In this document: piece after piece, positions 1 through 43,421 of the stretch | How positions within the stretch are numbered: position 1 is the first letter of the stretch | How the letters are laid out: each line of letters starts with the position of its first letter | IMG/VR virus record: IMGVR_UViG_3300045988_024923 | Span: 1-43,421 of that record | DNA from: a virus | Strand: one strand, 5' to 3' | Length of the DNA: 43,421 nt | The notes under the pieces: model-generated | Told to the model about the DNA's origin: nothing | What the model saw: only the letters and a program-made list of their open reading frames with translations | Database searches by the model: none | Translations under genes and position numbers: made by a program

Positions 1-119
1 ACGTCTGGAAATTCCCTTCGGGCGCCGTGGTGATCTTCGGCTCCCTGCCGCACGTCAAGGACAAGTACAACTACCAGGGCAAGCCGTATGACTTCATCGG
101 CTTTGACGAGCTGACGCAG
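1..119. repeat. Terminal direct repeat (left copy), identical to 43303-43421; likely assembly overlap of a circular molecule
   Basis: Base-by-base comparison of both ends. Confidence 0.95.
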
Positions 120-1181
120 TTTCCCTATGAGCTGTATGACTACCTGACGCACTCGCGAAACCGGCCTAACGGTCCGGGGACCCGCGTTTACTCCCGCGCC
201 ACGGCGAACCCAGGCGGCGTTGGGCATGGTTGGGTCAAGGAAATGTTTATCACTGCGGCTCCACCCATGCAGACGGTGTGGAAGCAAGTCAAGGTGCAGA
301 CGCCTGACGGGGTGCAGTCCAAGTGGAAGTCCTCGGTGTTTGTGCCGTCCACGGTGTTTGACAACCAGGCACTGCTGGACAATGACCCGGACTACATATA
401 TCGGCTGGCCAGTATGCCGGAAGCGGAGCGAAACGCCCTGCTGTACGGAGACTGGGACAGCTTCTCCGGCCAGGTGTTCACAGAGTGGCGGAATGACCGG
501 GAGCATTACAGAGACCATATCAAGACCCATGTCATTGAACCATTTCGCATTCCGGAAAACTGGAATGTGTGGCGGGCGATGGACTGGGGCTATACGCGGC
601 CCTTCTCCGTGGGCTGGTACGCCGTGGATCAGGACCGGCGGCTTTACCGCATCCGGGAGCTGTACGGCTGCACGGGAACGCCCAATGAGGGCGTGAAGTG
701 GACGCCGGACCATGTGGCGGATGAGATCCTCCGCATTGAGCGGGAGGACCCCAATTTGCAGGGGCGGACGGTGCGGGGCGTGGCAGACCCGGCCATCTTC
801 GGCAACAGCGGCACGGAGAGCGTGGCGGCGGTGATGGAACGCAAGGGCGTGTTTTGGGAGCCGGGACAGCATGACCGGCTGAACGGCAAGATGCAGATAC
901 ACAACCGGCTGGCCTTTGATGGACAGGGCATCCCCATGCTGTATGTGTTTGACACCTGCAGGCATTTCATCCGGACGGTGCCGAATCTGGTATACAGCGA
1001 GACGGACGTTGAGGATGTGGACACCGACGGCGAGGACCATATTTATGACGAGTGCCGGTATATGTGCATGGAATACCCGGTGGCGCAGGCCATCCGCATC
1101 CCGGCTGCGGTGAAGCCGTACAGCCCTCTGGACGCGGACGAACCGGAGGACCGGGATTACGCATGGTTCCGGAAATACTGA
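3..1181 (+). CDS. terL: Terminase large subunit, C-terminal part (continues from 43038-43421 through the circular junction)
   Basis: The frame is open from base 3, and the peptide HVWKFPSGAVVIFGSLPHVKDKY duplicates the window end. Position directly before the portal gene. Nuclease-half motifs such as DWGYTRPFS and DHIYDECRY. Confidence 0.9.
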   Translation, partial: VWKFPSGAVVIFGSLPHVKDKYNYQGKPYDFIGFDELTQFPYELYDYLTHSRNRPNGPGTRVYSRATANPGGVGHGWVKEMFITAAPPMQTVWKQVKVQTPDGVQSKWKSSVFVPSTVFDNQALLDNDPDYIYRLASMPEAERNALLYGDWDSFSGQVFTEWRNDREHYRDHIKTHVIEPFRIPENWNVWRAMDWGYTRPFSVGWYAVDQDRRLYRIRELYGCTGTPNEGVKWTPDHVADEILRIEREDPNLQGRTVRGVADPAIFGNSGTESVAAVMERKGVFWEPGQHDRLNGKMQIHNRLAFDGQGIPMLYVFDTCRHFIRTVPNLVYSETDVEDVDTDGEDHIYDECRYMCMEYPVAQAIRIPAAVKPYSPLDADEPEDRDYAWFRKY

Positions 1182-1191
1182 TGGAGGACGT

Positions 1192-3084
1192 ATGGACAGA
1201 CAGGACTTATTCAATAAGGCAATGGGCATGGGGCTTGGCAGTCTCATGCCCCAGCTGCAGCCGCAGCCCGCAGGGCAGATGGCCACCGGGGATGCAATCA
1301 AGGTGGATGACATCCGCAAGGCGGCGGAGACGGTGCGGAAGTACAAGGATGGCAAGAGCCTGCTGGAAAACCGTTTGAAAGAGGATGAGCTGTGGTATCG
1401 GGTGCGGCACTGGGAAGCGGTGCGGAAGAAGTTCAACCCGGATGTGCCGGAGCCGTCCTCCGCATGGCTGTTCAACGCTATCACCAACAAGCACGCCGAC
1501 GCTATGGACAACTACCCGGAGCCGAACGTGCTTCCGAGAGAGGCGGGAGATCAGCAGGAGGCCAAGAAGCTATCCTCCATTCTCCCCTGCGTCATGGAGG
1601 CGGCGGAGTTTGAGGACGTGTATGCGGATGCCTGGTGGGGAAAGCTGAAACACGGCACCGGCGCGTATTTCATCGGGTGGGACCCGGAAAAGGAAAATGG
1701 GCTGGGCGACATTGATATTCACGATCTCGACCTGCTGGACGTTTACTGGGAGCCGGGGATCAAGGACATTCAGCAGAGCCGGAACCTGTTTATCGCAGGC
1801 GTGGCGGAGACAGCAGACCTGGAAGCCCAGTTCCCACAGTACAAGGGCAAGCTTGAGACAGCCACGCCGGATGACTACGCCTACTCTTACGATCCCAACG
1901 TGGACTGGACCGGGAAGAGTTTGGTGTGGGACTGGTATTACAAGAAGAAGGACCTGACCGGGAAGACACTGCTGCATTACTGCAAGTTCTCCGGGGACTG
2001 CATCCTGTATGCCAGCGAGAATGACGCCAACTATTCCGAGCGTGGCTATTATGACCACGGCCTGTACCCGGTGGTATTCGACACCATGTTCCCGGAGGCG
2101 GGAACGCCGTACGGCTTCGGCATGATCGCCATCTGCAAGAACCCACAGCTTTACATCGACAAACTGGGCCAGAACATTCTGGAGCGCAGTCTGCTGGGCA
2201 CCAAGACCCGGTACATTGCATCTTCGCAGGCGGGAATCAATGAGGATGAGCTGAAAGACGCTTCCTGTGCCGTGGTGCATAGCGAGCTGCCGAGACTGGA
2301 CAACGAGCATTTGCAGCCCATCGTGCCGCCCTCTCTAGAAGGCAACTACATCGACGTCTATCAGATGAAGATCGACGAGATGAAGGAGACCAGTGCCAAC
2401 CGGGACATGAACAACGGCGGCACCTCTGGCGTGACGGCGGCAGCGGCCATTGCAGCCCTGCAGGAGTCCGGCAACAAGGTGAGCCGTGACATGATCCAGG
2501 GAAGCTATCGGGCATACCGGAAGGTATGTTCCCTGGTGATCGAGCTGATCCGGCAGTTTTATACGGAGACCCGCACCTTCCGCATTCTGGGCGAGAACGG
2601 GCAGATGGAGTTTGTGGACTTCAACAACGCCGGGATGCAGGATCAGCCGGTGGCGATGCCGGGAAATACGGCGCAGATGTTTCGGCGGCCTGTGTTCGAC
2701 TTGAAGATCAGACCCCAGAAGCGCAGCCCCTTTACCATTGAAGCCCAGTATGAGCGGGCAAAGGAGCTGTATGGCCTGGGGTTCTTCAATCCGGAGAACG
2801 CCCAGCAGAGCATCATTGCCCTGTCCATGATGGACTTTGAAGGTAAGGAGCAGATTTTGCAGCAGGTGCAGCAGGGGCAGACCCTTTTGAACATGGTGCA
2901 GCAGCTCCAGCAGCAGCTTGCCATGTTCCAGGCGGCGGCGGGGATGAATGTGGAGCAGCCGGGGTATCAGGGACAGACAGTCCAGAGCGGCGGTGGAGCT
3001 ACCATTGCACAGGCAAGGCAGGATGCCGTAAATACCAACAAGAAGAGCTACGGCGAACGGCTGGCTGAGAGGAGCAGGGCATGA
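1192..3084 (+). CDS. Portal protein
   Basis: 630 aa, immediately after terL, RBS GGAGGA. Size and Q-rich C-terminal tail are typical of portals. No search was run. Confidence 0.75.
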   Translation: MDRQDLFNKAMGMGLGSLMPQLQPQPAGQMATGDAIKVDDIRKAAETVRKYKDGKSLLENRLKEDELWYRVRHWEAVRKKFNPDVPEPSSAWLFNAITNKHADAMDNYPEPNVLPREAGDQQEAKKLSSILPCVMEAAEFEDVYADAWWGKLKHGTGAYFIGWDPEKENGLGDIDIHDLDLLDVYWEPGIKDIQQSRNLFIAGVAETADLEAQFPQYKGKLETATPDDYAYSYDPNVDWTGKSLVWDWYYKKKDLTGKTLLHYCKFSGDCILYASENDANYSERGYYDHGLYPVVFDTMFPEAGTPYGFGMIAICKNPQLYIDKLGQNILERSLLGTKTRYIASSQAGINEDELKDASCAVVHSELPRLDNEHLQPIVPPSLEGNYIDVYQMKIDEMKETSANRDMNNGGTSGVTAAAAIAALQESGNKVSRDMIQGSYRAYRKVCSLVIELIRQFYTETRTFRILGENGQMEFVDFNNAGMQDQPVAMPGNTAQMFRRPVFDLKIRPQKRSPFTIEAQYERAKELYGLGFFNPENAQQSIIALSMMDFEGKEQILQQVQQGQTLLNMVQQLQQQLAMFQAAAGMNVEQPGYQGQTVQSGGGATIAQARQDAVNTNKKSYGERLAERSRA

Positions 3085-3419
3085 CCCGCGTTTACGCCAG
3101 CCGCCAGGGAGACCGGTTCCGGCTGGAATGCCAGGGGCATGCCGATTACGCGGAGAGCGGGAAGGACGTGGTATGTGCCGCCGTCTCCGCGATCTGCCAG
3201 ACGCTTTACCTCTGGTGCAAAAACACCAGGGGTGTGACGGTAGAGGACGAGACCATGGGACCGGGCGTATTTATGCTGACGGCCAAAGGTCCATGCGGGG
3301 AGCCGTGGAAGGCTGCTGTGCTGGGGCTGTTAAGCTTAGAGGCTGGATACCCCGCTTATATACGGGTGGATGCCCGGGAATTTGATTTGTGTTCCAAGCC
3401 GCAGACGCGGCAAGAATGA
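3081..3419 (+). CDS. prp: Prp-like cysteine protease (ribosomal-processing protease family homolog)
   Basis: ATGA overlap with the portal stop. Motifs GHADYAESGKDVVCAAVS (catalytic His and Cys spacing of Prp/DUF464-type proteins). Located in the head module. Confidence 0.8.
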   Translation: MTRVYASRQGDRFRLECQGHADYAESGKDVVCAAVSAICQTLYLWCKNTRGVTVEDETMGPGVFMLTAKGPCGEPWKAAVLGLLSLEAGYPAYIRVDAREFDLCSKPQTRQE

Positions 3420-3434
3420 TAAAGGAGCAAGCGT

Positions 3435-4358
3435 ATGAAACACTTTTTTGTCAAGGCGATGTGCCTGTTTCTGTTTGACGGCGGCGCTTCCGGGGCGTCC
3501 GGCGGAGCAGGAGAGGGCGGAGCCGAGACGGGCGGGACCAATGGCGGGCCTGACGCCGCCCAGCAGGCCAAAACGGGCGAGGTAGTCTACGGAAAGCAGA
3601 CTGCGGCTCCTGACGCCGGGGAGCAAGACCAGCGCGCATCCTTCAAGGATTTGATCAACGGTGACTATAAGGCGGACTTCGACGCCGAGGTACAGCGGAT
3701 CGTAGGCGAACGGCTGAAAAAGGTAAAGGATCAGGGCCGCATCGTGGCGGATCAGGGCAAAGCACTGAACGCACAGCAGCCCATTCTGGACGCCCTGTCT
3801 CTTCGCTACGGCACGGCACCCGGCGACATTGAAGCCCTGCGGTCGGCGGTGGATCGGGACAATTCTCTTTGGGAGCAGGCTGCGGAAGAAGCCGGTATGA
3901 GCGTGGAGCAGTACCGGCAGTATCAGCAGATGCAGCAGGAGAACGCACGGCTGAGAGCGGCGCAGGAGGACTATTACGCCCGCCAGCGCAGTGAACAGCA
4001 GCTGCGCTCGTGGATGGATCAGGCGGAGGCCATGAAGCAGGACCCCCTGCTGGCAGACTTCGCCTTGCCCACCGAGATCAACACCAACCCCGACTTCCTT
4101 GCCTTGCTGCAAAGAGGCGTCAGCGTGGAGCAGGCATACAAGGTCCTGCACATGGATGACTTTCTCAGCAAGGCCACGGCACAGGCGGAGAAGACCGTAA
4201 CGGACAATATCCGCGCCAGAGGGGCCAGACCCCAGGAGAACGGAGCCGCGCCCAAGAGCGCCGTTGTTGTGAAGGATGATGTTTCCAAACTGACCCCTGC
4301 AGACCGGGCGGAGATCGCCAGACGGGCTGCGATGGGGGAAACCATCACTTTTAACTGA
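3435..4358 (+). CDS. Scaffolding protein
   Basis: Positioned between protease and capsid. Gly/Ala-rich N-terminus followed by long charged, Q-rich helical sequence. RBS AAAGGAG. Confidence 0.7.
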   Translation: MKHFFVKAMCLFLFDGGASGASGGAGEGGAETGGTNGGPDAAQQAKTGEVVYGKQTAAPDAGEQDQRASFKDLINGDYKADFDAEVQRIVGERLKKVKDQGRIVADQGKALNAQQPILDALSLRYGTAPGDIEALRSAVDRDNSLWEQAAEEAGMSVEQYRQYQQMQQENARLRAAQEDYYARQRSEQQLRSWMDQAEAMKQDPLLADFALPTEINTNPDFLALLQRGVSVEQAYKVLHMDDFLSKATAQAEKTVTDNIRARGARPQENGAAPKSAVVVKDDVSKLTPADRAEIARRAAMGETITFN

Positions 4359-4379
4359 CAACAACAAGGAGGCTACTCT

Positions 4380-5417
4380 ATGAACACTCTGTTTATGTTC
4401 CCTATGTTCGTGCAGATCTTCGCGGACATGAAGACCAACACTACTACCCAGACGGGATCCGGCAAAGATCTGTCTGCGGAGATGAAGACCTATTACTCCG
4501 ACTATCTGATCGACCTTGCAGAGCCGGAGCTTGTGCATGACCAGTTTGCCCAGAAGCACCCCATCCCCAAGAACGGCGGCAAGACCATTGAGTTCCGCCA
4601 GTATGATCCCCTGCCTGAGATGACCACCGCCCTTACCGAAGGTGTGACCCCTGACGGCCAGAGCCTGAACGTGAAGAAGCTGGAGGCCACCGTGAAGCAG
4701 TACGGCGGCTACGTTACCCTGTCCGATATGCTGATTCTGGCAGCCATCGACAACAACGTTGTGCAGGCCACCAAGCTGATCGCCTCTCAGGCCGGACGCA
4801 CTCTGGACACCATCACCCGCGACATTCTGAACGCCGGTACCATTGCCCAGTACGCCGACGGCTCCGTGACTGCCCGCGCCAATCTGGTGGGCGGCAGCGC
4901 CACCGAGAGCGAGAACAACTATCTGACCGTGGATGCCATCAAGAAGGCTGTGCGCACTCTGGAGGCGCAGGACGCTCCCAAGATCAACGGCTACTATGTG
5001 GGCATCATCCATCCCAACGCCAAGTATGACCTGATGAAGGACCCTGAGTGGAAGAGTCCCCACGAGTATGTGGACACCGCCAACATCTACAAGAACGAGA
5101 TCGGCGAGCTGTACGGTGTCCGCTTTGTGCAGTCCAGCCGCGCCAAGGTGTGGAAGGACGCTGCCAAGAATAAGGCCACCGGCACGGAGGTTGCCAACAA
5201 GCGGGATGTGTACTCCACCCTGATTCTGGCGGATGACGCTTACGGTGTGACGGACATTTCCGGCGGCGGGCTGCAGCACATTGTCAAGCAGCTGGGCAGC
5301 GCCGGTTCCGGTGATCCTCTGGATCAGCGGGCTACCGTTGGCTGGAAGGCCACCAAGACGGCGGAAATTCTGGTGCAGCAGTACATGGTACGTATTGAGA
5401 CCACTGCCAGCGCCTGA
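4380..5417 (+). CDS. Major capsid protein (HK97-fold type; resembles the N4 gp56-like coat family)
   Basis: RBS AAGGAGG, position after the scaffold gene, 345 aa. Motif KTIEFRQYDPLP and overall pattern recalled from that coat family. Confidence 0.8.
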   Translation: MNTLFMFPMFVQIFADMKTNTTTQTGSGKDLSAEMKTYYSDYLIDLAEPELVHDQFAQKHPIPKNGGKTIEFRQYDPLPEMTTALTEGVTPDGQSLNVKKLEATVKQYGGYVTLSDMLILAAIDNNVVQATKLIASQAGRTLDTITRDILNAGTIAQYADGSVTARANLVGGSATESENNYLTVDAIKKAVRTLEAQDAPKINGYYVGIIHPNAKYDLMKDPEWKSPHEYVDTANIYKNEIGELYGVRFVQSSRAKVWKDAAKNKATGTEVANKRDVYSTLILADDAYGVTDISGGGLQHIVKQLGSAGSGDPLDQRATVGWKATKTAEILVQQYMVRIETTASA

Positions 5418-5429
5418 TAGGAGGACAGT

Positions 5430-5687
5430 ATGAGCGAAGTTAAGAAGGTAACGGACCCTAATGAGGAGCTGGTAGAATATACCGCACCTCTCATGGGGCG
5501 CACGGATTCCCGCGATATTATCGTGGGCGTCAACGGTGAGATCATCCGCATTATGCGGGGCGAGACTGTGCAGATCAAGCGGAAGTTCCTGTTGGTGCTG
5601 CAGAACGCAGAGAAACAGGAAATGGAAGCCTACAAGGCACAGATGGCGGCGCAGAAGAACAGCGCCAAGGCTTTGGCCGATATGTAA
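5430..5687 (+). CDS. Small head-associated protein (unknown function)
   Basis: RBS GGAGGA, 85 aa, tightly coupled to the capsid gene and followed by a terminator. Confidence 0.6.
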   Translation: MSEVKKVTDPNEELVEYTAPLMGRTDSRDIIVGVNGEIIRIMRGETVQIKRKFLLVLQNAEKQEMEAYKAQMAAQKNSAKALADM

Positions 5688-5695
5688 CCCGATGT

Positions 5696-5730
5696 GGGCA
5701 GACGGTTTCCTGCCGTTTGCCCGCATTTTC
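5696..5730 (+). terminator. Rho-independent terminator or attenuator after the capsid operon
   Basis: 10-bp stem 5696-5705/5713-5722 (one G-U pair), then ATTTTCT. Confidence 0.6.
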
Positions 5731-5742
5731 TATGGAGGGCGT

Positions 5743-7728
5743 ATGAATCGCATTATTTCACTGTCCGTTGAGGACATGTATATCAAATATACCGGGGAAG
5801 CGTTCGGAGCCACCGGCTCTCACAACGCCGTGACCCTGCGGATGACATTCGGCCCTGCATGGGAGGGCACCGCCAAGACGGCGTATTTCACCGATGCGCT
5901 GGGGAACACTTCCGTTGCGCTGGTGCTGGGGCTGGACACGCTGGTGGATGGAGCCTATGAAGTGGACGTGCCGTCCGAGGCGCTGAAAACCGCAGGCGTG
6001 GCGACCATTACTATCAAGGGCGTACTGGTATCCGGAGAGACCACCACAAAGGCCATCACTACGGCGGCGGGGCATTTCCGGGTATTGGATTCCGAGCTGC
6101 CGGACAGTGCCGGGAACGCCGGGACCATCACACCCAGCGACAAGGACCAGCTGCAGGCGGAGATCGCTGGCATGGAGACACTGTTTACCACCGCAAAAGC
6201 GGCGGCAGAAACGGCAGCGGCCAACGCAAAAGTGAGCGAGACCAACGCAAAGGCCAGTGAAACGGCAGCGGCCAGTTCTGCGTCCTCTGCGGAAGCCTCT
6301 AAAACGGCGTCGGCGAAGAGTGCTGCGACGGCGACCACACAGGCCAGCGCGGCGGATGCGAGTGCTGCAAAATCAGCAGCGTCCCAGAAGGCGGCGCAGG
6401 CAGCAGAGACCAATGCAAAGGCCAGCGAAACGGCGGCAGCAAAATCGCAGACCGGCGCGGAGACTGCGGCTGCAAGTGCGCAGGACAGTGCGGCTGCAGC
6501 GGCAAAGAGCGCACAGACGGCACAGGGCGCTGCCAGCACAGCCACAAATGCGGCGAGTTCTGCCGATCAGGCGGCCACGGCGGCATCCGGCTCCGCGTCT
6601 CAGGCGCAGGACAGTGCGGCAGCGGCGGCAAAGAGTGCAGCCGGTGTAGACGGTATCAGCAAAACCGCCAAAAGCTGGGCGGTAGGCGGCACAGGCACCC
6701 GCCCCGGCGAGGACACGGACAACGCCAAATACTGGGCAGAGCAGGCACAGGCAGTTGTCGGCGGTGACTTTGCAACCAAGGTGGAGGCGCAGGGCTATGT
6801 AACGGCACATAACCAGAGCGCTGATGCCCACGCTGATATTCGGGAAGCGATGAACGGGAAAGAACCGTCCGGAACCGCAGCTGCGGCAGTGGCGGCGCAC
6901 AACACCGACGCAACCGCCCATGCGGACATCCGGGAAGCACTGAGCAAGGCGGGCAAGCCTTTTATCATTGAAGGAACGCTGGGTGATGCAACTTCTGACA
7001 ATTCCTACCAAATTACAGATGTTAGTAAGTCCAGAGCGGAAGTAAAAGCTGCTGTACAAACCGGCGAATCAGTAACGCTCCACCTTCTTGGTGTTGATGG
7101 AGACTATGTCGATCTGGCTTTAACGCAGTTTAGTTTCACGGATAATATGGATTTTTATAATTTCAGCGCAATAGTAGACGCCGTTTTTGCTGCCGCACTT
7201 CGCTATACTGGCACTCGATATAACGCATCGCTCATTATAGCGAGTATTCCAGCTCTCTCCAACGACGCACCATCTGCCCCCGGCACGGCCAGCGCAGGTA
7301 CATCCTACGATGCAGCCCGCGCCGACCATGTTCATCCAAAAGAAGTCAGCGACGATGATCGGGCAACATGGAACGGGAAAGCCGATCTTGTAGGCGGCAA
7401 AGTTCCTGCAAGCCAGCTGCCTGAGATCAGCTCCGTCAAAACCTACATGGCCACCATCGGGACCACGTGGGTGGAGGATGAAAACACCGGCGTCAAGACG
7501 CAGAGCGTTGCCATTGCTGGTGTCAAGGCCGCCAACACGGCCAAGGTTGACCACGTTTACACCGGCAGCGGGACCAGTGAGGATTATGCGGCGTTTGTCG
7601 AGGCCGAAAACCAGTACCTCAACTGCATCACCAACGGCTACGCCGAAACCTACAACGGCGGCATCAAGTTTACGATCTTCGGGGATGCCAACACAGTCAG
7701 CATCCCTATCATTGCGGAGGTGAGCTGA
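5743..7728 (+). CDS. Tail fibre/spike protein with Ala-rich repeat shaft
   Basis: ATG 5743 follows RBS GGAGGG; the ORF-track start at 5536 lies upstream of the terminator. The shaft is an Ala/Ser/Thr/Gln repeat. AHADIREA occurs twice, and the fibre-type motif ARADHVHP is present. Confidence 0.75.
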   Translation: MNRIISLSVEDMYIKYTGEAFGATGSHNAVTLRMTFGPAWEGTAKTAYFTDALGNTSVALVLGLDTLVDGAYEVDVPSEALKTAGVATITIKGVLVSGETTTKAITTAAGHFRVLDSELPDSAGNAGTITPSDKDQLQAEIAGMETLFTTAKAAAETAAANAKVSETNAKASETAAASSASSAEASKTASAKSAATATTQASAADASAAKSAASQKAAQAAETNAKASETAAAKSQTGAETAAASAQDSAAAAAKSAQTAQGAASTATNAASSADQAATAASGSASQAQDSAAAAAKSAAGVDGISKTAKSWAVGGTGTRPGEDTDNAKYWAEQAQAVVGGDFATKVEAQGYVTAHNQSADAHADIREAMNGKEPSGTAAAAVAAHNTDATAHADIREALSKAGKPFIIEGTLGDATSDNSYQITDVSKSRAEVKAAVQTGESVTLHLLGVDGDYVDLALTQFSFTDNMDFYNFSAIVDAVFAAALRYTGTRYNASLIIASIPALSNDAPSAPGTASAGTSYDAARADHVHPKEVSDDDRATWNGKADLVGGKVPASQLPEISSVKTYMATIGTTWVEDENTGVKTQSVAIAGVKAANTAKVDHVYTGSGTSEDYAAFVEAENQYLNCITNGYAETYNGGIKFTIFGDANTVSIPIIAEVS

Positions 7729-8450
7729 TGGGCCGGGTAACAGTGGTTGGCGGGTGCAGAGCGAAAGCACCGTCAACCGGCATTTTGGCAAGCACTTTGC
7801 CGGTGGGGTCTATGGTCAAACTCATGGAAAACGGCACGGCGGTGGAGTATCTGGTGGTTAATCAAGGTATTCCCAGTAATTCCGACCTGTATGATGCAAG
7901 CTGTAATGGGACTTGGTTGTTAAGAAAGGAATGCCATAGCGAGAGGCAATGGGATTCTTCTCAAACCAATGTTTATGCTTCTAGTACTATTAACACATGG
8001 TTAAATAATAATTTCTTTAACAATTTTGGTAGTGTAGAACAAAGTGTTGTTAAACAAGTAAAAATTCCATTTTGTGTTGGTGGCGGGGATTCAACTATTA
8101 ATAGTGGCGCAAGTGGGTTGAGCACCAAGATATTTTTAGTGAGTAATCGTGAAGTGGGTTTTACTAAAAATGCGGCCGACTATTATCCAACAGATGGCGC
8201 AAAATTAGATTATTTTGAATCTGGAACTAGTGATTCTGCTAACCAAAAACGTGTTGCGTGGTTTAATGGAAACACTGTTTACCAATGGCTTCGTTCCCCA
8301 TATCTTGCTGATGGTCAACAGGTATGGCGTATTACTACTGAGGGCGGCGCTTTGGCTCATTATGCGACTTATACATTCGGCATCCGCCCCGCCCTAATTC
8401 TCCCATTTACAGCTAAGTTCGATGCAACCACCATGCTTCTAAAGGGGTGA
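7728..8450 (+). CDS. DUF6273-like receptor-binding/fibre-head protein
   Basis: ATGA-type overlap with the fibre stop. C-terminal pattern WLRSP...GIRPALILP is typical of DUF6273-like domains. The body of the gene is strongly AT-rich. Confidence 0.65.
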   Translation: MGRVTVVGGCRAKAPSTGILASTLPVGSMVKLMENGTAVEYLVVNQGIPSNSDLYDASCNGTWLLRKECHSERQWDSSQTNVYASSTINTWLNNNFFNNFGSVEQSVVKQVKIPFCVGGGDSTINSGASGLSTKIFLVSNREVGFTKNAADYYPTDGAKLDYFESGTSDSANQKRVAWFNGNTVYQWLRSPYLADGQQVWRITTEGGALAHYATYTFGIRPALILPFTAKFDATTMLLKG

Positions 8451-8451
8451 G

Positions 8452-8925
8452 ATGATGGGGAACTGTATGTTTTTACGCAAGGGTGAGGTGCATACGCCGC
8501 CGTCCACGGACAAGGAGGTCATCGTTGCCATTACGGCGGCCAACATTTCCGACTATTTCACCGTGACCAACGGCACCTATTATTTCGCAGGCTCCGGGTC
8601 GGTCTTTACCAGCAACAACAGCGGCAAATCGAGTTCCACCGCTTCCACGGTGCTGACGGCAAAGCAGGACATTTCCGTGCTGGCGTTCAACTACTCCTAT
8701 TCCAGCGAAGCCAAGTACGACACGTTTACGCTGAAAGTGGGCGGGACCACGGTGGAAGATGGCATATCTGGCGCTACCACGAACAAGACGTACAACGGCA
8801 GTCTTGCCAAGGGGCAGACAGTGGAGTTCACCTACTCAAAGGACAGTTCGCAGAATGCCAATGATGACAAATGTGCATTCAGCGATATGCACATCACGAT
8901 TCTTGTGCCAAAGGGGGCGGCATAA
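8452..8925 (+). CDS. Hypothetical tail-associated protein
   Basis: 157 aa, tightly packed between two fibre-head genes, and shares a short N-terminal motif with its neighbours. Confidence 0.55.
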   Translation: MMGNCMFLRKGEVHTPPSTDKEVIVAITAANISDYFTVTNGTYYFAGSGSVFTSNNSGKSSSTASTVLTAKQDISVLAFNYSYSSEAKYDTFTLKVGGTTVEDGISGATTNKTYNGSLAKGQTVEFTYSKDSSQNANDDKCAFSDMHITILVPKGAA

Positions 8926-9767
8926 TGGGCAGAGTGATTATGAGCGGCATTGTGCCGACACTGAAAGCGCCGGGGCATGTTGACCCGGTGCTGAACAACA
9001 ACAGCTGGGAAACCATCAGCAAAATCAGTCAGGCAGGCTTGGCGGCGCAGTACTGGAACGTGGGCGACACAAAGGACATTGTGATTAACGGCACGGTGGG
9101 AGCCACGACCTTTACCAACGTGACGGTGCAGGCGTTCATCATCGGCATCGACCACAACGCTGCCAGAGAGGGCGAACACCTGATTCATTTCCAGATCGGC
9201 AAGATTGGCGGGAAACGGGTGGGCCTGGTAGATGCGTATTATGGTGAAGTTGCCAGTAGCAAGAACGGAGCCTTCATAATGAAGAAAACGAACTCGAATG
9301 ATGGAGGATGGGATGGCAGCTACTTAATAAAGACCGTGCTGGGCAGCAACAGCACCAGCGCCACCAGCCCTACAGCCAATACTCTGCTGGCGGCGCTACC
9401 TGAGGACCTTCGGTCGGTAATGAAAGCGGCTACCAAATACAGCGATAATCACGGCGGTGGAAGCGACACCGCAAGCTATGTCACCGCTACCAAGGAGTTC
9501 CTGCCCCTACTGTCAGAGTTTGAATACTTCGGAGCCAGACACCACGCCAACAGCGCAGAGCAGAATTACCAGGCCCAGTATGACTATTACAAGGGCCACA
9601 GCACGATCCATTATCAGCACAGCGCCATCGACACGGCGGCGGACGTGTGGTGCCGTTCTTCCAAGATTGGTAATAACAACTGCTTCACTATTGTCGCCAA
9701 CAACGGAGCTAGCTCCTATGCCTCTGCCCGTGCTTCTTTTGCGCTGGCCCCCTGCTTTTTTGTCTAA
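8925..9767 (+). CDS. Second DUF6273-like fibre-head protein
   Basis: ATG 8925 (TAATG overlap, RBS AAGGGGGCGG). The N-terminus MGRVIMSG..TLKAP parallels the 7728 gene. C-terminus WCRSS...FALAPCFFV. Confidence 0.6.
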   Translation: MGRVIMSGIVPTLKAPGHVDPVLNNNSWETISKISQAGLAAQYWNVGDTKDIVINGTVGATTFTNVTVQAFIIGIDHNAAREGEHLIHFQIGKIGGKRVGLVDAYYGEVASSKNGAFIMKKTNSNDGGWDGSYLIKTVLGSNSTSATSPTANTLLAALPEDLRSVMKAATKYSDNHGGGSDTASYVTATKEFLPLLSEFEYFGARHHANSAEQNYQAQYDYYKGHSTIHYQHSAIDTAADVWCRSSKIGNNNCFTIVANNGASSYASARASFALAPCFFV

Positions 9768-9777
9768 GGAGGATTCT

Positions 9778-9915
9778 ATGTACCAAATTACAATCCCGCA
9801 AGGGGAAACTTATCTGACCGAAAAGGCCAACTACATCCGCAAGCACCCATCCGGGGTCTATCTGCTGACGGACGCAGGGAGAGCGGAGGACGTGGCGTTC
9901 GGCTTCTGCGTTTAA
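9778..9915 (+). CDS. Small hypothetical protein (45 aa)
   Basis: Strong RBS AAGGAGG 6 nt upstream of the ATG. Confidence 0.5.
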   Translation: MYQITIPQGETYLTEKANYIRKHPSGVYLLTDAGRAEDVAFGFCV

Positions 9916-9940
9916 AAAGCCGGAGGGTCAGTCCTCCGGC
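9911..9940 (-). terminator. Rho-independent terminator of the minus-strand micro-gene
   Basis: Stem GCCGGAGG/CCTCCGGC (9919-9926/9933-9940). On the minus strand it is followed by TTTTTAAA. Confidence 0.6.
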
Positions 9941-10068
9941 AGATCCCACAGGGCTTCCGACGCGGCTTGCTGGGCGAGAATCTTGCGCTTGAGTTCGTCC
10001 AGCTCATCGAGCAGCTCTACGGTCATGTAGTAGAGTTCCTCGTAGGCTTGGCGCTGTGCTTCGGTCAT
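9928..10068 (-). CDS. Minus-strand micro-gene, 46-aa acidic helical peptide (MTEAQRQAYEELYYMTVELLDELDELKRKILAQQAASEALWDLPED)
   Basis: Not in the ORF track (under 60 aa). RBS AAGGAGGTG 6 nt upstream of ATG 10068. The stop lies in the terminator loop. Confidence 0.55.
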   Translation of the reverse strand: MTEAQRQAYEELYYMTVELLDELDELKRKILAQQAASEALWDLPED

Positions 10069-10090
10069 GTTGACCACCTCCTTTGAGTGG

Positions 10091-10099
10091 ATGATACCA
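10091..10099 (-). promoter_or_regulatory. Possible extended -10 (TGgTATCAT) for the micro-gene
   Basis: Read on the minus strand. No good -35 element was found. Confidence 0.3.
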
Positions 10100-10191
10100 C
10101 AGAGGCCGTGTCGAAACGCGTCGGAATGCGGCGCAACAACAAATTAAACCCGGTTGGAAAGTCAACCGAAAAAATGAAAGGGGTATACATT

Positions 10192-10512
10192 ATGGAAAAG
10201 AAGTTTGCTGAGATCATCAACGAGGGCAAGAAGCAGGGCGCACCCGTGGAGGCTATCAACGCTGAACTGAAGGCTGCCGGGGCCAACTTCCACCTGAATC
10301 CCGACGGCTCCGTGGCCGGTTGGACGGAACAGGAGATGAACGAGGGCTTCACCCCCGCAACGGATGAAGCCAAGGACGTTGTGCACCTCCACGACTACAT
10401 GAGATACAGCAATGCTAATGCGGGTAAGACCATCCGTGTCAGGGTCCCGGAGGGCACCTATGATGTTACGTGGGACGAGGGCGGTCATCCTGAGAAGGCC
10501 GTGCGGGTGTGA
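10192..10512 (+). CDS. Hypothetical protein preceding the holin
   Basis: ATG 10192 follows GAAAGGGG; 106 aa. Confidence 0.55.
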   Translation: MEKKFAEIINEGKKQGAPVEAINAELKAAGANFHLNPDGSVAGWTEQEMNEGFTPATDEAKDVVHLHDYMRYSNANAGKTIRVRVPEGTYDVTWDEGGHPEKAVRV

Positions 10513-10532
10513 CCACCGAAAGGAGGGACACT

Positions 10533-10988
10533 ATGAACGCAGTACATATTAAAAATCTGATTCTGGCGGCGCTGGCAACCACCGGCTCCGTGATTGCACA
10601 GGCACTGGGGGGATGGGACATGGCGCTGAAAGTGCTGATCTGCTTTATGGTGCTGGACTACGCCACGGGCTGGCTGGTGGCAGCGATCTGGCACAAGTCC
10701 GGGAAGAGCAGCACCGGGGCGCTGAGTTCCGACGCCGGGTTCAAGGGGCTGGCTAAGAAGTGCGTCATGCTGGCGCTGGTATGGATGGGGGCATTATTGG
10801 ATCAGGCCACATCCAGCGATTTTGTACGGGACGCTGTGTGTATGTTTTTCATCGCCAACGAGGGGTTGTCGATTTTGGAGAATACGGCAGTAATGGGGGT
10901 CCCCTACCCCGCATTTGTTAAAAACATGCTGGATGCCATCCGTCAGGCCAGCGATCAGGGGAAACAGAATTCGGAGGCTCACACATGA
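10533..10988 (+). CDS. Holin (phage_holin_4_1 / toxin-secretion-lysis holin type)
   Basis: RBS AGGAGGG. Multiple TM segments. Motifs VLDYATGW, GFKGLAKK, ANEGLSILEN. Confidence 0.85.
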   Translation: MNAVHIKNLILAALATTGSVIAQALGGWDMALKVLICFMVLDYATGWLVAAIWHKSGKSSTGALSSDAGFKGLAKKCVMLALVWMGALLDQATSSDFVRDAVCMFFIANEGLSILENTAVMGVPYPAFVKNMLDAIRQASDQGKQNSEAHT

Positions 10989-12007
10989 GCACGAGAGCGG
11001 GCACCGTCCCGCTCTCCGATCTCCAATTCATCAAGATCTATTTCAATCGGAAGCGTCTCCGCTCCACTCCGGTCAACCTGCGGAAAATGCTGGCGGAGAC
11101 GGGCGGGGACGCTATCTGCAACGGCTCCATTTTTCTGCGTGGCCTGACCCCCGCCTGTCATTTGAAAGCAGACGGCAAGGTTTACAAAGCCCCAAACTAC
11201 CGGGCGTGGGCCATCAGCTGGAACACCCCGGCGGACTTCGGCGTGAAAACCGTGCCCAACGGGGACGCGAACTATATGGAGTGCGTCCACCTCATCATCG
11301 GCGGGAAGAAGATCAACCCCATCCACTGCGGAGCGGATATGCGCTACCGTGCGCCCCGGACGGCCATCGGCACCAAGGATGGCCGGTTCGCCTACTACGT
11401 GAGTAAGGCCCGGCGGACACCGGAACAGCTCCGGGACCTGTTGGCCGCGTCCGGCTGGTACAATGCCATTATGATGGACGGCGGCGGGTCTACCTGCTTC
11501 ATGGACAAGGACGGCAGGGGCTTTACCGGGGACGGGCGGGTGATCCCGTTCTTCCTCGTGTGGAAGTACAAGAGCGCAGACAATGAGCCGGAAGGAGAGA
11601 AACCTATGGTAGAGATCAACGCCTATTCCAAGGCGGCGGACGGCGGCAAGAAGCTGTCCACCCATTTTAAAGTGAAAGAATTTGCCTGCAAGGATGGCTC
11701 TGACGCCGTGCTGGTAGCCCCCCGGCTGGTGATGGTTTTGCAGAGCATCCGCAGTCACTTCGGCACGGCTGTGACCATCAACAGCGGGTATCGGACGCCG
11801 CAGTACAATACCAAGGTCGGCGGCGTGGCCCACAGCCAGCACTGCTATGGCACGGCGGCGGACATCACCGTGCGAGGGCAGAAGCCGGCAGCGGTAGCGG
11901 CCTACGTAAGAGAACTCATGCCAGACTGGGGCGGTGTGGGCGTATACGCCGGACAGGGTTTTACCCACATTGATGTGAGAGAGGCCCGGGCAGACTGGAA
12001 CGGATAA
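10985..12007 (+). CDS. Endolysin: N-terminal phosphodiester-glycosidase-like (NAGPA/DUF2233-type) domain plus C-terminal M15 zinc peptidase
   Basis: ATGA overlap with the holin. N-terminal motifs RTAIGTKDGRF and MDGGGST. C-terminal motifs SGYRTPQYN, HSQHCYGTAADI and HIDVR. Confidence 0.8.
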   Translation: MSTRAGTVPLSDLQFIKIYFNRKRLRSTPVNLRKMLAETGGDAICNGSIFLRGLTPACHLKADGKVYKAPNYRAWAISWNTPADFGVKTVPNGDANYMECVHLIIGGKKINPIHCGADMRYRAPRTAIGTKDGRFAYYVSKARRTPEQLRDLLAASGWYNAIMMDGGGSTCFMDKDGRGFTGDGRVIPFFLVWKYKSADNEPEGEKPMVEINAYSKAADGGKKLSTHFKVKEFACKDGSDAVLVAPRLVMVLQSIRSHFGTAVTINSGYRTPQYNTKVGGVAHSQHCYGTAADITVRGQKPAAVAAYVRELMPDWGGVGVYAGQGFTHIDVREARADWNG

Positions 12008-12016
12008 GGAGACACT

Positions 12017-12379
12017 ATGAACAAAACCATTTCAGAGGTCATCGCCCAGACGCAGGCGGTACGGCCTGACCTCTACACGGATGAACAAATCACCGGCTGG
12101 CTTTCTGAATTGGACGGGCAGATGAGCGTGGAACTGCTGAAAACGGACCCGGTATCCTATTCGTGGCCGGAGGACGCCGGAACGGAGCTGCTGGTGCCCC
12201 ATCCGTATGACCGCCTGTATCACCTGTATGTGATCGCTATGATCGATCTGTACAATCGGGAAACAGAACTGTACACCAATGACATGGCCGTGTTCAACAG
12301 CGCTATGCAGGAATACCGGAGCTATTACCGGCGGACGAACCGACCGGCAGCGGACGGGAATTGGTTCAAGACCATGTAA
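12017..12379 (+). CDS. Putative head-tail adaptor-like protein
   Basis: Position and size only (120 aa). Confidence 0.35.
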   Translation: MNKTISEVIAQTQAVRPDLYTDEQITGWLSELDGQMSVELLKTDPVSYSWPEDAGTELLVPHPYDRLYHLYVIAMIDLYNRETELYTNDMAVFNSAMQEYRSYYRRTNRPAADGNWFKTM

Positions 12380-12388
12380 GGAGGGGCT

Positions 12389-13912
12389 ATGTATCTTCCA
12401 AGTCTGAAATACGCAGAGCAGAAAACGAAACAGCAGATCGTAGAGTTTTTGGGGATCAATTTCTCCGACAACTTTACGGACGGGAATTTTTCTGCCTGCC
12501 GGAACCTCTCTACCCGCAGGTATCCCTATCTGTCTACACGGCTGCGGCGGCTGCCGGTGGGGGACTATGTGGCCCCCACCGCCGTGACCGCATGGAATAA
12601 GCTGGTGGTGGTGGACGGCACGAGCCTGATCTATGACGGAAAGTCGGTTGGGACAGTGACGGCAGGGGAAAAGCAGTTTGCCGTGGTCAACACAAAGCTA
12701 GTGATCTGGCCGGACAAGAAATATCTGGACCTGAATACGTCCACGCTGCACGAGCTGGGAGCCAGTGCAGAAAAGGCCAACGCCGTTGTGACCACCGACA
12801 GCATCACCATGACGGGGGCAGGGCTTTCCTCCAAATTCTCTGCCGGGGACGGGATCACGATCTCCGGCTGCACAACAAAAAAGGAGAACAACAAGGATAT
12901 CGTCATCAAAGCCGTGGATGGAGATAAACTGACATTCTCCGCAAACGCGCTGGTGGCTTGCACGGAAGCGGGCACCATGAAAATCGAGCGGAAGATCCCG
13001 GATCTGGATTTCATATGCGAAAGTGAGAACCGGCTTTGGGGCGTGAGCAACGCCAACAAGACCATTTACGCGTCCTCTTTGGGCGATCCGAAAAACTTTT
13101 TCGTGTATCAGGGGATCTCCACGGATTCCTACGCACTGGCGGTTGGCTCTGCCGGGAATTTTACCGGGTGCTGCAAGCTAAGTTCCTCCGTGCTTTTCTG
13201 GAAGGAAAATCTGCTGCACAAGATTCTGGGCAGCTACCCTGCGGAATACGCCCTCTACACCTCGGACATTACCGGGGTACAGGAGGGAAGCTTCAAGAGT
13301 ATGCAGGTCATCAATGACGTTCTCTTTTACAAGGGGCCGGACGGCGTGTATGCCTATTCCGGCGGTACGCCGTCTCTGGTGTCGCAGGCGTTCGGAGCCA
13401 AGCGGTTTACGGATGCCGTCAGCGGGACGGACGGTAAGAATTACTATATGTCCGCCAAAAGCGGCGGCGTGTGGCACCTTCTGGTGTATGACACCCAGCA
13501 GGGAGTATGGCTGGAAGAGGATGACACGGAGGCGCTGGATTTCTGCCGGTACAACAGCTTCCTTTATATGCTGTCCTCCGACGGGTCTCTGTGGTCGCTG
13601 GATGCGGACACGGGCAGCGAGGTCATTGACTGGAGCGCCACGTTTACGCCCTTCTACGAGACCATGGAGGGGAAGAAGGTGTATTCCTCCCTGTATCTCC
13701 GGTTTGAGCTGGGAGAGAAAGCGTGGATGCAGGCGGAGGTACGGTGCGACAACGGGAAATGGGAGAAGATTGGGAGCCTTCACGGCAAAGGCCCGCAGCT
13801 GCTTCCGGTACGGCCAAGACGGTGCGACAAATACGAGGTACGGCTGTCCGGGCAGGGCGCGTGCGCGATCCTTGGCATGATCCGGCGGTTCCGGGTGGGT
13901 TCGGAGGTGTAG
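12389..13912 (+). CDS. Putative tail hub/nozzle structural protein
   Basis: RBS AAGGAGGGG, 507 aa, beta-rich composition. Assigned from gene order. Confidence 0.4.
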   Translation: MYLPSLKYAEQKTKQQIVEFLGINFSDNFTDGNFSACRNLSTRRYPYLSTRLRRLPVGDYVAPTAVTAWNKLVVVDGTSLIYDGKSVGTVTAGEKQFAVVNTKLVIWPDKKYLDLNTSTLHELGASAEKANAVVTTDSITMTGAGLSSKFSAGDGITISGCTTKKENNKDIVIKAVDGDKLTFSANALVACTEAGTMKIERKIPDLDFICESENRLWGVSNANKTIYASSLGDPKNFFVYQGISTDSYALAVGSAGNFTGCCKLSSSVLFWKENLLHKILGSYPAEYALYTSDITGVQEGSFKSMQVINDVLFYKGPDGVYAYSGGTPSLVSQAFGAKRFTDAVSGTDGKNYYMSAKSGGVWHLLVYDTQQGVWLEEDDTEALDFCRYNSFLYMLSSDGSLWSLDADTGSEVIDWSATFTPFYETMEGKKVYSSLYLRFELGEKAWMQAEVRCDNGKWEKIGSLHGKGPQLLPVRPRRCDKYEVRLSGQGACAILGMIRRFRVGSEV

Positions 13913-13913
13913 C

Positions 13914-14333
13914 ATGGCGATTTTTGACAAGGAATTGAACCATCTGGACCCGCAGGACGTTGCCGGGAGCCTGCGGACGCTGGAAAACTACATCTCCTAT
14001 ATGCGGGAGCGGCTGGAGTTTAACAATTCCAATCTTACCCGCACTCTGTCTTCGGCGGGAACCAGTACGGCGGAAATGGTGCTGATCGTGGCGGCGCTGC
14101 AGAACAACGTACAGGCCATGCAGTCCAGCGTCACGGCGATGCAGGGGCAGATCACCACCTTGGAGGCAACGGTTTCCGGGCTGAATAACAGCATACAGAC
14201 ATTGAGCCAGAACGTGACGGCGCTGCAAGCCTCTGTGGGCACTCTGCAATCGGACGTCGCTACGCTTAAAACCACCGTGCAGAACATCGACAAGCGCGTC
14301 ACAGCGCTGGAAGCAAAAGGAGGGACCACCTGA
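13914..14333 (+). CDS. Coiled-coil tail needle/plug-like protein
   Basis: 139 aa with long LQxxVxxLQ-type heptad repeats. By gene order it is analogous to the P22 gp26 position. Confidence 0.4.
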   Translation: MAIFDKELNHLDPQDVAGSLRTLENYISYMRERLEFNNSNLTRTLSSAGTSTAEMVLIVAALQNNVQAMQSSVTAMQGQITTLEATVSGLNNSIQTLSQNVTALQASVGTLQSDVATLKTTVQNIDKRVTALEAKGGTT

Positions 14334-16189
14334 TGGCAGGATATTATGACAAAAACAAAGACTACTCCAAGGAATTGCAGCGGACGGACCTTTCTTCTTC
14401 GGAACGGGCACAGTTGACACAGGAGCGGCAGAACAAGATCAATGACCGCTACGGCGGCAAGGAACCGAATATGACCGGCTCCAACAAGACATACAGCCAG
14501 ACCTACGGCGGTTCTTCCGGCGGCAGTTCCAAGGGCAGCTACAACGGAATTGAGTATGACCGCAGCAACAACGGCGGCGGCATTTACGGCGTACCGACCA
14601 GCAATTCTCAGCAAAAGAATTACAAGCAGGGCGGCGTGACCTATCAGGTAGGCGCGGACATGAGCAGACGCCCTGATCTGGCTGGCGGGTATGCGGTGTC
14701 CAACGGATATACCGTGTTCTACGACAATAACGGTTATGCCTATAAGGCATCCAAAGGAACAGTGGATTATACGCCACATCAGGATATCAACGCTGGGAAC
14801 GGCAGCTATAACAAAAGCGGGGCATGGACGGACAACGAGATGCTTTCCGCCGCAGATAAGCAGAAGATCGCAGACATTCGGGCGCAGATGCAGGCGGGGA
14901 AAATCACCGGGGACCAGGCCAACCAGGCGGCAAACGCTATCCGGGCTGGTTACGGCTACAGCATCGACAAAAACGGCTATGTGACCGACAACGGAGCGTT
15001 ATCCCGCGTGAATGACAGGCGGGCGCAGTTAGGGCTTTCCACCAACCCGGAGGACGCTTCGACAGGGTATTACCGCTATCTGATGGGTACGGACACATCC
15101 CCGCTGGCGCAGGCAGCGGGACTGGTGAAGTCTTACGACGAGTTTAACGGCACATACACCCCCACAGACGTTTTGCAGGGGCTGGTCAACAACGGGTTCA
15201 ACACCAGCGACGCCGGGAGGCCGAGCTTTGACTATACCTACGATCCCGAAATGCGGGCGCTGATTGACCAGATTCTCAACAGCAATCTGGCGGACTGGAA
15301 ACAGGGAGATCAGTATGCTGCCCTGAAAGACCAGTACGCCGCCAACGGCGAGATGGGCATGAACGATCTGCTGGGGCAGGTGTCCTCCCGCACCGGCGGT
15401 CTGGCTTCCTCCTACGCGGCCAGTGTTGCCAATCAGGAATACAACGACTGGATGAGCAAGCTGGAGCAGGCGGCGCAAGAAATGTACCAGCAGGACCGCA
15501 GCGACAAGCTGAACAATCTGGGTGTTCTGAACGACGCTTACAACCGGGAGTACGGCGAGTACGGAGACAAGCTGAACCAGTGGAACACGGACCGGAATTT
15601 TGCCTATCAGCAGGCGCAGGACGCGCTTACCAACCAGTGGAAACAGAAGGAATGGGACTACAACATGTCTCAGGACGAATATAACCGGCTGGCTCAGCAG
15701 GCGGACAACCTTGCGGCCTACGGTGATTTCTCCGGCTACAAGGCGCTGGGCTACACTGACAGCCAGATTAACAAGATGCGGCAGGCGTATCAGATCACCC
15801 AGGCGGCAAAGGCGAAGAGCGGAAGCAGCGGGAGCAGTAGGAGCAGTAGGAGCAGTGGAAGCAAGAAAAGCGGGGATAGCGGCATGAAACTGAGCGTTGC
15901 AAAGGATAATGCCAAACAGGGCATTTTCACGCAGGAAGTGCTGGATGCGTTCCATAAAAACGGGTATAGCGACGACTATCTGGAAAGCGCCTATGGCTAC
16001 AACAACCCCGCGTCTGTATCGAATTTCAACCGGGCGTACAACAGCCTGATGATTTCCCTGTCGGAGGAAAGCTCCGCCAATGCGGAAAAGAATCTGAACA
16101 AGTTTGTTGACGAGTACTGGGATTATCTCTCCGATTCCCAGAAGAAGCAGGTCACACAGCTTGCGTCCAATTACGGATTCCAGATGTAA
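14333..16189 (+). CDS. Putative internal/ejection or tail protein (N/Y/G/Q-rich, Ser-rich patch)
   Basis: 618 aa, start overlaps the upstream stop, low-complexity composition. Confidence 0.4.
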   Translation: MAGYYDKNKDYSKELQRTDLSSSERAQLTQERQNKINDRYGGKEPNMTGSNKTYSQTYGGSSGGSSKGSYNGIEYDRSNNGGGIYGVPTSNSQQKNYKQGGVTYQVGADMSRRPDLAGGYAVSNGYTVFYDNNGYAYKASKGTVDYTPHQDINAGNGSYNKSGAWTDNEMLSAADKQKIADIRAQMQAGKITGDQANQAANAIRAGYGYSIDKNGYVTDNGALSRVNDRRAQLGLSTNPEDASTGYYRYLMGTDTSPLAQAAGLVKSYDEFNGTYTPTDVLQGLVNNGFNTSDAGRPSFDYTYDPEMRALIDQILNSNLADWKQGDQYAALKDQYAANGEMGMNDLLGQVSSRTGGLASSYAASVANQEYNDWMSKLEQAAQEMYQQDRSDKLNNLGVLNDAYNREYGEYGDKLNQWNTDRNFAYQQAQDALTNQWKQKEWDYNMSQDEYNRLAQQADNLAAYGDFSGYKALGYTDSQINKMRQAYQITQAAKAKSGSSGSSRSSRSSGSKKSGDSGMKLSVAKDNAKQGIFTQEVLDAFHKNGYSDDYLESAYGYNNPASVSNFNRAYNSLMISLSEESSANAEKNLNKFVDEYWDYLSDSQKKQVTQLASNYGFQM

Positions 16190-16201
16190 GGAGGCTGACA
16201 C

Positions 16202-19200
16202 ATGGCGACAAAGCCTGTATTTCGGAAAGTCACAACTGCGGCGGAAAGCCAGAAAAAGAACAAGGAGGAGCGGGCAAATACTGCCCGTTCCTCTGATAAG
16301 CCGGTATTCAGAAAAGTAACGACTGCGTGGGGCGGGGATTTGTCTGATGTTAAGGCTCCAACCCAGACGCAAAAACCTACTGTGCGAGGCCCGGCGCGCA
16401 GCAACAGCACTACGCCCAGCCGCAAGCAGTGGAAGGCCACCAATGGCGGGAGAAAAAGCACTACGGATGCGGGGAAGAACAAACCATCTGCACAAAAAAA
16501 GTCCTTCTTTGAGATTGCCACGCAGAATAAGACTCCGGGCCGCGTTGCGGAAAATGCACAGCCCCGGCAGACTTCTTATGCTGGGCAGCTTGGACAGGTA
16601 AGTCGGAACGCGGCAGCTCCTAATAGCCGGTACGATGCCGGGAATTTGCGGACAGCCCAGAAACAGGAAGTTGCTGCGCCCAGCATCGGCAATGCCAGAA
16701 AACTCGACGAGCCGACCTTTATGGAGCGGATTGGCAAGACCGTCACGGGCGGGGCTAAGTCTTCGGCGGCGGCCTATACCAATGTGCGAGGATACATTCA
16801 GGAAGGCACGCACATGGCGCGGGATGTGGATGTGTCCGGGTGGAACCGGGACCTGAACCGCTATCAATACGAACTGAGAAACGCAGACAACGATGCAGAC
16901 AGGGCGTACTGGCAATCAGAAATCGACCGGGTGCGCCGGAATATTCAGAACGCTGGGAAAGCAACCGCCGAATCCAACGCATCCGCACAGAAAAATTACC
17001 GGCTGGCAGATGAAATTGCAGCCAATGCAGAAAAAGACCTGACCCGTGCAAAACAGGGTGCGGGGGCTGTGGGGCGGCTGCTGGTAGACGCGGGGGCGTC
17101 TATGACCCAGAGCGCCCTTGACGCAATCCCCAATCTTATTACTGGCGGCGCAACGGGCATGGTCCCGTTTGCGGCGCGGGCGTTCGGCGGAGCGGCCCAG
17201 CAGGCACGGCAGGACGGCGCTACGTGGGGACAGCAGGGCCTTTACGGCGCAGCATCTGCCGCGAAAGAGGTTTTCACCGAAAAGATGTTCAATATTGCGC
17301 TTCCTTTTGCCAAAGCATACGGCGGCGGTGCGTTGGACGATGTAGTGGAGCGCGGCATTCGCAGTGCGGTAGACAAGTTTGCCAAAACGGAAGTCGGTAA
17401 AAAGGCGCTTGGATCGGCGCTGACTTTTGGAGCCGGAGCGGTTGGCGAGGGCTTGGAGGAGTTCATCGGTGATTGGATGGAATGGCAGCTGCCCCGCATT
17501 TATGGCGGTGACGTAGCGACGGCGCAGGAAACGCTTTCCGATTCTCTGTATGACTTCCTGGTTGGAGCCACGTCCGGCGCGATGGGCGGGCTTGTCAGCC
17601 CCAATACATACCGGTACGATCTGGGCAACACACAGACCGCACAGCGTGGCGTACAGGAGCGCACAGACGTTCAGGAGGGTACACGTACCACCACCGTACA
17701 AACGAACGCACAGACCCAGCAGGAGAACGCGCAGATGGCCATTCAGGAAGCCGTTCAGCGACAGACTGCGAGTAATCCCGTTTCTGCGGAGGAACAGGTC
17801 TTGCGGCAGCGAGAAGCCGCCGTGCAGAAAACCTTTACCGGCATTGCAGACAAGCTGGGGGACAGCGGCAGGAAGGCGTTTCAGACGGCGTATCAGGGGA
17901 CGGACCGTGGTGACTACGCCGGGGAATTTCTGCGGGCGTATCACGCAGGCATGACCAACCAGAAGAACCCCAACAGCACCAGCGCGGTATCCTTTGCGGC
18001 GTATGCGGCAGGGCAGAATGACGCGGCAGCGTCTCTTGCAAGAGAGAAGCGGGCGGCGCAGTTTGCCAAGACCGCCGGAACGGACAGCGGCCTTGTGTTC
18101 GACGATTATGTTTCCCGTGAAATGGACAGTGCTGTTGCCGACGAGGTAAACACCGTGGCAAAGGCATTGGGCGTTCGGGTGCAGATGAAAGATCAGGTAC
18201 TGGGCGGGCAGGCCAACGGCCAGATCACCGGCAGCGACGTTCTGATTGCAAAGGACGCGGTGGACCCTGCTTTGCAGGTGGTCGGCCATGAGTGGACCCA
18301 CCGTGTACAGGAGTTGGCCCCGGAGCAGTACCGGGCGTTCCGGGACGCTGTTACCAGTATGCCGGACGTGCAGGAAGCGACGAACATCCTGCTTGACCAG
18401 TACAACCGGGCGGGTGTTGAAACCAGCTACGAACAGGCATTGGACGAGGCTACCGCCAACTATGCCGGTGAGATGATCGCGAACAGCGACGTGCTGGACG
18501 ATTTCATCCAGAAGCACAGCGCCGACCGGACGCTGCTGCAAAAGCTGCGGGACACCATCCATGAAATCGTGGGCAAGCTGACCGGCAGAGCCAAGCGGCA
18601 GGCCCAGACGGTGGAGGGCAAACTGCAGGCGGCATTTGAAGCGGCCAGCAAGCAGGCGGAAAGCTTGCAGAACCAGCAGACTGATGGTAGAATGCAGGAA
18701 ACGAGATATGCCGTAAAGGAGGGCATGGACGATGGACGAGAAAACGAAATTGGCAGCAGAACTGACACAGGCAGCCGAAAAGAATATGGGCAGAGCCTTG
18801 ACCGAGAAGGAAAAGGCCAAACTGGACGAGTTCGCGGAGAGTTTTCTGCTTCTGCTGGACGATACGGAGGAGTAAATCCGTCCTTTGGGGCCAAGCCGGT
18901 TCGCACTTGGGCCGAAAGGAACACAGTTGAACCGAGCAAGGGCAGTGTGGCCTACGAGGAGCAGCAGGCGGCGGTAAACTACGGCGTGCCTAGCTTTGTG
19001 GTGGCGGATGCAGCATGGGCCAAGAACAAAGGCAACACACCGGCGTTTTCCTCCGGCGGGCAAATCTTTTTCCGGGAGACATTGCCGGAACAGAACCGTG
19101 GAATGATTACGCCTCACGAAGTCACCCATGTGATGAAGCAGGTAGGCTACAAGCCCTATCTTGACTTTGTGGAGCGGACCCCAGAAATGCTGAATATGAG

Positions 19201-22200
19201 TGACCCGGTGACCCGCATATTATTGGATCATGTCGCGAAGCATCAGCGTACCACGATGGAGAACGCAGACCCGTTGCGACTGTATGATGAATTCAATGCA
19301 ACTATCTATGGACATATTGCAACGGGGCAAACGGAAATGTTTACAGATGGAATTGGCATCCATGTGTTTCATGACTTTGCGGCGTATGCCAAAGAACTGA
19401 ACGAACTGCATGAGCGGTTTAAGGCTGACAACCAGAAAAAGGCGAAAGAAAAAACCAGATATGCCCTGAAAGACTACAGCGATGCGGAACAGCGGGACCA
19501 CCGGAAAAAGGCAATCGCCTATTTTGGCAAGACCTACAACTGGAATGAAACCGGCTACCTCACCCCGGCAGGGACAAAGCTGGACTTCTCCGGGCGGCAC
19601 GAGGGCGGCCCCGGCGGATACCGGACAGTAGACCACCGGGACATCCGGGACGCCATCAGCGAGGATTACGGCGGGGATGATTATTCCGGCTCCATGGTGC
19701 AGTTCATGAGCGAGGGCAATATCCGCATTTCACCGGAAAGCGGCGGTATCAACCTTTCCGTGGAACCCACAAAATCCCAGATGGATGCACTGTCGGACTT
19801 TATCGGTAAAAACCGGGGCGAAGTCATTCTTGATCTGGACACCCCAGATGGGCAGACGGTTTCCAGCACGGAGTATCCCAGGGGGACCCATTCCAGCAAG
19901 GTGCTGAATGACATCAAAGCATATTTCAAAGATGGCACGAAGCCCCATGTTTCGGAATTGGCGCAGTTCCTATCGTTGAAAGGCACGGAAAACGCGCAGG
20001 AGATCGCGGCGCTGAAACGGGAAAACGAGAGCCTGAAAGAGCGGGTTGAGTATTGGAAGGGCCAGACCAGACGGTCTCAGGGCGTAACCACCGACCGGAA
20101 ATCCGTTCAGAAGGCGGCGGACGCACTGGTAAAGAACTACGGCGCGGAGATCAGCGGCAGCGACATTGCCGGAGACCTGCAAAGCCTGTATGACTACATT
20201 GCCAGCGGCAAGGATGGCAGGGACGAGCTGACCTATGCAGAGGCGCGGAGACGGTCTGATGCCATTGCGGAGCGGATCGCAGAAAGCGCCGTGGAGGTGG
20301 ATGACCGGGCATACAAGGAATACGCTGGTCTGCGAAAGTATCTGAAAGACACCAAGCTGACGCTGACGGAAGCGGATGCCGCCGAGATCACGGACTTCAA
20401 CGAGTTCCGCAAGAGCTTGTTCGGCAAGCTGAAAATCAGCAAGGGCGAACACACCAATGTTGATCAGATTTATTCCGAACTGTCCAGCCAGTACCCGGAG
20501 TTTTTCAACGAAGCGCAGGAGACCAACATTTCCGACCAGGTGCAGCGAATCGCGGACGTGGCGAACCGGCTGTACAAGGTGACGGAGTACAACCCCTTTG
20601 AAGGCTACATGGGACAGGCCGTGGCGTCTATCTCCAATGACATTATGGACCGGTTCTTTGACCTGCCTCAGGCGAAAAAGACCTTTGCGGACCGGGCAGC
20701 GGAGCAGGTGCAGGATGCCAGATTTCAGGGCAGACAGGCGGCAAATGACGCTTTTCTGGCAGGACAGATGGCACAGGGAAAGCAGGACGCAAAGCGGCTG
20801 CGGAGCACCGCACAGGCACTGTCGAAGGAACGTACCCGGCGGGCGGAGCAGGTGCAGACCCTGAAAGAGCGCTACCGGGAAAAGGACGTGACCCGGCGGG
20901 ACAGCCAGAAGCGGCGGGAGCTGCGGGCAAAGATCACTCGCCATGCCAGCGCATTGTCTCAAAAGCTGCTGCGGCCCACAGACACCCAGCATATTCCGGA
21001 GAAAATGCGCTCCGCCGTGGCAAAGGTGCTGGAAAGCATCAATCAGGAAAGCAGCCCCAATGCACGATCGTTTACACTGGATCCGGTGACGAAGGAGCGG
21101 ATTTACAGGGAAAAGGGCACACCCACCAACCGGACGGCGGCGTTTCAGAATCTGAAAGAGCAGTACCAGCAAATCGCCAAAGAAGGCGATATGGTAGTAG
21201 ACCCGTCTTTGCTGGGTGACGAGGACGTGCCCGGTGGATTCAGCGAGGTTATCAAGATGGGGGACACCCGCCTTGCAGACCTGACCACAGAGCAGCTGCA
21301 AACCATGTGGAACGTGCTGAAATCTGTGGAGCATTCCGTGACTACGGCAGGCAAGACGCTGGCGTCGGAGAAATTCGCGACCACCAAGCAGTTTGCCGAT
21401 GCGCTCCGCATGGACGGCATGACCCGGCGGCGAAAGTTGGGGAACAACGTGGCAATCAGCCTGGAAACGCCCTATACGTTCTTTGCCCACTTCGGGCAGA
21501 CCGGCAAGGACATTTACCGGATGCTGCGGAACGCTCAGGATCAACAGGAGATCATGGCGCGGGATGTGGCAGAAAAGGTGCAGAAGGTCTTGGGCGATAC
21601 CGAGAAAAAAGGCCTGCGGAGCAACGCCGTAACTGCCATGAACGAGGAAACCCACCATTTCACCACGGCGGAGGGCCAGGAACTGACGCTGACCACAGCA
21701 CAAGCTATGGATCTTTATCTGCTGAGTGAACGGAAACAGGCGGAGGATCATCTGCTGAAAGGCGGCATCGTGCAGCCGGAGATCAAGATCCCAGGCAAGG
21801 CCAAAATCCCCAGAGGAACGGACGTGATCCATCTTTCCGCAGAGGATATCCAGTCCATTGTGAAGGCTTTGACTCCGGAGCAGATCAGGATCGCGGATGG
21901 CTTGCAGAAGCTGACCACCGGCACGCTTGCCAACTACGGCAACGAGGCCAGCATGAAAGCCTACGGCTATAAGAAATTCACGGAGCAGGACTACTGGCCC
22001 ATTAAATCTGCAAAGGAAGTACTGCACAGCTCCCCGGAAAAGGATAGCGGGAATGTGCGCTCCATTAAGAATATCGGCATGGCGCAGGCGGTAAACCCCA
22101 AAGCGTCTAACGCATTGGAAGTCCGGAGTGTGTTCAGCACATTTTCAGACCATGCCTCCGATATGATCGACTACGCGGCGTGGCTGTGCCCCATGGAGGA

Positions 22201-24286
22201 CGCGAACCGGCTGTTTAACTACGAGTTTGAGGACGGTGAGGGAAACAAAACTGGTGCGACAGTCAAGGGCTTTTTGGATGAAAAAGGCGGGGAAGGCTCT
22301 CAAGATTACTGGCAAAAGCTGATGGGTGACATTCAGAACGGCATTAATGAAAAGAATTTTGAGCCATTCAGCAAAGTGATTGTAAAGAAAGCCTTTTCCA
22401 ATTACAAAGCATCCAGAGTACTGTTCAATTTGAGAGTAGCCGGTCAGCAGCCGTTCGCATGGTTCCGGGCAAGAGATGTCTTAAATCATGTTGATATGGT
22501 AAAAGGCTTGACCAGCGGCGTAACGAAGGGCAGCGGATGGGAAAAGGCTGTGAAGTATTCCCCCATTGCCATGCGGAAGGACACGGGCAGTTTCGACGTT
22601 ACCTCCCCGTACACCCTGAATGACCGCTTTTACGGGAAAGAGGGCTTTATCAACAAGGTGAATGAAGCGGGCGGCATACTTGCCGAGGCGGCGGACGCTT
22701 TCACATGGGGAAAACTGTGGAACGCCTGCGAGTGGCAGGTGAAGCGGGAGAGGCCCAATCTGCGGGCTGGCAGCGGCGAATTTTACAGCGCAGTCAATGA
22801 AGTGTTCACCAACATGATCGACCAGACGCAGGTGGTAGACGGCATTTTGCAGCGCTCCAATATCATGCGCTCCTCAGACAGACTTGACAAACTGGCAACT
22901 TCCTTCATGGGTGAACCCATTATGAGCCTGAATGTGTTTATGCGAAAATGGGATGCCCTGCGGTATGAGGAAGACCCTGTTAAGCGTAAAGCGGCCATGA
23001 AGGCGTTGAGCCGATCACTTGCGGTTCTGATTTCATCAGAGGTCGCGACAGCGGTCGTACAGAGCCTTTCAGACGCAAAGCGGGATGACGATGATGACAA
23101 GGACTACTGGGAAAAGTTCATAGAAGCAATGACCGGTATTACCGGGGATGAAGAAACCATGACAGAAATCCTGAAAAATGTTGTCTTCGAGGGGAACGTT
23201 GGGCAGAACCTAAATCCGATCAATAAACTCCCCTATTTGAAAGACATCAACTCCATGTGGCAGGGATATAAGGTTGTTCGGATGGATTTAGGCGTGTACC
23301 AGGACAATGTAAAAGCAAGCAAAGCGTTTATAGAATCTCTTAACGGGCAAGGTGTAAAAACTCGGCAAGATGCGCTAACTACGGCGCTTGGAGCCGCAGG
23401 GGAATTTTGGGGAATCGCCGGTTCCAACCTCAAACGGGAAATCTACTCCGCAATCGACACCATCTTTCAGGCGACCGGGAATGTGGCGCTGCAATATGAG
23501 TGGGACAAACTGACGTACAACATCTACAGCACGTCCAACAAAGACCGTTACATGGGACTGGCGTTCAAGGCGCTGGAACAGGGCGACTTGACCACTTATG
23601 AGCACATCCGCAAGGAACTGAAGGACTACATGGCAGTGGACAGCACCAGCGTGGACAGCGGGATGCGAAGCCGTCTTGAAAAGAAGCAGGAAAAGGACGG
23701 GGATTACCGTCTACCCCAGAACGCCGCAAGCCTAATTGGGGCAAAAGACAGCTACGATGACAGCGAGGGCGAGGACAAATTCACGGAAAACGATCTCAGC
23801 TCCGATGACTACATCGCATACAGCCGGAGAAAGTCCGAGCTTTACAGTTCCGTGGAATCCGGGCTGAAAGACAGCCAGACGTTCCAAAAGTTCACCGGGG
23901 AGCAGAAGGACAAGGCCCTGTCCAGCGCGGAGACCTACGCAAAAAAGACGGCGCTGCATGAGGTGGACAACACCTATGAAATTACCGACAAATGGATCTT
24001 GAAAGCGCAGGAGGCGCAGAAGAAGTATGGCATTGACCCGGCTGTCTATGTGGCGCTGAAAACGCAGGTTTCCGAGATTGAAAGCGTCAAGGATAGGAAC
24101 GGGGAGACCATTCCCAACAGCAAGGGGCTGCTTATCATGCAGGCGGTTTACAACACGCCGGGGCTGCATGAGAACCAGCGGAACGCACTGTTTGAGTATC
24201 TGGGGGTAGGCAAAAGCATCCGGCATTACAACAAGGCGCTTGTGAACGAGAAAGTCCGAAAGAACGCCCAGCTGGCCGGGAAATAA
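16202..24286 (+). CDS. Giant polyvalent virion protein (2694 aa) with two zincin-like HExxH motifs
   Basis: RBS AAGGAGG. HEWTH at 18287-18301 and HEVTH at 19115-19129. N-terminal peptide KPVFRKVTTA is duplicated. Long coiled-coil stretches. Confidence 0.7.
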   Translation: MATKPVFRKVTTAAESQKKNKEERANTARSSDKPVFRKVTTAWGGDLSDVKAPTQTQKPTVRGPARSNSTTPSRKQWKATNGGRKSTTDAGKNKPSAQKKSFFEIATQNKTPGRVAENAQPRQTSYAGQLGQVSRNAAAPNSRYDAGNLRTAQKQEVAAPSIGNARKLDEPTFMERIGKTVTGGAKSSAAAYTNVRGYIQEGTHMARDVDVSGWNRDLNRYQYELRNADNDADRAYWQSEIDRVRRNIQNAGKATAESNASAQKNYRLADEIAANAEKDLTRAKQGAGAVGRLLVDAGASMTQSALDAIPNLITGGATGMVPFAARAFGGAAQQARQDGATWGQQGLYGAASAAKEVFTEKMFNIALPFAKAYGGGALDDVVERGIRSAVDKFAKTEVGKKALGSALTFGAGAVGEGLEEFIGDWMEWQLPRIYGGDVATAQETLSDSLYDFLVGATSGAMGGLVSPNTYRYDLGNTQTAQRGVQERTDVQEGTRTTTVQTNAQTQQENAQMAIQEAVQRQTASNPVSAEEQVLRQREAAVQKTFTGIADKLGDSGRKAFQTAYQGTDRGDYAGEFLRAYHAGMTNQKNPNSTSAVSFAAYAAGQNDAAASLAREKRAAQFAKTAGTDSGLVFDDYVSREMDSAVADEVNTVAKALGVRVQMKDQVLGGQANGQITGSDVLIAKDAVDPALQVVGHEWTHRVQELAPEQYRAFRDAVTSMPDVQEATNILLDQYNRAGVETSYEQALDEATANYAGEMIANSDVLDDFIQKHSADRTLLQKLRDTIHEIVGKLTGRAKRQAQTVEGKLQAAFEAASKQAESLQNQQTDGRMQETRYAVKEGMDDGRENEIGSRTDTGSRKEYGQSLDREGKGQTGRVRGEFSASAGRYGGVNPSFGAKPVRTWAERNTVEPSKGSVAYEEQQAAVNYGVPSFVVADAAWAKNKGNTPAFSSGGQIFFRETLPEQNRGMITPHEVTHVMKQVGYKPYLDFVERTPEMLNMSDPVTRILLDHVAKHQRTTMENADPLRLYDEFNATIYGHIATGQTEMFTDGIGIHVFHDFAAYAKELNELHERFKADNQKKAKEKTRYALKDYSDAEQRDHRKKAIAYFGKTYNWNETGYLTPAGTKLDFSGRHEGGPGGYRTVDHRDIRDAISEDYGGDDYSGSMVQFMSEGNIRISPESGGINLSVEPTKSQMDALSDFIGKNRGEVILDLDTPDGQTVSSTEYPRGTHSSKVLNDIKAYFKDGTKPHVSELAQFLSLKGTENAQEIAALKRENESLKERVEYWKGQTRRSQGVTTDRKSVQKAADALVKNYGAEISGSDIAGDLQSLYDYIASGKDGRDELTYAEARRRSDAIAERIAESAVEVDDRAYKEYAGLRKYLKDTKLTLTEADAAEITDFNEFRKSLFGKLKISKGEHTNVDQIYSELSSQYPEFFNEAQETNISDQVQRIADVANRLYKVTEYNPFEGYMGQAVASISNDIMDRFFDLPQAKKTFADRAAEQVQDARFQGRQAANDAFLAGQMAQGKQDAKRLRSTAQALSKERTRRAEQVQTLKERYREKDVTRRDSQKRRELRAKITRHASALSQKLLRPTDTQHIPEKMRSAVAKVLESINQESSPNARSFTLDPVTKERIYREKGTPTNRTAAFQNLKEQYQQIAKEGDMVVDPSLLGDEDVPGGFSEVIKMGDTRLADLTTEQLQTMWNVLKSVEHSVTTAGKTLASEKFATTKQFADALRMDGMTRRRKLGNNVAISLETPYTFFAHFGQTGKDIYRMLRNAQDQQEIMARDVAEKVQKVLGDTEKKGLRSNAVTAMNEETHHFTTAEGQELTLTTAQAMDLYLLSERKQAEDHLLKGGIVQPEIKIPGKAKIPRGTDVIHLSAEDIQSIVKALTPEQIRIADGLQKLTTGTLANYGNEASMKAYGYKKFTEQDYWPIKSAKEVLHSSPEKDSGNVRSIKNIGMAQAVNPKASNALEVRSVFSTFSDHASDMIDYAAWLCPMEDANRLFNYEFEDGEGNKTGATVKGFLDEKGGEGSQDYWQKLMGDIQNGINEKNFEPFSKVIVKKAFSNYKASRVLFNLRVAGQQPFAWFRARDVLNHVDMVKGLTSGVTKGSGWEKAVKYSPIAMRKDTGSFDVTSPYTLNDRFYGKEGFINKVNEAGGILAEAADAFTWGKLWNACEWQVKRERPNLRAGSGEFYSAVNEVFTNMIDQTQVVDGILQRSNIMRSSDRLDKLATSFMGEPIMSLNVFMRKWDALRYEEDPVKRKAAMKALSRSLAVLISSEVATAVVQSLSDAKRDDDDDKDYWEKFIEAMTGITGDEETMTEILKNVVFEGNVGQNLNPINKLPYLKDINSMWQGYKVVRMDLGVYQDNVKASKAFIESLNGQGVKTRQDALTTALGAAGEFWGIAGSNLKREIYSAIDTIFQATGNVALQYEWDKLTYNIYSTSNKDRYMGLAFKALEQGDLTTYEHIRKELKDYMAVDSTSVDSGMRSRLEKKQEKDGDYRLPQNAASLIGAKDSYDDSEGEDKFTENDLSSDDYIAYSRRKSELYSSVESGLKDSQTFQKFTGEQKDKALSSAETYAKKTALHEVDNTYEITDKWILKAQEAQKKYGIDPAVYVALKTQVSEIESVKDRNGETIPNSKGLLIMQAVYNTPGLHENQRNALFEYLGVGKSIRHYNKALVNEKVRKNAQLAGK

Positions 24287-24317
24287 CGAAAGGAGATGTG
24301 AGGCGGCGGCAACGCCC

Positions 24318-24331
24318 ACGGGATATCCCGT
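24318..24331. promoter_or_regulatory. Perfect 14-bp palindrome ACGGGATATCCCGT
   Basis: Seen directly, 23 nt upstream of the sigma-like gene. Confidence 0.3.
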
Positions 24332-24353
24332 TCTGCAAGCTGAAACTGCGAGC

Positions 24354-24593
24354 ATGAACAGTGAGCATAAGGCGTTGCGGGCCATGCTATCCGGCATGGC
24401 CCCCAAGCGGGCGGAGGCGTATATCCAATCCTTTGAACTGCCGACAGACGAGGAATACTGCCTTGTTCAGATCGACGTCCGGCGGCAGTCCTACACGCAG
24501 GTTTCCGGGCAGATGAACGTATCTCCGGAGTACATCAAAAAATGCAGACGGCGGGCCTACTCCAAGATTTTGGACGGCGTTAAGCATTCATAA
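24354..24593 (+). CDS. Small sigma-70 region-4-like HTH regulator
   Basis: 79 aa. The pattern SYTQVSGQMNVSPEYIKKCRRRAYSKI resembles region 4 of sigma and ECF proteins. Confidence 0.5.
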   Translation: MNSEHKALRAMLSGMAPKRAEAYIQSFELPTDEEYCLVQIDVRRQSYTQVSGQMNVSPEYIKKCRRRAYSKILDGVKHS

Positions 24594-24595
24594 GG

Positions 24596-24647
24596 AAGAA
24601 CCCAAACAAATACCTTTAGCAGGCCGTTTGTTTGGGTTCTTTTTTTG
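24596..24647 (+). terminator. Strong rho-independent terminator ending the late operon
   Basis: 15-bp perfect stem AAGAACCCAAACAAA/TTTGTTTGGGTTCTT followed by a T run. Confidence 0.9.
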
Positions 24648-24677
24648 TACCATAAAGGCAGAAAAAGGAGGTGCGCT

Positions 24678-25061
24678 ATGAATTATTTTGCGAATCCCTA
24701 TCAGGGGTACGGAAGCCCCTACGGATACCCATCTGCGGCCCCGCAGGGTGCCGCAGGAGCGCTCCAAGCGTTTGGCGGACAAGTTACCCGGGTCAACGGG
24801 CGGAACGGCGCTGACGCCTTCCGGATGGCCCCCAACAGTTCCATCCTACTGATGGACGAGAATGACCCCATTGTGTGGCTCAAGCAGACGGACGGGGCAG
24901 GCTACGCCACGGTGACACCCTACACAGTGACGCCGTATCAGGCAGCGGCCCCGGTGGATGTGGCCGGACTGGAAACCCGTGTGAAAAGATTGGAGGAGAT
25001 GCTTAGTGGCAAACCCGATGATGCAGATGCTCCGGGGAAGCGGAAGCAGAATGCCGAATAA
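24678..25061 (+). CDS. Hypothetical protein (accessory cassette gene 1)
   Basis: RBS AAAGGAGGTG. 127 aa with a Tyr/Gly/Pro-rich N-terminus. Confidence 0.6.
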   Translation: MNYFANPYQGYGSPYGYPSAAPQGAAGALQAFGGQVTRVNGRNGADAFRMAPNSSILLMDENDPIVWLKQTDGAGYATVTPYTVTPYQAAAPVDVAGLETRVKRLEEMLSGKPDDADAPGKRKQNAE

Positions 25062-25227
25062 TCCCATCGCCATGATGGCGGAGTTCCGGAAGTTCGCGGC
25101 TAACATGACGCCCCAGCGGGCACAGCAGCAGGTTGAAAAGCTGCTGGCAGACGGGACCATGTCTCAGGATCAGTTCCAGCAGCTCCAACAGCAGGCCAAG
25201 GACTTCCTGGCATTTCTTGGTAAATAG
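25006..25227 (+). CDS. Small Gln-rich protein (accessory cassette gene 2)
   Basis: GTG 25006 lies 7 nt after GGAGGAG. An alternative ATG at 25051 would give 58 aa. Confidence 0.5.
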   Translation: MANPMMQMLRGSGSRMPNNPIAMMAEFRKFAANMTPQRAQQQVEKLLADGTMSQDQFQQLQQQAKDFLAFLGK

Positions 25228-25272
25228 GCCGGTGCGCAACGGCTTGTTTTAAATTTCGAAAGGAGATCAGAT

Positions 25273-25884
25273 ATGGATAACTATACTTTGAGCGATCTCG
25301 CAGCCGTCACCCGTGACAATGACGGCGCAGGCACCAGCGGCGCATGGTGGATCATCATCCTGTTCCTGTTTGTCCTCATGAGCGGTGGCGGCGGCTTCGG
25401 CTTCGGCGCCCGGCAGGGCGAGCTGGGCCAGTACGCCACGGCGGCCAGCCAGCAGGACATCCTGTTCGGCCAGCACTTCGGCCGGATCGATGACCGCTTG
25501 ACCAACATCGGTAATGGCATCTGCAATCTCGGCTACGAGATGCAGGGCAGCCTGGGTCAACTGGGCAAGGAGATGGCCCTGGCCCAGAACGGCACCAACA
25601 TGGCCATCATGCAGAGCACCAACGGCATCCAGGCTCAGATGGCGGAGTGCTGCTGCACCACCCAGCGGGCGCTGGACGGCATCAACGCCAACATTGACGC
25701 CAAGTTTGCGGCCATGGAAAAGAGCCAGCTTGAGAGCCGGATCGCGCAGTTGGAGCAGGCCAACAGCCAGCTCTACATGCGTGAGCAGCTGTGCGGCGTA
25801 GTGCGGTATCCCACTGGCTACACCTACAACGCTGGCCCCTCTCCCTTCTGCGGCTGCAACAACGGCTGCGGCGGCAACATCTAA
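25273..25884 (+). CDS. Membrane protein with Gly-rich TM segment, coiled coil and Cys clusters (accessory cassette gene 3)
   Basis: RBS AAAGGAG. TM segment AWWIIILFLFVLMSGGGGFGFG. Cys clusters CCC and CGCNNGCGG. Confidence 0.65.
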   Translation: MDNYTLSDLAAVTRDNDGAGTSGAWWIIILFLFVLMSGGGGFGFGARQGELGQYATAASQQDILFGQHFGRIDDRLTNIGNGICNLGYEMQGSLGQLGKEMALAQNGTNMAIMQSTNGIQAQMAECCCTTQRALDGINANIDAKFAAMEKSQLESRIAQLEQANSQLYMREQLCGVVRYPTGYTYNAGPSPFCGCNNGCGGNI

Positions 25885-25933
25885 GCAGCTATTTCCGATC
25901 CGGAAATAGTTCAGGCCCTTCTGGCCGGGTTAC

Positions 25934-25965
25934 GGGCGGGGCTGGTGCTCCGCCCATTTATTATT
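25934..25965 (+). terminator. Rho-independent terminator
   Basis: 9-bp stem GGGCGGGGC/GCTCCGCCC, loop TGGT, then ATTTATTATT. An additional hairpin lies at 25889-25909. Confidence 0.6.
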
Positions 25966-25979
25966 AGGAGGTTATTTAT

Positions 25980-26384
25980 ATGAGCTGCAAATCTTTAATC
26001 TACACTGCGATGCAGACCCCGACCGCCGTTGCGGTGAATGGCGTTATCCCCCTGGGAACCATCGCCCGGCGCTACGGATGCAACTGCAATCTGAACGGAA
26101 ACGGGATCGCCATCAACGGGCAGGGCTACTACGATGTGGACGTGTCTGTTGAAGCCGTACCCGGCGCCGCCGGAACGGTGACGGTTCAGCTTTTGAAGGA
26201 CGGAGTTGCTGTCCCCGGCGCGACTGCTGCCGCTACGGTGGCGGCGGCTGCTGACGTGGTGACGTTGGCATTCCCTGCGACCGTCCGGCTTGGCTGCTGC
26301 TCCACCGGCTCCGTGCTGACCCTGCTGCTGACCGGCGCGGCTTCCACTGTCAACAACGTTGCCACACGGGTTGAGAAGATTTGA
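25980..26384 (+). CDS. Small beta-rich protein, possibly BclA-C-terminal/C1q-TNF-like jelly roll (accessory cassette gene 4)
   Basis: RBS AGGAGG. The pattern NGQGYYDVDVSV...GTVTVQLLKDGVAVPG...VATRVEKI is recalled from exosporium and fibre-tip domains. No search was run. Confidence 0.45.
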   Translation: MSCKSLIYTAMQTPTAVAVNGVIPLGTIARRYGCNCNLNGNGIAINGQGYYDVDVSVEAVPGAAGTVTVQLLKDGVAVPGATAAATVAAAADVVTLAFPATVRLGCCSTGSVLTLLLTGAASTVNNVATRVEKI

Positions 26385-26392
26385 GGTGGACT

Positions 26393-26881
26393 ATGGGCAT
26401 GAACAAAGACCAGATCGCAGAGTATCTGGAAAAGCTGGAATGTGGGATCACTGAATATATGCGGATGCCAGCCAGCGAACGGTCCGCCTGCGCGATTCGT
26501 GGGATGCTGGAATGCTGGTCTGCGCTTGCCGCCATGAAAGACTGCACCCGCACGTCTGACGGTTTTACAGAACAGGATGCGACGGCGTGGGCTGCAATGC
26601 TTCGAAACGAGGACGGCACCACCGGCCCCCATTGGGGCGTTGACCAAACGACCGCTGTTGCGGAAAGTATGGGGATGACCTGGGAAAAGGTTTCCCGGCC
26701 CTGCTGGTGGATCACCATGAACATGATGTATTCCGACTATTCCGGCGTGGCGGAGAAATACGGCGTGTCCATTGCAGAGTTCTATGCAGATATGGCAAGG
26801 GCATTTCTGATGGACAAGGACGGCCCGGGAGCAAAGGAAAAGCTGGGCGCGTATTATCACGGGATCGTAAACCCCAAGTAA
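26393..26881 (+). CDS. Hypothetical protein (accessory cassette gene 5)
   Basis: RBS GAGGTGG. 162 aa with the conserved-looking motif NEDGTTGPHW. Confidence 0.55.
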   Translation: MGMNKDQIAEYLEKLECGITEYMRMPASERSACAIRGMLECWSALAAMKDCTRTSDGFTEQDATAWAAMLRNEDGTTGPHWGVDQTTAVAESMGMTWEKVSRPCWWITMNMMYSDYSGVAEKYGVSIAEFYADMARAFLMDKDGPGAKEKLGAYYHGIVNPK

Positions 26882-26902
26882 ATTACAGATGAATTACAGA
26901 TG
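26881..26902 (+). repeat. Two tandem copies of AATTACAGATG (putative integrase arm-type sites)
   Basis: Direct observation. The same 11-mer recurs inverted at 27029-27064 and 27252-27274. Confidence 0.6.
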
Positions 26903-26994
26903 AAAAACTGCGAAATGCTGTAATTGCAATAGTTTTAAGAAAAAACACAGGGGTTCGACATAGCGCCATGCGGAAATTGAAAGCGTTTTAAAAA

Positions 26995-27027
26995 CGTCCC
27001 CTGCCTGTATAGGCGGGGGACGCTTTA
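26995..27027 (+). terminator. Rho-independent-like terminator after the accessory cassette
   Basis: 11-bp stem 26995-27005/27012-27022 (one G-U pair), then CTTTATC. Confidence 0.5.
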
Positions 27028-27028
27028 T

Positions 27029-27064
27029 CATCTGTAAATTTCATCTGTAATTTCATCTGTAATT
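27029..27064 (-). repeat. Three tandem 12-nt repeats containing CATCTGTAA(A)TT (putative arm-type sites, inverted orientation)
   Basis: Direct observation. Confidence 0.6.
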
Positions 27065-27137
27065 TGATTGTAAAAATGCGCTTTTTCATGTAAAAAAACG
27101 TCAAACCTTGCTGCTTTTAAAATGGCTGGACCCGTTG

Positions 27138-27176
27138 AAATATAAAGAAAACCCCGCAATCACAAGGATTGCGGGG
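27138..27176 (-). terminator. Terminator immediately downstream of the tRNA 3' fragment (minus strand)
   Basis: Stem CCCCGCAATC/GATTGCGGGG followed on the minus strand by TTTTCTTTATATTT. Confidence 0.7.
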
Positions 27177-27177
27177 T

Positions 27178-27205
27178 TGGTCCGAGTGGCGGGAGTCGAA
27201 CCCGC
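27178..27205 (-). other. attP core candidate: 3' end of a tRNA gene (T-arm, acceptor 3' strand, A, CCA)
   Basis: The minus strand reads GCGGG TTCGACT CCCGC CACTCGG A CCA. It lies 38 nt from the integrase stop. Confidence 0.7.
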
Positions 27206-27242
27206 TTAAAAAATCGCTACGGGCATTGAAAATACTCATTTC

Positions 27243-28274
27243 TTATTCCCCCGTCTGTAATTTCATCTGTAATTCTTGCTCAAAATAGCGGTCGAGATCG
27301 TCGGCAACCTGCTTTGATTTCTTACTCATGGTATGCTGATATACATTTTTCAGCATATTATTTGTGGCGTGGCCCATGCGCTCCATGGCGTATTTATCCG
27401 GGACATTCTGTTCCAGCATGACCGAAGCATTCACGTGGCGGAGATCGTGGAACCGGAAGGGGGCGATATTATTTCGGGCACAGGCGCGGCGGAGGTGGTT
27501 ATACATGGCGTTGCGGGTATAGTGGACAATAAACTGGTCCGTTTTCGGGGCGGCATCCAGCAAGCCTTTGATATATGGCGGGATTTGCAGACGCCGATTG
27601 CCGCTGTATGTTTTCGGCTGCTTTAACTCAGGCCCGTTTTCACCTTCAACGAGTGCTTGCTTGATGATAAGCGTATTCCCATCAATGCAATCCCATGTCA
27701 GGCCGCGAATCTCCGATGTTCTCAGGCCAAGCCAGACGGCCAGCAGAAACGGCAGCTCAAATTGTTTCCCACGGCAATCCTCATGCAGTGTCCGGATCTG
27801 GTCCATGGTGGGGATTTGGATTTTTGGAGCTTCCTTCTGTGGCAGCGTAATGCGGAATATCCGATCTGGGAAATATTCTGCCATTGCTGCGGTGAACAAC
27901 CCGTAGGCATTGCGGACGTATTTAGGCGATTTGGAGCGAGCCATTTTATTAACGGCCCGTTGTACACGCTCTTGCGAAATGCTATCCGCTGGATCATCCA
28001 TGATTTCCTGGAAAACGGATTTGCGGAGCTTTTTATACCCATTGATCGTAGTAGGGGATAGAACGGTATCTTTGCTGGAAATGTATCTATCGATTACTTC
28101 TCCAACGGTGAACTTTGTTTTTATCTTGGCGGCTTTGGCACCAGACTTGATGGCGGCAGCTTCATTTTCAGCTTCTCGCTTGGTCGGAGCCGTGATGGAG
28201 AGACGCTTCCCGTCTATCATGATGTTGATATACCATGAGCCGGACGGCAGCTTTACTGCCTTTGGTATCTTCAT
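27243..28274 (-). CDS. int: Tyrosine integrase
   Basis: 343 aa. C-terminal catalytic pattern LRTSEIRGL ... FRFHDLRHV ... MGHATNNMLKNVYQHT. Confidence 0.95.
   Translation of the reverse strand: MKIPKAVKLPSGSWYINIMIDGKRLSITAPTKREAENEAAAIKSGAKAAKIKTKFTVGEVIDRYISSKDTVLSPTTINGYKKLRKSVFQEIMDDPADSISQERVQRAVNKMARSKSPKYVRNAYGLFTAAMAEYFPDRIFRITLPQKEAPKIQIPTMDQIRTLHEDCRGKQFELPFLLAVWLGLRTSEIRGLTWDCIDGNTLIIKQALVEGENGPELKQPKTYSGNRRLQIPPYIKGLLDAAPKTDQFIVHYTRNAMYNHLRRACARNNIAPFRFHDLRHVNASVMLEQNVPDKYAMERMGHATNNMLKNVYQHTMSKKSKQVADDLDRYFEQELQMKLQTGE
27252..27274 (-). repeat. Two more copies of the (C/G)TCTGTAATT repeat inside the integrase 3' end
   Basis: Direct observation. Confidence 0.5.
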
Positions 28275-28275
28275 A

Positions 28276-28710
28276 TTATTCCCTCCAAAAACCGATATTC
28301 AAAGCGTGCATATCCACAAATACGCACCAGCACAACAGCAGGCCGATTGCTATGCCCATAATCAAAATCACGCAGTTCCGAATCCGCAGACCCTTTTCCA
28401 GGACGTGAATGGTATAGTTTTGCAGGCCGATGGTCTGCCGCTTATTTTCAAGGCGGTGTTCCAGCCCATCCTTTTCCGCCTGTAAGGTTTCTTCCGTGGC
28501 GGTACAGTGATCGCCAATACCAAAAAATGCGTCCAAAGACACCCCCAGCGCCGCACAGATACCAGCTGTGGTATAAAGAGCCGGGGATTTGGACGCATGG
28601 GCGAAGAAATTATTAACGGTGGAGAGGGGGATGTTTGAAGCATCGGCAATGTCCTGGGCCGTCATGCCCAGCGCGTTCTTTTTTTCTCTGCATAATTCCT
28701 GAATCGTCAA
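28276..28710 (-). CDS. Membrane-anchored XRE-family HTH protein, translationally coupled to int
   Basis: TTG 28710 lies 6 nt after AGGAGGGGG (alternative ATG 28740). HTH segment GMTAQDIADASNIPLSTVNNF. C-terminal TM segment CVILIMGIAIGLLLCWCVFV. Confidence 0.65.
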   Translation of the reverse strand: MTIQELCREKKNALGMTAQDIADASNIPLSTVNNFFAHASKSPALYTTAGICAALGVSLDAFFGIGDHCTATEETLQAEKDGLEHRLENKRQTIGLQNYTIHVLEKGLRIRNCVILIMGIAIGLLLCWCVFVDMHALNIGFWRE

Positions 28711-28929
28711 AAAAATACCCCCTCCTGCATAATCAGGCATGATATGGACAGGCAGAGTACCAATTTTGGTTTTGTAACAATTTGTCGGATGGTGTCGAAT
28801 ACCCAAATTTGAAAATTGCTCTACCTACCCTGTTTCTGTTACGGTTACATCACGGCAAGCCGATGCCCCCGGCTTGCTGCCCCCGGCTCCGCCGCTTGTT
28901 GCAGAGGCGGCGGGGCAGGGGGAGTGAAA

Positions 28930-29847
28930 TCAATCCCAGCATCCGGAATGCTTTGGGTAACCAAGCCATTCACAATACTCTACATTGTGTGCATAGAAGC
29001 CATCTGACGCACAATCCTCAAAGGGAAACTGAGAGCAATTATAGCTATGGCAATATTTGGACCCATCATAAATAAAGCCGATGTATGTTTTCATCGCAAA
29101 GGCTTCTGGGGCAATTTCATCAATCATATTGTCCCTAACATTGATGTCATCCTGTGCATCTGCGAGTTGTTTTTGCAAAGTTGAACGGGATTCTTTAAGA
29201 TTCTGAATCAATGTATCCTTATCAGCTAAGTCTTCTTCTATCTTAGCTAATTGAGTTTGCGTATTGACCTTCAAGTAAGCCTGCACGGCGTTTCCCGCAA
29301 GGCTGGCAATACAAATCGCGGCCAACACCACAAAGAGAACGTTATTTCGCTTGGACGGCTTCGGCTGGGATGGTGGCTCCGAGGGAACAGAATCATCAAC
29401 AATCGGTTTTGGTGGGCCGGACAATTTGAAATCTGGGGCATAAGTCAGCACAACAGGCTTCGGCTCTTCAACGGGCGTTTCACTGATAACCTCGCCGGTG
29501 GCATCGTCCACAACAAACTGCTTCATTTGGGCTTCCTGCTGGATGTAGGTTTCGGAGGGAATGGCTTTTGCCCGCTGATCAAAATTCTTTTTATTGATCC
29601 GATAGAAAACAGTTCCCCATATAATGGCCGGGGTAAAACTTCCAACTTGTCTTAGCCCAAGCAAAGACATGATGATATTAAAGGTGAAAGAAACTATAAT
29701 CGTGTAGATGATATGAAACCACTTTAGCTTTTTGGGAGATATTGGCCCCTTATGAAATTCTAAAAGGAGAATTGGTCCTAATCCGTAGGCGATGACAGTA
29801 ACAAGAAAATCAGCTAAAAACGATGTAATAAATTTCCCTGCATCCAT
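28930..29847 (-). CDS. Low-GC multi-pass membrane protein with coiled coil and C-terminal Cys/His domain (moron candidate)
   Basis: 305 aa: three N-terminal TM segments, a Pro-rich linker, a fourth TM, a coiled coil, and a C-terminal KYCHSYNC...C...C segment. Hand-counted GC in 29101-29220 is about 39%. Confidence 0.7.
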   Translation of the reverse strand: MDAGKFITSFLADFLVTVIAYGLGPILLLEFHKGPISPKKLKWFHIIYTIIVSFTFNIIMSLLGLRQVGSFTPAIIWGTVFYRINKKNFDQRAKAIPSETYIQQEAQMKQFVVDDATGEVISETPVEEPKPVVLTYAPDFKLSGPPKPIVDDSVPSEPPSQPKPSKRNNVLFVVLAAICIASLAGNAVQAYLKVNTQTQLAKIEEDLADKDTLIQNLKESRSTLQKQLADAQDDINVRDNMIDEIAPEAFAMKTYIGFIYDGSKYCHSYNCSQFPFEDCASDGFYAHNVEYCEWLGYPKHSGCWD

Positions 29848-29889
29848 TTATATCCCCCCGCACAACTTTTAGCTTCTAATAAATTCTGG

Positions 29890-29918
29890 TTGCAATCTCA
29901 AAACAGAAGTACTATACT
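29890..29918 (+). promoter_or_regulatory. Sigma-70-type promoter (TTGCAA, 17 nt spacer, TATACT)
   Basis: -35 at 29890-29895 and -10 at 29913-29918. Confidence 0.65.
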
Positions 29919-29963
29919 CAAAACATGAATCGAACGAATGTACGAACGAAAGGAGCGCGGAAC

Positions 29964-30125
29964 ATGGACGAGGAAAGGATCAGGCAGTTGCTCACGCTAT
30001 ACCGGCAGTTGACGCCGGAGGAGCAACTTACATATCTTGAACGGCTCCGCGCTTCGCTGCCTGCGCTAAATACGCAAGCTCTTCCTGCTGACGCTCCGGC
30101 GAAAGCTGGCGGAACAAATCAATAA
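29964..30125 (+). CDS. Small ORF (53 aa; 66 aa if leaderless from ATG 29925) convergent with and overlapping the repressor 3' end
   Basis: SD AAAGGAG lies 8 nt upstream. The ORF has its own promoter and terminator. Its peptide LYRQLTPEEQLTYL resembles the repressor tail. Confidence 0.55.
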   Translation: MDEERIRQLLTLYRQLTPEEQLTYLERLRASLPALNTQALPADAPAKAGGTNQ

Positions 30126-30375
30126 GCAGTTTTTCGTTCACGCTCTCGGCCTGCGGGCCGGGGGCGTTTTCTTTTTCCCCGGTGAGAACCCGCTCCACCG
30201 ACACGCCGAAGTAATCGGCTATTTTTTTTGCGGTTTCGGCGTTAATGCTTTTCGTTCGCCCTGCTTTCAGCCCAGTCATTAGGCTTTTGCTGGTTCCAAT
30301 GTCTAAGCACATTTTACCGCCGCTGACCTTATGTTCATCACAAAGGGCCTTGATATTTTCATACAAAGTTGCCAA
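30028..30375 (-). CDS. CI-like XRE-family repressor
   Basis: TTG 30375 lies 5 nt after GGAGGTG. HTH segment GGKMCLDIGTSKSLMTGLKAG. Divergent from the early genes. Confidence 0.75.
   Translation of the reverse strand: MATLYENIKALCDEHKVSGGKMCLDIGTSKSLMTGLKAGRTKSINAETAKKIADYFGVSVERVLTGEKENAPGPQAESVNEKLLIDLFRQLSPERQQEELAYLAQAAKRGAVQDM
30141..30176 (+). terminator. Rho-independent terminator located inside the repressor gene on the opposite strand
   Basis: 11-bp stem 30141-30151/30156-30166 (two G-U pairs), loop TGCG, followed directly by TTTTCTTTTT. Confidence 0.7.
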
Positions 30376-30432
30376 TATTGCACCTCCATTTTTGGGCACA
30401 ACGGAAAAAGTGCAAAATTTAGCATTTACCTC

Positions 30433-30461
30433 TTGCAAAGTGCGGAATTACGCACTATACT
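30433..30461 (+). promoter_or_regulatory. Rightward promoter (TTGCAA, 17 nt spacer, TATACT)
   Basis: -35 at 30433-30438 and -10 at 30456-30461. Confidence 0.65.
30439..30456. promoter_or_regulatory. Operator candidate: palindrome AGTGCG-GAATTA-CGCACT in the promoter spacer
   Basis: Perfect 6-bp arms. Related GTGCA/TGCAC half-sites occur at 30410, 30484 and 30520. Confidence 0.5.
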
Positions 30462-30513
30462 AAACGCATGAGGTACGAAAAATTGCACGTCATGTAACTT
30501 TTAACCTAATTAC

Positions 30514-30541
30514 ATTATAGTGCATTTTTTCGAACTGTCAA
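30514..30541 (-). promoter_or_regulatory. Leftward consensus promoter (TTGACA, 16 nt spacer, TATAAT) facing the rightward promoter
   Basis: Read on the minus strand: -35 at 30541-30536 and -10 at 30519-30514. Confidence 0.65.
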
Positions 30542-30565
30542 GGACTTTTGCGAAAGGAGGACGGG

Positions 30566-30874
30566 ATGGACGAACGAATTGAGTGGGGACCTCGCAAGCG
30601 GTACGCATACGAAGCAGCCAAGCAGACAGGGCTTTGCGGAGACAACGCAAAGGACGCCGCACGGTTTCAGCTTTTCTGGCAGGTGTATCTGGATATGTCC
30701 AGTGACTTTGAAGCCGCGCAGCAGATTTACACACTGTCACTGCTTGATGATGAGCGTGAGAAGCGAGCTGATGACTGCGCTTACTATCGAAAGAACAATC
30801 GTTATAATGCGATCCTTCTTACGCTCTGCTTTCTCATTGGCGCGGCGGGCGGCATCATCGCGCGCCTGCTGTAA
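30566..30874 (+). CDS. Hypothetical protein with C-terminal TM tail
   Basis: RBS AAAGGAGG. 102 aa ending in the TM segment AILLTLCFLIGAAGGIIARLL. Confidence 0.6.
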   Translation: MDERIEWGPRKRYAYEAAKQTGLCGDNAKDAARFQLFWQVYLDMSSDFEAAQQIYTLSLLDDEREKRADDCAYYRKNNRYNAILLTLCFLIGAAGGIIARLL

Positions 30875-31078
30875 GGCTTCGGTTCCCTTTGGGGTGAGCT
30901 TATAGCAGCCAGAGGATGCGGACAGAAGCCCGGAGCCTGACAGGTACATCAGCAGATGGCGGGACAGCGTTAAATCGTAAGTTTTCTGCAGGGCGGACAG
31001 GATATCTGTTTCTGCGGAGCGTGGGTGCGCGGCGATGTATTCCAGTATGGTATGGGCGTGATCGGAAACTGTGGTCAT
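30737..31078 (-). CDS. Winged-helix (MarR-like) protein with C-terminal TM tail, overlapping the 30566 gene by 138 nt
   Basis: RBS AAAGGAGGG 5 nt before ATG 31078. wHTH-like segment ILEYIAAHPRSAETDILSAL...YKLTPKG. TM segment IITIVLSIVSAVISSLLTLII. Confidence 0.6.
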   Translation of the reverse strand: MTTVSDHAHTILEYIAAHPRSAETDILSALQKTYDLTLSRHLLMYLSGSGLLSASSGCYKLTPKGTEALQQARDDAARRANEKAERKKDRIITIVLSIVSAVISSLLTLIIKQ

Positions 31079-31147
31079 AACAACCCTCCTTTTCCGACAG
31101 AATACCGCAAAAGTTCCAAAAAGTAAACGAGAAAGGAGACAGAAAGC

Positions 31148-31345
31148 GTGTTTTACGAGCACATGAAGGCAGTATGCAAGAAAAAGCACACCAGCCCGTC
31201 GGCGGTGTGTCTGGCGCTGGGGATGAGCAAGAGCAACGTGACCAACTGGAAGAACGGCGGATGGCCCCGGTTGGACGTGGTGATGGAAATGGCGAAGGTG
31301 CTGAACGTTCCTCCGGCACGGCTGATCCCGAAGGAGGACAAATGA
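31148..31345 (+). CDS. Cro-like XRE HTH protein
   Basis: GTG start 8 nt after AAAGGAGA. HTH segment SPSAVCLALGMSKSNVTNWKNG. Confidence 0.75.
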   Translation: MFYEHMKAVCKKKHTSPSAVCLALGMSKSNVTNWKNGGWPRLDVVMEMAKVLNVPPARLIPKEDK

Positions 31346-31449
31346 GTGCAAAAAAATGCCCCGTCCGGTGGATCAGACCGGGCGGAGCGTAAGCAGAACA
31401 AAGGGAGTTGTTCTTGTGCTGAGTATAGCACAGGGGAAAGGAAAAAGCA

Positions 31450-31704
31450 ATGCCGAAAGTAAAGTTGAATCGGGATATGCGGCAGGAGCGGATCGACTTC
31501 CGCCGGAACCTGATCGAAAGCAAGGCACATTTACGGGGATACCGGAACCAGCGGAGCATGGAACGGGCTATGGGCCTGCCGGACGCATGGGTCAGTAAGC
31601 GAATCTGCGGCATAACGCGCATGACGCTGGATGACCTGGACAAGCTGGACAAGCTTTTGAAATTTGACGCGCAGGAGTTGGCGCAGTTAGTGAGGTGCCG
31701 GTGA
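31450..31704 (+). CDS. Hypothetical early protein (possible HTH)
   Basis: 84 aa; weak RBS GGAAAGG. Confidence 0.5.
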   Translation: MPKVKLNRDMRQERIDFRRNLIESKAHLRGYRNQRSMERAMGLPDAWVSKRICGITRMTLDDLDKLDKLLKFDAQELAQLVRCR

Positions 31705-31808
31705 TGGATCGGAGTTTGTTTTTTATAATTCTGGGCGTGGCGTATGCGGCCACGTGGCCCTTCAAGATCGTGGATTTCATTGAGAGGAGGGGACGGCATG
31801 AAGCGTGA
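31704..31808 (+). CDS. Micro-ORF, 34-aa hydrophobic peptide
   Basis: TGATG coupling to the upstream gene. Peptide MDRSLFFIILGVAYAATWPF... Not in the ORF track. Confidence 0.35.
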   Translation: MDRSLFFIILGVAYAATWPFKIVDFIERRGRHEA

Positions 31809-31920
31809 CAGACGGACGCGGGAGCAGCGGAAGACGGATGCCTCCGCATGGATGGGCTTCATGTGCTTTCTGGCGCTTTTATTGATTGCCCTGTCGTATA
31901 TGGTGGTGAGTGCGAGATGA
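31798..31920 (+). CDS. Micro-ORF, 40-aa basic N-terminus plus TM peptide
   Basis: RBS GAGGAGGGG. Peptide MKRDRRTREQRKTDASAWMGFMCFLALLLIALSYMVV. The stop overlaps the next start. Confidence 0.4.
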   Translation: MKRDRRTREQRKTDASAWMGFMCFLALLLIALSYMVVSAR

Positions 31921-32117
31921 ACGAAAGGAATCGAAAAGAGCGGATGCTGCTATCGCCCTGCCCAGTGTGCGGGACGGACAGCGGTGAGCGGGTGCAATCC
32001 ACGGACGCACCGTTTAAGCATTACGTGCGCTGCGGGTTCTGCGGGGCCAAGACCGGCGGTTACACCAGCCAGAACAGCGCCACGAAGGCGTGGCAGAGAG
32101 GGGATGCGTGGAAATGA
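31917..32117 (+). CDS. Lar-family (restriction alleviation-like) zinc-ribbon protein
   Basis: CPVCG ... RCGFCGAKT ... ATKAWQRG pattern. Confidence 0.6.
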   Translation: MNERNRKERMLLSPCPVCGTDSGERVQSTDAPFKHYVRCGFCGAKTGGYTSQNSATKAWQRGDAWK

Positions 32118-32323
32118 GATGCAAGGTATATCCGGTGTGCGCCCACTGTTCCACGGTGATGGACCCCGGCCTTTACGATGACGTGGCCCCTGGGTTCCTG
32201 GTGAACGGCGAGTGCTACTGCCCGGAGTGCTTCAAGGAGTGGATGAAGGATGCGGTGGACAGCGACCCGGAGACCGTGGCACAGGCCATGGGGGTGGCGA
32301 TCATCGACATCCCGGAGGGCTGA
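32114..32323 (+). CDS. Small zinc-ribbon protein
   Basis: ATGA coupling; CAHC ... CPEC. Confidence 0.5.
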   Translation: MRCKVYPVCAHCSTVMDPGLYDDVAPGFLVNGECYCPECFKEWMKDAVDSDPETVAQAMGVAIIDIPEG

Positions 32324-32324
32324 T

Positions 32325-32543
32325 ATGACGCAGTGTGAGCGGATTTTGAAGTATCTGGATGAACACGGCAGCATCACACGGGCCGAGGCCATGAGTGAGT
32401 GCGGGATCGCCAATTTCACGGCGCGGGTCTCTGACTTGCGGAGGGGCGGCGTGGCGCTTGACGTGGAGACGGTCACACAGAAGAACCGCTACGGCGAGAT
32501 TGTCCGGTTCGCCCGGTATCGGAGGGTTAGTGATGGGGAATAG
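32325..32543 (+). CDS. Small winged-helix DNA-binding protein
   Basis: RBS GGAGGG. Pattern ILKYLDEHGSITRAEAMSECGIANFTARVSDLRRGG. Confidence 0.6.
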   Translation: MTQCERILKYLDEHGSITRAEAMSECGIANFTARVSDLRRGGVALDVETVTQKNRYGEIVRFARYRRVSDGE

Positions 32544-32742
32544 CTGCCTATTTTACACACGGGCCACCGTGGATATCAATTTTCCGGAGGACCATGTGTG
32601 CTGCGCACTGTGCCCTTTGCTGGAAACCTATTCCCGGCTGCAATGCCGGAGGACGGGAGAGTACCTGTTAGACACGAAGGGGCGGGGGATGTACTGCCCG
32701 TTGAATTTGGAGGATGAACATGGAGAATCTGGGGATTTATGA
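32533..32742 (+). CDS. Small Cys-rich hypothetical protein
   Basis: RBS GGAGGG before GTGATG; 69 aa. Confidence 0.45.
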   Translation: MGNSCLFYTRATVDINFPEDHVCCALCPLLETYSRLQCRRTGEYLLDTKGRGMYCPLNLEDEHGESGDL

Positions 32743-33403
32743 GCGGGTTCGGCAGGTGCCGGAGGCCGCCAAGCGGGCCATTCAGGCGGGGCGGTTGAAG
32801 GGTAAGACCGATATCAACCCCATGTGGCGCATCAAGGCGCTGACGGAGCAGTTCGGCCCCTGCGGAATCGGCTGGAAGTATGTTATCACGGACAAGCGGT
32901 TGGAGCAGGGGGCCAACAACGAGGTTGCCGCATTTCTGGACATCGACCTGTTTGTCAAGGTAGACGGGGCGTGGTCGGAAGCTATCCCCGGCACCGGCGG
33001 CAGCGCCTTTGTAGCAAGCGAGCGGAACGGGCTGTATACCTCGGACGAATGCTTCAAGATGGCTCTTACGGACGCAATTTCTGTGGCCTGTAAGGCGCTG
33101 GGCTTTGGTGCGGATGTGTACTGGGATAAGGACAGCACCAAGTATGACCGAGGCGCAGAACCTCAGCAGCGGCCCCAGAAAGCGGCCATTCCGCCCCAGC
33201 AGAAGCCCGGATACAGACTTCCTCCGCAGGGCGATGCCACCGTTATCTGTGAACGCTGTGGCGGTCAGGTGATGGATTACTTTGACGGCAGGGCCACGGT
33301 GAAGGCGGCGCGTCTGGCGGCACGAGCGAAGCAGCTGTACGGCTATTCGCTGTGCGAGAAGTGCGTAGCTGATGCCAAGGAGGCCAACGATGCAGCAGGT
33401 TAA
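32720..33403 (+). CDS. Rad52/Sak-type single-strand annealing protein with C-terminal zinc ribbon
   Basis: RBS GGAGGA. Motifs NPMWRIKALTEQFGPCGIGWKY and ALTDAISVACKALGFGADVY. Confidence 0.65.
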   Translation: MENLGIYERVRQVPEAAKRAIQAGRLKGKTDINPMWRIKALTEQFGPCGIGWKYVITDKRLEQGANNEVAAFLDIDLFVKVDGAWSEAIPGTGGSAFVASERNGLYTSDECFKMALTDAISVACKALGFGADVYWDKDSTKYDRGAEPQQRPQKAAIPPQQKPGYRLPPQGDATVICERCGGQVMDYFDGRATVKAARLAARAKQLYGYSLCEKCVADAKEANDAAG

Positions 33404-33923
33404 TGCCACATCGTTCCGCTGGACGATGGATACCGCCGGTGACTGGCTGTGCATCCAGACCAACAAGGCGCGACAGGTGCTTGACACGCTGAAAGAGGGC
33501 AAGTCCTATGACGTGGAGATCAAGGAACACCGGGAGAAGCGGAGCCTCGACGCGAATGCGTACTTCTGGGTTCTGGTTGACCGGCTGGCTGAAAAGCTGC
33601 GGATTCCCAAAACGGAAATCTACCGACGGTATATCCGAGAGATCGGCGGCAATCATGAAATGGTCTGCGTGATCGATTCAGCCGTGGAAAAGCTGCGGAA
33701 CGGGTGGGAACACAATGGGCTTGGCTGGCAGACGGATACCATGGCAAGCAGGATCCCCGGCTGCACCAACGTGATTTTGTATTACGGCTCCAGCACCTAC
33801 AACACCCGGCAAATGTCACATTTGATTGATATGGCGGTGCAGGACTGCGTGGAGCAAGGCATTGAGACCCTGTCTCCGGGCAAGCTGGCAGGGATGATGG
33901 AGGAATGGGGATGCACAAAATGA
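33390..33923 (+). CDS. NinB/Orf-like recombination mediator
   Basis: RBS AAGGAGG. KRSLDANAYFW and GSSTYNTRQMSHLID parallel the lambda NinB motifs RSLDQN and GQSTSRM. Confidence 0.55.
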   Translation: MQQVNATSFRWTMDTAGDWLCIQTNKARQVLDTLKEGKSYDVEIKEHREKRSLDANAYFWVLVDRLAEKLRIPKTEIYRRYIREIGGNHEMVCVIDSAVEKLRNGWEHNGLGWQTDTMASRIPGCTNVILYYGSSTYNTRQMSHLIDMAVQDCVEQGIETLSPGKLAGMMEEWGCTK

Positions 33924-34228
33924 CAAAGGCCACGTCCATTCCGCGATCCGTGAAGGTTGTTGTATGGGCGCGGGACAATCACCAGTGCGTGATCTGCGGG
34001 TCTCCCGCAGGCGCGCCGGTGGCCCATGTGGTACGGCGTTCGCAGGGCGGCAGAGGGATCGAGCAGAACATTGCAACCCTCTGCCCCCGCTGCCACCGCC
34101 TGTTTGACGAGGGGCCATTACGAGACCGCGAGCGCATCTATGTGCGGCTGGTTGCGTATATGAAAGCATTTTACCCGGATTGGAACCGGGAGGACATGAT
34201 TTACAGAAAGGGAGCTATTTCATGCTGA
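33911..34228 (+). CDS. HNH endonuclease
   Basis: CVICG ... HVVRRSQGG ... NIATLCPRCH. Confidence 0.8.
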   Translation: MHKMTKATSIPRSVKVVVWARDNHQCVICGSPAGAPVAHVVRRSQGGRGIEQNIATLCPRCHRLFDEGPLRDRERIYVRLVAYMKAFYPDWNREDMIYRKGAISC

Positions 34229-34620
34229 ACAGAATTATTGTGATGGGCCGGATGACCCGTGACCCTGAATTGCGCCGCACCAACAGCGGCACGGCGGTTG
34301 CATCCTGCACCGTGGCGGTTGATCGGGATTTCAAGTCCCAATCCGGCGAGAAGGAAACGGATTTCATCGATGTGGTGGCATGGCGCAACACCGCTGAATT
34401 TGTAAGCAAGTATTTCTCTAAGGGCCGTATGGCCGTTGTGGAGGGCCGCTTGCAGCTGCGTGACTGGACCGACAAGGAGGGCAACAAGCGCCGCACCGCT
34501 GAGATTGTGGCCGACAGCGTGTACTTTGGCGATTCCAAGCGGGACGGCGGGGACACAGCGCAGAGCGAACCGCAGGGCGGTTTCAGCGAGGTTGAGGATA
34601 ATGGGGACATCTCGTTCTAA
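34222..34620 (+). CDS. ssb: Single-stranded DNA-binding protein
   Basis: MLNRIIVMGRMTRDPELR, WRNTAEF, and an acidic tail ending DISF. Confidence 0.95.
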   Translation: MLNRIIVMGRMTRDPELRRTNSGTAVASCTVAVDRDFKSQSGEKETDFIDVVAWRNTAEFVSKYFSKGRMAVVEGRLQLRDWTDKEGNKRRTAEIVADSVYFGDSKRDGGDTAQSEPQGGFSEVEDNGDISF

Positions 34621-34632
34621 GGCGGTGGGCGA

Positions 34633-35373
34633 ATGCCGAACAGGATCATCAAGGATAGCATCAGGACGAGCAAAAGCATCAACGCAATGTCGGATTTCCA
34701 ATTCCGATTGTGGGCGTACCTGATCACCTACGTTGATGATTATGGGCGCGGCAGCGCAGATCCGGAATTGCTCAAAGGCTTTGTATTTCCCCGCAGAAAA
34801 GGTGTGACTGAGGGAACGATCAGTAAGACGCTTGCAGAATTGGCGACCATAGGCTCTGTGATCCTCTATGAAGTTGACGGAGAACCGTACCTATGTTTTC
34901 CAAACTGGAGCGAGCACCAGACGGTGAGAAACAAAGTAAGCAAATTCCCGGCACCTGCTGACGGATTGATTACATCTGAAATCAATTGCAAGCAATTGCA
35001 AGCAGGTGAAAGCAAATGCGCCCGTAATCCAATCCAGAATCCAGAATCCAGAATCCAGAATCCAGAAGAAGTAGGCGGCGAGCCGCAAACGGCATCCCCG
35101 CCGGTGGTTTCCATCCCCCTCAATGACGGCACTGAATATCCGGTATCGCAGGAGCAATGCCAGGAATGGGCGGGCGTATACCCTGCTGTCGACGTGATCC
35201 AGCAGTTGCGGGAGATGCGGGAATGGTGCATAAATAACCCAGCAAAGCGCAAAACGCCGAAAGGTGTGCGTGGATTCATTACTCGCTGGCTTGCCAAAGA
35301 ACAGGATCGCGGTGGCCGTAAGGGCGCGAAAGGCCCCGGCTTCAAATGCGAGGACGCTTGGGGGTATGTGTAA
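34633..35373 (+). CDS. Putative replication initiator / replisome organizer containing internal iterons
   Basis: Position after ssb, winged-helix-like N-terminal half, and DNA repeats in the middle of the gene. Confidence 0.55.
   Translation: MPNRIIKDSIRTSKSINAMSDFQFRLWAYLITYVDDYGRGSADPELLKGFVFPRRKGVTEGTISKTLAELATIGSVILYEVDGEPYLCFPNWSEHQTVRNKVSKFPAPADGLITSEINCKQLQAGESKCARNPIQNPESRIQNPEEVGGEPQTASPPVVSIPLNDGTEYPVSQEQCQEWAGVYPAVDVIQQLREMREWCINNPAKRKTPKGVRGFITRWLAKEQDRGGRKGAKGPGFKCEDAWGYV
34983..35002 (+). repeat. Tandem 10-mer CAATTGCAAG x2
   Basis: Direct observation. Confidence 0.8.
35026..35068 (+). repeat. Tandem 7-mer array (CCAGAAT x4 plus degenerate flanking units); candidate origin iterons
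   Basis: Direct observation. The 7-nt period is not a codon multiple. Confidence 0.8.
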
Positions 35374-35630
35374 TGGCTGCGAATATTAAACTGTCGGACT
35401 GCTACATTGCTCCGTATAGTCAACCCTGCTGGGATTGCGCCAACGCCTGCGGCGGCTGCTCATGGTCCGCAAAGTTCCAGCCGGTGCCGGGATGGAACGC
35501 GGAGCCGGTCATCATCCGGAACCACCTGGACCGAGGCCCGGAAAATTTCTCCGCCAAATCTTACAAAATCTATGCCTGCCCCCAGTTCCGGGCAGACCAA
35601 AGGAGGGCGCATGACAAGGCTTGTGATTGA
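35373..35630 (+). CDS. Small Cys-rich hypothetical protein
   Basis: TAATG coupling; 85 aa. Confidence 0.5.
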   Translation: MAANIKLSDCYIAPYSQPCWDCANACGGCSWSAKFQPVPGWNAEPVIIRNHLDRGPENFSAKSYKIYACPQFRADQRRAHDKACD

Positions 35631-36059
35631 CATCCATGAGGACGGTGACCTGCTGGCAACCAAGGAAGCCGTTGCGATGCTGCTGGAGCCTCTGGGCCGC
35701 CCCCGGTTTATGCGGAACGGCCACGCCTACACCCCGCAGAAAACGCGGGACTACGAGGGCAAGGTAGTCCAGTGCTGGAAGTGCCAGAGCGGGAAAGGCT
35801 TTGCGGACGGCATCCCGCTCAGGGCCACCGTCACGGCGTTCTTCAAGTTCCAAAAAGCACGTCAAAGAAAAAGGCCGCTGCGATGGACGGAACGCCCCAC
35901 ATCAAGCGCCCTGACGCTGACAACGTGGCGAAGGCCATTCTGGATGCACTGAACGGCCACGCCTACAACGATGACAGCGCAATCGCACTGCTGACCGTGC
36001 GGAAGTATCAGACAACCGGTGCCTCCCGCGTGGAGGTCACCATTGAGGAGGCAGAATGA
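35611..36059 (+). pseudogene. rusA: RusA-type Holliday junction resolvase split by a -1 frame change at an A5 run (35852-35856)
   Basis: The N-terminal half is in frame 1 (RBS AAAGGAGGG; AYTPQKTRDYE; ATVTAFFKF). The C-terminal half is in frame 3 (KSTSKKK...KRPDADNVAKAILDALNG..YNDDS). Adding one A would restore a single ORF. Confidence 0.7.
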
Positions 36060-36388
36060 TGGATGCTGTGGAGTGTATGAAGGCAGTTACTCGGATGTTG
36101 AAGTCGGGTACGATAGATTGCGCGATTCAAAAATATATATCTGCGCAAAAAAAGAACGATTATGAAGGGATGGTGGAAGCTGCTGAACAGTGGGCCGCCG
36201 AGCACCCCATCAAAACCCGCCAGAGCGAGTTCTTGAAGATGTTTCCCGATGCGCCAATATATCCAGACACAGGGCTTGTCCGGGTATCCCCCTGCCAAGT
36301 GGATAGAGCATTATGTGGGAATTGCCCCACAGGGATAGACTGCATTGAGTGCAGAAAGGCGTTCTGGGAGGCGGAGGTGGAGGAATGA
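36056..36388 (+). CDS. Hypothetical protein with C-terminal Cys cluster
   Basis: ATGA coupling; 110 aa. Confidence 0.5.
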   Translation: MMDAVECMKAVTRMLKSGTIDCAIQKYISAQKKNDYEGMVEAAEQWAAEHPIKTRQSEFLKMFPDAPIYPDTGLVRVSPCQVDRALCGNCPTGIDCIECRKAFWEAEVEE

Positions 36389-36672
36389 CCCGTGAAGAGA
36401 TTTTAGCCGCTGCCAAGCAGTGCGTGTGCGGAGACAGGGACCAGGATTACGGTAGCCCGGAAAAGTCCTTCAACATGATCGCAGCCCTGTGGGAGCCGTA
36501 CCTACGGCAGAAATGCGTCAACCCGGACGGCGACGTCTGCATCACCGGCGCTGACGTGAGGGCTATGATGTGCCTGTTTAAGCTGGCCCGCATCGCCACC
36601 GGCCACGGCAAAGCAGATAACTGGATTGATCTTGCCGGATATGCCGCCTGCGGCGGGGAATTGGAGGGCTGA
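36385..36672 (+). CDS. Conserved small phage protein (DUF6378-like pattern)
   Basis: Pattern GDRDQDYGSPEKSFNMIAALW...KLARI.. recalled from a phage family. No search was run. Confidence 0.45.
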   Translation: MTREEILAAAKQCVCGDRDQDYGSPEKSFNMIAALWEPYLRQKCVNPDGDVCITGADVRAMMCLFKLARIATGHGKADNWIDLAGYAACGGELEG

Positions 36673-36673
36673 T

Positions 36674-38383
36674 ATGCTCCATCTTGGTGACATAACGAAA
36701 ATCAATGGGGCGGAAGCGCCCGTTGTGGACGTGGTGATCGGTGGCAGTCCATGCCAGGACCTTTCCATTGCTGGAAAGCGGGCAGGGCTTGCCGGGGCGC
36801 GTTCCGGCCTGTATATGGAGCAAATACGGATTATCAAGGAGATGAGAGAACGTGACATGGCAAGCGGGCGAACAGGTGAGTTTGTGCGACCTCGGTATAT
36901 GGTCTGGGAAAATGTACCCGGAGCCTTCAGCTCCAACGGAGGAAAAGACTTCGCAGCCGTCCTTGAAGAAGCCATCCGCATCGCAGAACCGGAAGCCCCC
37001 GATATTGATGTGCCTGAAAAAGGTTGGAACACCTGGGGAGGGTATCACGATGAAGTGGGAGGACGATGGAGCGTGGCGTGGCGAGTGCTTGACGCGCAAC
37101 ACTGGGGAGTCCCCCAACGTCGCCGTAGAATCGCGCTTGTCGCAGATTTTGGAGGCGACACCGCATGGGAAATACTGTTTGAGCGCAAAAGCGTGTCAGG
37201 GTATCCTGCGGAGAGCGGAGCGGAGGGGGAAAGACCTTCCGCCGGTGTTGAAAGCGGTGCTGCTTACGCAGTTCGAATCAGGGGGGGCTGTGACGGAGGA
37301 GGCAAGGGAGCCTTAGTCCAGACGGAGAAAAGCGGGACGATTAAGGCAGGGAATGACCAGACGCTTTTCTGCATGGCAACTCAGCAAGGCGGGGCCGAGG
37401 TACGAAGCGATGACCGTGCGCCGACCTTGACCGCTTCCGCAGGCATGAGCGGGAACAACCAGCCGGTTGTATGCGCCGGGTTTAAGCTGGGGAACAGTGA
37501 ACAGGCCCGGAGCATCGGATACGCAGAGGAACAGGCCCCTACGCTGAATGCGGAGTGCGGGGGGAATAAACCGGCGGTGATGTGCTTGAACGATCAGGGT
37601 GGGAATGTGATGGGCGTGAGCCATGATGTTTCCGGGACGTTGAGAGCACAGGAGCATGGGCACCAGCCCTCCATTCTGGATATGAGCCACGCCTGCGACG
37701 TGATCCGGGACTGCGGCGAGGTAGCACCCAGTCTGCAAGCCCGTATGGGAACCGGCGGCAACCAAATCCCGCTGACGTACCAAATGCAGGGATTTGGCGA
37801 TTACCGCGAGGGGGACGTTGCAAGCAGCTGCAAGCAGAGAGATTTCAAGGGCAGCACTGATCTTGTATGTTCCGTAGACTGCCGAAACTTTACAGAGGGC
37901 GGGGAAATCAACGGAACCTTGCAGGCAAAGGAAAGCGGAGGCCAAAGCCTGAACCTGAACAATACGATCCGGCAGAATCAAGTGGTTCGCCGTTTGACCC
38001 CGTTGGAGTGCGAACGGCTTCAAGGATTCCCTGACCACTGGACCGACTTGGGCGAGTGGACGGACAGCAATGGCAAGCGTCACAAGGACGCGGACAGCCC
38101 CCGGTATAAGGCACTGGGTAATTCCATCGCCCTGCCGCCGTGGAAATGGCTGCTGAAACGGCTGTGCGGCAACTACGAGCGTGACGCCACAATGGCGAGT
38201 TTGTTCGATGGAATAGGAGGATTCCCTTTGATTTGGGAGCAGCTGAACGGACGCGGAACGTGCCTATGGGCCAGTGAGATTGAAGAGTTCCCCATCGCCG
38301 TGACCAAACGGCGGTTCGGCACGGTAGAGAAACCGGGAGACATGGGGCGGTTTTTGTTCCCATGCGGAAAGGATGAATTATGA
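36674..38383 (+). CDS. DNA (cytosine-5) methyltransferase, circularly permuted motif order, with repeated TRD-like modules
   Basis: Motif IV GGSPCQDLS (PCQ at 36749-36757), VI ENVPG (ENV 36908-36916), VIII QRRRR, IX RRLTPLECERLQGFP and X YKALGNSIALP. Motif I MASLFDGIGGF (from 38192) and motif II ASEIEEF come after these, at the C-terminus. Confidence 0.85.
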   Translation: MLHLGDITKINGAEAPVVDVVIGGSPCQDLSIAGKRAGLAGARSGLYMEQIRIIKEMRERDMASGRTGEFVRPRYMVWENVPGAFSSNGGKDFAAVLEEAIRIAEPEAPDIDVPEKGWNTWGGYHDEVGGRWSVAWRVLDAQHWGVPQRRRRIALVADFGGDTAWEILFERKSVSGYPAESGAEGERPSAGVESGAAYAVRIRGGCDGGGKGALVQTEKSGTIKAGNDQTLFCMATQQGGAEVRSDDRAPTLTASAGMSGNNQPVVCAGFKLGNSEQARSIGYAEEQAPTLNAECGGNKPAVMCLNDQGGNVMGVSHDVSGTLRAQEHGHQPSILDMSHACDVIRDCGEVAPSLQARMGTGGNQIPLTYQMQGFGDYREGDVASSCKQRDFKGSTDLVCSVDCRNFTEGGEINGTLQAKESGGQSLNLNNTIRQNQVVRRLTPLECERLQGFPDHWTDLGEWTDSNGKRHKDADSPRYKALGNSIALPPWKWLLKRLCGNYERDATMASLFDGIGGFPLIWEQLNGRGTCLWASEIEEFPIAVTKRRFGTVEKPGDMGRFLFPCGKDEL

Positions 38384-38832
38384 GAGATACAGACCTCGTA
38401 AAAGCACTGCGGGAGCACGCGGAATGGCAGCGGGGAAACGAATGGGAGACGCCGATCACGCTGGGCGATGACTTGGTAGAAGCCGCTGCCCGGATCGCCA
38501 ACCAGAACACCCATATCCTGGCCCTGCAAAAGGAGATTGAGGGGCTACGAAGCCAGAATGAGCAACTGCGGGAAGCGGCTGCGCTGGTGACTAAGGAGAG
38601 TGCGGAGCTGCTTGAACGGCGCTGGATCCCGGTGGAGGAGCGGCTGCCGGCGACTGAGTCATGGGGTGCGTCGAAGGTGGTGCTGGGCATAGTACAGAAT
38701 GAATCAGGTTATCCGCCACCCAATCCGTGCTTTTGCGTGTATCTTGGCAATCAGCAATGGACGATTCGCGGACGGATGGCGACGATTACCCACTGGATGC
38801 CGCTGCCGGAACTGCCGGAGGAGGAAAAGTAA
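38380..38832 (+). CDS. Coiled-coil plus DUF551-like domain protein
   Basis: C-terminus WIPVEERLP ... THWMPLPELP. Confidence 0.6.
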   Translation: MRDTDLVKALREHAEWQRGNEWETPITLGDDLVEAAARIANQNTHILALQKEIEGLRSQNEQLREAAALVTKESAELLERRWIPVEERLPATESWGASKVVLGIVQNESGYPPPNPCFCVYLGNQQWTIRGRMATITHWMPLPELPEEEK

Positions 38833-39543
38833 ATGAAAAGACTGACAACTAATTGCCCGGATAACAACCTTGATGCTGCCCTGAATTTGTTTTACATCAA
38901 AGACTCCGAGACGTGGGTGCGGGGCGGAGGTGATGGCCCGGATTACCCAGACATCCGGCTCTACGATTTTATCCGCAAAGCCGCAAAGATTTTGCTGCCG
39001 GACTTGGAATTCCCAATGGATGATGACGGCGTAGACTATGCGATGGGTGAGCTTTTGCTGGACGGCCCTGATGAGCCGACAGGCCTGCTTGCCCTGCTCT
39101 ATACAGCAGCATGGGCATACGCAGAACTGCGGGGCAGGCTCATGCAATATGAGGACACGGGGCTGACGCCGGAACGCTGTGCCGAATTTGCGCGAGCAGA
39201 CGCGGAAGGACGGTACATCGTAATGCGTGATGCGGAGCAGGAGGGCGTTGCCCGCTTGCGCGAACTGGCCGAGGCCGACAAGGACGGTCGGCTGGTGGTG
39301 CTGCCTGTGCGGCCAGTCCTCACGCAGAGCATCGGAAGTATGCTGTATATCATCGAGGATGGAGAAATTGTTGAGGACTCGCTGTGCGAAGCGCTTGTCG
39401 GTATGGGAAGCAACGGAGAGATAAACATATTTTACACGACGCTGTTCGATCAAATATCTTTCGAGCAGGCCGATATTGGCAAGACCGTATTCCTCACCCG
39501 CGAGGCGGCGGAGAAAGCATTGGAGGCGATGAAGGATGATTGA
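38833..39543 (+). CDS. Hypothetical early protein
   Basis: RBS GGAGGAGG; 236 aa. Confidence 0.55.
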   Translation: MKRLTTNCPDNNLDAALNLFYIKDSETWVRGGGDGPDYPDIRLYDFIRKAAKILLPDLEFPMDDDGVDYAMGELLLDGPDEPTGLLALLYTAAWAYAELRGRLMQYEDTGLTPERCAEFARADAEGRYIVMRDAEQEGVARLRELAEADKDGRLVVLPVRPVLTQSIGSMLYIIEDGEIVEDSLCEALVGMGSNGEINIFYTTLFDQISFEQADIGKTVFLTREAAEKALEAMKDD

Positions 39544-39814
39544 ATTAAATCCCTGCCCGTTCTGTGGTGGCACAAAACTCAAGGTCGACCGAAAGTCTCG
39601 TCTCGCGGGGCGGAATGGTCTTGATATGCGCGTAGAAATGCACACCTTTTCTGTCCGATGCAACACTTGCCACGCGCGTGGAGGCGCTGCTGGTGGTCGC
39701 GTTATGAATGACCCGTGGACACGCTGCGCTCAGCTTCCCGACTGGGCTACGACGGACAAAACTCTGGAAGCAAAAGCAATCGAAGCATGGAACAGGAGGG
39801 AGGAAAGAACATGA
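39536..39814 (+). CDS. Lar-family-like zinc-ribbon protein (paralog 2)
   Basis: NPCPFCGG ... RCNTCHARG ... AIEAWNRR. Confidence 0.6.
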   Translation: MIELNPCPFCGGTKLKVDRKSRLAGRNGLDMRVEMHTFSVRCNTCHARGGAAGGRVMNDPWTRCAQLPDWATTDKTLEAKAIEAWNRREERT

Positions 39815-40002
39815 CGAAGTGTTTTTGTGATCTTTGCGGAAAAGAAATACACAAGCTTCGGGACACTTATAGGGTCAGCGTGGAGAACAACGCTGACATT
39901 CCCTACGCAAGCGACCCGAACATAGTGGATGTGGGAGAAATATGCTCTGTCTGCGCAAAGCGTATCCACCAGACTGTGCAAGAGCTGAAACTGGAGGGCT
40001 GA
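39811..40002 (+). CDS. Small zinc-ribbon protein
   Basis: RBS GGAGGGAGG; CDLCG ... CSVC. Confidence 0.5.
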   Translation: MTKCFCDLCGKEIHKLRDTYRVSVENNADIPYASDPNIVDVGEICSVCAKRIHQTVQELKLEG

Positions 40003-40004
40003 CA

Positions 40005-40337
40005 ATGGCTGACTTAAAACCGTGCCCGTTTTGCGGGGGTAAAGCACGGCTGTTTGTAAATGGCGGTGTGAGAGTAATTTGCTCAGAATGCTATGTAGGC
40101 ACAATGATTCTGACGGACAATATGGAGCACGAAAGCAACGCCGTAGAAACGGTAATCGAGAAATGGAACAGGAGGGCTGAGGCGGTGCATGGGCGGTGGG
40201 TAACGCACTATCGAAGCGGAACGACTGTTGCCGAGGGGTATGTATCAACGTGCTGCGATATGTGGAACAACCGTAAGAGCGATTACTGCCCACACTGCGG
40301 CACGAAGATGGACGGAGGTGATAACCATGACGCTTAG
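40005..40337 (+). CDS. Lar-family-like protein (paralog 3) with an extra C-terminal zinc ribbon
   Basis: KPCPFCGG ... CSEC ... VIEKWNRR ... CPHCG. Confidence 0.6.
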   Translation: MADLKPCPFCGGKARLFVNGGVRVICSECYVGTMILTDNMEHESNAVETVIEKWNRRAEAVHGRWVTHYRSGTTVAEGYVSTCCDMWNNRKSDYCPHCGTKMDGGDNHDA

Positions 40338-40665
40338 AGAAAAACTGATGCACTATACAAATGATCTTGGCGACGTTGATTTGAAACAAGAAGCTATTGC
40401 AACCATCGAACATATCACACAATACATGGACGAAGATGAACTATTGCATCATAGTCGGCCCCTTGCCATCGCCTATCTTGCTCTAACGGAAGATGCTGCC
40501 GTACAGGTGGTGCGGTGCAAGGACTGCAAGCATTTGTGCGTGTGGAATCGAAAAGATATATACGCATTTTGCCCCAAAACAAACATCGTGTTTTTGCCGT
40601 TTGAGCAGGACACAAGGACATTCTTTTGCGGCTTCGGCGAGAGAAAGGATGGCGGGAATGGCTAA
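40327..40665 (+). CDS. Hypothetical Cys-rich protein
   Basis: RBS GGAGGTG; VVRCKDCKH ... FCGFGERK. Confidence 0.5.
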   Translation: MTLREKLMHYTNDLGDVDLKQEAIATIEHITQYMDEDELLHHSRPLAIAYLALTEDAAVQVVRCKDCKHLCVWNRKDIYAFCPKTNIVFLPFEQDTRTFFCGFGERKDGGNG

Positions 40666-41011
40666 GCAGTCCGGGTATTTACAGCGGCGGGACGCGGAGT
40701 TGGATGCGGCGTTCAACGCCGGGGCTGCCATGGCCTTGCAGTTTGCCACAGACACGCTCCAGATCACAATCCACCAGAAAAACGGGTGGGGGTTCGACCG
40801 GGTCATGCGCTTGACGCATGACTGGATCGATACCCAGCGCGAGTACAAACCGGCGCTGAACTGTAAGGACCCGGCTGCGGACGTGTGCCAGGAGCACATG
40901 GATCGCATTTTGGCGGAGATCATCCGGGATCGTATGACCTTGATTCCATTCCCGGAGCGATATCAAGAGCTTCGGAAAGTGACATATGGGAGGCAACATG
41001 ACAAACGATGA
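40658..41011 (+). CDS. Hypothetical protein
   Basis: 117 aa, within the early operon. Confidence 0.5.
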   Translation: MAKQSGYLQRRDAELDAAFNAGAAMALQFATDTLQITIHQKNGWGFDRVMRLTHDWIDTQREYKPALNCKDPAADVCQEHMDRILAEIIRDRMTLIPFPERYQELRKVTYGRQHDKR

Positions 41012-41195
41012 CAAAGCCCTGCTAAAGGCATATGCGGAAAACAACATGATCCTGGAGCAGGCTGCACGGCAGGTCTATATGCACCGCAATACGGCGGGCT
41101 ACAGGTTTGAGCGCATCAAGAAAGAGACCGGGTTAGACCCGCATTGTTTTTATGACTTGGTGGCACTGCTGCGGAAGATTGGGGAGTGCGTATGA
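40998..41195 (+). CDS. Small HTH protein
   Basis: RBS GGGAGG; LEQAARQVYMHRNTAGYRFERIKKETG. Confidence 0.6.
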   Translation: MTNDDKALLKAYAENNMILEQAARQVYMHRNTAGYRFERIKKETGLDPHCFYDLVALLRKIGECV

Positions 41196-41208
41196 CCGAG
41201 GTGATAAC

Positions 41209-41454
41209 ATGAGTACATTCCCGGAGCGGCTGCGGCAGTTGAGGGAGCGGAAGCGGATAAAGCGGTATGTATTGTCGGAACGGTGCGGCCTGCATTCGGA
41301 CGCTGTGCGGCGCTATGAAATGGGCGAAGCAACGCCGTCTATGGATGCCCTTCAAAGCCTTGCGGATGAACTGGGGGTGTCTGTTGACTATCTCATGGGG
41401 CGGACGGATTATCCACTGATGGTAAATATTTCAGCGCCTCATGATAAAATTTGA
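41209..41454 (+). CDS. XRE-family HTH protein
   Basis: RBS GAGGTG; LRERKRIKRYVLSERCGLHSDAVRRYEMGEATPSMDAL. Confidence 0.75.
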   Translation: MSTFPERLRQLRERKRIKRYVLSERCGLHSDAVRRYEMGEATPSMDALQSLADELGVSVDYLMGRTDYPLMVNISAPHDKI

Positions 41455-41500
41455 AAATTCCCCTTTTAAGGGGAAAAACGCTGTTGAACAGTGCGACAAT

Positions 41501-41540
41501 GGATGTGTGGGAGTGTATCTCACACATCCTTTTCTTTCCT
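41501..41540 (+). terminator. Rho-independent terminator ending the early operon
   Basis: 9-bp stem GGATGTGTG/CACACATCC followed by TTTTCTTTCC and a long pyrimidine tract. Confidence 0.7.
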
Positions 41541-41559
41541 TCATTTTCATTCTTTCTCT

Positions 41560-42095
41560 CTCCAACCCCGGCGGACGCCGGGAATATGCAGACGTAGCTC
41601 AGTCGGCAGAGCACCGCGCCGGGAGGTATGCGCAGGTTCAAGTCCTGCCGTCTGCACCAGATGTATGCTACCGCATTGCGGCACCGTGGAAGGGTAAGAC
41701 CGCTACAAGGGGCTTGCCTGTGCGCTGTATGAAAGCGGCAGGGCGAAGAATTTATTATTTAGCTGGACCCGGCTTGTGTAAAAGAAACGGATGCGACCGA
41801 CATACCGGCGCAGGGCTGAAAAGTTCCGTGGTTAGCGCGTACAGAACCATGCAGAGCGAACTCCGAGGCGTGTTCATCGAAAGGTATGCGGAAGTGGTGA
41901 GGTAACGGCTGCCCTTGGGCAAGGCCGTTGTGTAGGGTAGTATGCTTGCCCGGTTCTGTACGGCTAATTGTGTAAGCAACTCAAATGGAAAGAATAATGC
42001 CCAATGTGGGCGGCGTTGTAGCCCTTCGGGGCGGGTAAAGTCTGCTATGTAAGGCCAAGGGGTGGGGGCTGGTAGCAAAATAATGTTAAGAGGTT
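41560..42095 (+). ncRNA. Candidate large structured non-coding RNA (includes the tRNA-like element)
   Basis: Longest non-coding stretch in the genome. C(UUCG)G hairpin 42021-42032, CUUG hairpin 41904-41929, triloop hairpin 41999-42011 and an 11-bp long-range helix 41838-41848/41952-41962. No credible ORF. Confidence 0.5.
41588..41659 (+). ncRNA. tRNA-like element or pseudo-tRNA: intact acceptor, D and T arms and CCA, with a defective anticodon arm
   Basis: Acceptor GCAGACG/CGTCTGC, D arm GCTC-AGTCGGCA-GAGC, T arm GCAGG-TTCAAGT-CCTGC, then A-CCA. Only 18 nt (41614-41631) sit where 21-22 are needed, and no 5-bp stem with a 7-nt loop can be drawn. Confidence 0.55.
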
Positions 42096-42102
42096 ATGCG
42101 AA

Positions 42103-42555
42103 ATGAAAAAGTATATTGGCACGAAAATCATTGAGGCGGTCCCCGCTATTCGCAAGGGCTGCAGAGTCTATGAGAAGGACCAACCCATCCCCAAGAGCAT
42201 GACCCCTGATGGGGAGGGCTATAAGATTTACTACCCGGACGGGTACGAGTTCTTTAGCCCGAAGGCGAAGTTCGAGGCTGAATATCGTGAAATAGACTGC
42301 CTAAGTTTTGGCCTTGCCATTGAAGCAGCGAAAAAAGGGAAGAGGATTGCCCGTCGCGGTTGGAATGGCAAGAACCAGTATGTCGAGCTTGCGGAGCGAA
42401 TCAGCTATGAGAATGCTACGCATGAGGTGATCAACGCCAATCACGAAGCTATCGGCAACAAAGCACTTGCTTTTGTCGGCACATCCGGTGTGCAGCTCGG
42501 CTGGCTGGCATCGCAGGCGGATATGCTTGCCGATGACTGGATGATCGTGGAGTAA
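42103..42555 (+). CDS. DUF2829 (Tad2-like) domain protein with an N-terminal extension
   Basis: The C-terminal half FGLAIEAAKKGKRIARRGWNGK ... GWLASQADMLADDWMIVE matches the DUF2829 signature. Confidence 0.7.
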   Translation: MKKYIGTKIIEAVPAIRKGCRVYEKDQPIPKSMTPDGEGYKIYYPDGYEFFSPKAKFEAEYREIDCLSFGLAIEAAKKGKRIARRGWNGKNQYVELAERISYENATHEVINANHEAIGNKALAFVGTSGVQLGWLASQADMLADDWMIVE

Positions 42556-42591
42556 ATCATTACCGGTAGCAAAATGAAAGGGAGTGAGCGC

Positions 42592-43041
42592 ATGGCTGGC
42601 GGAGCGCCAAGGAAATGGAAAAGCGTAAAGGCGATGCAAGAAGCCATTGACGCTTATTTCAAAGAGTGCGAAGGCGAACCGTTTATCGGAGATGACGGCT
42701 GCGCTGTGCGAGATAAGTACGGGGTGCCGATTATCATCAACGCAAAGCCACCGACGGTAACAGGGCTGGCGCTGTCGCTTGGGTTCACAGGAAGACAAGC
42801 ATTGCTGGATTATCAGGCAAGGCCGGAGTTCGCGGACACGGTTACGCGCGCGAAGTCCCGCTGCGAGGAATACGCCGAATCCCGGCTGTACGACAAGGAC
42901 GGTGCCAATGGCGCGAAATTCTCGCTTGGCTGCAATTTCGGCTGGCGGGCCACGGAAGAAAAGGCGGAGACGGCGGCAGGCGGCATTGTGTTGCTGCCTG
43001 CGGTGATGGATACGCCGAAACCTCCGGAGGATGAGACGTGA
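42592..43041 (+). CDS. terS: Terminase small subunit
   Basis: RBS GAAAGGGAG. Motifs PTVTGLALSLGFTGRQALLDY and KFSLGCNFGW. The stop overlaps the terL start. Confidence 0.75.
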   Translation: MAGGAPRKWKSVKAMQEAIDAYFKECEGEPFIGDDGCAVRDKYGVPIIINAKPPTVTGLALSLGFTGRQALLDYQARPEFADTVTRAKSRCEEYAESRLYDKDGANGAKFSLGCNFGWRATEEKAETAAGGIVLLPAVMDTPKPPEDET

Positions 43042-43421
43042 CAGGCCAGACGGTGATCTGGCAGCCGCAGCCGAAACAGTCTGCGTTCATGAGCCGGTTT
43101 GAGGACGAGGCACTGTATGGAGGCGCTGCCGGAGGCGGCAAAAGCGACGCACTGGTGATGGAGGCCCTGCGGCAGGTGGACATTCCATATTACCGTGGGC
43201 TGATCGTACGGCGGACCTATCCACAGCTGGAGGATCTGATCGGTAAGACGCTGCGGATGTATCCAAGTATTTATCCGGGTGCAAAGTACAATGATAGCAA
43301 GCACGTCTGGAAATTCCCTTCGGGCGCCGTGGTGATCTTCGGCTCCCTGCCGCACGTCAAGGACAAGTACAACTACCAGGGCAAGCCGTATGACTTCATC
43401 GGCTTTGACGAGCTGACGCAG
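43038..43421 (+). CDS. terL: Terminase large subunit, N-terminal part (continues at base 120 of the window)
   Basis: GTG in a GTGA overlap with the terS stop. Walker A YGGAAGGGKS. The frame is open to the window end. Confidence 0.9.
   Translation, partial: MTGQTVIWQPQPKQSAFMSRFEDEALYGGAAGGGKSDALVMEALRQVDIPYYRGLIVRRTYPQLEDLIGKTLRMYPSIYPGAKYNDSKHVWKFPSGAVVIFGSLPHVKDKYNYQGKPYDFIGFDELTQ
43303..43421. repeat. Terminal direct repeat (right copy)
   Basis: Identical to 1-119. Confidence 0.95.

What the first reader, a model, noticed from the sequence alone, without database searches (positions are those of the whole stretch)
29890..30176. Self-contained antisense unit (promoter, small ORF, terminator) overlapping the 3' end of the repressor gene; the peptide mimics the repressor tail
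- The promoter is near-consensus: TTGCAA, 17 nt spacer, TATACT (29890-29918).
- It is followed by ATG 29925 at the expected transcription start, which would allow leaderless translation, and an in-frame SD-led ATG at 29964.
- The ORF ends at 30125. A strong terminator follows (11-bp stem 30141-30166 plus TTTTCTTTTT) and lies inside the convergent repressor gene (30028-30375, minus strand).
- The roughly 250-nt transcript is therefore antisense to about 150 nt of the repressor mRNA, and the two coding sequences overlap by 98 nt.
- The small protein carries LLTLYRQLTPEEQLTYL. The repressor C-terminus carries LIDLFRQLSPERQQEELAYL.
- Two non-exclusive roles are possible. One is an antisense RNA acting on the repressor message, in the style of lambda OOP or P22 sar. 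The other is a stand-alone copy of the repressor C-terminal helix acting as a dominant-negative anti-repressor.
Basis: partly seen in the sequence, partly recalled or inferred. Interest (0 to 1): 0.7.

Follow-up and report, generated by a model that had tools for sequence, protein, structure and literature searches.

The report
Small tail-mimic anti-repressor gene
A temperate gut phage carries a tiny gene facing the end of its repressor gene; its product copies the repressor's pairing helices and is probably switched on by DNA damage to disable the repressor, a strategy recently shown in Bacillus phages and here found as a new, unannotated example.

Summary
The promoter-like site, SD-led ORF, hairpin plus T-run and 98-nt overlap with the XRE repressor gene are all at the stated coordinates.

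Related phage contigs show the unit is real:
- The -35 and -10 hexamers are kept while the spacer diverges.
- The non-overlapping 21 codons are under strong purifying selection (pN/pS 0.05).
- The terminator is invariant.

The peptide resembles its own repressor's C-terminal helix-turn-helix. The same holds across 17 unrelated tail families, each with its own convergent small ORF (0 of 20,000 permutations reach the observed score).

It is imperfect here and canonical in several sister families.

Best reading: an SOS-controlled small anti-repressor that heterodimerises with the repressor tail. This resembles SinI/SinR and AimX/AimC (Kabel 2025 preprint), but without arbitrium. An antisense-RNA role is possible and probably secondary. 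Leaderless translation from 29925 is not supported.

No binding, expression or multimer evidence could be obtained. It is a new member of a known kind, and it appears widespread and modular in gut Clostridia phages.

The parts
29890..29918 (+). Sigma-70-type promoter of the small gene (TTGCAA, 17 nt, TATACT); predicted start near 29925
   Evidence: Found by the scan. In 15 related loci the hexamers TTG(C/A)A(A/T) and TAT(A/G)CT and the 17-nt spacing are kept, while the spacer and upstream DNA diverge into 3-4 variants, one with a TGn extended -10.
29931..29944 (+). LexA (Cheo) box-like operator CGAACGAATGTACG in the 5' leader, one mismatch to CGAAC-N4-GTTCG
   Evidence: Found. The leader is nearly invariant in all relatives. 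In L006 a spacer base changes while both half-sites are kept. Canonical GAAC-N4-GTT(C/T) boxes sit at the same place (between the -10 and the SD) in 7 of 17 sister families, binomial P about 2e-8. The Firmicutes/Clostridium LexA consensus is taken from PMC4234289.
29950..29955 (+). Shine-Dalgarno AAGGAG, 8 nt before ATG 29964
   Evidence: Read from the sequence; conserved in all relatives.
29964..30125 (+). Small ORF of 53 aa (MDEERIRQLLTLYRQLTPEEQLTYLERLRASL...): the predicted anti-repressor. The functional part is the N-terminal helix-turn-helix, roughly 29964-30080
   Evidence: Listed as an ORF. Homologues are called as genes in other assemblies. For codons 1-21, pN/pS is 0.05 against L006 and 0.39 against allele B, and the other frames are closed or unconstrained. 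The AF2 model gives helix, turn (QLT), helix, with pLDDT about 91 in the core and a disordered C-terminus.
30028..30375 (-). Repressor gene, 115 aa: XRE-type HTH, flexible linker, C-terminal two-helix tail. It has no S24 peptidase domain
   Evidence: Pfam HTH_26 and PHROG transcriptional regulator/repressor families. The AF2 model shows five helices at residues 3-64, a disordered linker at 65-77, helix 78-88, an SPE turn, and helix 92-112. SinR (1b0n_A) is the best natural full-length match by fold and by profile (E=0.013).
30037..30141 (-). Coding region of the repressor's C-terminal helix-turn-helix tail, the presumed dimerisation element and the target of the mimic
   Evidence: Located. Codon-position identity to the small ORF's motif is 8, 15 and 7 of 17 for positions 1, 2 and 3, so the likeness is at the protein level and not an RNA or DNA palindrome.
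30140..30177 (+). Intrinsic terminator-like hairpin plus TTTTCTTTTT on the small-gene strand, embedded in the linker-coding part of the repressor gene
   Evidence: Found (dG -24.9). It is invariant in relatives, and the T-run is kept even where the linker peptide differs. An equivalent element is present in 17 of 17 sister families, in 0 of 17 on the sense strand, and in 0.9% of shuffles. It is also present in family members without a small ORF.
30002..30112 (.). Imperfect inverted repeat (arms 30002-30020 and 30094-30112) that reflects the two copies of the RQL(T/S)PE motif encoded on opposite strands
   Evidence: Reported as pair I4 (79% complementary); interpreted.

Best explanation
The unit encodes a small anti-repressor that is probably under SOS control.

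In the lysogen, host LexA is proposed to sit on the CGAACGAATGTACG box just downstream of the promoter and keep the gene silent. After DNA damage LexA is cleaved. A transcript of about 250 nt then runs from about 29925 to the terminator in the repressor's linker-coding region. From it, the 53-aa protein is translated from the SD-led ATG at 29964.

The protein's N-terminal helix-turn-helix copies the repressor's own C-terminal two-helix tail. It is proposed to pair with that tail in place of a second repressor subunit. This would leave HTH monomers that no longer hold the operators at 30374-30531, so the early promoter (30433-30461) fires and the prophage is induced.

The repressor has no autocleavage domain and no neighbouring ImmA protease, so such a factor is needed to couple it to SOS.

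Shown by computation:
- the ORF is under selection;
- the promoter, the box and the terminator are conserved;
- the peptide resembles its own repressor's tail;
- both are predicted as helical hairpins.

Inferred:
- LexA binding;
- heterodimer formation;
- loss of DNA binding;
- induction.

The antisense overlap is most simply a consequence of packing the gene against the repressor gene, with the terminator placed in the first stretch of coding sequence that tolerates it. It may add some interference.
For: - Coding: for codons 1-21, 12 synonymous against 2 non-synonymous steps compared with L006 (pS 0.89, pN 0.04). The ratio is 0.39 against allele B. The other frames are closed or at 1.75.
- Expression signals: the hexamers, the spacing and the SD are conserved while neighbouring DNA diverges, and the unit keeps its place next to unrelated downstream genes.
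- LexA: the box lies at +7 to +20. Its half-sites are kept while a spacer base varies. Canonical boxes occupy the same position in L087, L089, L094 (a perfect CGAACAATCGTTCG), L095 and L097, and GTTT-type boxes in L092 and L096. Enrichment is 7 of 17 strict and 9 of 17 loose, P about 1e-8. The consensus is from PMC4234289.
- Mimicry: pairwise E=5e-5. Across 17 tail families the summed cognate score is 562 against 433 +/- 26 in permutations, with 0 of 20,000 reaching it, and 7 families are individually at z>4. A profile of the small ORFs against a profile of the tails gives hhalign E=2.6e-5 over 31 columns.
- Allele co-variation: RQL(S/T)PE occurs in both partners of allele A, and (K/H)LPP(D/E) in both partners of allele B.
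- Structure: the repressor is HTH, disordered linker, then two helices; the small protein is two helices with the turn at the same motif. SinR from the SinR-SinI complex is the top natural full-length match, and AimC 9iaq_A also aligns over its full length.
- Precedent: in Bacillus phages the small AimX ORF is convergent with, and overlaps, the short HTH repressor gene aimC. In phi106 it has a LexA site just upstream. AimX forms an AimC-AimX heterodimer and abolishes DNA binding.
- Context: a temperate phage with integrase, a short repressor without an S24 domain, and no ImmA.
Against: - The window's own box has GTAC where the consensus has GTTC or GTTT. One-mismatch boxes are not rarer than chance window-wide (2 found, 1.36 expected).
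- 8 of the 17 sister families show no LexA-like box.
- Neither the small protein nor the tail matches Pfam SinI or any other Pfam family. A PDB profile search does not retrieve SinI.
- A profile of the small ORF against 1.84 billion proteins finds only 7 relatives and no repressor tails at library-wide significance. The likeness is therefore significant only in direct comparisons.
- Allele B's likeness to its own tail is weak (z=2.3).
- The 17 families are not fully independent.
- The fold matches are weak: no Foldseek hit reaches E<=1e-3.
- No multimer model could be run.
- No transcript or protein data exist.
- The direction of the effect (antagonist rather than partner) is inferred from the LexA box and from analogy.
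Confidence: 0.65

Rival explanations
1. The RNA is the effector. A terminated antisense transcript of about 250 nt pairs with the last roughly 148 nt of the repressor message, or collides with its transcription, and lowers repressor synthesis, in the manner of lambda OOP or P22 sar. On this reading the ORF is secondary.
For: - The geometry fits.
- An antisense-only terminator in the linker-coding region occurs in 17 of 17 families and never on the sense strand.
- No minus-strand terminator was found between the repressor stop and the next gene, so the duplex would lie inside a longer lysogenic message.
- Lambda OOP is a terminated antisense RNA to the 3' end of cII (own knowledge).
Against: - Strong purifying selection acts on the peptide, specifically in the part that does not overlap the repressor gene.
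- The peptide's likeness to the tail has no RNA explanation: codon position 2 is conserved while positions 1 and 3 are not.
- In some sister families the small ORF ends before the repressor gene (L080, L095, L052).
- In the closest tested systems, recoded aimX still worked and a stop-codon allele that kept the transcript did not.
- The terminator is also present where no convergent small gene is seen.
Confidence: 0.12
2. The peptide binds the tail but is not an inducer. It could be a partner that tunes or stabilises repressor oligomers, it could set immunity specificity, or it could act on another host or phage regulator with a similar tail.
For: - The mimicry shows only likely binding, not its sign.
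- About half of the families lack a LexA box.
- Tail A is shared by at least 8 different HTH domains, so the peptide could act on several regulators.
Against: - Where a regulator site is recognisable, it is the SOS operator, which points to expression at induction.
- The two experimentally characterised small proteins that engage a repressor's oligomerisation domain (SinI, AimX) are antagonists.
- The repressor otherwise has no link to SOS.
Confidence: 0.13
3. The unit is a non-functional relic: an inverted partial duplication of the repressor's 3' end that happens to be open, next to chance promoter-like and terminator-like sequences.
For: - The promoter match is only 9 of 12, and such sites are common.
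- The hairpin is a family-wide feature independent of the ORF.
- The sequence family of the small ORF is small.
Against: - pN/pS is 0.05.
- The ORF, the SD and the promoter hexamers are retained in two alleles that are about 50% identical and in 17 unrelated tail families.
- A LexA box recurs at the same position.
Confidence: 0.03

Closest known systems
AimX-AimC of extended arbitrium loci in Bacillus phages (phi106, W23, BMBtp14, Wbeta, Waukesha92; Kabel et al., bioRxiv 10.1101/2025.11.23.689978; PDB 9IAQ)
   Same: - A small ORF (29-80 aa) is convergent with, and sometimes overlaps, the 3' end of a short, non-cleavable HTH repressor gene.
- In phi106 a LexA site lies just upstream of the ORF.
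- The repressor is built as HTH, unstructured linker, then a helical C-terminal oligomerisation domain.
- The small helical protein occupies the partner's place on that domain.
- The small protein diverges together with its repressor.
   Different: - No AimR or AimP is present here. The DNA upstream of the small gene is occupied by minus-strand genes.
- The host is a gut Clostridia member, not Bacillus.
- No sequence similarity was detected. The AimC tail has a beta-hairpin that is not predicted here.
- Here the small protein is recognisably similar in sequence to the tail.
- Here the transcript is predicted to stop in the linker. In some Bacillus phages the aimX transcript covers all of aimC.
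SinI-SinR (and SlrA-SlrR) of Bacillus subtilis
   Same: - The repressor is an XRE HTH domain followed by a C-terminal pair of helices used for multimerisation.
- The antagonist is a small protein homologous to those helices and forms a heterodimer that cannot bind DNA.
- SinR is the best natural full-length match to the window's repressor, both by fold and by profile.
   Different: - No match to Pfam SinI.
- According to PMC3163267, sinI is transcribed under Spo0A control rather than LexA. From my own knowledge, sinI lies upstream of sinR in the same orientation and is chromosomal.
- The system controls biofilm formation, not a prophage.
LexA-controlled phage anti-repressors: Tum of coliphage 186, the Gifsy anti-repressors, AntC of N15 (own knowledge; the principle is also stated)
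   Same: A non-cleavable repressor is coupled to SOS through a small anti-repressor gene whose promoter is repressed by host LexA.
   Different: - These are unrelated proteins of Gram-negative phages.
- They are not copies of the repressor's own oligomerisation element.
- Their genes are not convergent with or overlapping the repressor gene.
Lambda OOP RNA and P22 sar RNA (own knowledge)
   Same: A short, terminated transcript is antisense to part of a regulatory gene in the immunity region.
   Different: OOP and sar are non-coding. Here the transcript carries a peptide under strong purifying selection, and the RNA effect is untested.
ImmR-ImmA type modules (repressor plus metalloprotease), for example in Flavonifractor phages Castelnaud and Chenonceau
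   Same: They use the same HTH repressor family and carry the same antisense hairpin plus T-run in the linker-coding region.
   Different: Anti-repression there is presumably by a co-transcribed HEXXH protease. The window has no such gene.

Membership tests
AimX-AimC (extended arbitrium module) | aimR and aimP lie immediately upstream of the small ORF, in the same direction | tested here: not met
   The DNA upstream of 29890 carries only minus-strand genes: a membrane protein (28930-29847), an HTH-TM protein and the integrase.
AimX-AimC (extended arbitrium module) | A small ORF convergent with a short HTH repressor that lacks an autocleavage domain, followed by a divergent early (cro-like) operon | tested here: met
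   The repressor is 115 aa and has only an HTH domain. Early genes, including a 65-aa HTH protein at 31148-31345, are on the plus strand.
AimX-AimC (extended arbitrium module) | Sequence or fold homology to AimC or AimX | tested here: inconclusive
   Foldseek aligns AimC 9iaq_A over 110 columns, but only at rank 39 with E=0.1. It does not appear in the sequence profile search.
AimX-AimC (extended arbitrium module) | The small protein binds the repressor's C-terminal domain and blocks oligomerisation and DNA binding | not testable with these tools
Only sequence mimicry and matching helix-turn-helix predictions are available.
SinI/SinR | Match to the SinI domain (Pfam PF08671) in both the antagonist and the repressor C-terminus | tested here: not met
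   There was no SinI hit at E<=1 for the small ORF, the repressor or nine other small ORFs. SinI was not retrieved from the PDB with the small-ORF or tail profiles.
SinI/SinR | The repressor is an XRE HTH followed by a C-terminal two-helix multimerisation element | tested here: met
   Shown by the AF2 model. SinR 1b0n_A is matched over its full length by Foldseek (E=2.5e-3) and by profile (E=0.013, query 8-108 against chain 6-106). The statistics are marginal.
SinI/SinR | The antagonist is homologous to the repressor's multimerisation helices | tested here: met
   Pairwise E=5e-5, z=5.6, cognate permutation 0 of 20,000, and hhalign E=2.6e-5.
LexA-controlled anti-repressor | A LexA operator overlaps or lies just downstream of the anti-repressor's promoter | tested here: inconclusive
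   In the window, CGAACGAATGTACG has one mismatch in a half-site and is not significant window-wide. In its favour, it is invariant in relatives, and canonical boxes occupy the same position in sister families.
LexA-controlled anti-repressor | Damage-inducible expression and induction of the prophage | not testable with these tools
   No expression data are available.
cis-antisense RNA regulators (OOP, sar) | A discrete promoter and terminator give a short transcript complementary to the target message | tested here: met
   These are sequence signals only.
cis-antisense RNA regulators (OOP, sar) | The transcript is non-coding and acts through pairing | tested here: not met
   The transcript carries an ORF with pN/pS 0.05. 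Rfam has no match in the region. The pairing effect itself was not testable.

The most novel reading that the evidence does not exclude
Gut Clostridia phages carry a widespread, undescribed induction cassette with four parts: a repressor tail, a convergent mimic that arose by inverted duplication of that tail, a LexA-box promoter, and a one-way terminator written into the linker codons.

The cassette recombines at the hairpin independently of the DNA-binding domain. Induction-specificity groups are therefore decoupled from immunity groups: tail A sits on at least 8 HTH types, and one HTH type carries at least 4 tails. One phage's mimic could then induce, or fail to induce, co-resident prophages according to their tail type.

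In this reading the embedded antisense terminator and the overlap are functional parts of the switch, not just a by-product of compact packing.
Probability: 0.3. Interest if true: 0.7.

Novelty: new member of a known kind. Interest (0 to 1): 0.5.

Why it matters
- Most short XRE repressors of gut Firmicutes phages have no autocleavage domain, and how they sense DNA damage is largely unannotated.
- This locus, with at least 17 sister families, offers a concrete and testable answer: an unannotated peptide of 40-56 aa, absent from Pfam and PHROGs, that copies the repressor's pairing helices and is apparently under LexA.
- It extends a mechanism just shown for Bacillus arbitrium phages to phages without arbitrium in another bacterial class.
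- It gives a simple recipe for finding such genes: a convergent SD-led small ORF after the repressor stop, a Cheo box, and a hairpin in the linker.
- It suggests that induction specificity (the tail) and immunity specificity (the HTH) are shuffled separately. This bears on cross-induction between prophages in polylysogens and on engineering inducible gut prophages.

Tried and rejected
- DNA search of 29500-30900 against deposited phage genomes found no match. A protein search found only distant HTH relatives, and the cultured ones (Flavonifractor phages) use a metalloprotease instead of a small ORF.
- Rfam had nothing in the region.
- Pfam and PHROGs had no family for the small ORF. A weak AbbA hit (E=0.054) was dismissed as chance.
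- Single-sequence PDB searches gave only designed helical repeats. The small-ORF profile hits protein A domains through a shared helix-capping motif, which is not homology.
- A profile search of 1.84 billion proteins found only 7 relatives and no repressor tails.
- The most distant relative (P0132, locus L124) is not next to a tailed repressor within the DNA held and was uninformative.
- Leaderless start at 29925: rejected as the main start.
- The idea that the likeness between peptide and tail is a by-product of an RNA or DNA palindrome: rejected on codon-position identities.
- The transcript fold, z=-2.7 against mononucleotide shuffles, is dominated by the terminator and adds little.
- I considered a -1 frameshift signal (A-run plus hairpin on the sense strand of the linker). 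It was dropped because the A-run is not a consistent slippery heptamer and the spacing is wrong. It was not tested further.

Full report
**What is in the window.**
The window is a temperate phage genome of about 43 kb.
- Structural genes, including the portal, lie on the plus strand.
- A lysogeny block lies on the minus strand: integrase 27243-28274, an HTH protein with a membrane anchor 28276-28806, a membrane protein 28930-29847, and the repressor 30028-30375.
- Early genes lie on the plus strand from 30566.

- TTGCAA, 17 nt, TATACT at 29890-29918.
- ATG at 29925.
- AAGGAG, then ATG at 29964.
- Stop at 30125.
- A 12-pair hairpin at 30140-30167 followed by TTTTCTTTTT, inside the repressor gene.

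The two coding sequences overlap by 98 nt. The promoter match alone (9 of 12) is not remarkable: 11 such sites occur in 4 kb against 4.1 expected.

**Is the unit real?**
Homologues of the small ORF are called as genes in other assemblies. I aligned 15 related loci from metagenomic and viral contigs and found the following.
- The two promoter hexamers and their 17-nt spacing are kept, while the spacer and the upstream DNA fall into three or four unrelated variants. One variant has gained a TGn extended -10.
- The gene next to the unit differs between loci, but the unit keeps its place.
- The 39-nt leader and the hairpin are almost invariant.
- The T-run survives even where a different DNA-binding domain changes the encoded linker peptide from EKEN to KKD.

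The body of the small ORF and the repressor tail occur as two alleles about 50% identical, here called A and B. These are combined freely with at least four HTH types in these contigs.

**Is it coding, and from which start?**
I compared the window with a diverged allele-A relative (L006).
- The 21 codons between ATG 29964 and the repressor stop carry 14 differences: 12 synonymous and 2 non-synonymous steps (pS 0.89, pN 0.04, ratio 0.05). The other two frames contain stops.
- Against allele B the ratio is 0.39, compared with 1.75 in the one other open frame.
- The 39 nt upstream, which would be the first 13 codons of a leaderless protein, give 0.64. Some gene callers elsewhere start at the SD-led ATG.
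- The overlapping C-terminal third of the small ORF shows no constraint of its own (ratio 1.21) and is predicted to be disordered.

The product is therefore a 53-aa protein whose functional part is its N-terminal 30-40 residues.

**The mimicry.**
- The peptide aligns to its own repressor's tail at E=5e-5 in a pairwise comparison.
- Identity by codon position is 8, 15 and 7 of 17. The likeness is therefore at the amino-acid level and not a by-product of a nucleic-acid palindrome.
- AlphaFold models give the repressor as a five-helix HTH, a disordered linker, then helix, SPE turn, helix. They give the small protein as helix, LTP turn, helix, with pLDDT about 91 in the core.

The wider repressor family is highly modular.
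- Tail A is joined to at least eight different HTH domains, and the window's HTH to at least four different tails.
- In 80 viral loci I found 17 distinct tail families, each with its own convergent, SD-led small ORF of 35-56 aa. These start 58-167 nt beyond the repressor stop. An eighteenth family has its small ORF further out.
- These small ORFs resemble their own tails more than other tails: the summed cognate score is 562 against 433 +/- 26, with 0 of 20,000 permutations reaching it. Seven families are individually at z>4.
- A profile of all the small ORFs matches a profile of all the tails (hhalign E=2.6e-5, 31 columns).

Caveats:
- The families are not all independent.
- Allele B is individually weak.
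- A library-wide profile search does not connect the small ORF to tails.

The invariant leader contains CGAACGAATGTACG (29931-29944). This is one mismatch from the Firmicutes LexA operator GAAC-N4-GTTC/GTTT.
- In the window alone this is not significant: 2 one-mismatch sites against 1.36 expected.
- In L006 a spacer base changes while both half-sites stay.
- In sister families, canonical boxes sit at the same place, between the -10 and the SD. These are GAACATAAGTTC, GAACAGATGTTC, CGAACAATCGTTCG, GAACTGTTGTTC and GAACCTCTGTTC, plus GTTT-type boxes.
- Seven of 17 families have a strict box within 80 nt upstream of the small ORF start, against a background chance of 0.02 per family (P about 2e-8).

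The repressor has no S24 domain and no ImmA neighbour. A LexA-controlled anti-repressor would supply the missing link to SOS.

**The terminator.**
An antisense-only hairpin (dG -13 to -25) plus T-run lies in the linker-coding region, 119-149 nt from the repressor's 3' end.
- It is present in all 17 families, in none on the sense strand, and in 0.9% of shuffles.
- The stems co-vary with quite different linker peptides, so the hairpin itself is under selection.
- The same element is also present in family members that have no convergent small ORF, including those followed by an ImmA-like protease such as the Flavonifractor phages Castelnaud and Chenonceau.

It therefore fits as the terminator of this unit, but it is a family-wide feature and not proof of the unit. 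It also coincides with the junction where HTH and tail modules are exchanged. Its role in ImmA-type loci is unexplained.

**Comparison with known systems.**
- A 2025 preprint on Bacillus arbitrium phages describes the closest case. AimX is a 29-80 aa protein encoded convergent to the short HTH repressor gene aimC, and its ORF often overlaps that gene. In phi106 it has a LexA site just upstream. It forms an AimC-AimX heterodimer through AimC's C-terminal oligomerisation domain and abolishes DNA binding. Recoded and stop-codon alleles showed that the antisense RNA does not matter. The authors liken it to SinI/SinR.
- Here, SinR is the best natural full-length match to the repressor, by fold (E=2.5e-3) and by profile (E=0.013). 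AimC also aligns over its full length, though weakly.
- There is no AimR or AimP, no Pfam SinI match and no detectable sequence relation.
- I found no paper describing this arrangement in Clostridia or gut phages.

**Verdict.**
- The best-supported mechanism is an SOS-triggered small anti-repressor that mimics the repressor's dimerisation hairpin (confidence about 0.65).
- An antisense contribution is possible but probably accessory (about 0.12 as the main mechanism).
- It works like AimX and SinI but is not a sequence member of either family. I class it as a new member of a known kind, of moderate interest. The interest comes from its apparent breadth and modularity in gut phages and from the unexplained linker-embedded terminator.
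- Binding, LexA control and the direction of the effect remain inferences. A multimer model could not be run.

Noticed in passing
window 30140-30177; also L125 and L126 (Flavonifractor phages) and most of L044-L123: The antisense-only hairpin plus T-run in the linker codons is a family-wide feature of this repressor family. It is present even where the repressor is followed by an ImmA-like protease and no convergent small ORF is seen. The stems co-vary with different linker peptides. What it terminates in those loci is unknown. It also marks the junction where HTH and tail modules are swapped.
   Followed up: partly
window 30433-30461 (+) and 30541-30514 (-): The immunity region has face-to-face promoters: the early promoter TTGCAA-17-TATACT and a perfect TTGACA-16-TATAAT pointing towards the repressor gene. 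Their transcripts would overlap by about 40 nt, which recalls pR/pL of coliphage 186.
   Followed up: no
window 30374-30531: Repeated GTGCA(A/T)/TTGCAC-type half-sites occur here, including the palindrome AGTGCGGAATTACGCACT (30439-30456) inside the early promoter's spacer. These are likely repressor operators. None lies near the small gene's promoter.
   Followed up: partly
window 29911-29928 and 30454-30471: The small gene's promoter and the early promoter share TTGCAA, a 17-nt spacer, ACTATACT and a downstream CATGA (83% identity over 18 nt). This could reflect a duplication or a shared requirement.
   Followed up: no
window 29931-29950; L006: The leader holds a direct repeat, CGAACGAA twice, 12 nt apart. 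In L006 both copies read CGAACAAA, which is a concerted change not explained by a single palindromic LexA site.
   Followed up: no
window 28276-28806 (-); L124 1278-1880: A second XRE-type HTH protein with a C-terminal membrane helix lies between the integrase and a membrane protein. A homologue lies next to a serine recombinase in another contig that also carries a distant relative of the small ORF.
   Followed up: no
proteins P0009-P0128 (relatives of window 30028-30375): There is extreme domain shuffling. An identical tail A is found on at least 8 different HTH domains, and the window's HTH on at least 4 different tails. The same HTH family uses at least three partner solutions: a convergent mimic, an ImmA-like protease, or a same-strand protein of 107-129 aa with unknown function.
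   Followed up: partly
L052 and L076 (about 445-600 nt beyond the repressor stop): In one tail family the mimic-like small ORF (MQRLYQDAKANADNITAEDRAFLEAIQD...) lies further downstream. It is followed by a small membrane-protein ORF on the same strand, which suggests a two-gene convergent operon.
   Followed up: no
window 41588-41656: A tRNA gene lies in the late part of the early region (Rfam, 52 bits).
   Followed up: no
window 16202-24286: A single ORF of 2694 aa lies in the structural region, presumably a tail or tape-measure-type protein.
   Followed up: no

What the first reader, a model, noticed from the sequence alone, without database searches (positions are those of the whole stretch)
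36674..38383. Circularly permuted C5 cytosine methyltransferase with six TL-type target-recognition repeats
- The canonical C5-MTase motif order is I, II, ..., IV (PCQ), VI (ENV), VIII (QxRxR), TRD, IX, X.
- This ORF starts about 20 residues before motif IV (MLHLGDITKINGAEAPVVDVVIGGSPCQDLS). It then runs through ENVPG, QRRRR, RRLTPLECERLQGFP and YKALGNSIALP.
- Motif I (MASLFDGIGGF, with an internal in-frame Met at 38192) and motif II (ASEIEEFPIAV) follow at the extreme C-terminus.
- This is the arrangement expected from permutation by duplication: two tandem MTase genes fused, the first losing its 5' end and the second its 3' end.
- In C5-MTase folds motif X packs against motif I, so the permuted chain could still fold.
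- Permuted C5 enzymes are known in plants (DRM family) but with a different breakpoint. I do not know of a described phage enzyme with this order.
- The variable region (about 37331-37930) holds six spaced modules: SGTIKA, APTLTA, APTLNA, SGTLRA, APSLQA, NGTLQA. Each is followed by a short (N/H)(Q/K)-type element. This resembles the tandem TRDs of multispecific Bacillus phage MTases.
Basis: partly seen in the sequence, partly recalled or inferred. Interest (0 to 1): 0.68.

Follow-up and report, generated by a model that had tools for sequence, protein, structure and literature searches.

The report
Circularly permuted phage cytosine methyltransferase
A gut phage carries a DNA cytosine methyltransferase whose first two sequence motifs have moved to the end of the protein, an arrangement that engineers found highly active but that had not been reported in nature; the same gene also hides a second, conserved reading frame.

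Summary
ORF 36674..38383 (+, 569 aa) is a C5 cytosine methyltransferase with motif order III-IV-VI-VIII-variable region-IX-X-I-II. The new N-terminus lies between motifs II and III.

It is not a misassembly or a remnant. All 120 closest database proteins, from many independent assemblies, share the order. So do about 125 of the 150 nearest 50%-identity cluster representatives. Catalytic residues are invariant, and some relatives carry inteins in motifs IV and VI.

This is the "Type B" topology. It was the most active engineered permutant of M.MpeI and M.SssI, and in 2018 it was reported absent from natural enzymes in REBASE.

The six TL-type modules are real (0 of 20,000 shuffles reach six). 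Close relatives differ by clean gain, loss or swap of 30-45 aa cassettes. This supports a modular, possibly multispecific, recognition region, but specificity is untested.

One unexpected finding: a +1-frame ORF (37050..37316) overlaps motif VIII and the linker after it. It shows the codon-position signature of protein coding and is conserved in related methyltransferase genes of phages of Firmicutes, Actinobacteria and Proteobacteria. The precedent is the nested beta chain of M.EcoHK31I. Poly-G tracts beside it change the frame relations in relatives.

The parts
36663..36668 (+). Shine-Dalgarno-like GGAGGG, 5 nt before the ATG of the methyltransferase
   Evidence: Read directly. The upstream DUF6378 gene stops at 36670-36672.
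36674..38383 (+). Circularly permuted C5 cytosine methyltransferase gene (569 aa, stop included), motif order III-IV-VI-VIII-variable-IX-X-I-II
   Evidence: AlphaFold2 model with a diverse alignment: pLDDT above 90 for residues 1-170 and 440-550. Foldseek best hits are M.HhaI, M.HaeIII and M.MpeI.
36683..36757 (+). Motif III (LGDI) through motif IV (GGSPCQ; catalytic Cys27 codon at 36752-36754)
   Evidence: Aligned to HhaI 59-115. P26, C27 and Q28 are invariant in 86 diverse permuted relatives.
36908..36916 (+). Motif VI (ENV)
   Evidence: E79, N80 and V81 invariant.
37115..37129 (+). Motif VIII (QRRRR)
   Evidence: Q148, R149, R150 and R152 invariant.
37130..37987 (+). Variable region. It comprises a relaxed linker (about 37130-37290) followed by six TL-type cassettes, with cores at 37331-37348, 37418-37435, 37535-37552, 37631-37648, 37724-37741 and 37910-37927.
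   Evidence: pLDDT is below 50 in the model.
37988..38137 (+). Motif IX (RRLTPLECERLQGFP) through motif X (YKALGNSIALP)
38138..38191 (+). Linker that joins the ancestral C-terminus (helix after motif X) to the ancestral N-terminus
   Evidence: Rotated alignment with canonical relatives. The same linker type occurs in L249.
38192..38317 (+). Transposed N-terminal module: motif I (MASLFDGIGGF) and motif II (ASEIEEFPIAVTKRRF)
   Evidence: Aligned to HhaI 15-56. pLDDT 93-97.
38318..38380 (+). Lineage-specific 21-aa tail (GTVEKPGDMGRFLFPCGKDEL), possibly with a vestigial motif III (GD at the canonical spacing)
   Evidence: Most permuted relatives end 1-5 aa after RF(G/P). A few long tails keep GD-x-x-K/R-like strings: 3 strict hits against 0.02 expected. 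This evidence is weak.
37050..37316 (+). Nested +1-frame ORF (88 aa from ATG 37050; the frame is open from 36852). Its product is MKWEDDGAWRGECLTRNTGESPNVAVESRLSQILEATPHGKYCLSAKACQGILRRAERRGKDLPPVLKAVLLTQ...
   Evidence: The +1 frame shows the coding signature where frame 0 is relaxed. It is conserved across phages of three phyla.
37035..37042 (+). GGGGAGGG. In the window it can serve as a Shine-Dalgarno sequence 7 nt before ATG 37050. In relatives it is a G7-G9 tract whose indels put motifs III-VI in frame with the +1 peptide.
37281..37287 (+). G7 tract where frame 0 and the +1 frame converge. Relatives with G8 or G9 have the +1 peptide fused in frame to the cassettes and motifs IX, X, I and II, and frame 0 stops.

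Best explanation
The gene encodes a functional orphan phage DNA (cytosine-5) methyltransferase with a natural 'Type B' circular permutation.

Fold and mechanism.
- The chain starts at motif III and runs through the catalytic motifs IV-VIII, a long modular recognition region, and motifs IX-X.
- A short linker then leads to strand beta1 and motifs I-II, which hold S-adenosylmethionine.
- In C5 enzymes the C-terminal helix after motif X packs next to motif I. The permuted chain can therefore close the same Rossmann-like fold. That packing is established knowledge; closure in this protein is inferred from the confident model.
- Chemistry should be canonical: Cys27 of PCQ attacks C6 of a flipped cytosine, and methyl is transferred from AdoMet bound by motifs I-III and X (inferred from invariant residues).

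Origin. The most likely route is head-to-tail fusion of two gene copies, followed by loss of motifs I-II from the first copy and of everything after motif II from the second. The new start codon is the conserved Met that lies two residues before HLGD in canonical relatives.

Recognition region. It is a string of about 30-45 aa cassettes, each resembling a minimal TL/Gly-loop recognition unit. Recombination adds, removes and swaps these cassettes. This probably changes or multiplies the sequences methylated and helps this temperate gut phage escape host restriction (inferred).

Nested reading frame. Inside the gene, a conserved +1-frame ORF most likely gives a small basic protein. It may work with the enzyme as a subunit or regulator, as the nested beta chain of M.EcoHK31I does (hypothesis).
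For: Motif order and family.
- Motif order shown by profile and pairwise alignment.
- The same order in all 120 closest proteins, from many independent assemblies and sources.
- The same order in about 125 of the 150 nearest 50%-identity representatives.
- Catalytic and cofactor residues are invariant across 86 diverse permuted relatives: P26 C27 Q28, E79 N80 V81, Q148 R149 R150 R152, G482 N483, F511 G513.

Evidence of function.
- Inteins sit in motif IV and motif VI of relatives. Inteins typically sit in active sites of functional proteins.
- The AlphaFold2 model is confident for both halves of the catalytic domain. Foldseek finds M.HhaI, M.HaeIII and M.MpeI at probability 1.0.
- Engineered permutants cut at the same place (cp62M.MpeI, cp58M.SssI) were the most active of ten types, comparable to wild type. 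Fusing the native ends needed no linker (PMC5944983).

Origin.
- The rotated sequence is colinear with canonical relatives.
- A complete Type-H-like relative has the same X-I fusion.

Recognition region and context.
- Cassette mosaic between near-identical cores.
- Repeat statistics.
- Phage context with integrase, portal and terminase, and no restriction endonuclease found among the neighbouring ORFs scanned.

Nested ORF and its precedent (PMC2836561).
Against: - No activity, specificity or expression data exist for any member.
- The variable region is modelled with low confidence (pLDDT 30-45).
- Foldseek aligns only the III-VIII block because it is a sequential aligner. Closure of the fold by the C-terminal I-II module was not shown by superposition.
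- About a quarter of related loci carry a 4-nt insertion that puts a stop right after the catalytic Cys codon. The two cultured Faecalibacterium phages have the gene in two frames at a G9 tract. Some members may therefore be inactive or phase-variable.
- The variable region shows no detectable similarity to known multispecific enzymes.
- The duplication route is inferred. No tandem two-copy ancestor was found.
Confidence: 0.78

Rival explanations
1. The repeats form one large recognition domain. The six TL-type modules are structural repeats of a single domain that reads one motif, or gives relaxed specificity. They are not six independent specificity units.
For: - No sequence similarity to the tandem recognition domains of Bacillus phage multispecific enzymes.
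- Several cassettes are nearly invariant among relatives, for example the APSLQA and NGTLQA cassettes. This would fit a structural role.
- The model gives no independent folded units.
Against: - Close relatives with almost identical catalytic cores differ by clean presence, absence or replacement of whole cassettes. The variable region ranges from 231 to 440 aa. A single tightly packed domain would be unlikely to tolerate this.
- Each cassette has the size and the TL/Gly-loop pattern of a minimal C5 recognition unit. This comparison rests on knowledge of M.HhaI and the SPR-type enzymes and was not tested here.
Confidence: 0.35
2. The active enzyme is a heterodimer or needs recoding. The frame-0 protein alone is not the active enzyme. 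It needs the +1-frame product (37050..37316) as a second subunit. Alternatively, slippage at the poly-G tracts produces the working polypeptides, as a split enzyme cut between motif VIII and the recognition region.
For: - The +1 frame is under protein-level selection exactly where frame 0 is a relaxed linker.
- It is present in 60 of 60 loci retrieved without reference to it, and in distant phages and isolate genomes.
- Relatives exist with the +1 peptide fused to the upstream half or to the downstream half through G-tract length changes.
- M.EcoHK31I needs a beta chain encoded in another frame inside the alpha gene.
- C5 enzymes split between motif VIII and the recognition domain complement well.
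Against: - Frame 0 holds all ten motifs, including its own motif IX.
- The +1 profile shows no similarity to any part of the methyltransferase profile, to Pfam or NCBIfam, or to PDB sequences.
- There is no conserved start codon or slip site.
- G-tract differences in metagenome assemblies may be sequencing errors.
Confidence: 0.3
3. The gene is a decaying remnant of a tandem duplication and makes no active enzyme.
For: - Frameshifted relatives are common: TAGA after the Cys codon in 43 of 167 loci.
- G-tract frame changes occur in relatives.
- FP_Toutatis is annotated as two CDS.
Against: - The window copy is intact.
- The family spans more than 100 clusters at 50% identity with all catalytic residues invariant.
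- Active-site inteins are present in relatives.
- Both halves of the catalytic domain are modelled with pLDDT above 90.
- The engineered equivalent is fully active.
Confidence: 0.06
4. The permuted order arose by gene fission and re-fusion in the opposite order, through illegitimate recombination in a mosaic phage genome, and not by tandem duplication.
For: - No two-copy intermediate was found.
- Split versions of the family exist (Omega gp127/gp128; Toutatis).
- M.MpeI fragments [1-61]+[62-395] complement well, so a split I-II module could have survived as a separate gene.
Against: - No relative was seen with motifs I-II as a free-standing ORF.
- A Type-H-like relative shares the same X-I linker while keeping the II-III junction. 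This is what different truncations of one tandem fusion would give.
- A few long C-terminal tails keep a GD string at the canonical motif III spacing.
Confidence: 0.2

Closest known systems
[quoted passage not shown] 2018, PMC5944983)
   Same: The new N-terminus lies between motifs II and III, and the native C- and N-termini are joined. The order is III-X followed by I-II. These permutants were the most active of the ten permutation types made.
   Different: Those are laboratory constructs of CG-specific mycoplasma and spiroplasma enzymes with a single recognition domain. The window gene is natural, belongs to a phage family, has a long cassette-type variable region, and has an 18-aa natural linker.
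Natural permuted C5 methyltransferases of Type H / class F / zeta (M.BssHII, M.Alw26I, M2.Eco31I, M.Esp3I, M2.BsaI)
   Same: They are prokaryotic C5 enzymes with circularly permuted motifs and a fused X-I junction. A relative of the window gene (L249) has this topology.
   Different: Their break lies in the variable region, so IX-X precede I-VIII. In the window gene the break lies between II and III, so the AdoMet-binding module is split.
Plant DRM2 / tobacco DRM (PDB 7L4C, 4ONJ)
   Same: They are C5 methyltransferases with rearranged motifs. The query gives weak sequence and fold hits to them.
   Different: In DRM, motifs VI-X precede I-V. These are eukaryotic, RNA-directed enzymes with a different breakpoint and no cassette region.
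Multispecific Bacillus phage C5 methyltransferases (M.SPRI, M.Phi3TI, M.Rho11sI, M.H2I, M.phiBssHII; cited in PMC8936443, refs 45 and 56-59)
   Same: They are phage-encoded orphan C5 enzymes with several short recognition units in tandem between motifs VIII and IX. The number and order of units differ between related phages.
   Different: They have canonical motif order. No detectable sequence similarity to their variable regions was found. Multispecificity of the window enzyme is untested.
M.EcoHK31I (alpha chain plus a beta chain encoded in another reading frame inside the alpha gene; PMC2836561)
   Same: It is a C5 methyltransferase gene that contains a second ORF in an alternative frame. 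Several internal starts of that ORF are usable.
   Different: The beta chain carries motif IX, which alpha lacks. In the window gene frame 0 has its own motif IX, the +1 ORF overlaps motif VIII and the linker, and a requirement for activity is unknown.
Canonical relatives in prophages of Streptococcus, Bacillaceae and Clostridium (for example Javan261 QBX16565.1, and about 720-aa enzymes in Clostridium manihotivorum CT4)
   Same: They belong to the same subfamily. They share 'HLGDITK', 'ADFGG..EILFE', cassettes with PTLxA..GGNxQP, and the same nested +1 ORF.
   Different: Motifs I-II are at the N-terminus.

Membership tests
DNA (cytosine-5) methyltransferase, Pfam PF00145 / TIGR00675 | Profile score above the curated cut-off | tested here: met
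   PF00145 scores 126.2 bits against a cut-off of 22. TIGR00675 scores 123.7 against 100.65.
DNA (cytosine-5) methyltransferase, Pfam PF00145 / TIGR00675 | Catalytic motifs IV (PCQ with Cys), VI (ENV) and VIII (QxRxR), and cofactor motifs I (FxGxGG) and X (GNS) | tested here: met
   All are present and invariant in 86 diverse relatives.
DNA (cytosine-5) methyltransferase, Pfam PF00145 / TIGR00675 | Canonical linear order I to X | tested here: not met
   The order is III-IV-VI-VIII-IX-X-I-II. The order is not required for the fold.
DNA (cytosine-5) methyltransferase, Pfam PF00145 / TIGR00675 | Transfers methyl to C5 of cytosine in DNA | not testable with these tools
   This needs expression and methylome reading.
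Type B circular permutation of C5 methyltransferases (defined on engineered enzymes) | N-terminus between motifs II and III, with the native termini covalently joined | tested here: met
   The break falls at HhaI residues 56/59. The rotated alignment is colinear with canonical relatives.
Natural Type H / class F permuted C5 methyltransferases (M.BssHII group) | N-terminus in the variable region, with IX-X preceding I-VIII | tested here: not met
   The window protein starts at motif III. Only the relative L249 has this order.
DRM-type rearranged C5 methyltransferases | Motifs VI-X precede I-V | tested here: not met
   Motifs IV and VI are N-terminal and in canonical relative order.
Multispecific phage C5 methyltransferases (SPR type) | Several short recognition units in tandem, varying in number between related phages | tested here: met
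   Six TL-type units. Cassette gain, loss and swap occur among relatives.
Multispecific phage C5 methyltransferases (SPR type) | Each unit confers one target specificity | not testable with these tools
   No methylation data are available.
Multispecific phage C5 methyltransferases (SPR type) | Sequence relationship of the recognition units to those of SPR, phi3T, rho11s or H2 | tested here: not met
   tblastn of the variable region finds only gut Clostridia phages. No Bacillus phage is hit at E <= 1e-3.
M.EcoHK31I-type enzyme with a nested alternative-frame subunit | A second ORF in another frame inside the methyltransferase gene | tested here: met
   The +1 ORF at 37050..37316 is conserved and shows a coding signature.
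M.EcoHK31I-type enzyme with a nested alternative-frame subunit | The nested product supplies motif IX, which the main chain lacks | tested here: not met
   Frame 0 has RRLTPLECERLQGFP. hhalign of the +1 profile against the methyltransferase profile gives probability 0.2%.
M.EcoHK31I-type enzyme with a nested alternative-frame subunit | Both products are required for activity | not testable with these tools
   This needs frame-0-silent knock-out of the +1 ORF.

The most novel reading that the evidence does not exclude
A large subfamily of phage and prophage C5 methyltransferase genes carries a nested gene in the +1 frame.
- The subfamily includes canonical, Type B and Type H forms.
- It occurs in phages of Firmicutes, Actinobacteria and Proteobacteria.
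- The nested gene lies across motif VIII and the following linker.
- Its product would be a basic protein of about 60-90 aa, ending ...SLSQILE...KYxLSxKACxGILRRAxRRGKxLPxxLKxAL.
- It would be an obligatory partner or regulator of the enzyme, or an accessory function that must travel with it, such as protection against methylation-dependent restriction.
- In the gut-phage clade, poly-G tracts on either side let the phage switch between a fused enzyme, a split enzyme and an off state.
Probability: 0.3. Interest if true: 0.82.

Novelty: new variant of a known kind. Interest (0 to 1): 0.62.

Why it matters
Natural counterpart of an engineered topology. Engineering work showed that cutting a C5 methyltransferase between motifs II and III gives the best permutant, and asked why nature does not use it. 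This gene, and the large gut-phage family around it, show that nature does. That gives a natural test case for permutation by duplication, with Type B, Type H and canonical forms in one family. It also shows that current topology classifications of m5C enzymes are incomplete.

Recognition region. The cassette-type region is a ready-made natural library for studying how short units set target specificity. It is also useful for building split or targeted methyltransferases.

Biological relevance. These enzymes are common in prophages of Oscillospiraceae, Ruminococcaceae and Faecalibacterium. They probably shape phage host range and the methylomes of major human gut bacteria.

Nested frame. If the +1-frame ORF is expressed, it would be one of the most widely conserved overlapping genes known in phages. 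It would also be a second case, after M.EcoHK31I, of a methyltransferase gene that encodes two proteins in two frames.

Tried and rejected
- Misassembly. Rejected, because the same order is found in hundreds of independent contigs, in cultured phages and in MAGs.
- Missing motifs I-II supplied by a neighbouring gene. Rejected. The upstream gene is DUF6378 and the downstream gene is DUF551.
- First AlphaFold2 run with 44 close relatives. It failed (mean pLDDT 29) and was discarded. A second run with 86 diverse relatives worked for the catalytic parts only.
- Foldseek cannot show non-sequential superposition. It confirms only the III-VIII block.
- The 'MVHLVRQDLS' proteins without catalytic Cys. 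They are gene-calling products of a 4-nt TAGA insertion, not a Cys-less enzyme class. TAG read as Gln does not restore the frame. No convincing slip site was found. This is left unexplained.
- A +1 ribosomal slip at GGAG-N2-CCC_C in motif VIII as the way into the nested frame. Attractive, because the Pro codon is CCC in 135 of 135 loci where the residue is Pro, and in 60 of 60 in the second set. It is not universal: Cronobacter phage JK004 has GGC GTT CCA.
- Similarity of the +1 peptide to anything known. No hit in Pfam, NCBIfam or PDB. There is only a weak PHROG hit to short 'DNA methyltransferase' entries. hhalign against the enzyme itself is negative. My recollection that it resembles the post-motif-VIII segment of E. 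coli Dcm, or motif IX, remains an untested lead.
- The two protein searches with the +1 peptide returned only short ORF calls of 64-154 aa. No annotated long fusion appeared among the best 120.
- A negative control for the +1 ORF. Four more distant phage enzymes were fetched. Three had the ORF too, and the fourth escaped my pattern. No true negative control was obtained.
- Two old EMBO J papers on multispecific enzymes were not held.
Full report
**What is there.** ORF 36674..38383 on the + strand encodes 569 aa. GGAGGG lies 5 nt before the ATG, and the ATG follows the stop of the upstream DUF6378 gene by one base. A longer ORF from TTG 36626 is mechanical: the homologues start at the Met of M-x-HLGDITK. 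Pfam PF00145 and TIGR00675 both score well above their cut-offs, each in four separate stretches.

**Motif order.** phmmer against M.HhaI gives these placements:
- query 508-553 on HhaI 15-56 (motifs I and II)
- query 5-61 on HhaI 59-115 (motifs III and IV)
- query 134-157 on HhaI 147-170 (motif VIII)
- query 435-456 on HhaI 268-289 (motif IX)

The order is therefore III-IV-VI-VIII-variable-IX-X-I-II. The break lies exactly between motifs II and III.

**Not an artefact and not a one-off.**
- All 120 best database hits (67-100% identical, 514-723 aa, several sources) have the same order. Single clusters were seen on up to 53 contigs.
- Among the 150 nearest representatives of 50%-identity clusters, about 125 end with ...IX-X-I. 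Only a handful are canonical.
- Across 86 diverse permuted relatives the catalytic and cofactor residues are invariant: PCQ, ENV, Q-R-R-x-R, GN of motif X, and F-x-G of motif I.
- Some relatives carry inteins inserted at GGSP|CQ and at ENV|..GAFSS, that is, in active-site motifs.
- Hosts, where named, are gut Clostridia: Faecalibacterium, Ruminococcus, Oscillospiraceae, Acutalibacteraceae, Dysosmobacter.
- The window is a temperate phage genome with a tyrosine integrase, a P22-like portal and a terminase. The methyltransferase sits in the early region between RusA and DUF6378 on one side and DUF551 on the other. No restriction enzyme gene was found among the neighbouring ORFs scanned.

**Fold.**
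- An AlphaFold2 run with only close relatives failed.
- With 86 diverse relatives the model has pLDDT above 90 for residues 1-170 and 440-550. The variable region is unmodelled.
- Foldseek finds M.HhaI, M.HaeIII and M.MpeI at probability 1.0, with rmsd 2.6-3.2 Å over about 160 columns.
- Because Foldseek aligns sequentially, it sees only the III-VIII block. Closure by the C-terminal I-II module is inferred, not superposed.

**Junctions and origin.**
- Rotating the sequence (507-569 followed by 1-506) makes it colinear with canonical relatives P0330, P0333 and P0309. The alignment score rises by 100-128 over the native order.
- Canonical enzymes read ...FPIAVTTKRFPNME-HLGDITKI.... The permuted protein starts MLHLGDITKI, using the conserved Met, and ends ...FPIAVTKRRFG plus a 20-aa tail.
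- Most permuted relatives end 1-5 residues after RF(G/P). The protein is thus an exact rotation with no duplicated core segment.
- The linker ...PPWKWLLKRLCGNYERDAT-MASLFDG joins the old C-terminal helix to the old N-terminus.
- One relative, L249, is a complete 393-aa ORF inside its contig. It has the same type of X-I linker but an intact II-III junction, and it starts in the variable region (Type H order).
- Two different cuts of one head-to-tail fusion are what permutation by duplication predicts. I did not find a two-copy intermediate, so fission and re-fusion remains possible.

**Comparison with what is known.**
- Slaska-Kiss et al. 2018 (PMC5944983) built permutants of M.MpeI and M.SssI. 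'Class B' (new N-terminus between motifs II and III) was by far the most active, comparable to wild type, and needed no linker.
- Their REBASE search found 27 natural permuted C5 enzymes, all cut in the variable region. [quoted passage not shown]
- A REBASE-based topology classification (bioRxiv 10.1101/2023.12.13.571470, version of December 2025) lists only two m5C topologies: canonical and the M2.Eco31I type.
- Plant DRM enzymes are cut between motifs V and VI.
- The window gene is therefore a natural member of a topology so far known only from engineering, and it represents a large family.
- The sequences are already in public databases under generic names. In FP_Toutatis the gene is annotated as two 'DNA-cytosine methyltransferase' CDS. 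I found no description of the topology.

**The variable region.**
- The six TL-type cores are highly non-random: 6 observed against 0.06 expected, with no shuffle of 20,000 reaching 6. Five carry the following Gly-rich element.
- In an alignment of twelve relatives, the catalytic parts are 90-100% identical. The variable region differs by clean insertion, deletion or replacement of blocks of about 30-45 aa, each ending in a ..[PG][TS]L.A..GG.(Q/K)P..V unit. Total length ranges from 231 to 440 aa.
- This is the behaviour known for the tandem recognition domains of the multispecific Bacillus phage enzymes (my knowledge; titles cited in PMC8936443).
- tblastn of the region finds only gut Clostridia phages, so this is an analogy, not membership.
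- Whether each cassette reads its own target was not testable.

**An unexpected second reading frame.**

*Discovery.* Frame +1 is open from 36852 to 37316. From ATG 37050, preceded by GGGGAGGG, it would give an 88-aa basic protein. tblastn with this peptide hits 138 phage records. In Streptococcus phage Javan261, Mycobacterium phage Omega gp127 and Caulobacter phage DMCA, the match again lies in the +1 frame of the annotated methyltransferase CDS.

*Codon-position signature.* On 19 non-redundant sequences the pattern switches along the gene:
- Around motif VIII the third position of frame 0 is the most variable (0.46, against 0.12 and 0.20 at the other two positions).
- From 'KYxLS' to 'LPxxLKxAL' the third position of the +1 frame is the most variable (0.59-0.60). 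Its second position is the least variable (0.19-0.26).

In that stretch the +1 frame is the one under protein-level selection, and frame 0 is a relaxed linker.

*Distribution.* In 60 distinct loci retrieved only through the C-terminal IX-X-I-II region, all 60 have the +1 frame open at least 59 codons past motif VIII. The +2 frame has a median of 24 codons.

*Synonymous-site constraint.* The Pro codon of G-V-P-Q is CCC in 60 of 60 of these loci, against 19% CCC at other Pro codons of the same genes. Synonymous-codon shuffling gives per-sequence probabilities of 0.016-0.43 for the open frame in 17 sequences.

*Wider occurrence.* The same arrangement occurs in isolate genomes, including Clostridium manihotivorum CT4, Heyndrickxia, Robertmurraya, Niallia and Lysinibacillus. 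It also occurs in Cronobacter, Enterobacter and Streptococcus phages. Gene callers have produced about 2,500 short proteins from it. One is an NCBI 'hypothetical protein' of Heyndrickxia oleronia.

*What remains unknown.* I found no universal start codon or slip site. I found no similarity to any known family or to the enzyme itself.

[quoted passage not shown] Several internal Met codons can serve as its start (PMC2836561). In M.EcoHK31I beta supplies motif IX. Here frame 0 has its own motif IX, so the role of the +1 product is open.

**Poly-G tracts and frame variants.** In the gut-phage clade two G-rich tracts flank the part of the gene where the +1 frame is the selected one.
- Downstream tract. 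It is G7 in the window (37281-37287). In relatives with G8 or G9, frame 0 stops and the +1 peptide is fused to the cassettes and motifs IX, X, I and II. This gives a split enzyme cut between motif VIII and the recognition region.
- Upstream tract. It reads GGGGAGGG in the window (37035-37042) and is G7-G9 in relatives. One-base differences there put motifs III-VI in frame with the +1 peptide. FP_Toutatis has G9 and is annotated as two CDS.
- Interpretation. I cannot tell from assemblies whether these are phase variation, slippage or sequencing errors.

**Another unexplained variant.** In 43 of 167 related loci the motif IV region reads GGSPC-TAG, with QDLS following 4 nt later.
- The 24-mer around it is identical in at least four different 5' backgrounds. 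Each background keeps a 27-codon mini-ORF with motif III/IV residues.
- The downstream ORF usually stays open for 500-640 codons.
- It may be a null allele spread by recombination, a recoding site, or a scar at the intein insertion point.
- The window gene has the intact PCQ.

**Verdict.**
- The gene is best described as a natural Type B circularly permuted, probably active, orphan phage C5 methyltransferase with a cassette-type recognition region.
- This is a new variant of a known kind of enzyme.
- The nested +1 ORF is the most novel element and deserves its own follow-up.

Noticed in passing
window 37050-37316 (+1 frame of the methyltransferase; open from 36852): A nested ORF encodes a basic peptide of about 88 aa (...SRLSQILE...KYCLSAKACQGILRRAERRGKDLPPVLKAVL...). 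It shows the codon-position signature of coding where frame 0 is a relaxed linker. It is conserved in the +1 frame of related methyltransferase genes in phages of Firmicutes, Actinobacteria and Proteobacteria and in isolate genomes. No known family matches it. Its start and its function are unknown.
   Followed up: partly
window 37281-37287 (G7) and 37035-37042 (GGGGAGGG); L001 3320-3328 (G9); L018, L021, L037, L053 (G8 or G9): Two G-rich tracts flank the +1-specific segment. In relatives, one-base length differences fuse the +1 peptide either to motifs III-VI or to the cassettes and motifs IX-X-I-II. This splits the enzyme or switches it off. The cause could be phase variation, slippage or assembly error.
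   Followed up: partly
L006 nt 88-103; also L007-L009, L012-L014, L043-L049, L056-L063, L169-L204 and others: In 43 of 167 related loci, a 4-nt insertion (TAGA) directly after the catalytic Cys codon gives GGSPC-stop, with QDLS... following in another frame. The surrounding 24-mer is identical in at least four different 5' backgrounds. Both flanking ORFs stay conserved. Gene callers report Cys-less 'MVHLVRQDLS' proteins from these loci.
   Followed up: partly
proteins P0310, P0266, P0268 (relatives): Inteins are inserted in the permuted methyltransferase. One lies between GGSP and CQ (motif IV). Others lie after ENV (motif VI).
   Followed up: no
L249 1695-2876, 1114-1695, 2461-2901, 3122-3385: A complete relative has Type-H-like order (TRD-IX-X-I-...-VIII, 393 aa) and the same X-I linker. 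It lies next to an NPPY-type amino-methyltransferase. Its +1 ORF runs past the methyltransferase stop. A separate 87-aa ORF downstream is made of two recognition-type cassettes.
   Followed up: partly
protein P0329 (1201 aa relative): This permuted enzyme has a very long cassette region. Further recognition-type cassettes follow the C-terminal motifs I-II. This recalls M.phiBssHII, which has recognition domains at separated locations.
   Followed up: no
L004 (Mycobacterium phage Omega gp127/gp128): A canonical-order relative is naturally split into two ORFs after the linker that follows motif VIII. The +1 ORF lies inside gp127.
   Followed up: no
window 16202-24286 (+): A single ORF of 2694 aa lies in the structural region of the phage. 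It was not examined.
   Followed up: no
window 27243-28274 (-), 1192-3084 (+), 27-1181 (+), 35772-36059 (+): Tyrosine integrase, P22-like portal, terminase large subunit (the window starts inside or just before it) and RusA. The window looks like a near-complete temperate phage genome of about 43 kb. Its only near relatives in GenBank phage records are unannotated human faecal contigs.
   Followed up: partly

What the first reader, a model, noticed from the sequence alone, without database searches (positions are those of the whole stretch)
41455..42102. 648-nt non-coding region upstream of the packaging genes: candidate large ornate RNA next to a tRNA-like module
- Most gene junctions in this genome overlap or are under 25 nt. 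This 648-nt gap is the longest non-coding stretch.
- It begins just after a good terminator (41501-41540) and a pyrimidine tract. A 72-nt tRNA-like element follows, then about 440 nt rich in stable helices.
- Those helices are a C(UUCG)G tetraloop hairpin (42021-42032), a CUUG-capped hairpin (41904-41929), a GCCCA/TGGGC triloop hairpin (41999-42011), an 11-bp long-range helix (41838-41848 with 41952-41962) and an 8-bp helix with one bulged U (41848-41855 with 42041-42049).
- A motif GCAGGGC(G/T)GAA occurs twice (about 41738 and 41809).
- The two ORFs the track predicts here (41441..41905 plus strand, 41755..42078 minus strand) lack RBSs, read through the tRNA-like element and are Arg/Pro/Gly-rich.
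- ROOL and GOLLD are large ornate RNAs of unknown function. They are known to occur in Firmicutes prophages next to, or containing, tRNAs, and the size here is in the ROOL range. I cannot recall their consensus well enough to assign this region, so it may be a new class.
- Alternative explanations are a cos/pac region or a late-operon leader or antiterminator RNA.
Basis: partly seen in the sequence, partly recalled or inferred. Interest (0 to 1): 0.78.

Follow-up and report, generated by a model that had tools for sequence, protein, structure and literature searches.

The report
New large structured phage RNA family
The gap holds a real, strongly conserved folded RNA of about 320 bases, fused to an anticodon-less tRNA mimic, that recurs in well over a hundred human-gut phage contigs yet matches no described RNA family, so it looks like a new relative in kind (not in sequence) of the enigmatic ROOL and GOLLD phage RNAs.

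Summary
Window 41455-42102 is non-coding and modular:
- a terminator
- a 72-nt tRNA-like element (Rfam tRNA 52 bits, but ARAGORN rejects it because the anticodon arm is truncated)
- a ~320-nt core RNA (41660-41975)
- an ~85-nt leader module (41997-42079) ahead of a Tad2-like gene and terS

The core's 22-nt motif occurs in at least 119 IMG/VR contigs. Sequences diverge to about 50% identity, yet helices are kept by compensatory changes: 24 of 26 pairs in the 3' domain (96% of cells paired, against 30-47% when partners are slid) and 11 of 29 in the 5' domain. Its 8-bp helix is not.

No Rfam 15 family matches, ROOL and GOLLD included, even at E<=10, and nothing turned up in the literature searched.

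The core always starts directly after the CCA of a tRNA or tRNA-like module. In several clusters a tRNA follows within about 2-15 nt. I therefore infer excision by tRNA-processing enzymes from a tRNA-island transcript at the head of the late operon.

Function is unknown. It is a new family of the ROOL/GOLLD kind. Interest 0.75.

The parts
41501..41539 (+). Intrinsic terminator of the upstream (HTH regulator) transcription unit. It is not part of the RNA, but it sets its 5' context.
   Evidence: 12-bp stem, 5-nt loop and a T-run.
41567..41587 (+). Short leader hairpin (CCCGGC-GGAC-GCCGGG) followed by AAUAU, directly before the tRNA-like element.
   Evidence: Read from the sequence. The same hairpin plus (N)UAU leader precedes the equivalent module in L103 and L115. 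Analogous hairpin plus AUAU/CAAU leaders precede modules in other loci. A role as an RNase P leader is inferred.
41588..41659 (+). 72-nt tRNA-like module. It has a 7-bp acceptor stem (GCAGACG/CGUCUGC), a D-arm, a T-arm, discriminator A and an encoded CCA, but the anticodon arm is truncated, so it cannot decode.
   Evidence: - Rfam tRNA scores 52.2 bits. ARAGORN finds nothing.
- The same short version (CCGCRCCRGGAGGUA) occurs in 13 distinct module sequences, found in at least 17 loci. T-stem compensatory changes are seen: GCAGG/CCUGC, GCUGG/CCAGC, GUUGG/CCAAC.
41660..41716 (+). 5' region of the core RNA. It starts at the base after CCA and has two hairpins, the second carrying a conserved G(N)GUAAG segment.
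   Evidence: - Three different upstream module types all end ...CCA and are followed directly by GATGTATGCTACCGC.
- Helices come from per-cluster RNAalifold runs and inspection. They were not formally counted.
41717..41742 (+). Hairpin Pa (CC-UGU-GCU / AGC-GCA-GG with an internal loop).
   Evidence: 7 of 9 pairs show changes on both sides.
41761..41774 (+). Hairpin Pb (AGCUG-GACC-CGGCU).
   Evidence: 2 of 5 pairs are compensatory, for example G-C to U-A in L027 and L090.
41787..41829 (+). Nearly invariant three-way junction Pc:
- outer helix ACGGA/UCCGU
- hairpin UGCG-A-CCG...CGG-CGCA
- mini-hairpin GCU-GAAA-AGU, a GNRA tetraloop
   Evidence: - 99-100% conserved across clusters that are otherwise about 50% identical.
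- The inner hairpin has compensatory changes in L006 and L027.
- With an independent search anchor, 35 of 37 family members have the exact 22-mer and 2 have one substitution.
41830..41969 (+). 3' domain. The long-range helix Pd (41830-41848 with 41952-41969), extended by GCAGAGC/GCUUGC (41851-41857 with 41944-41949), encloses:
- a GAGGCG-containing loop region (41865-41870)
- a conserved GGAAGUGGYGUGG linker
- hairpin Pf
   Evidence: - duplexfold finds Pd in all 92 extracts, with unrelated sequences.
- 14 of 16 Pd pairs are compensatory in 43 distinct sequences.
- The CM R1 hit is 41822-41974, 129 bits.
41904..41929 (+). Hairpin Pf: a 6-bp lower helix, a 4-bp upper helix, a CUUG loop and a 2-nt AG bulge on the 3' strand.
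   Evidence: 10 of 10 pairs show a compensatory change somewhere in the family, and 98.8% of cells are paired.
41969..41975 (+). Conserved 3' motif YUGUGWA, which closes the core.
   Evidence: It is present at the end of Pd in nearly all members. In clusters D, B and part of A, a tRNA gene starts about 2-15 nt after it.
41997..42079 (+). Separate 3' leader module:
- hairpin GCCCA-AUG-UGGGC
- hairpin GCCC-UUCG-GGGC
- conserved GGGUAAAGUCUG
- terminal hairpin 42043-42077 with the purine loop AAGGGGUGGG, then AAAA
   Evidence: - Found in 43 loci, always on the + strand.
- In nearly all of the 39 distinct sequences it is followed within about 5-25 nt by an RBS and start codon. The first genes differ.
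- The terminal hairpin shows C-G to U-A and U-G to C-G changes.
42089..42555 (+). RBS (AAGAGG, 42089-42094) and the first downstream gene, a Tad2-like protein. terS follows at 42574-43041. These give context only and are not part of the RNA.
   Evidence: Pfam PF11195 at E 2.5e-20, and PF16677 GP3_package at E 4.3e-19.

Best explanation
**What is there (shown).** Window 41588-42079 encodes, on the + strand, a composite non-coding RNA unit from a phage tRNA island. Its main component (41660-41975) belongs to a family of ~300-330-nt highly structured RNAs that has not been classified. The family is specific to human-gut phages; the one bacterial hit is an Oscillospiraceae MAG. The fold has about nine helices. 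These include a nearly invariant three-way junction with a GAAA tetraloop, and a long-range helix that closes a second multi-helix domain. Compensatory substitutions maintain the fold.

**How it matures (inferred).**
- The unit is transcribed with the neighbouring tRNA-like module or modules, at the head of the late (packaging) operon.
- The flanking tRNA-shaped modules let host tRNA-processing enzymes cut the core out. 3' processing at the CCA of the upstream module creates its 5' end. Where a tRNA follows, RNase P creates its 3' end.
- In the window no tRNA follows. There the 3' leader module separates the core from the Tad2-like/terS mRNA, and it probably forms the structured 5' end of that mRNA.

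**What it does (inferred, least certain).** The released RNA acts in trans as a stable structured RNA, like ROOL and GOLLD. It would engage a host macromolecule, or itself, through the invariant junction. It does not regulate one particular gene in cis.
For: **Family and distribution**
- There are 92 unique extracts in four main clusters, 48-96% identical to the window.

**Structure**
- 3' domain: 96.1% of 1040 cells are paired, against 30-47% when partners are slid. 24 of 26 pairs are compensatory. The covariation score is 0.675 against at most 0.144. Comparable figures hold on the MAFFT-only seed.
- 5' domain: 95.2% paired against 37-49%, and 11 of 29 pairs are compensatory.

**Strand**
- There are many G-U pairs, for example 18 of 18 at one Pd pair and 12 of 18 at one Pf pair. 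On the other strand these would be C-A mismatches.
- All flanking tRNAs lie on the same strand.

**Not a known family**
- Only tRNA hits appear in the window and in 13 homologous loci, including permissive E<=10 and E<=1 scans.

**Processing model**
- Three unrelated upstream module types all end in CCA and abut the same first base of the core.
- ARAGORN tRNAs end 145-178 nt before the anchor. Downstream tRNA-Gly or tRNA-Gln start about 2-15 nt after the YUGUGWA motif.
- Arrays carry 6-9 NCCA-ending modules.

**Acts in trans, not on one gene**
- The core is followed by tRNAs in some clusters and by different genes in others.
- There is one copy per locus.
- No protein family recurs within 4 kb in more than 27 of about 120 loci.

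**Constraint on the junction**
- 35 of 37 members found with an independent anchor have the identical 22-mer.
Against: - There are no expression or end-mapping data, so transcript ends, stability and processing are all inferred from gene arrangement.
- The window itself has no downstream tRNA, so its 3' end is undefined. The RNA could remain part of the late mRNA 5' UTR.
- MFE stability is not above shuffled controls.
- The seed for family retrieval was a fixed 22-mer, so distant members and the true breadth are unknown.
- The CM-fitted alignment leans towards the modelled structure, although the MAFFT-only alignment agrees.
- The helix around GAGGCG is unresolved: two alternatives, and no covariation for the one counted.
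- The trans-acting function is an analogy with ROOL and GOLLD, whose own functions are unknown.
Confidence: 0.6

Rival explanations
1. The whole region is a cis-acting 5' leader of the late (packaging) operon. It could be a processive antiterminator or a translational control element, and it would stay attached to the mRNA and control terS and downstream genes.
For: - The position is between a terminator and the first late genes.
- In many loci the unit lies just upstream of terS or terL.
- In nearly all of the 39 distinct sequences, the 3' module sits 5-25 nt before an RBS. It carries an SD-like purine loop, AAGGGGYGGG.
Against: - In clusters B, C and D, and in part of A, the core is followed by tRNA genes or unrelated small ORFs rather than a fixed gene. 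In cluster C it lies next to an integrase.
- It is embedded in tRNA arrays up to 1.5 kb long.
- The 3' module and the core occur separately: L009, L074 and L049 have them 470-1100 nt apart.
- So at most the 3' module fits this role.
Confidence: 0.17
2. The tRNA-like modules and the core RNA are an anti-defence cassette. They would be decoys or sponges for host tRNA-targeting nucleases or other RNA-sensing immunity, and are expressed together with the adjacent anti-Thoeris gene.
For: - At least 37 module variants keep one acceptor stem but have hypervariable or deleted anticodon arms.
- A Tad2-like anti-defence gene lies immediately downstream, and a Lar-like gene lies upstream.
- Anticodon-arm-cleaving defence nucleases are widespread (PMC13056530).
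Against: - This is purely contextual.
- Tad2-like is adjacent only in the window and a few loci. The 13-locus ORF cluster that starts about +260 is the terS family, not Tad2.
- The core RNA itself has no tRNA shape.
- No known decoy RNA family matched.
Confidence: 0.15
3. The conservation reflects a DNA-level site rather than an RNA: a pac or cos site recognised by terminase, an attP, or another recombination site.
For: - It lies directly upstream of terS, where pac and cos sites are often found.
- Module boundaries are recombination hot spots, giving mosaic 5' and 3' parts such as L034.
- Cluster C lies next to an integrase and a tRNA-Gly.
Against: - Compensatory changes preserve pairing in 24 of 26 and 11 of 29 pairs.
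- Abundant G-U pairs make the structure strand-specific.
- The element sits inside tRNA arrays, in the same orientation as the tRNAs.
- A double-stranded DNA protein-binding site predicts none of these.
Confidence: 0.04
4. The region is protein-coding, through ORF 41441-41905 (+) or ORF 41755-42078 (-).
For: Both ORFs exist mechanically.
Against: - Neither has a Pfam match at E<=1.
- Both ORFs overlap the tRNA-like element or the covarying helices.
- Homologues differ by indels of 1, 2, 5, 15 and 20 nt in these stretches.
- Substitutions are paired across helices rather than codon-patterned.
Confidence: 0.01

Closest known systems
ROOL RNA (Rumen-Originating, Ornate, Large)
   Same: - It is a large multi-helix non-coding RNA encoded by phages and prophages of Firmicutes, often near tRNA islands.
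- It has no associated protein and no known function (PMC12286853).
- The genomic habitat here is the same.
   Different: - There is no match to the Rfam model, even at E<=10.
- The conserved sequences and helix layout are unrelated.
- Oligomeric nanocage formation was not tested.
GOLLD RNA
   Same: - It is a phage or prophage RNA near, or even containing, tRNAs. One member lies directly downstream of a tRNA-Met.
- It has a variable 5' part and a better-conserved part. Here too the 5'-most region varies by cluster, while the central junction is invariant.
   Different: - GOLLD often exceeds 800 nt.
- There is no hit to the covariance model.
- The architecture is different.
Theta (minimal HDV-like) ribozymes of gut phages
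   Same: They sit directly next to phage tRNA genes in human-gut Caudoviricetes and are implicated in tRNA 3'-trailer processing (PMC10879173). The core RNA here also begins at the tRNA 3' end.
   Different: - I found no complement for a P1 helix starting at +1, by eye.
- The first bases differ between clusters (G, U, C).
- No Rfam HDV-type hit was found.
- From my own recollection, not read from the paper: theta ribozymes are about 50-70 nt and form a nested double pseudoknot.
tRNA-punctuated processing (mitochondrial tRNA punctuation; MALAT1-mascRNA)
   Same: A tRNA-shaped element abutting a long RNA provides the RNase P and RNase Z cleavage sites that define the ends of the long RNA. This rests on established knowledge. 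The same gene arrangement is seen here.
   Different: - Those systems are eukaryotic or organellar.
- Here the arrangement is inferred from sequence only.
- The tRNA-like element lies 5' of the long RNA, and the cleavage enzymes have not been tested.
Canonical phage tRNA genes and tRNA arrays
   Same: The acceptor stem, D-arm, T-arm and encoded CCA are present, and the Rfam tRNA score is above gathering. The element lies in arrays with genuine tRNA-Gly, tRNA-Gln and tRNA-Met.
   Different: - The window's element lacks a 5-bp/7-nt anticodon arm.
- Sister modules have hypervariable interiors on one fixed acceptor stem.

Membership tests
ROOL (Rfam) | Match to the Rfam covariance model at or above its gathering score. 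| tested here: not met
   The cmscan of the whole window at gathering found only tRNA. The 1-kb scan at E<=10 gave no ROOL hit. The 13 homologous loci gave only tRNA.
ROOL (Rfam) | Encoded in phages or prophages, often near tRNA islands. | tested here: met
   The loci are IMG/VR viral contigs, and tRNAs or tRNA-like modules flank the RNA. The habitat is as described in PMC12286853.
ROOL (Rfam) | Homo-oligomeric RNA-only nanocage. | not testable with these tools
   This needs native gels, SEC-MALS or cryo-EM.
GOLLD (Rfam) | Match to the Rfam covariance model, and a size usually above 800 nt with a conserved 3' half. | tested here: not met
   There was no hit. The conserved element is about 320 nt, or about 490 nt with both flanking modules.
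tRNA (RF00005), functional decoder | Cloverleaf with a 7-bp acceptor stem, D-arm and T-arm. | tested here: met
   52.2 bits against a gathering score of 29. T-stem compensatory changes occur among sister modules.
tRNA (RF00005), functional decoder | Anticodon arm with a 5-bp stem and a 7-nt loop presenting an anticodon. | tested here: not met
   Only 18 nt lie between the D-arm and the T-arm, where 21-22 are needed. In the CM alignment, 9 nt stand in for 13. ARAGORN reports no tRNA in the window.
tmRNA | tRNA-like domain plus a tag reading frame, detectable by ARAGORN or the Rfam tmRNA models. | tested here: not met
   ARAGORN found no tmRNA. The only Rfam trace is tmRNA_permuted at E = 9.5 and 11 bits, against a gathering score of 47.
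HDV-like / theta ribozyme | Nested double pseudoknot that starts at the cleavage site immediately 3' of the tRNA. | tested here: inconclusive
   No Rfam HDV-type hit was found. I found no P1 complement by eye, and the +1 base is not conserved. The published RNArobo descriptor was not run.
Cis-regulatory leader (riboswitch-like) of one gene family | Constant position upstream of homologous genes. | tested here: not met
   The core is followed by tRNAs or by unrelated genes. Only the separate 3' module is nearly always next to an RBS, and the genes there differ.
phi29-type prohead (packaging) RNA | Match to the Rfam pRNA model. | tested here: not met
   No hit at E<=10.

The most novel reading that the evidence does not exclude
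This would be a third, independent class of large 'tRNA-island' phage RNA, after GOLLD and ROOL, with its own catalytic or self-assembling core: the invariant three-way junction with the GAAA tetraloop. It would work together with a family of anticodon-less tRNA mimics that share one acceptor stem. That would make the cassette an RNA-only system by which gut phages manipulate or shield the host's tRNA and translation machinery late in infection.
Probability: 0.25. Interest if true: 0.9.

Novelty: new variant of a known kind. Interest (0 to 1): 0.75.

Why it matters
- **Few classes are known.** The large structured RNAs of phage tRNA islands that I know of are ROOL and GOLLD, and their function is still unknown. 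This adds a further class that is independent in sequence and fold. It is smaller, so it is easier to study by structure probing and cryo-EM. It is also abundant in the human gut virome.
- **A testable biogenesis rule.** Its exact abutment to CCA ends gives a rule that can be tested directly: tRNA-punctuated excision.
- **An unexplained neighbour.** The associated modules, one fixed acceptor stem with hypervariable or deleted anticodon arms, point to unexplored tRNA mimicry in phage-host conflict.
- **Annotation.** A covariance model of this family would remove spurious ORF calls in hundreds of phage genomes.

Tried and rejected
- **MFE z-scores** on both strands were uninformative: +0.58 and -1.6.
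- **Rfam** at gathering and at permissive thresholds, on the window and 13 homologous loci, gave only tRNA.
- **ARAGORN** found no tRNA or tmRNA in the window.
- **GenBank phage collection**: only two unannotated human-faecal phage records share the region. No close relative of the phage itself was found.
- **Species-representative genomes**: a single hit, an Oscillospiraceae MAG.
- **Literature**:
  - An exact-sequence search found nothing.
  - The IMG/VR csRNA catalogue has motifs of only 29-151 nt, and no supplementary files were held to check.
  - The Minerva preprint concerns a different RT-linked array.
  - The theta-ribozyme and Schlafen papers give context only.
- **Search for a recurrent protein partner** within 4 kb found none.
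- **Pairing of CCGAGGCG with YGGYGUGG**, against a short UCC/GGA hairpin, is unresolved. The counted option shows only one-sided changes.
- **RNAalifold's pairing of CGUGG with YUGUG** was dropped, because it conflicts with the Pc outer helix and neither side varies.
- **My greedy gene caller** was too crude to rank intergenic gaps.
- **One-shot RNAalifold** on a global MAFFT alignment of all clusters failed in the variable parts. Per-cluster and CM-based alignments were needed.
Full report
**1. What is in the window**

The stretch 41455-42102 lies between two genes. Upstream is an XRE-type HTH gene (41209-41454; Pfam HTH_3, E 6e-11). Downstream is a gene for a Tad2-like anti-Thoeris protein (42103-42555; PF11195, E 2.5e-20), followed by a small terminase (42574-43041; GP3_package).

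- Rfam finds one family in the whole 43-kb window: tRNA at 41588-41656, 52.2 bits against a gathering score of 29.
- ARAGORN reports no tRNA or tmRNA. The reason is visible in the sequence. The acceptor stem (GCAGACG/CGUCUGC), D-arm, T-arm, discriminator A and an encoded CCA are all present. But only 18 nt lie between the D- and T-arms, too few for an anticodon arm plus variable loop.
- A permissive Rfam scan of 41300-42300 (E<=10) gives nothing else of note. There is no ROOL, GOLLD, RNase P, HDV-type ribozyme, group I/II intron or pRNA hit, and tmRNA appears only as a chance-level trace: tmRNA_permuted at E = 9.5, 11 bits against a gathering score of 47.
- Folding energy does not set the region apart: z = +0.58 for the + strand and -1.6 for the - strand. 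The case therefore rests on comparative evidence.

**2. Homologues**

- blastn against GenBank phages found two unannotated human-faecal phage records at 72-74% identity. In the alignment, the tRNA-like scaffold is kept but its anticodon-arm region differs in length. A block (window ~41715-41832) is almost identical in all three.
- This gave 92 unique 772-nt extracts. They fall into four main clusters (37, 25, 22 and 3) plus three singletons. Their core regions are 48-96% identical to the window.
- Conservation is sharply bounded. It starts at the tRNA-like element and drops at about 42079.
- The part shared by all clusters is 41660 to about 41975. The last ~85 nt are shared only by a subset.
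- Among 185,579 species-representative genomes, a slightly relaxed pattern hit one contig, an Oscillospiraceae MAG.
- The phage itself has no close relative in the GenBank phage set.

**3. It is a structured RNA read from the + strand**

*3' domain*
- In every extract, the ~20 nt after CCGUGG are complementary to a stretch about 110-140 nt downstream, which ends just before a conserved YUGUG. The sequences of this helix are unrelated between clusters, for example:
  - CGUACAGAACC/GGUUCUGUACG in the window
  - GGGUGCCGG/CCGGCACCC
  - CCUCCCGG/CCGGGAGG
  - ACAGGAAUGCAAAUAG/CUAUUUGCAUUCUUGU
- On a MAFFT-only alignment of 18 sequences, RNAalifold predicts this helix and the hairpin at 41904-41929. 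For my curated structure, 97.7% of cells pair, against 27-57% when partners are slid. 15 of 32 pairs change on both sides.
- A covariance model of this 3' domain (R1, 141 positions) finds exactly one full-length hit in each of 45 sources. These include all clusters, the MAG and the window (41822-41974, 129 bits).
- On the resulting alignment of 43 distinct sequences, 96.1% of 1040 cells pair, against 30-47% slid. 24 of 26 pairs show compensatory changes, and the covariation score is 0.675 against at most 0.144. That alignment is fitted to the model, but the MAFFT-only result agrees.

*5' domain (41717-41829)*
- 95.2% of cells pair, against 37-49% slid, and 11 of 29 pairs are compensatory. These are mainly in hairpin Pa.

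*Strand*
- Many pairs are G-U, for example 18 of 18 at the first Pd pair and 12 of 18 at the base of Pf. The structure therefore exists only on the + strand, which is also the strand of all flanking tRNAs.

**4. Anatomy in window coordinates**

- A leader hairpin plus AAUAU (41567-41587).
- The tRNA-like module (41588-41659).
- The core RNA, made up of:
  - two 5' hairpins (41660-41716)
  - Pa (41717-41742)
  - an A/U-rich linker
  - Pb (41761-41774)
  - an A-rich linker
  - the three-way junction Pc (41787-41829)
  - the long helix Pd (41830-41848 with 41952-41969), with an inner extension
  - a region containing the conserved GAGGCG
  - a conserved GGAAGUGGYGUGG linker
  - Pf (41904-41929), with a 2-nt bulge
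  - the closing motif YUGUGWA (41969-41975)
- The 3' module (41997-42079).

Pc consists of the helix ACGGA/UCCGU, one hairpin, and a GCU-GAAA-AGU mini-hairpin with a GNRA loop. Its invariance is not an artefact of how I fished for homologues. A search with an unrelated anchor in the 3' domain returned 37 true members. Of these, 35 have the exact 22-mer and two differ at one base.

- two (the 11-bp long-range helix and the CUUG hairpin) are confirmed by covariation
- two (GCCCA/UGGGC and the UUCG hairpin) belong to the 3' module and are conserved there
- the 8-bp helix 41848-41855 with 42041-42049 is not supported; both its strands are used by better-supported helices, and its 5' strand is not conserved

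**5. Context: tRNA islands and exact boundaries**

- In related contigs, the core RNA is one element of an array of 6-9 modules that all end in NCCA. The modules are genuine tRNAs (Gly, Gln, Met and others) and tRNA-like RNAs, spaced 100-200 nt apart.
- Three unrelated kinds of upstream module all end in CCA and are followed, with no spacer, by the same first bases of the core, GAUGUAUGCUACCGC. The three kinds are:
  - the window's 72-nt element
  - an odd tRNA-Trp-like element
  - a ~93-nt non-tRNA element, GCGGCAU...AUGCCGUACCA
- Downstream, a tRNA-Gly or tRNA-Gln starts about 2-15 nt after YUGUGWA in clusters B and D and part of cluster A.
- This is the arrangement expected if the enzymes that mature tRNAs also release the core RNA. 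I infer that mechanism. It has not been shown.
- The window's version is the minimal array: one tRNA-like module, the core and the 3' module.

**6. The 3' module is a different thing**

- It occurs in 43 loci, always on the + strand. It usually lies right after the core, but in three loci it is 470-1100 nt away.
- It ends ...GGYRRCAAA(A/C). In nearly all of the 39 distinct sequences it is followed within about 5-25 nt by an RBS and a start codon. The genes differ: several kinds of terS, the Tad2-like gene and others.
- Its terminal hairpin (42043-42077) shows some compensatory change. It presents a conserved purine loop, AAGGGGYGGG.
- I read this module as the structured 5' end, or a standby site, of the first late mRNA.

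**7. What it is not**

- *Not protein-coding.* The two mechanical ORFs have no Pfam match. Homologues carry indels that are not multiples of three. Substitutions are paired across helices.
- *Not merely a pac, cos or att site.* A double-stranded DNA site does not predict compensatory changes or strand-specific G-U pairs.
- *Not ROOL or GOLLD.* The covariance-model test fails. Those profiles are in Rfam; PMC12286853 took them from there.
- *Probably not a theta (HDV-like) ribozyme.* I found no P1 complement, the +1 base is not conserved, and no Rfam HDV-type model hits. I did not run the published descriptor, so this stays formally inconclusive.
- *No recurrent protein partner.* No protein family recurs next to it in more than 27 of about 120 loci. 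This argues against a dedicated protein partner encoded nearby.

**8. Most likely explanation, and how sure each step is**

- *Shown:* a new family of ~300-330-nt structured RNAs on the + strand, in one copy per phage locus examined, living in tRNA islands of human-gut phages, with a nearly invariant junction.
- *Inferred with moderate confidence:* co-transcription with the tRNA-like modules at the head of the late operon, and excision at the tRNA boundaries by RNase P and 3'-processing enzymes.
- *Inferred with low confidence:* a trans-acting role of the ROOL/GOLLD kind, binding a host macromolecule or self-assembling through the invariant junction and the GAAA loop.
- *A contextual alternative:* the modules, and perhaps the core, are anti-defence RNAs. 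At least 37 module variants share one acceptor stem but have hypervariable or missing anticodon arms. The window also has anti-defence genes on either side of the region: Tad2-like directly downstream, and a Lar-like gene about 1.1 kb upstream.

**9. Novelty**

- I found no description of this RNA.
  - Rfam 15 has no matching family.
  - An exact-sequence search of the paper library returned nothing.
  - The IMG/VR-wide catalogue of candidate structured RNAs contains only motifs of 29-151 nt. At most fragments could be listed there, and I could not check its supplementary files.
- The general kind, large structured RNAs in phage tRNA islands, is known from ROOL and GOLLD.
- I therefore classify this as a new class within a known kind, and I rate its interest as high.

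Noticed in passing
L048, L063, L097 and others (oriented coordinates -1500 to -150 relative to the core anchor); window 41588-41659 is one example: Related phages carry arrays of 6-9 NCCA-ending modules. At least 37 distinct modules (63-93 nt) share the identical acceptor stem GCAGACG/CGUCUGC plus ACCA, but their interiors are hypervariable. Some swap only the anticodon arm, and some have no cloverleaf at all. They may be tRNA decoys or processing handles.
   Followed up: partly
L003, L005, L016, L040, L063, L097 (-242 to -149 from the anchor); also 3' of the core in L045 and L049: A recurrent ~93-nt RNA-like module, GCGGCAUAGGUGCCCCGUAAGGGG...GCAAUGCCGUACCA, has an acceptor-like closing stem and CCA. 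It has no tRNA interior and no Rfam hit.
   Followed up: partly
window 42103-42555: The first gene after the RNA unit encodes a Tad2-like (Thoeris anti-defence 2, DUF2829) domain protein: PF11195, E 2.5e-20.
   Followed up: partly
window 39942-40337 and 40986-41195: A Lar-like restriction-alleviation protein (PF14354, E 2.3e-12) and a PucR-type HTH protein (HTH_30) lie just upstream. The RNA therefore sits at the junction between an anti-defence/regulatory block and the packaging genes.
   Followed up: no
window 42057-42066 (loop) with 42027-42034: The 3' module has four G-tracts: GGGGCGGG, then about 22 nt further on, GGGGUGGGGG. Its purine loop resembles a Shine-Dalgarno sequence. A G-quadruplex or a ribosome standby site is conceivable, but neither was tested.
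   Followed up: no
cluster C loci, e.g. L078 (-1850 to -761): In 22 loci a tyrosine-integrase-like ORF lies on the same strand just upstream of the tRNA-Gly(UCC) that precedes the core RNA. In those phages the RNA may therefore lie next to attP, and in a lysogen could be transcribed from the host tRNA promoter.
   Followed up: no
window 16202-24286: There is a single 2694-aa ORF on the + strand, presumably a giant tail or tape-measure-type protein. It was not examined.
   Followed up: no
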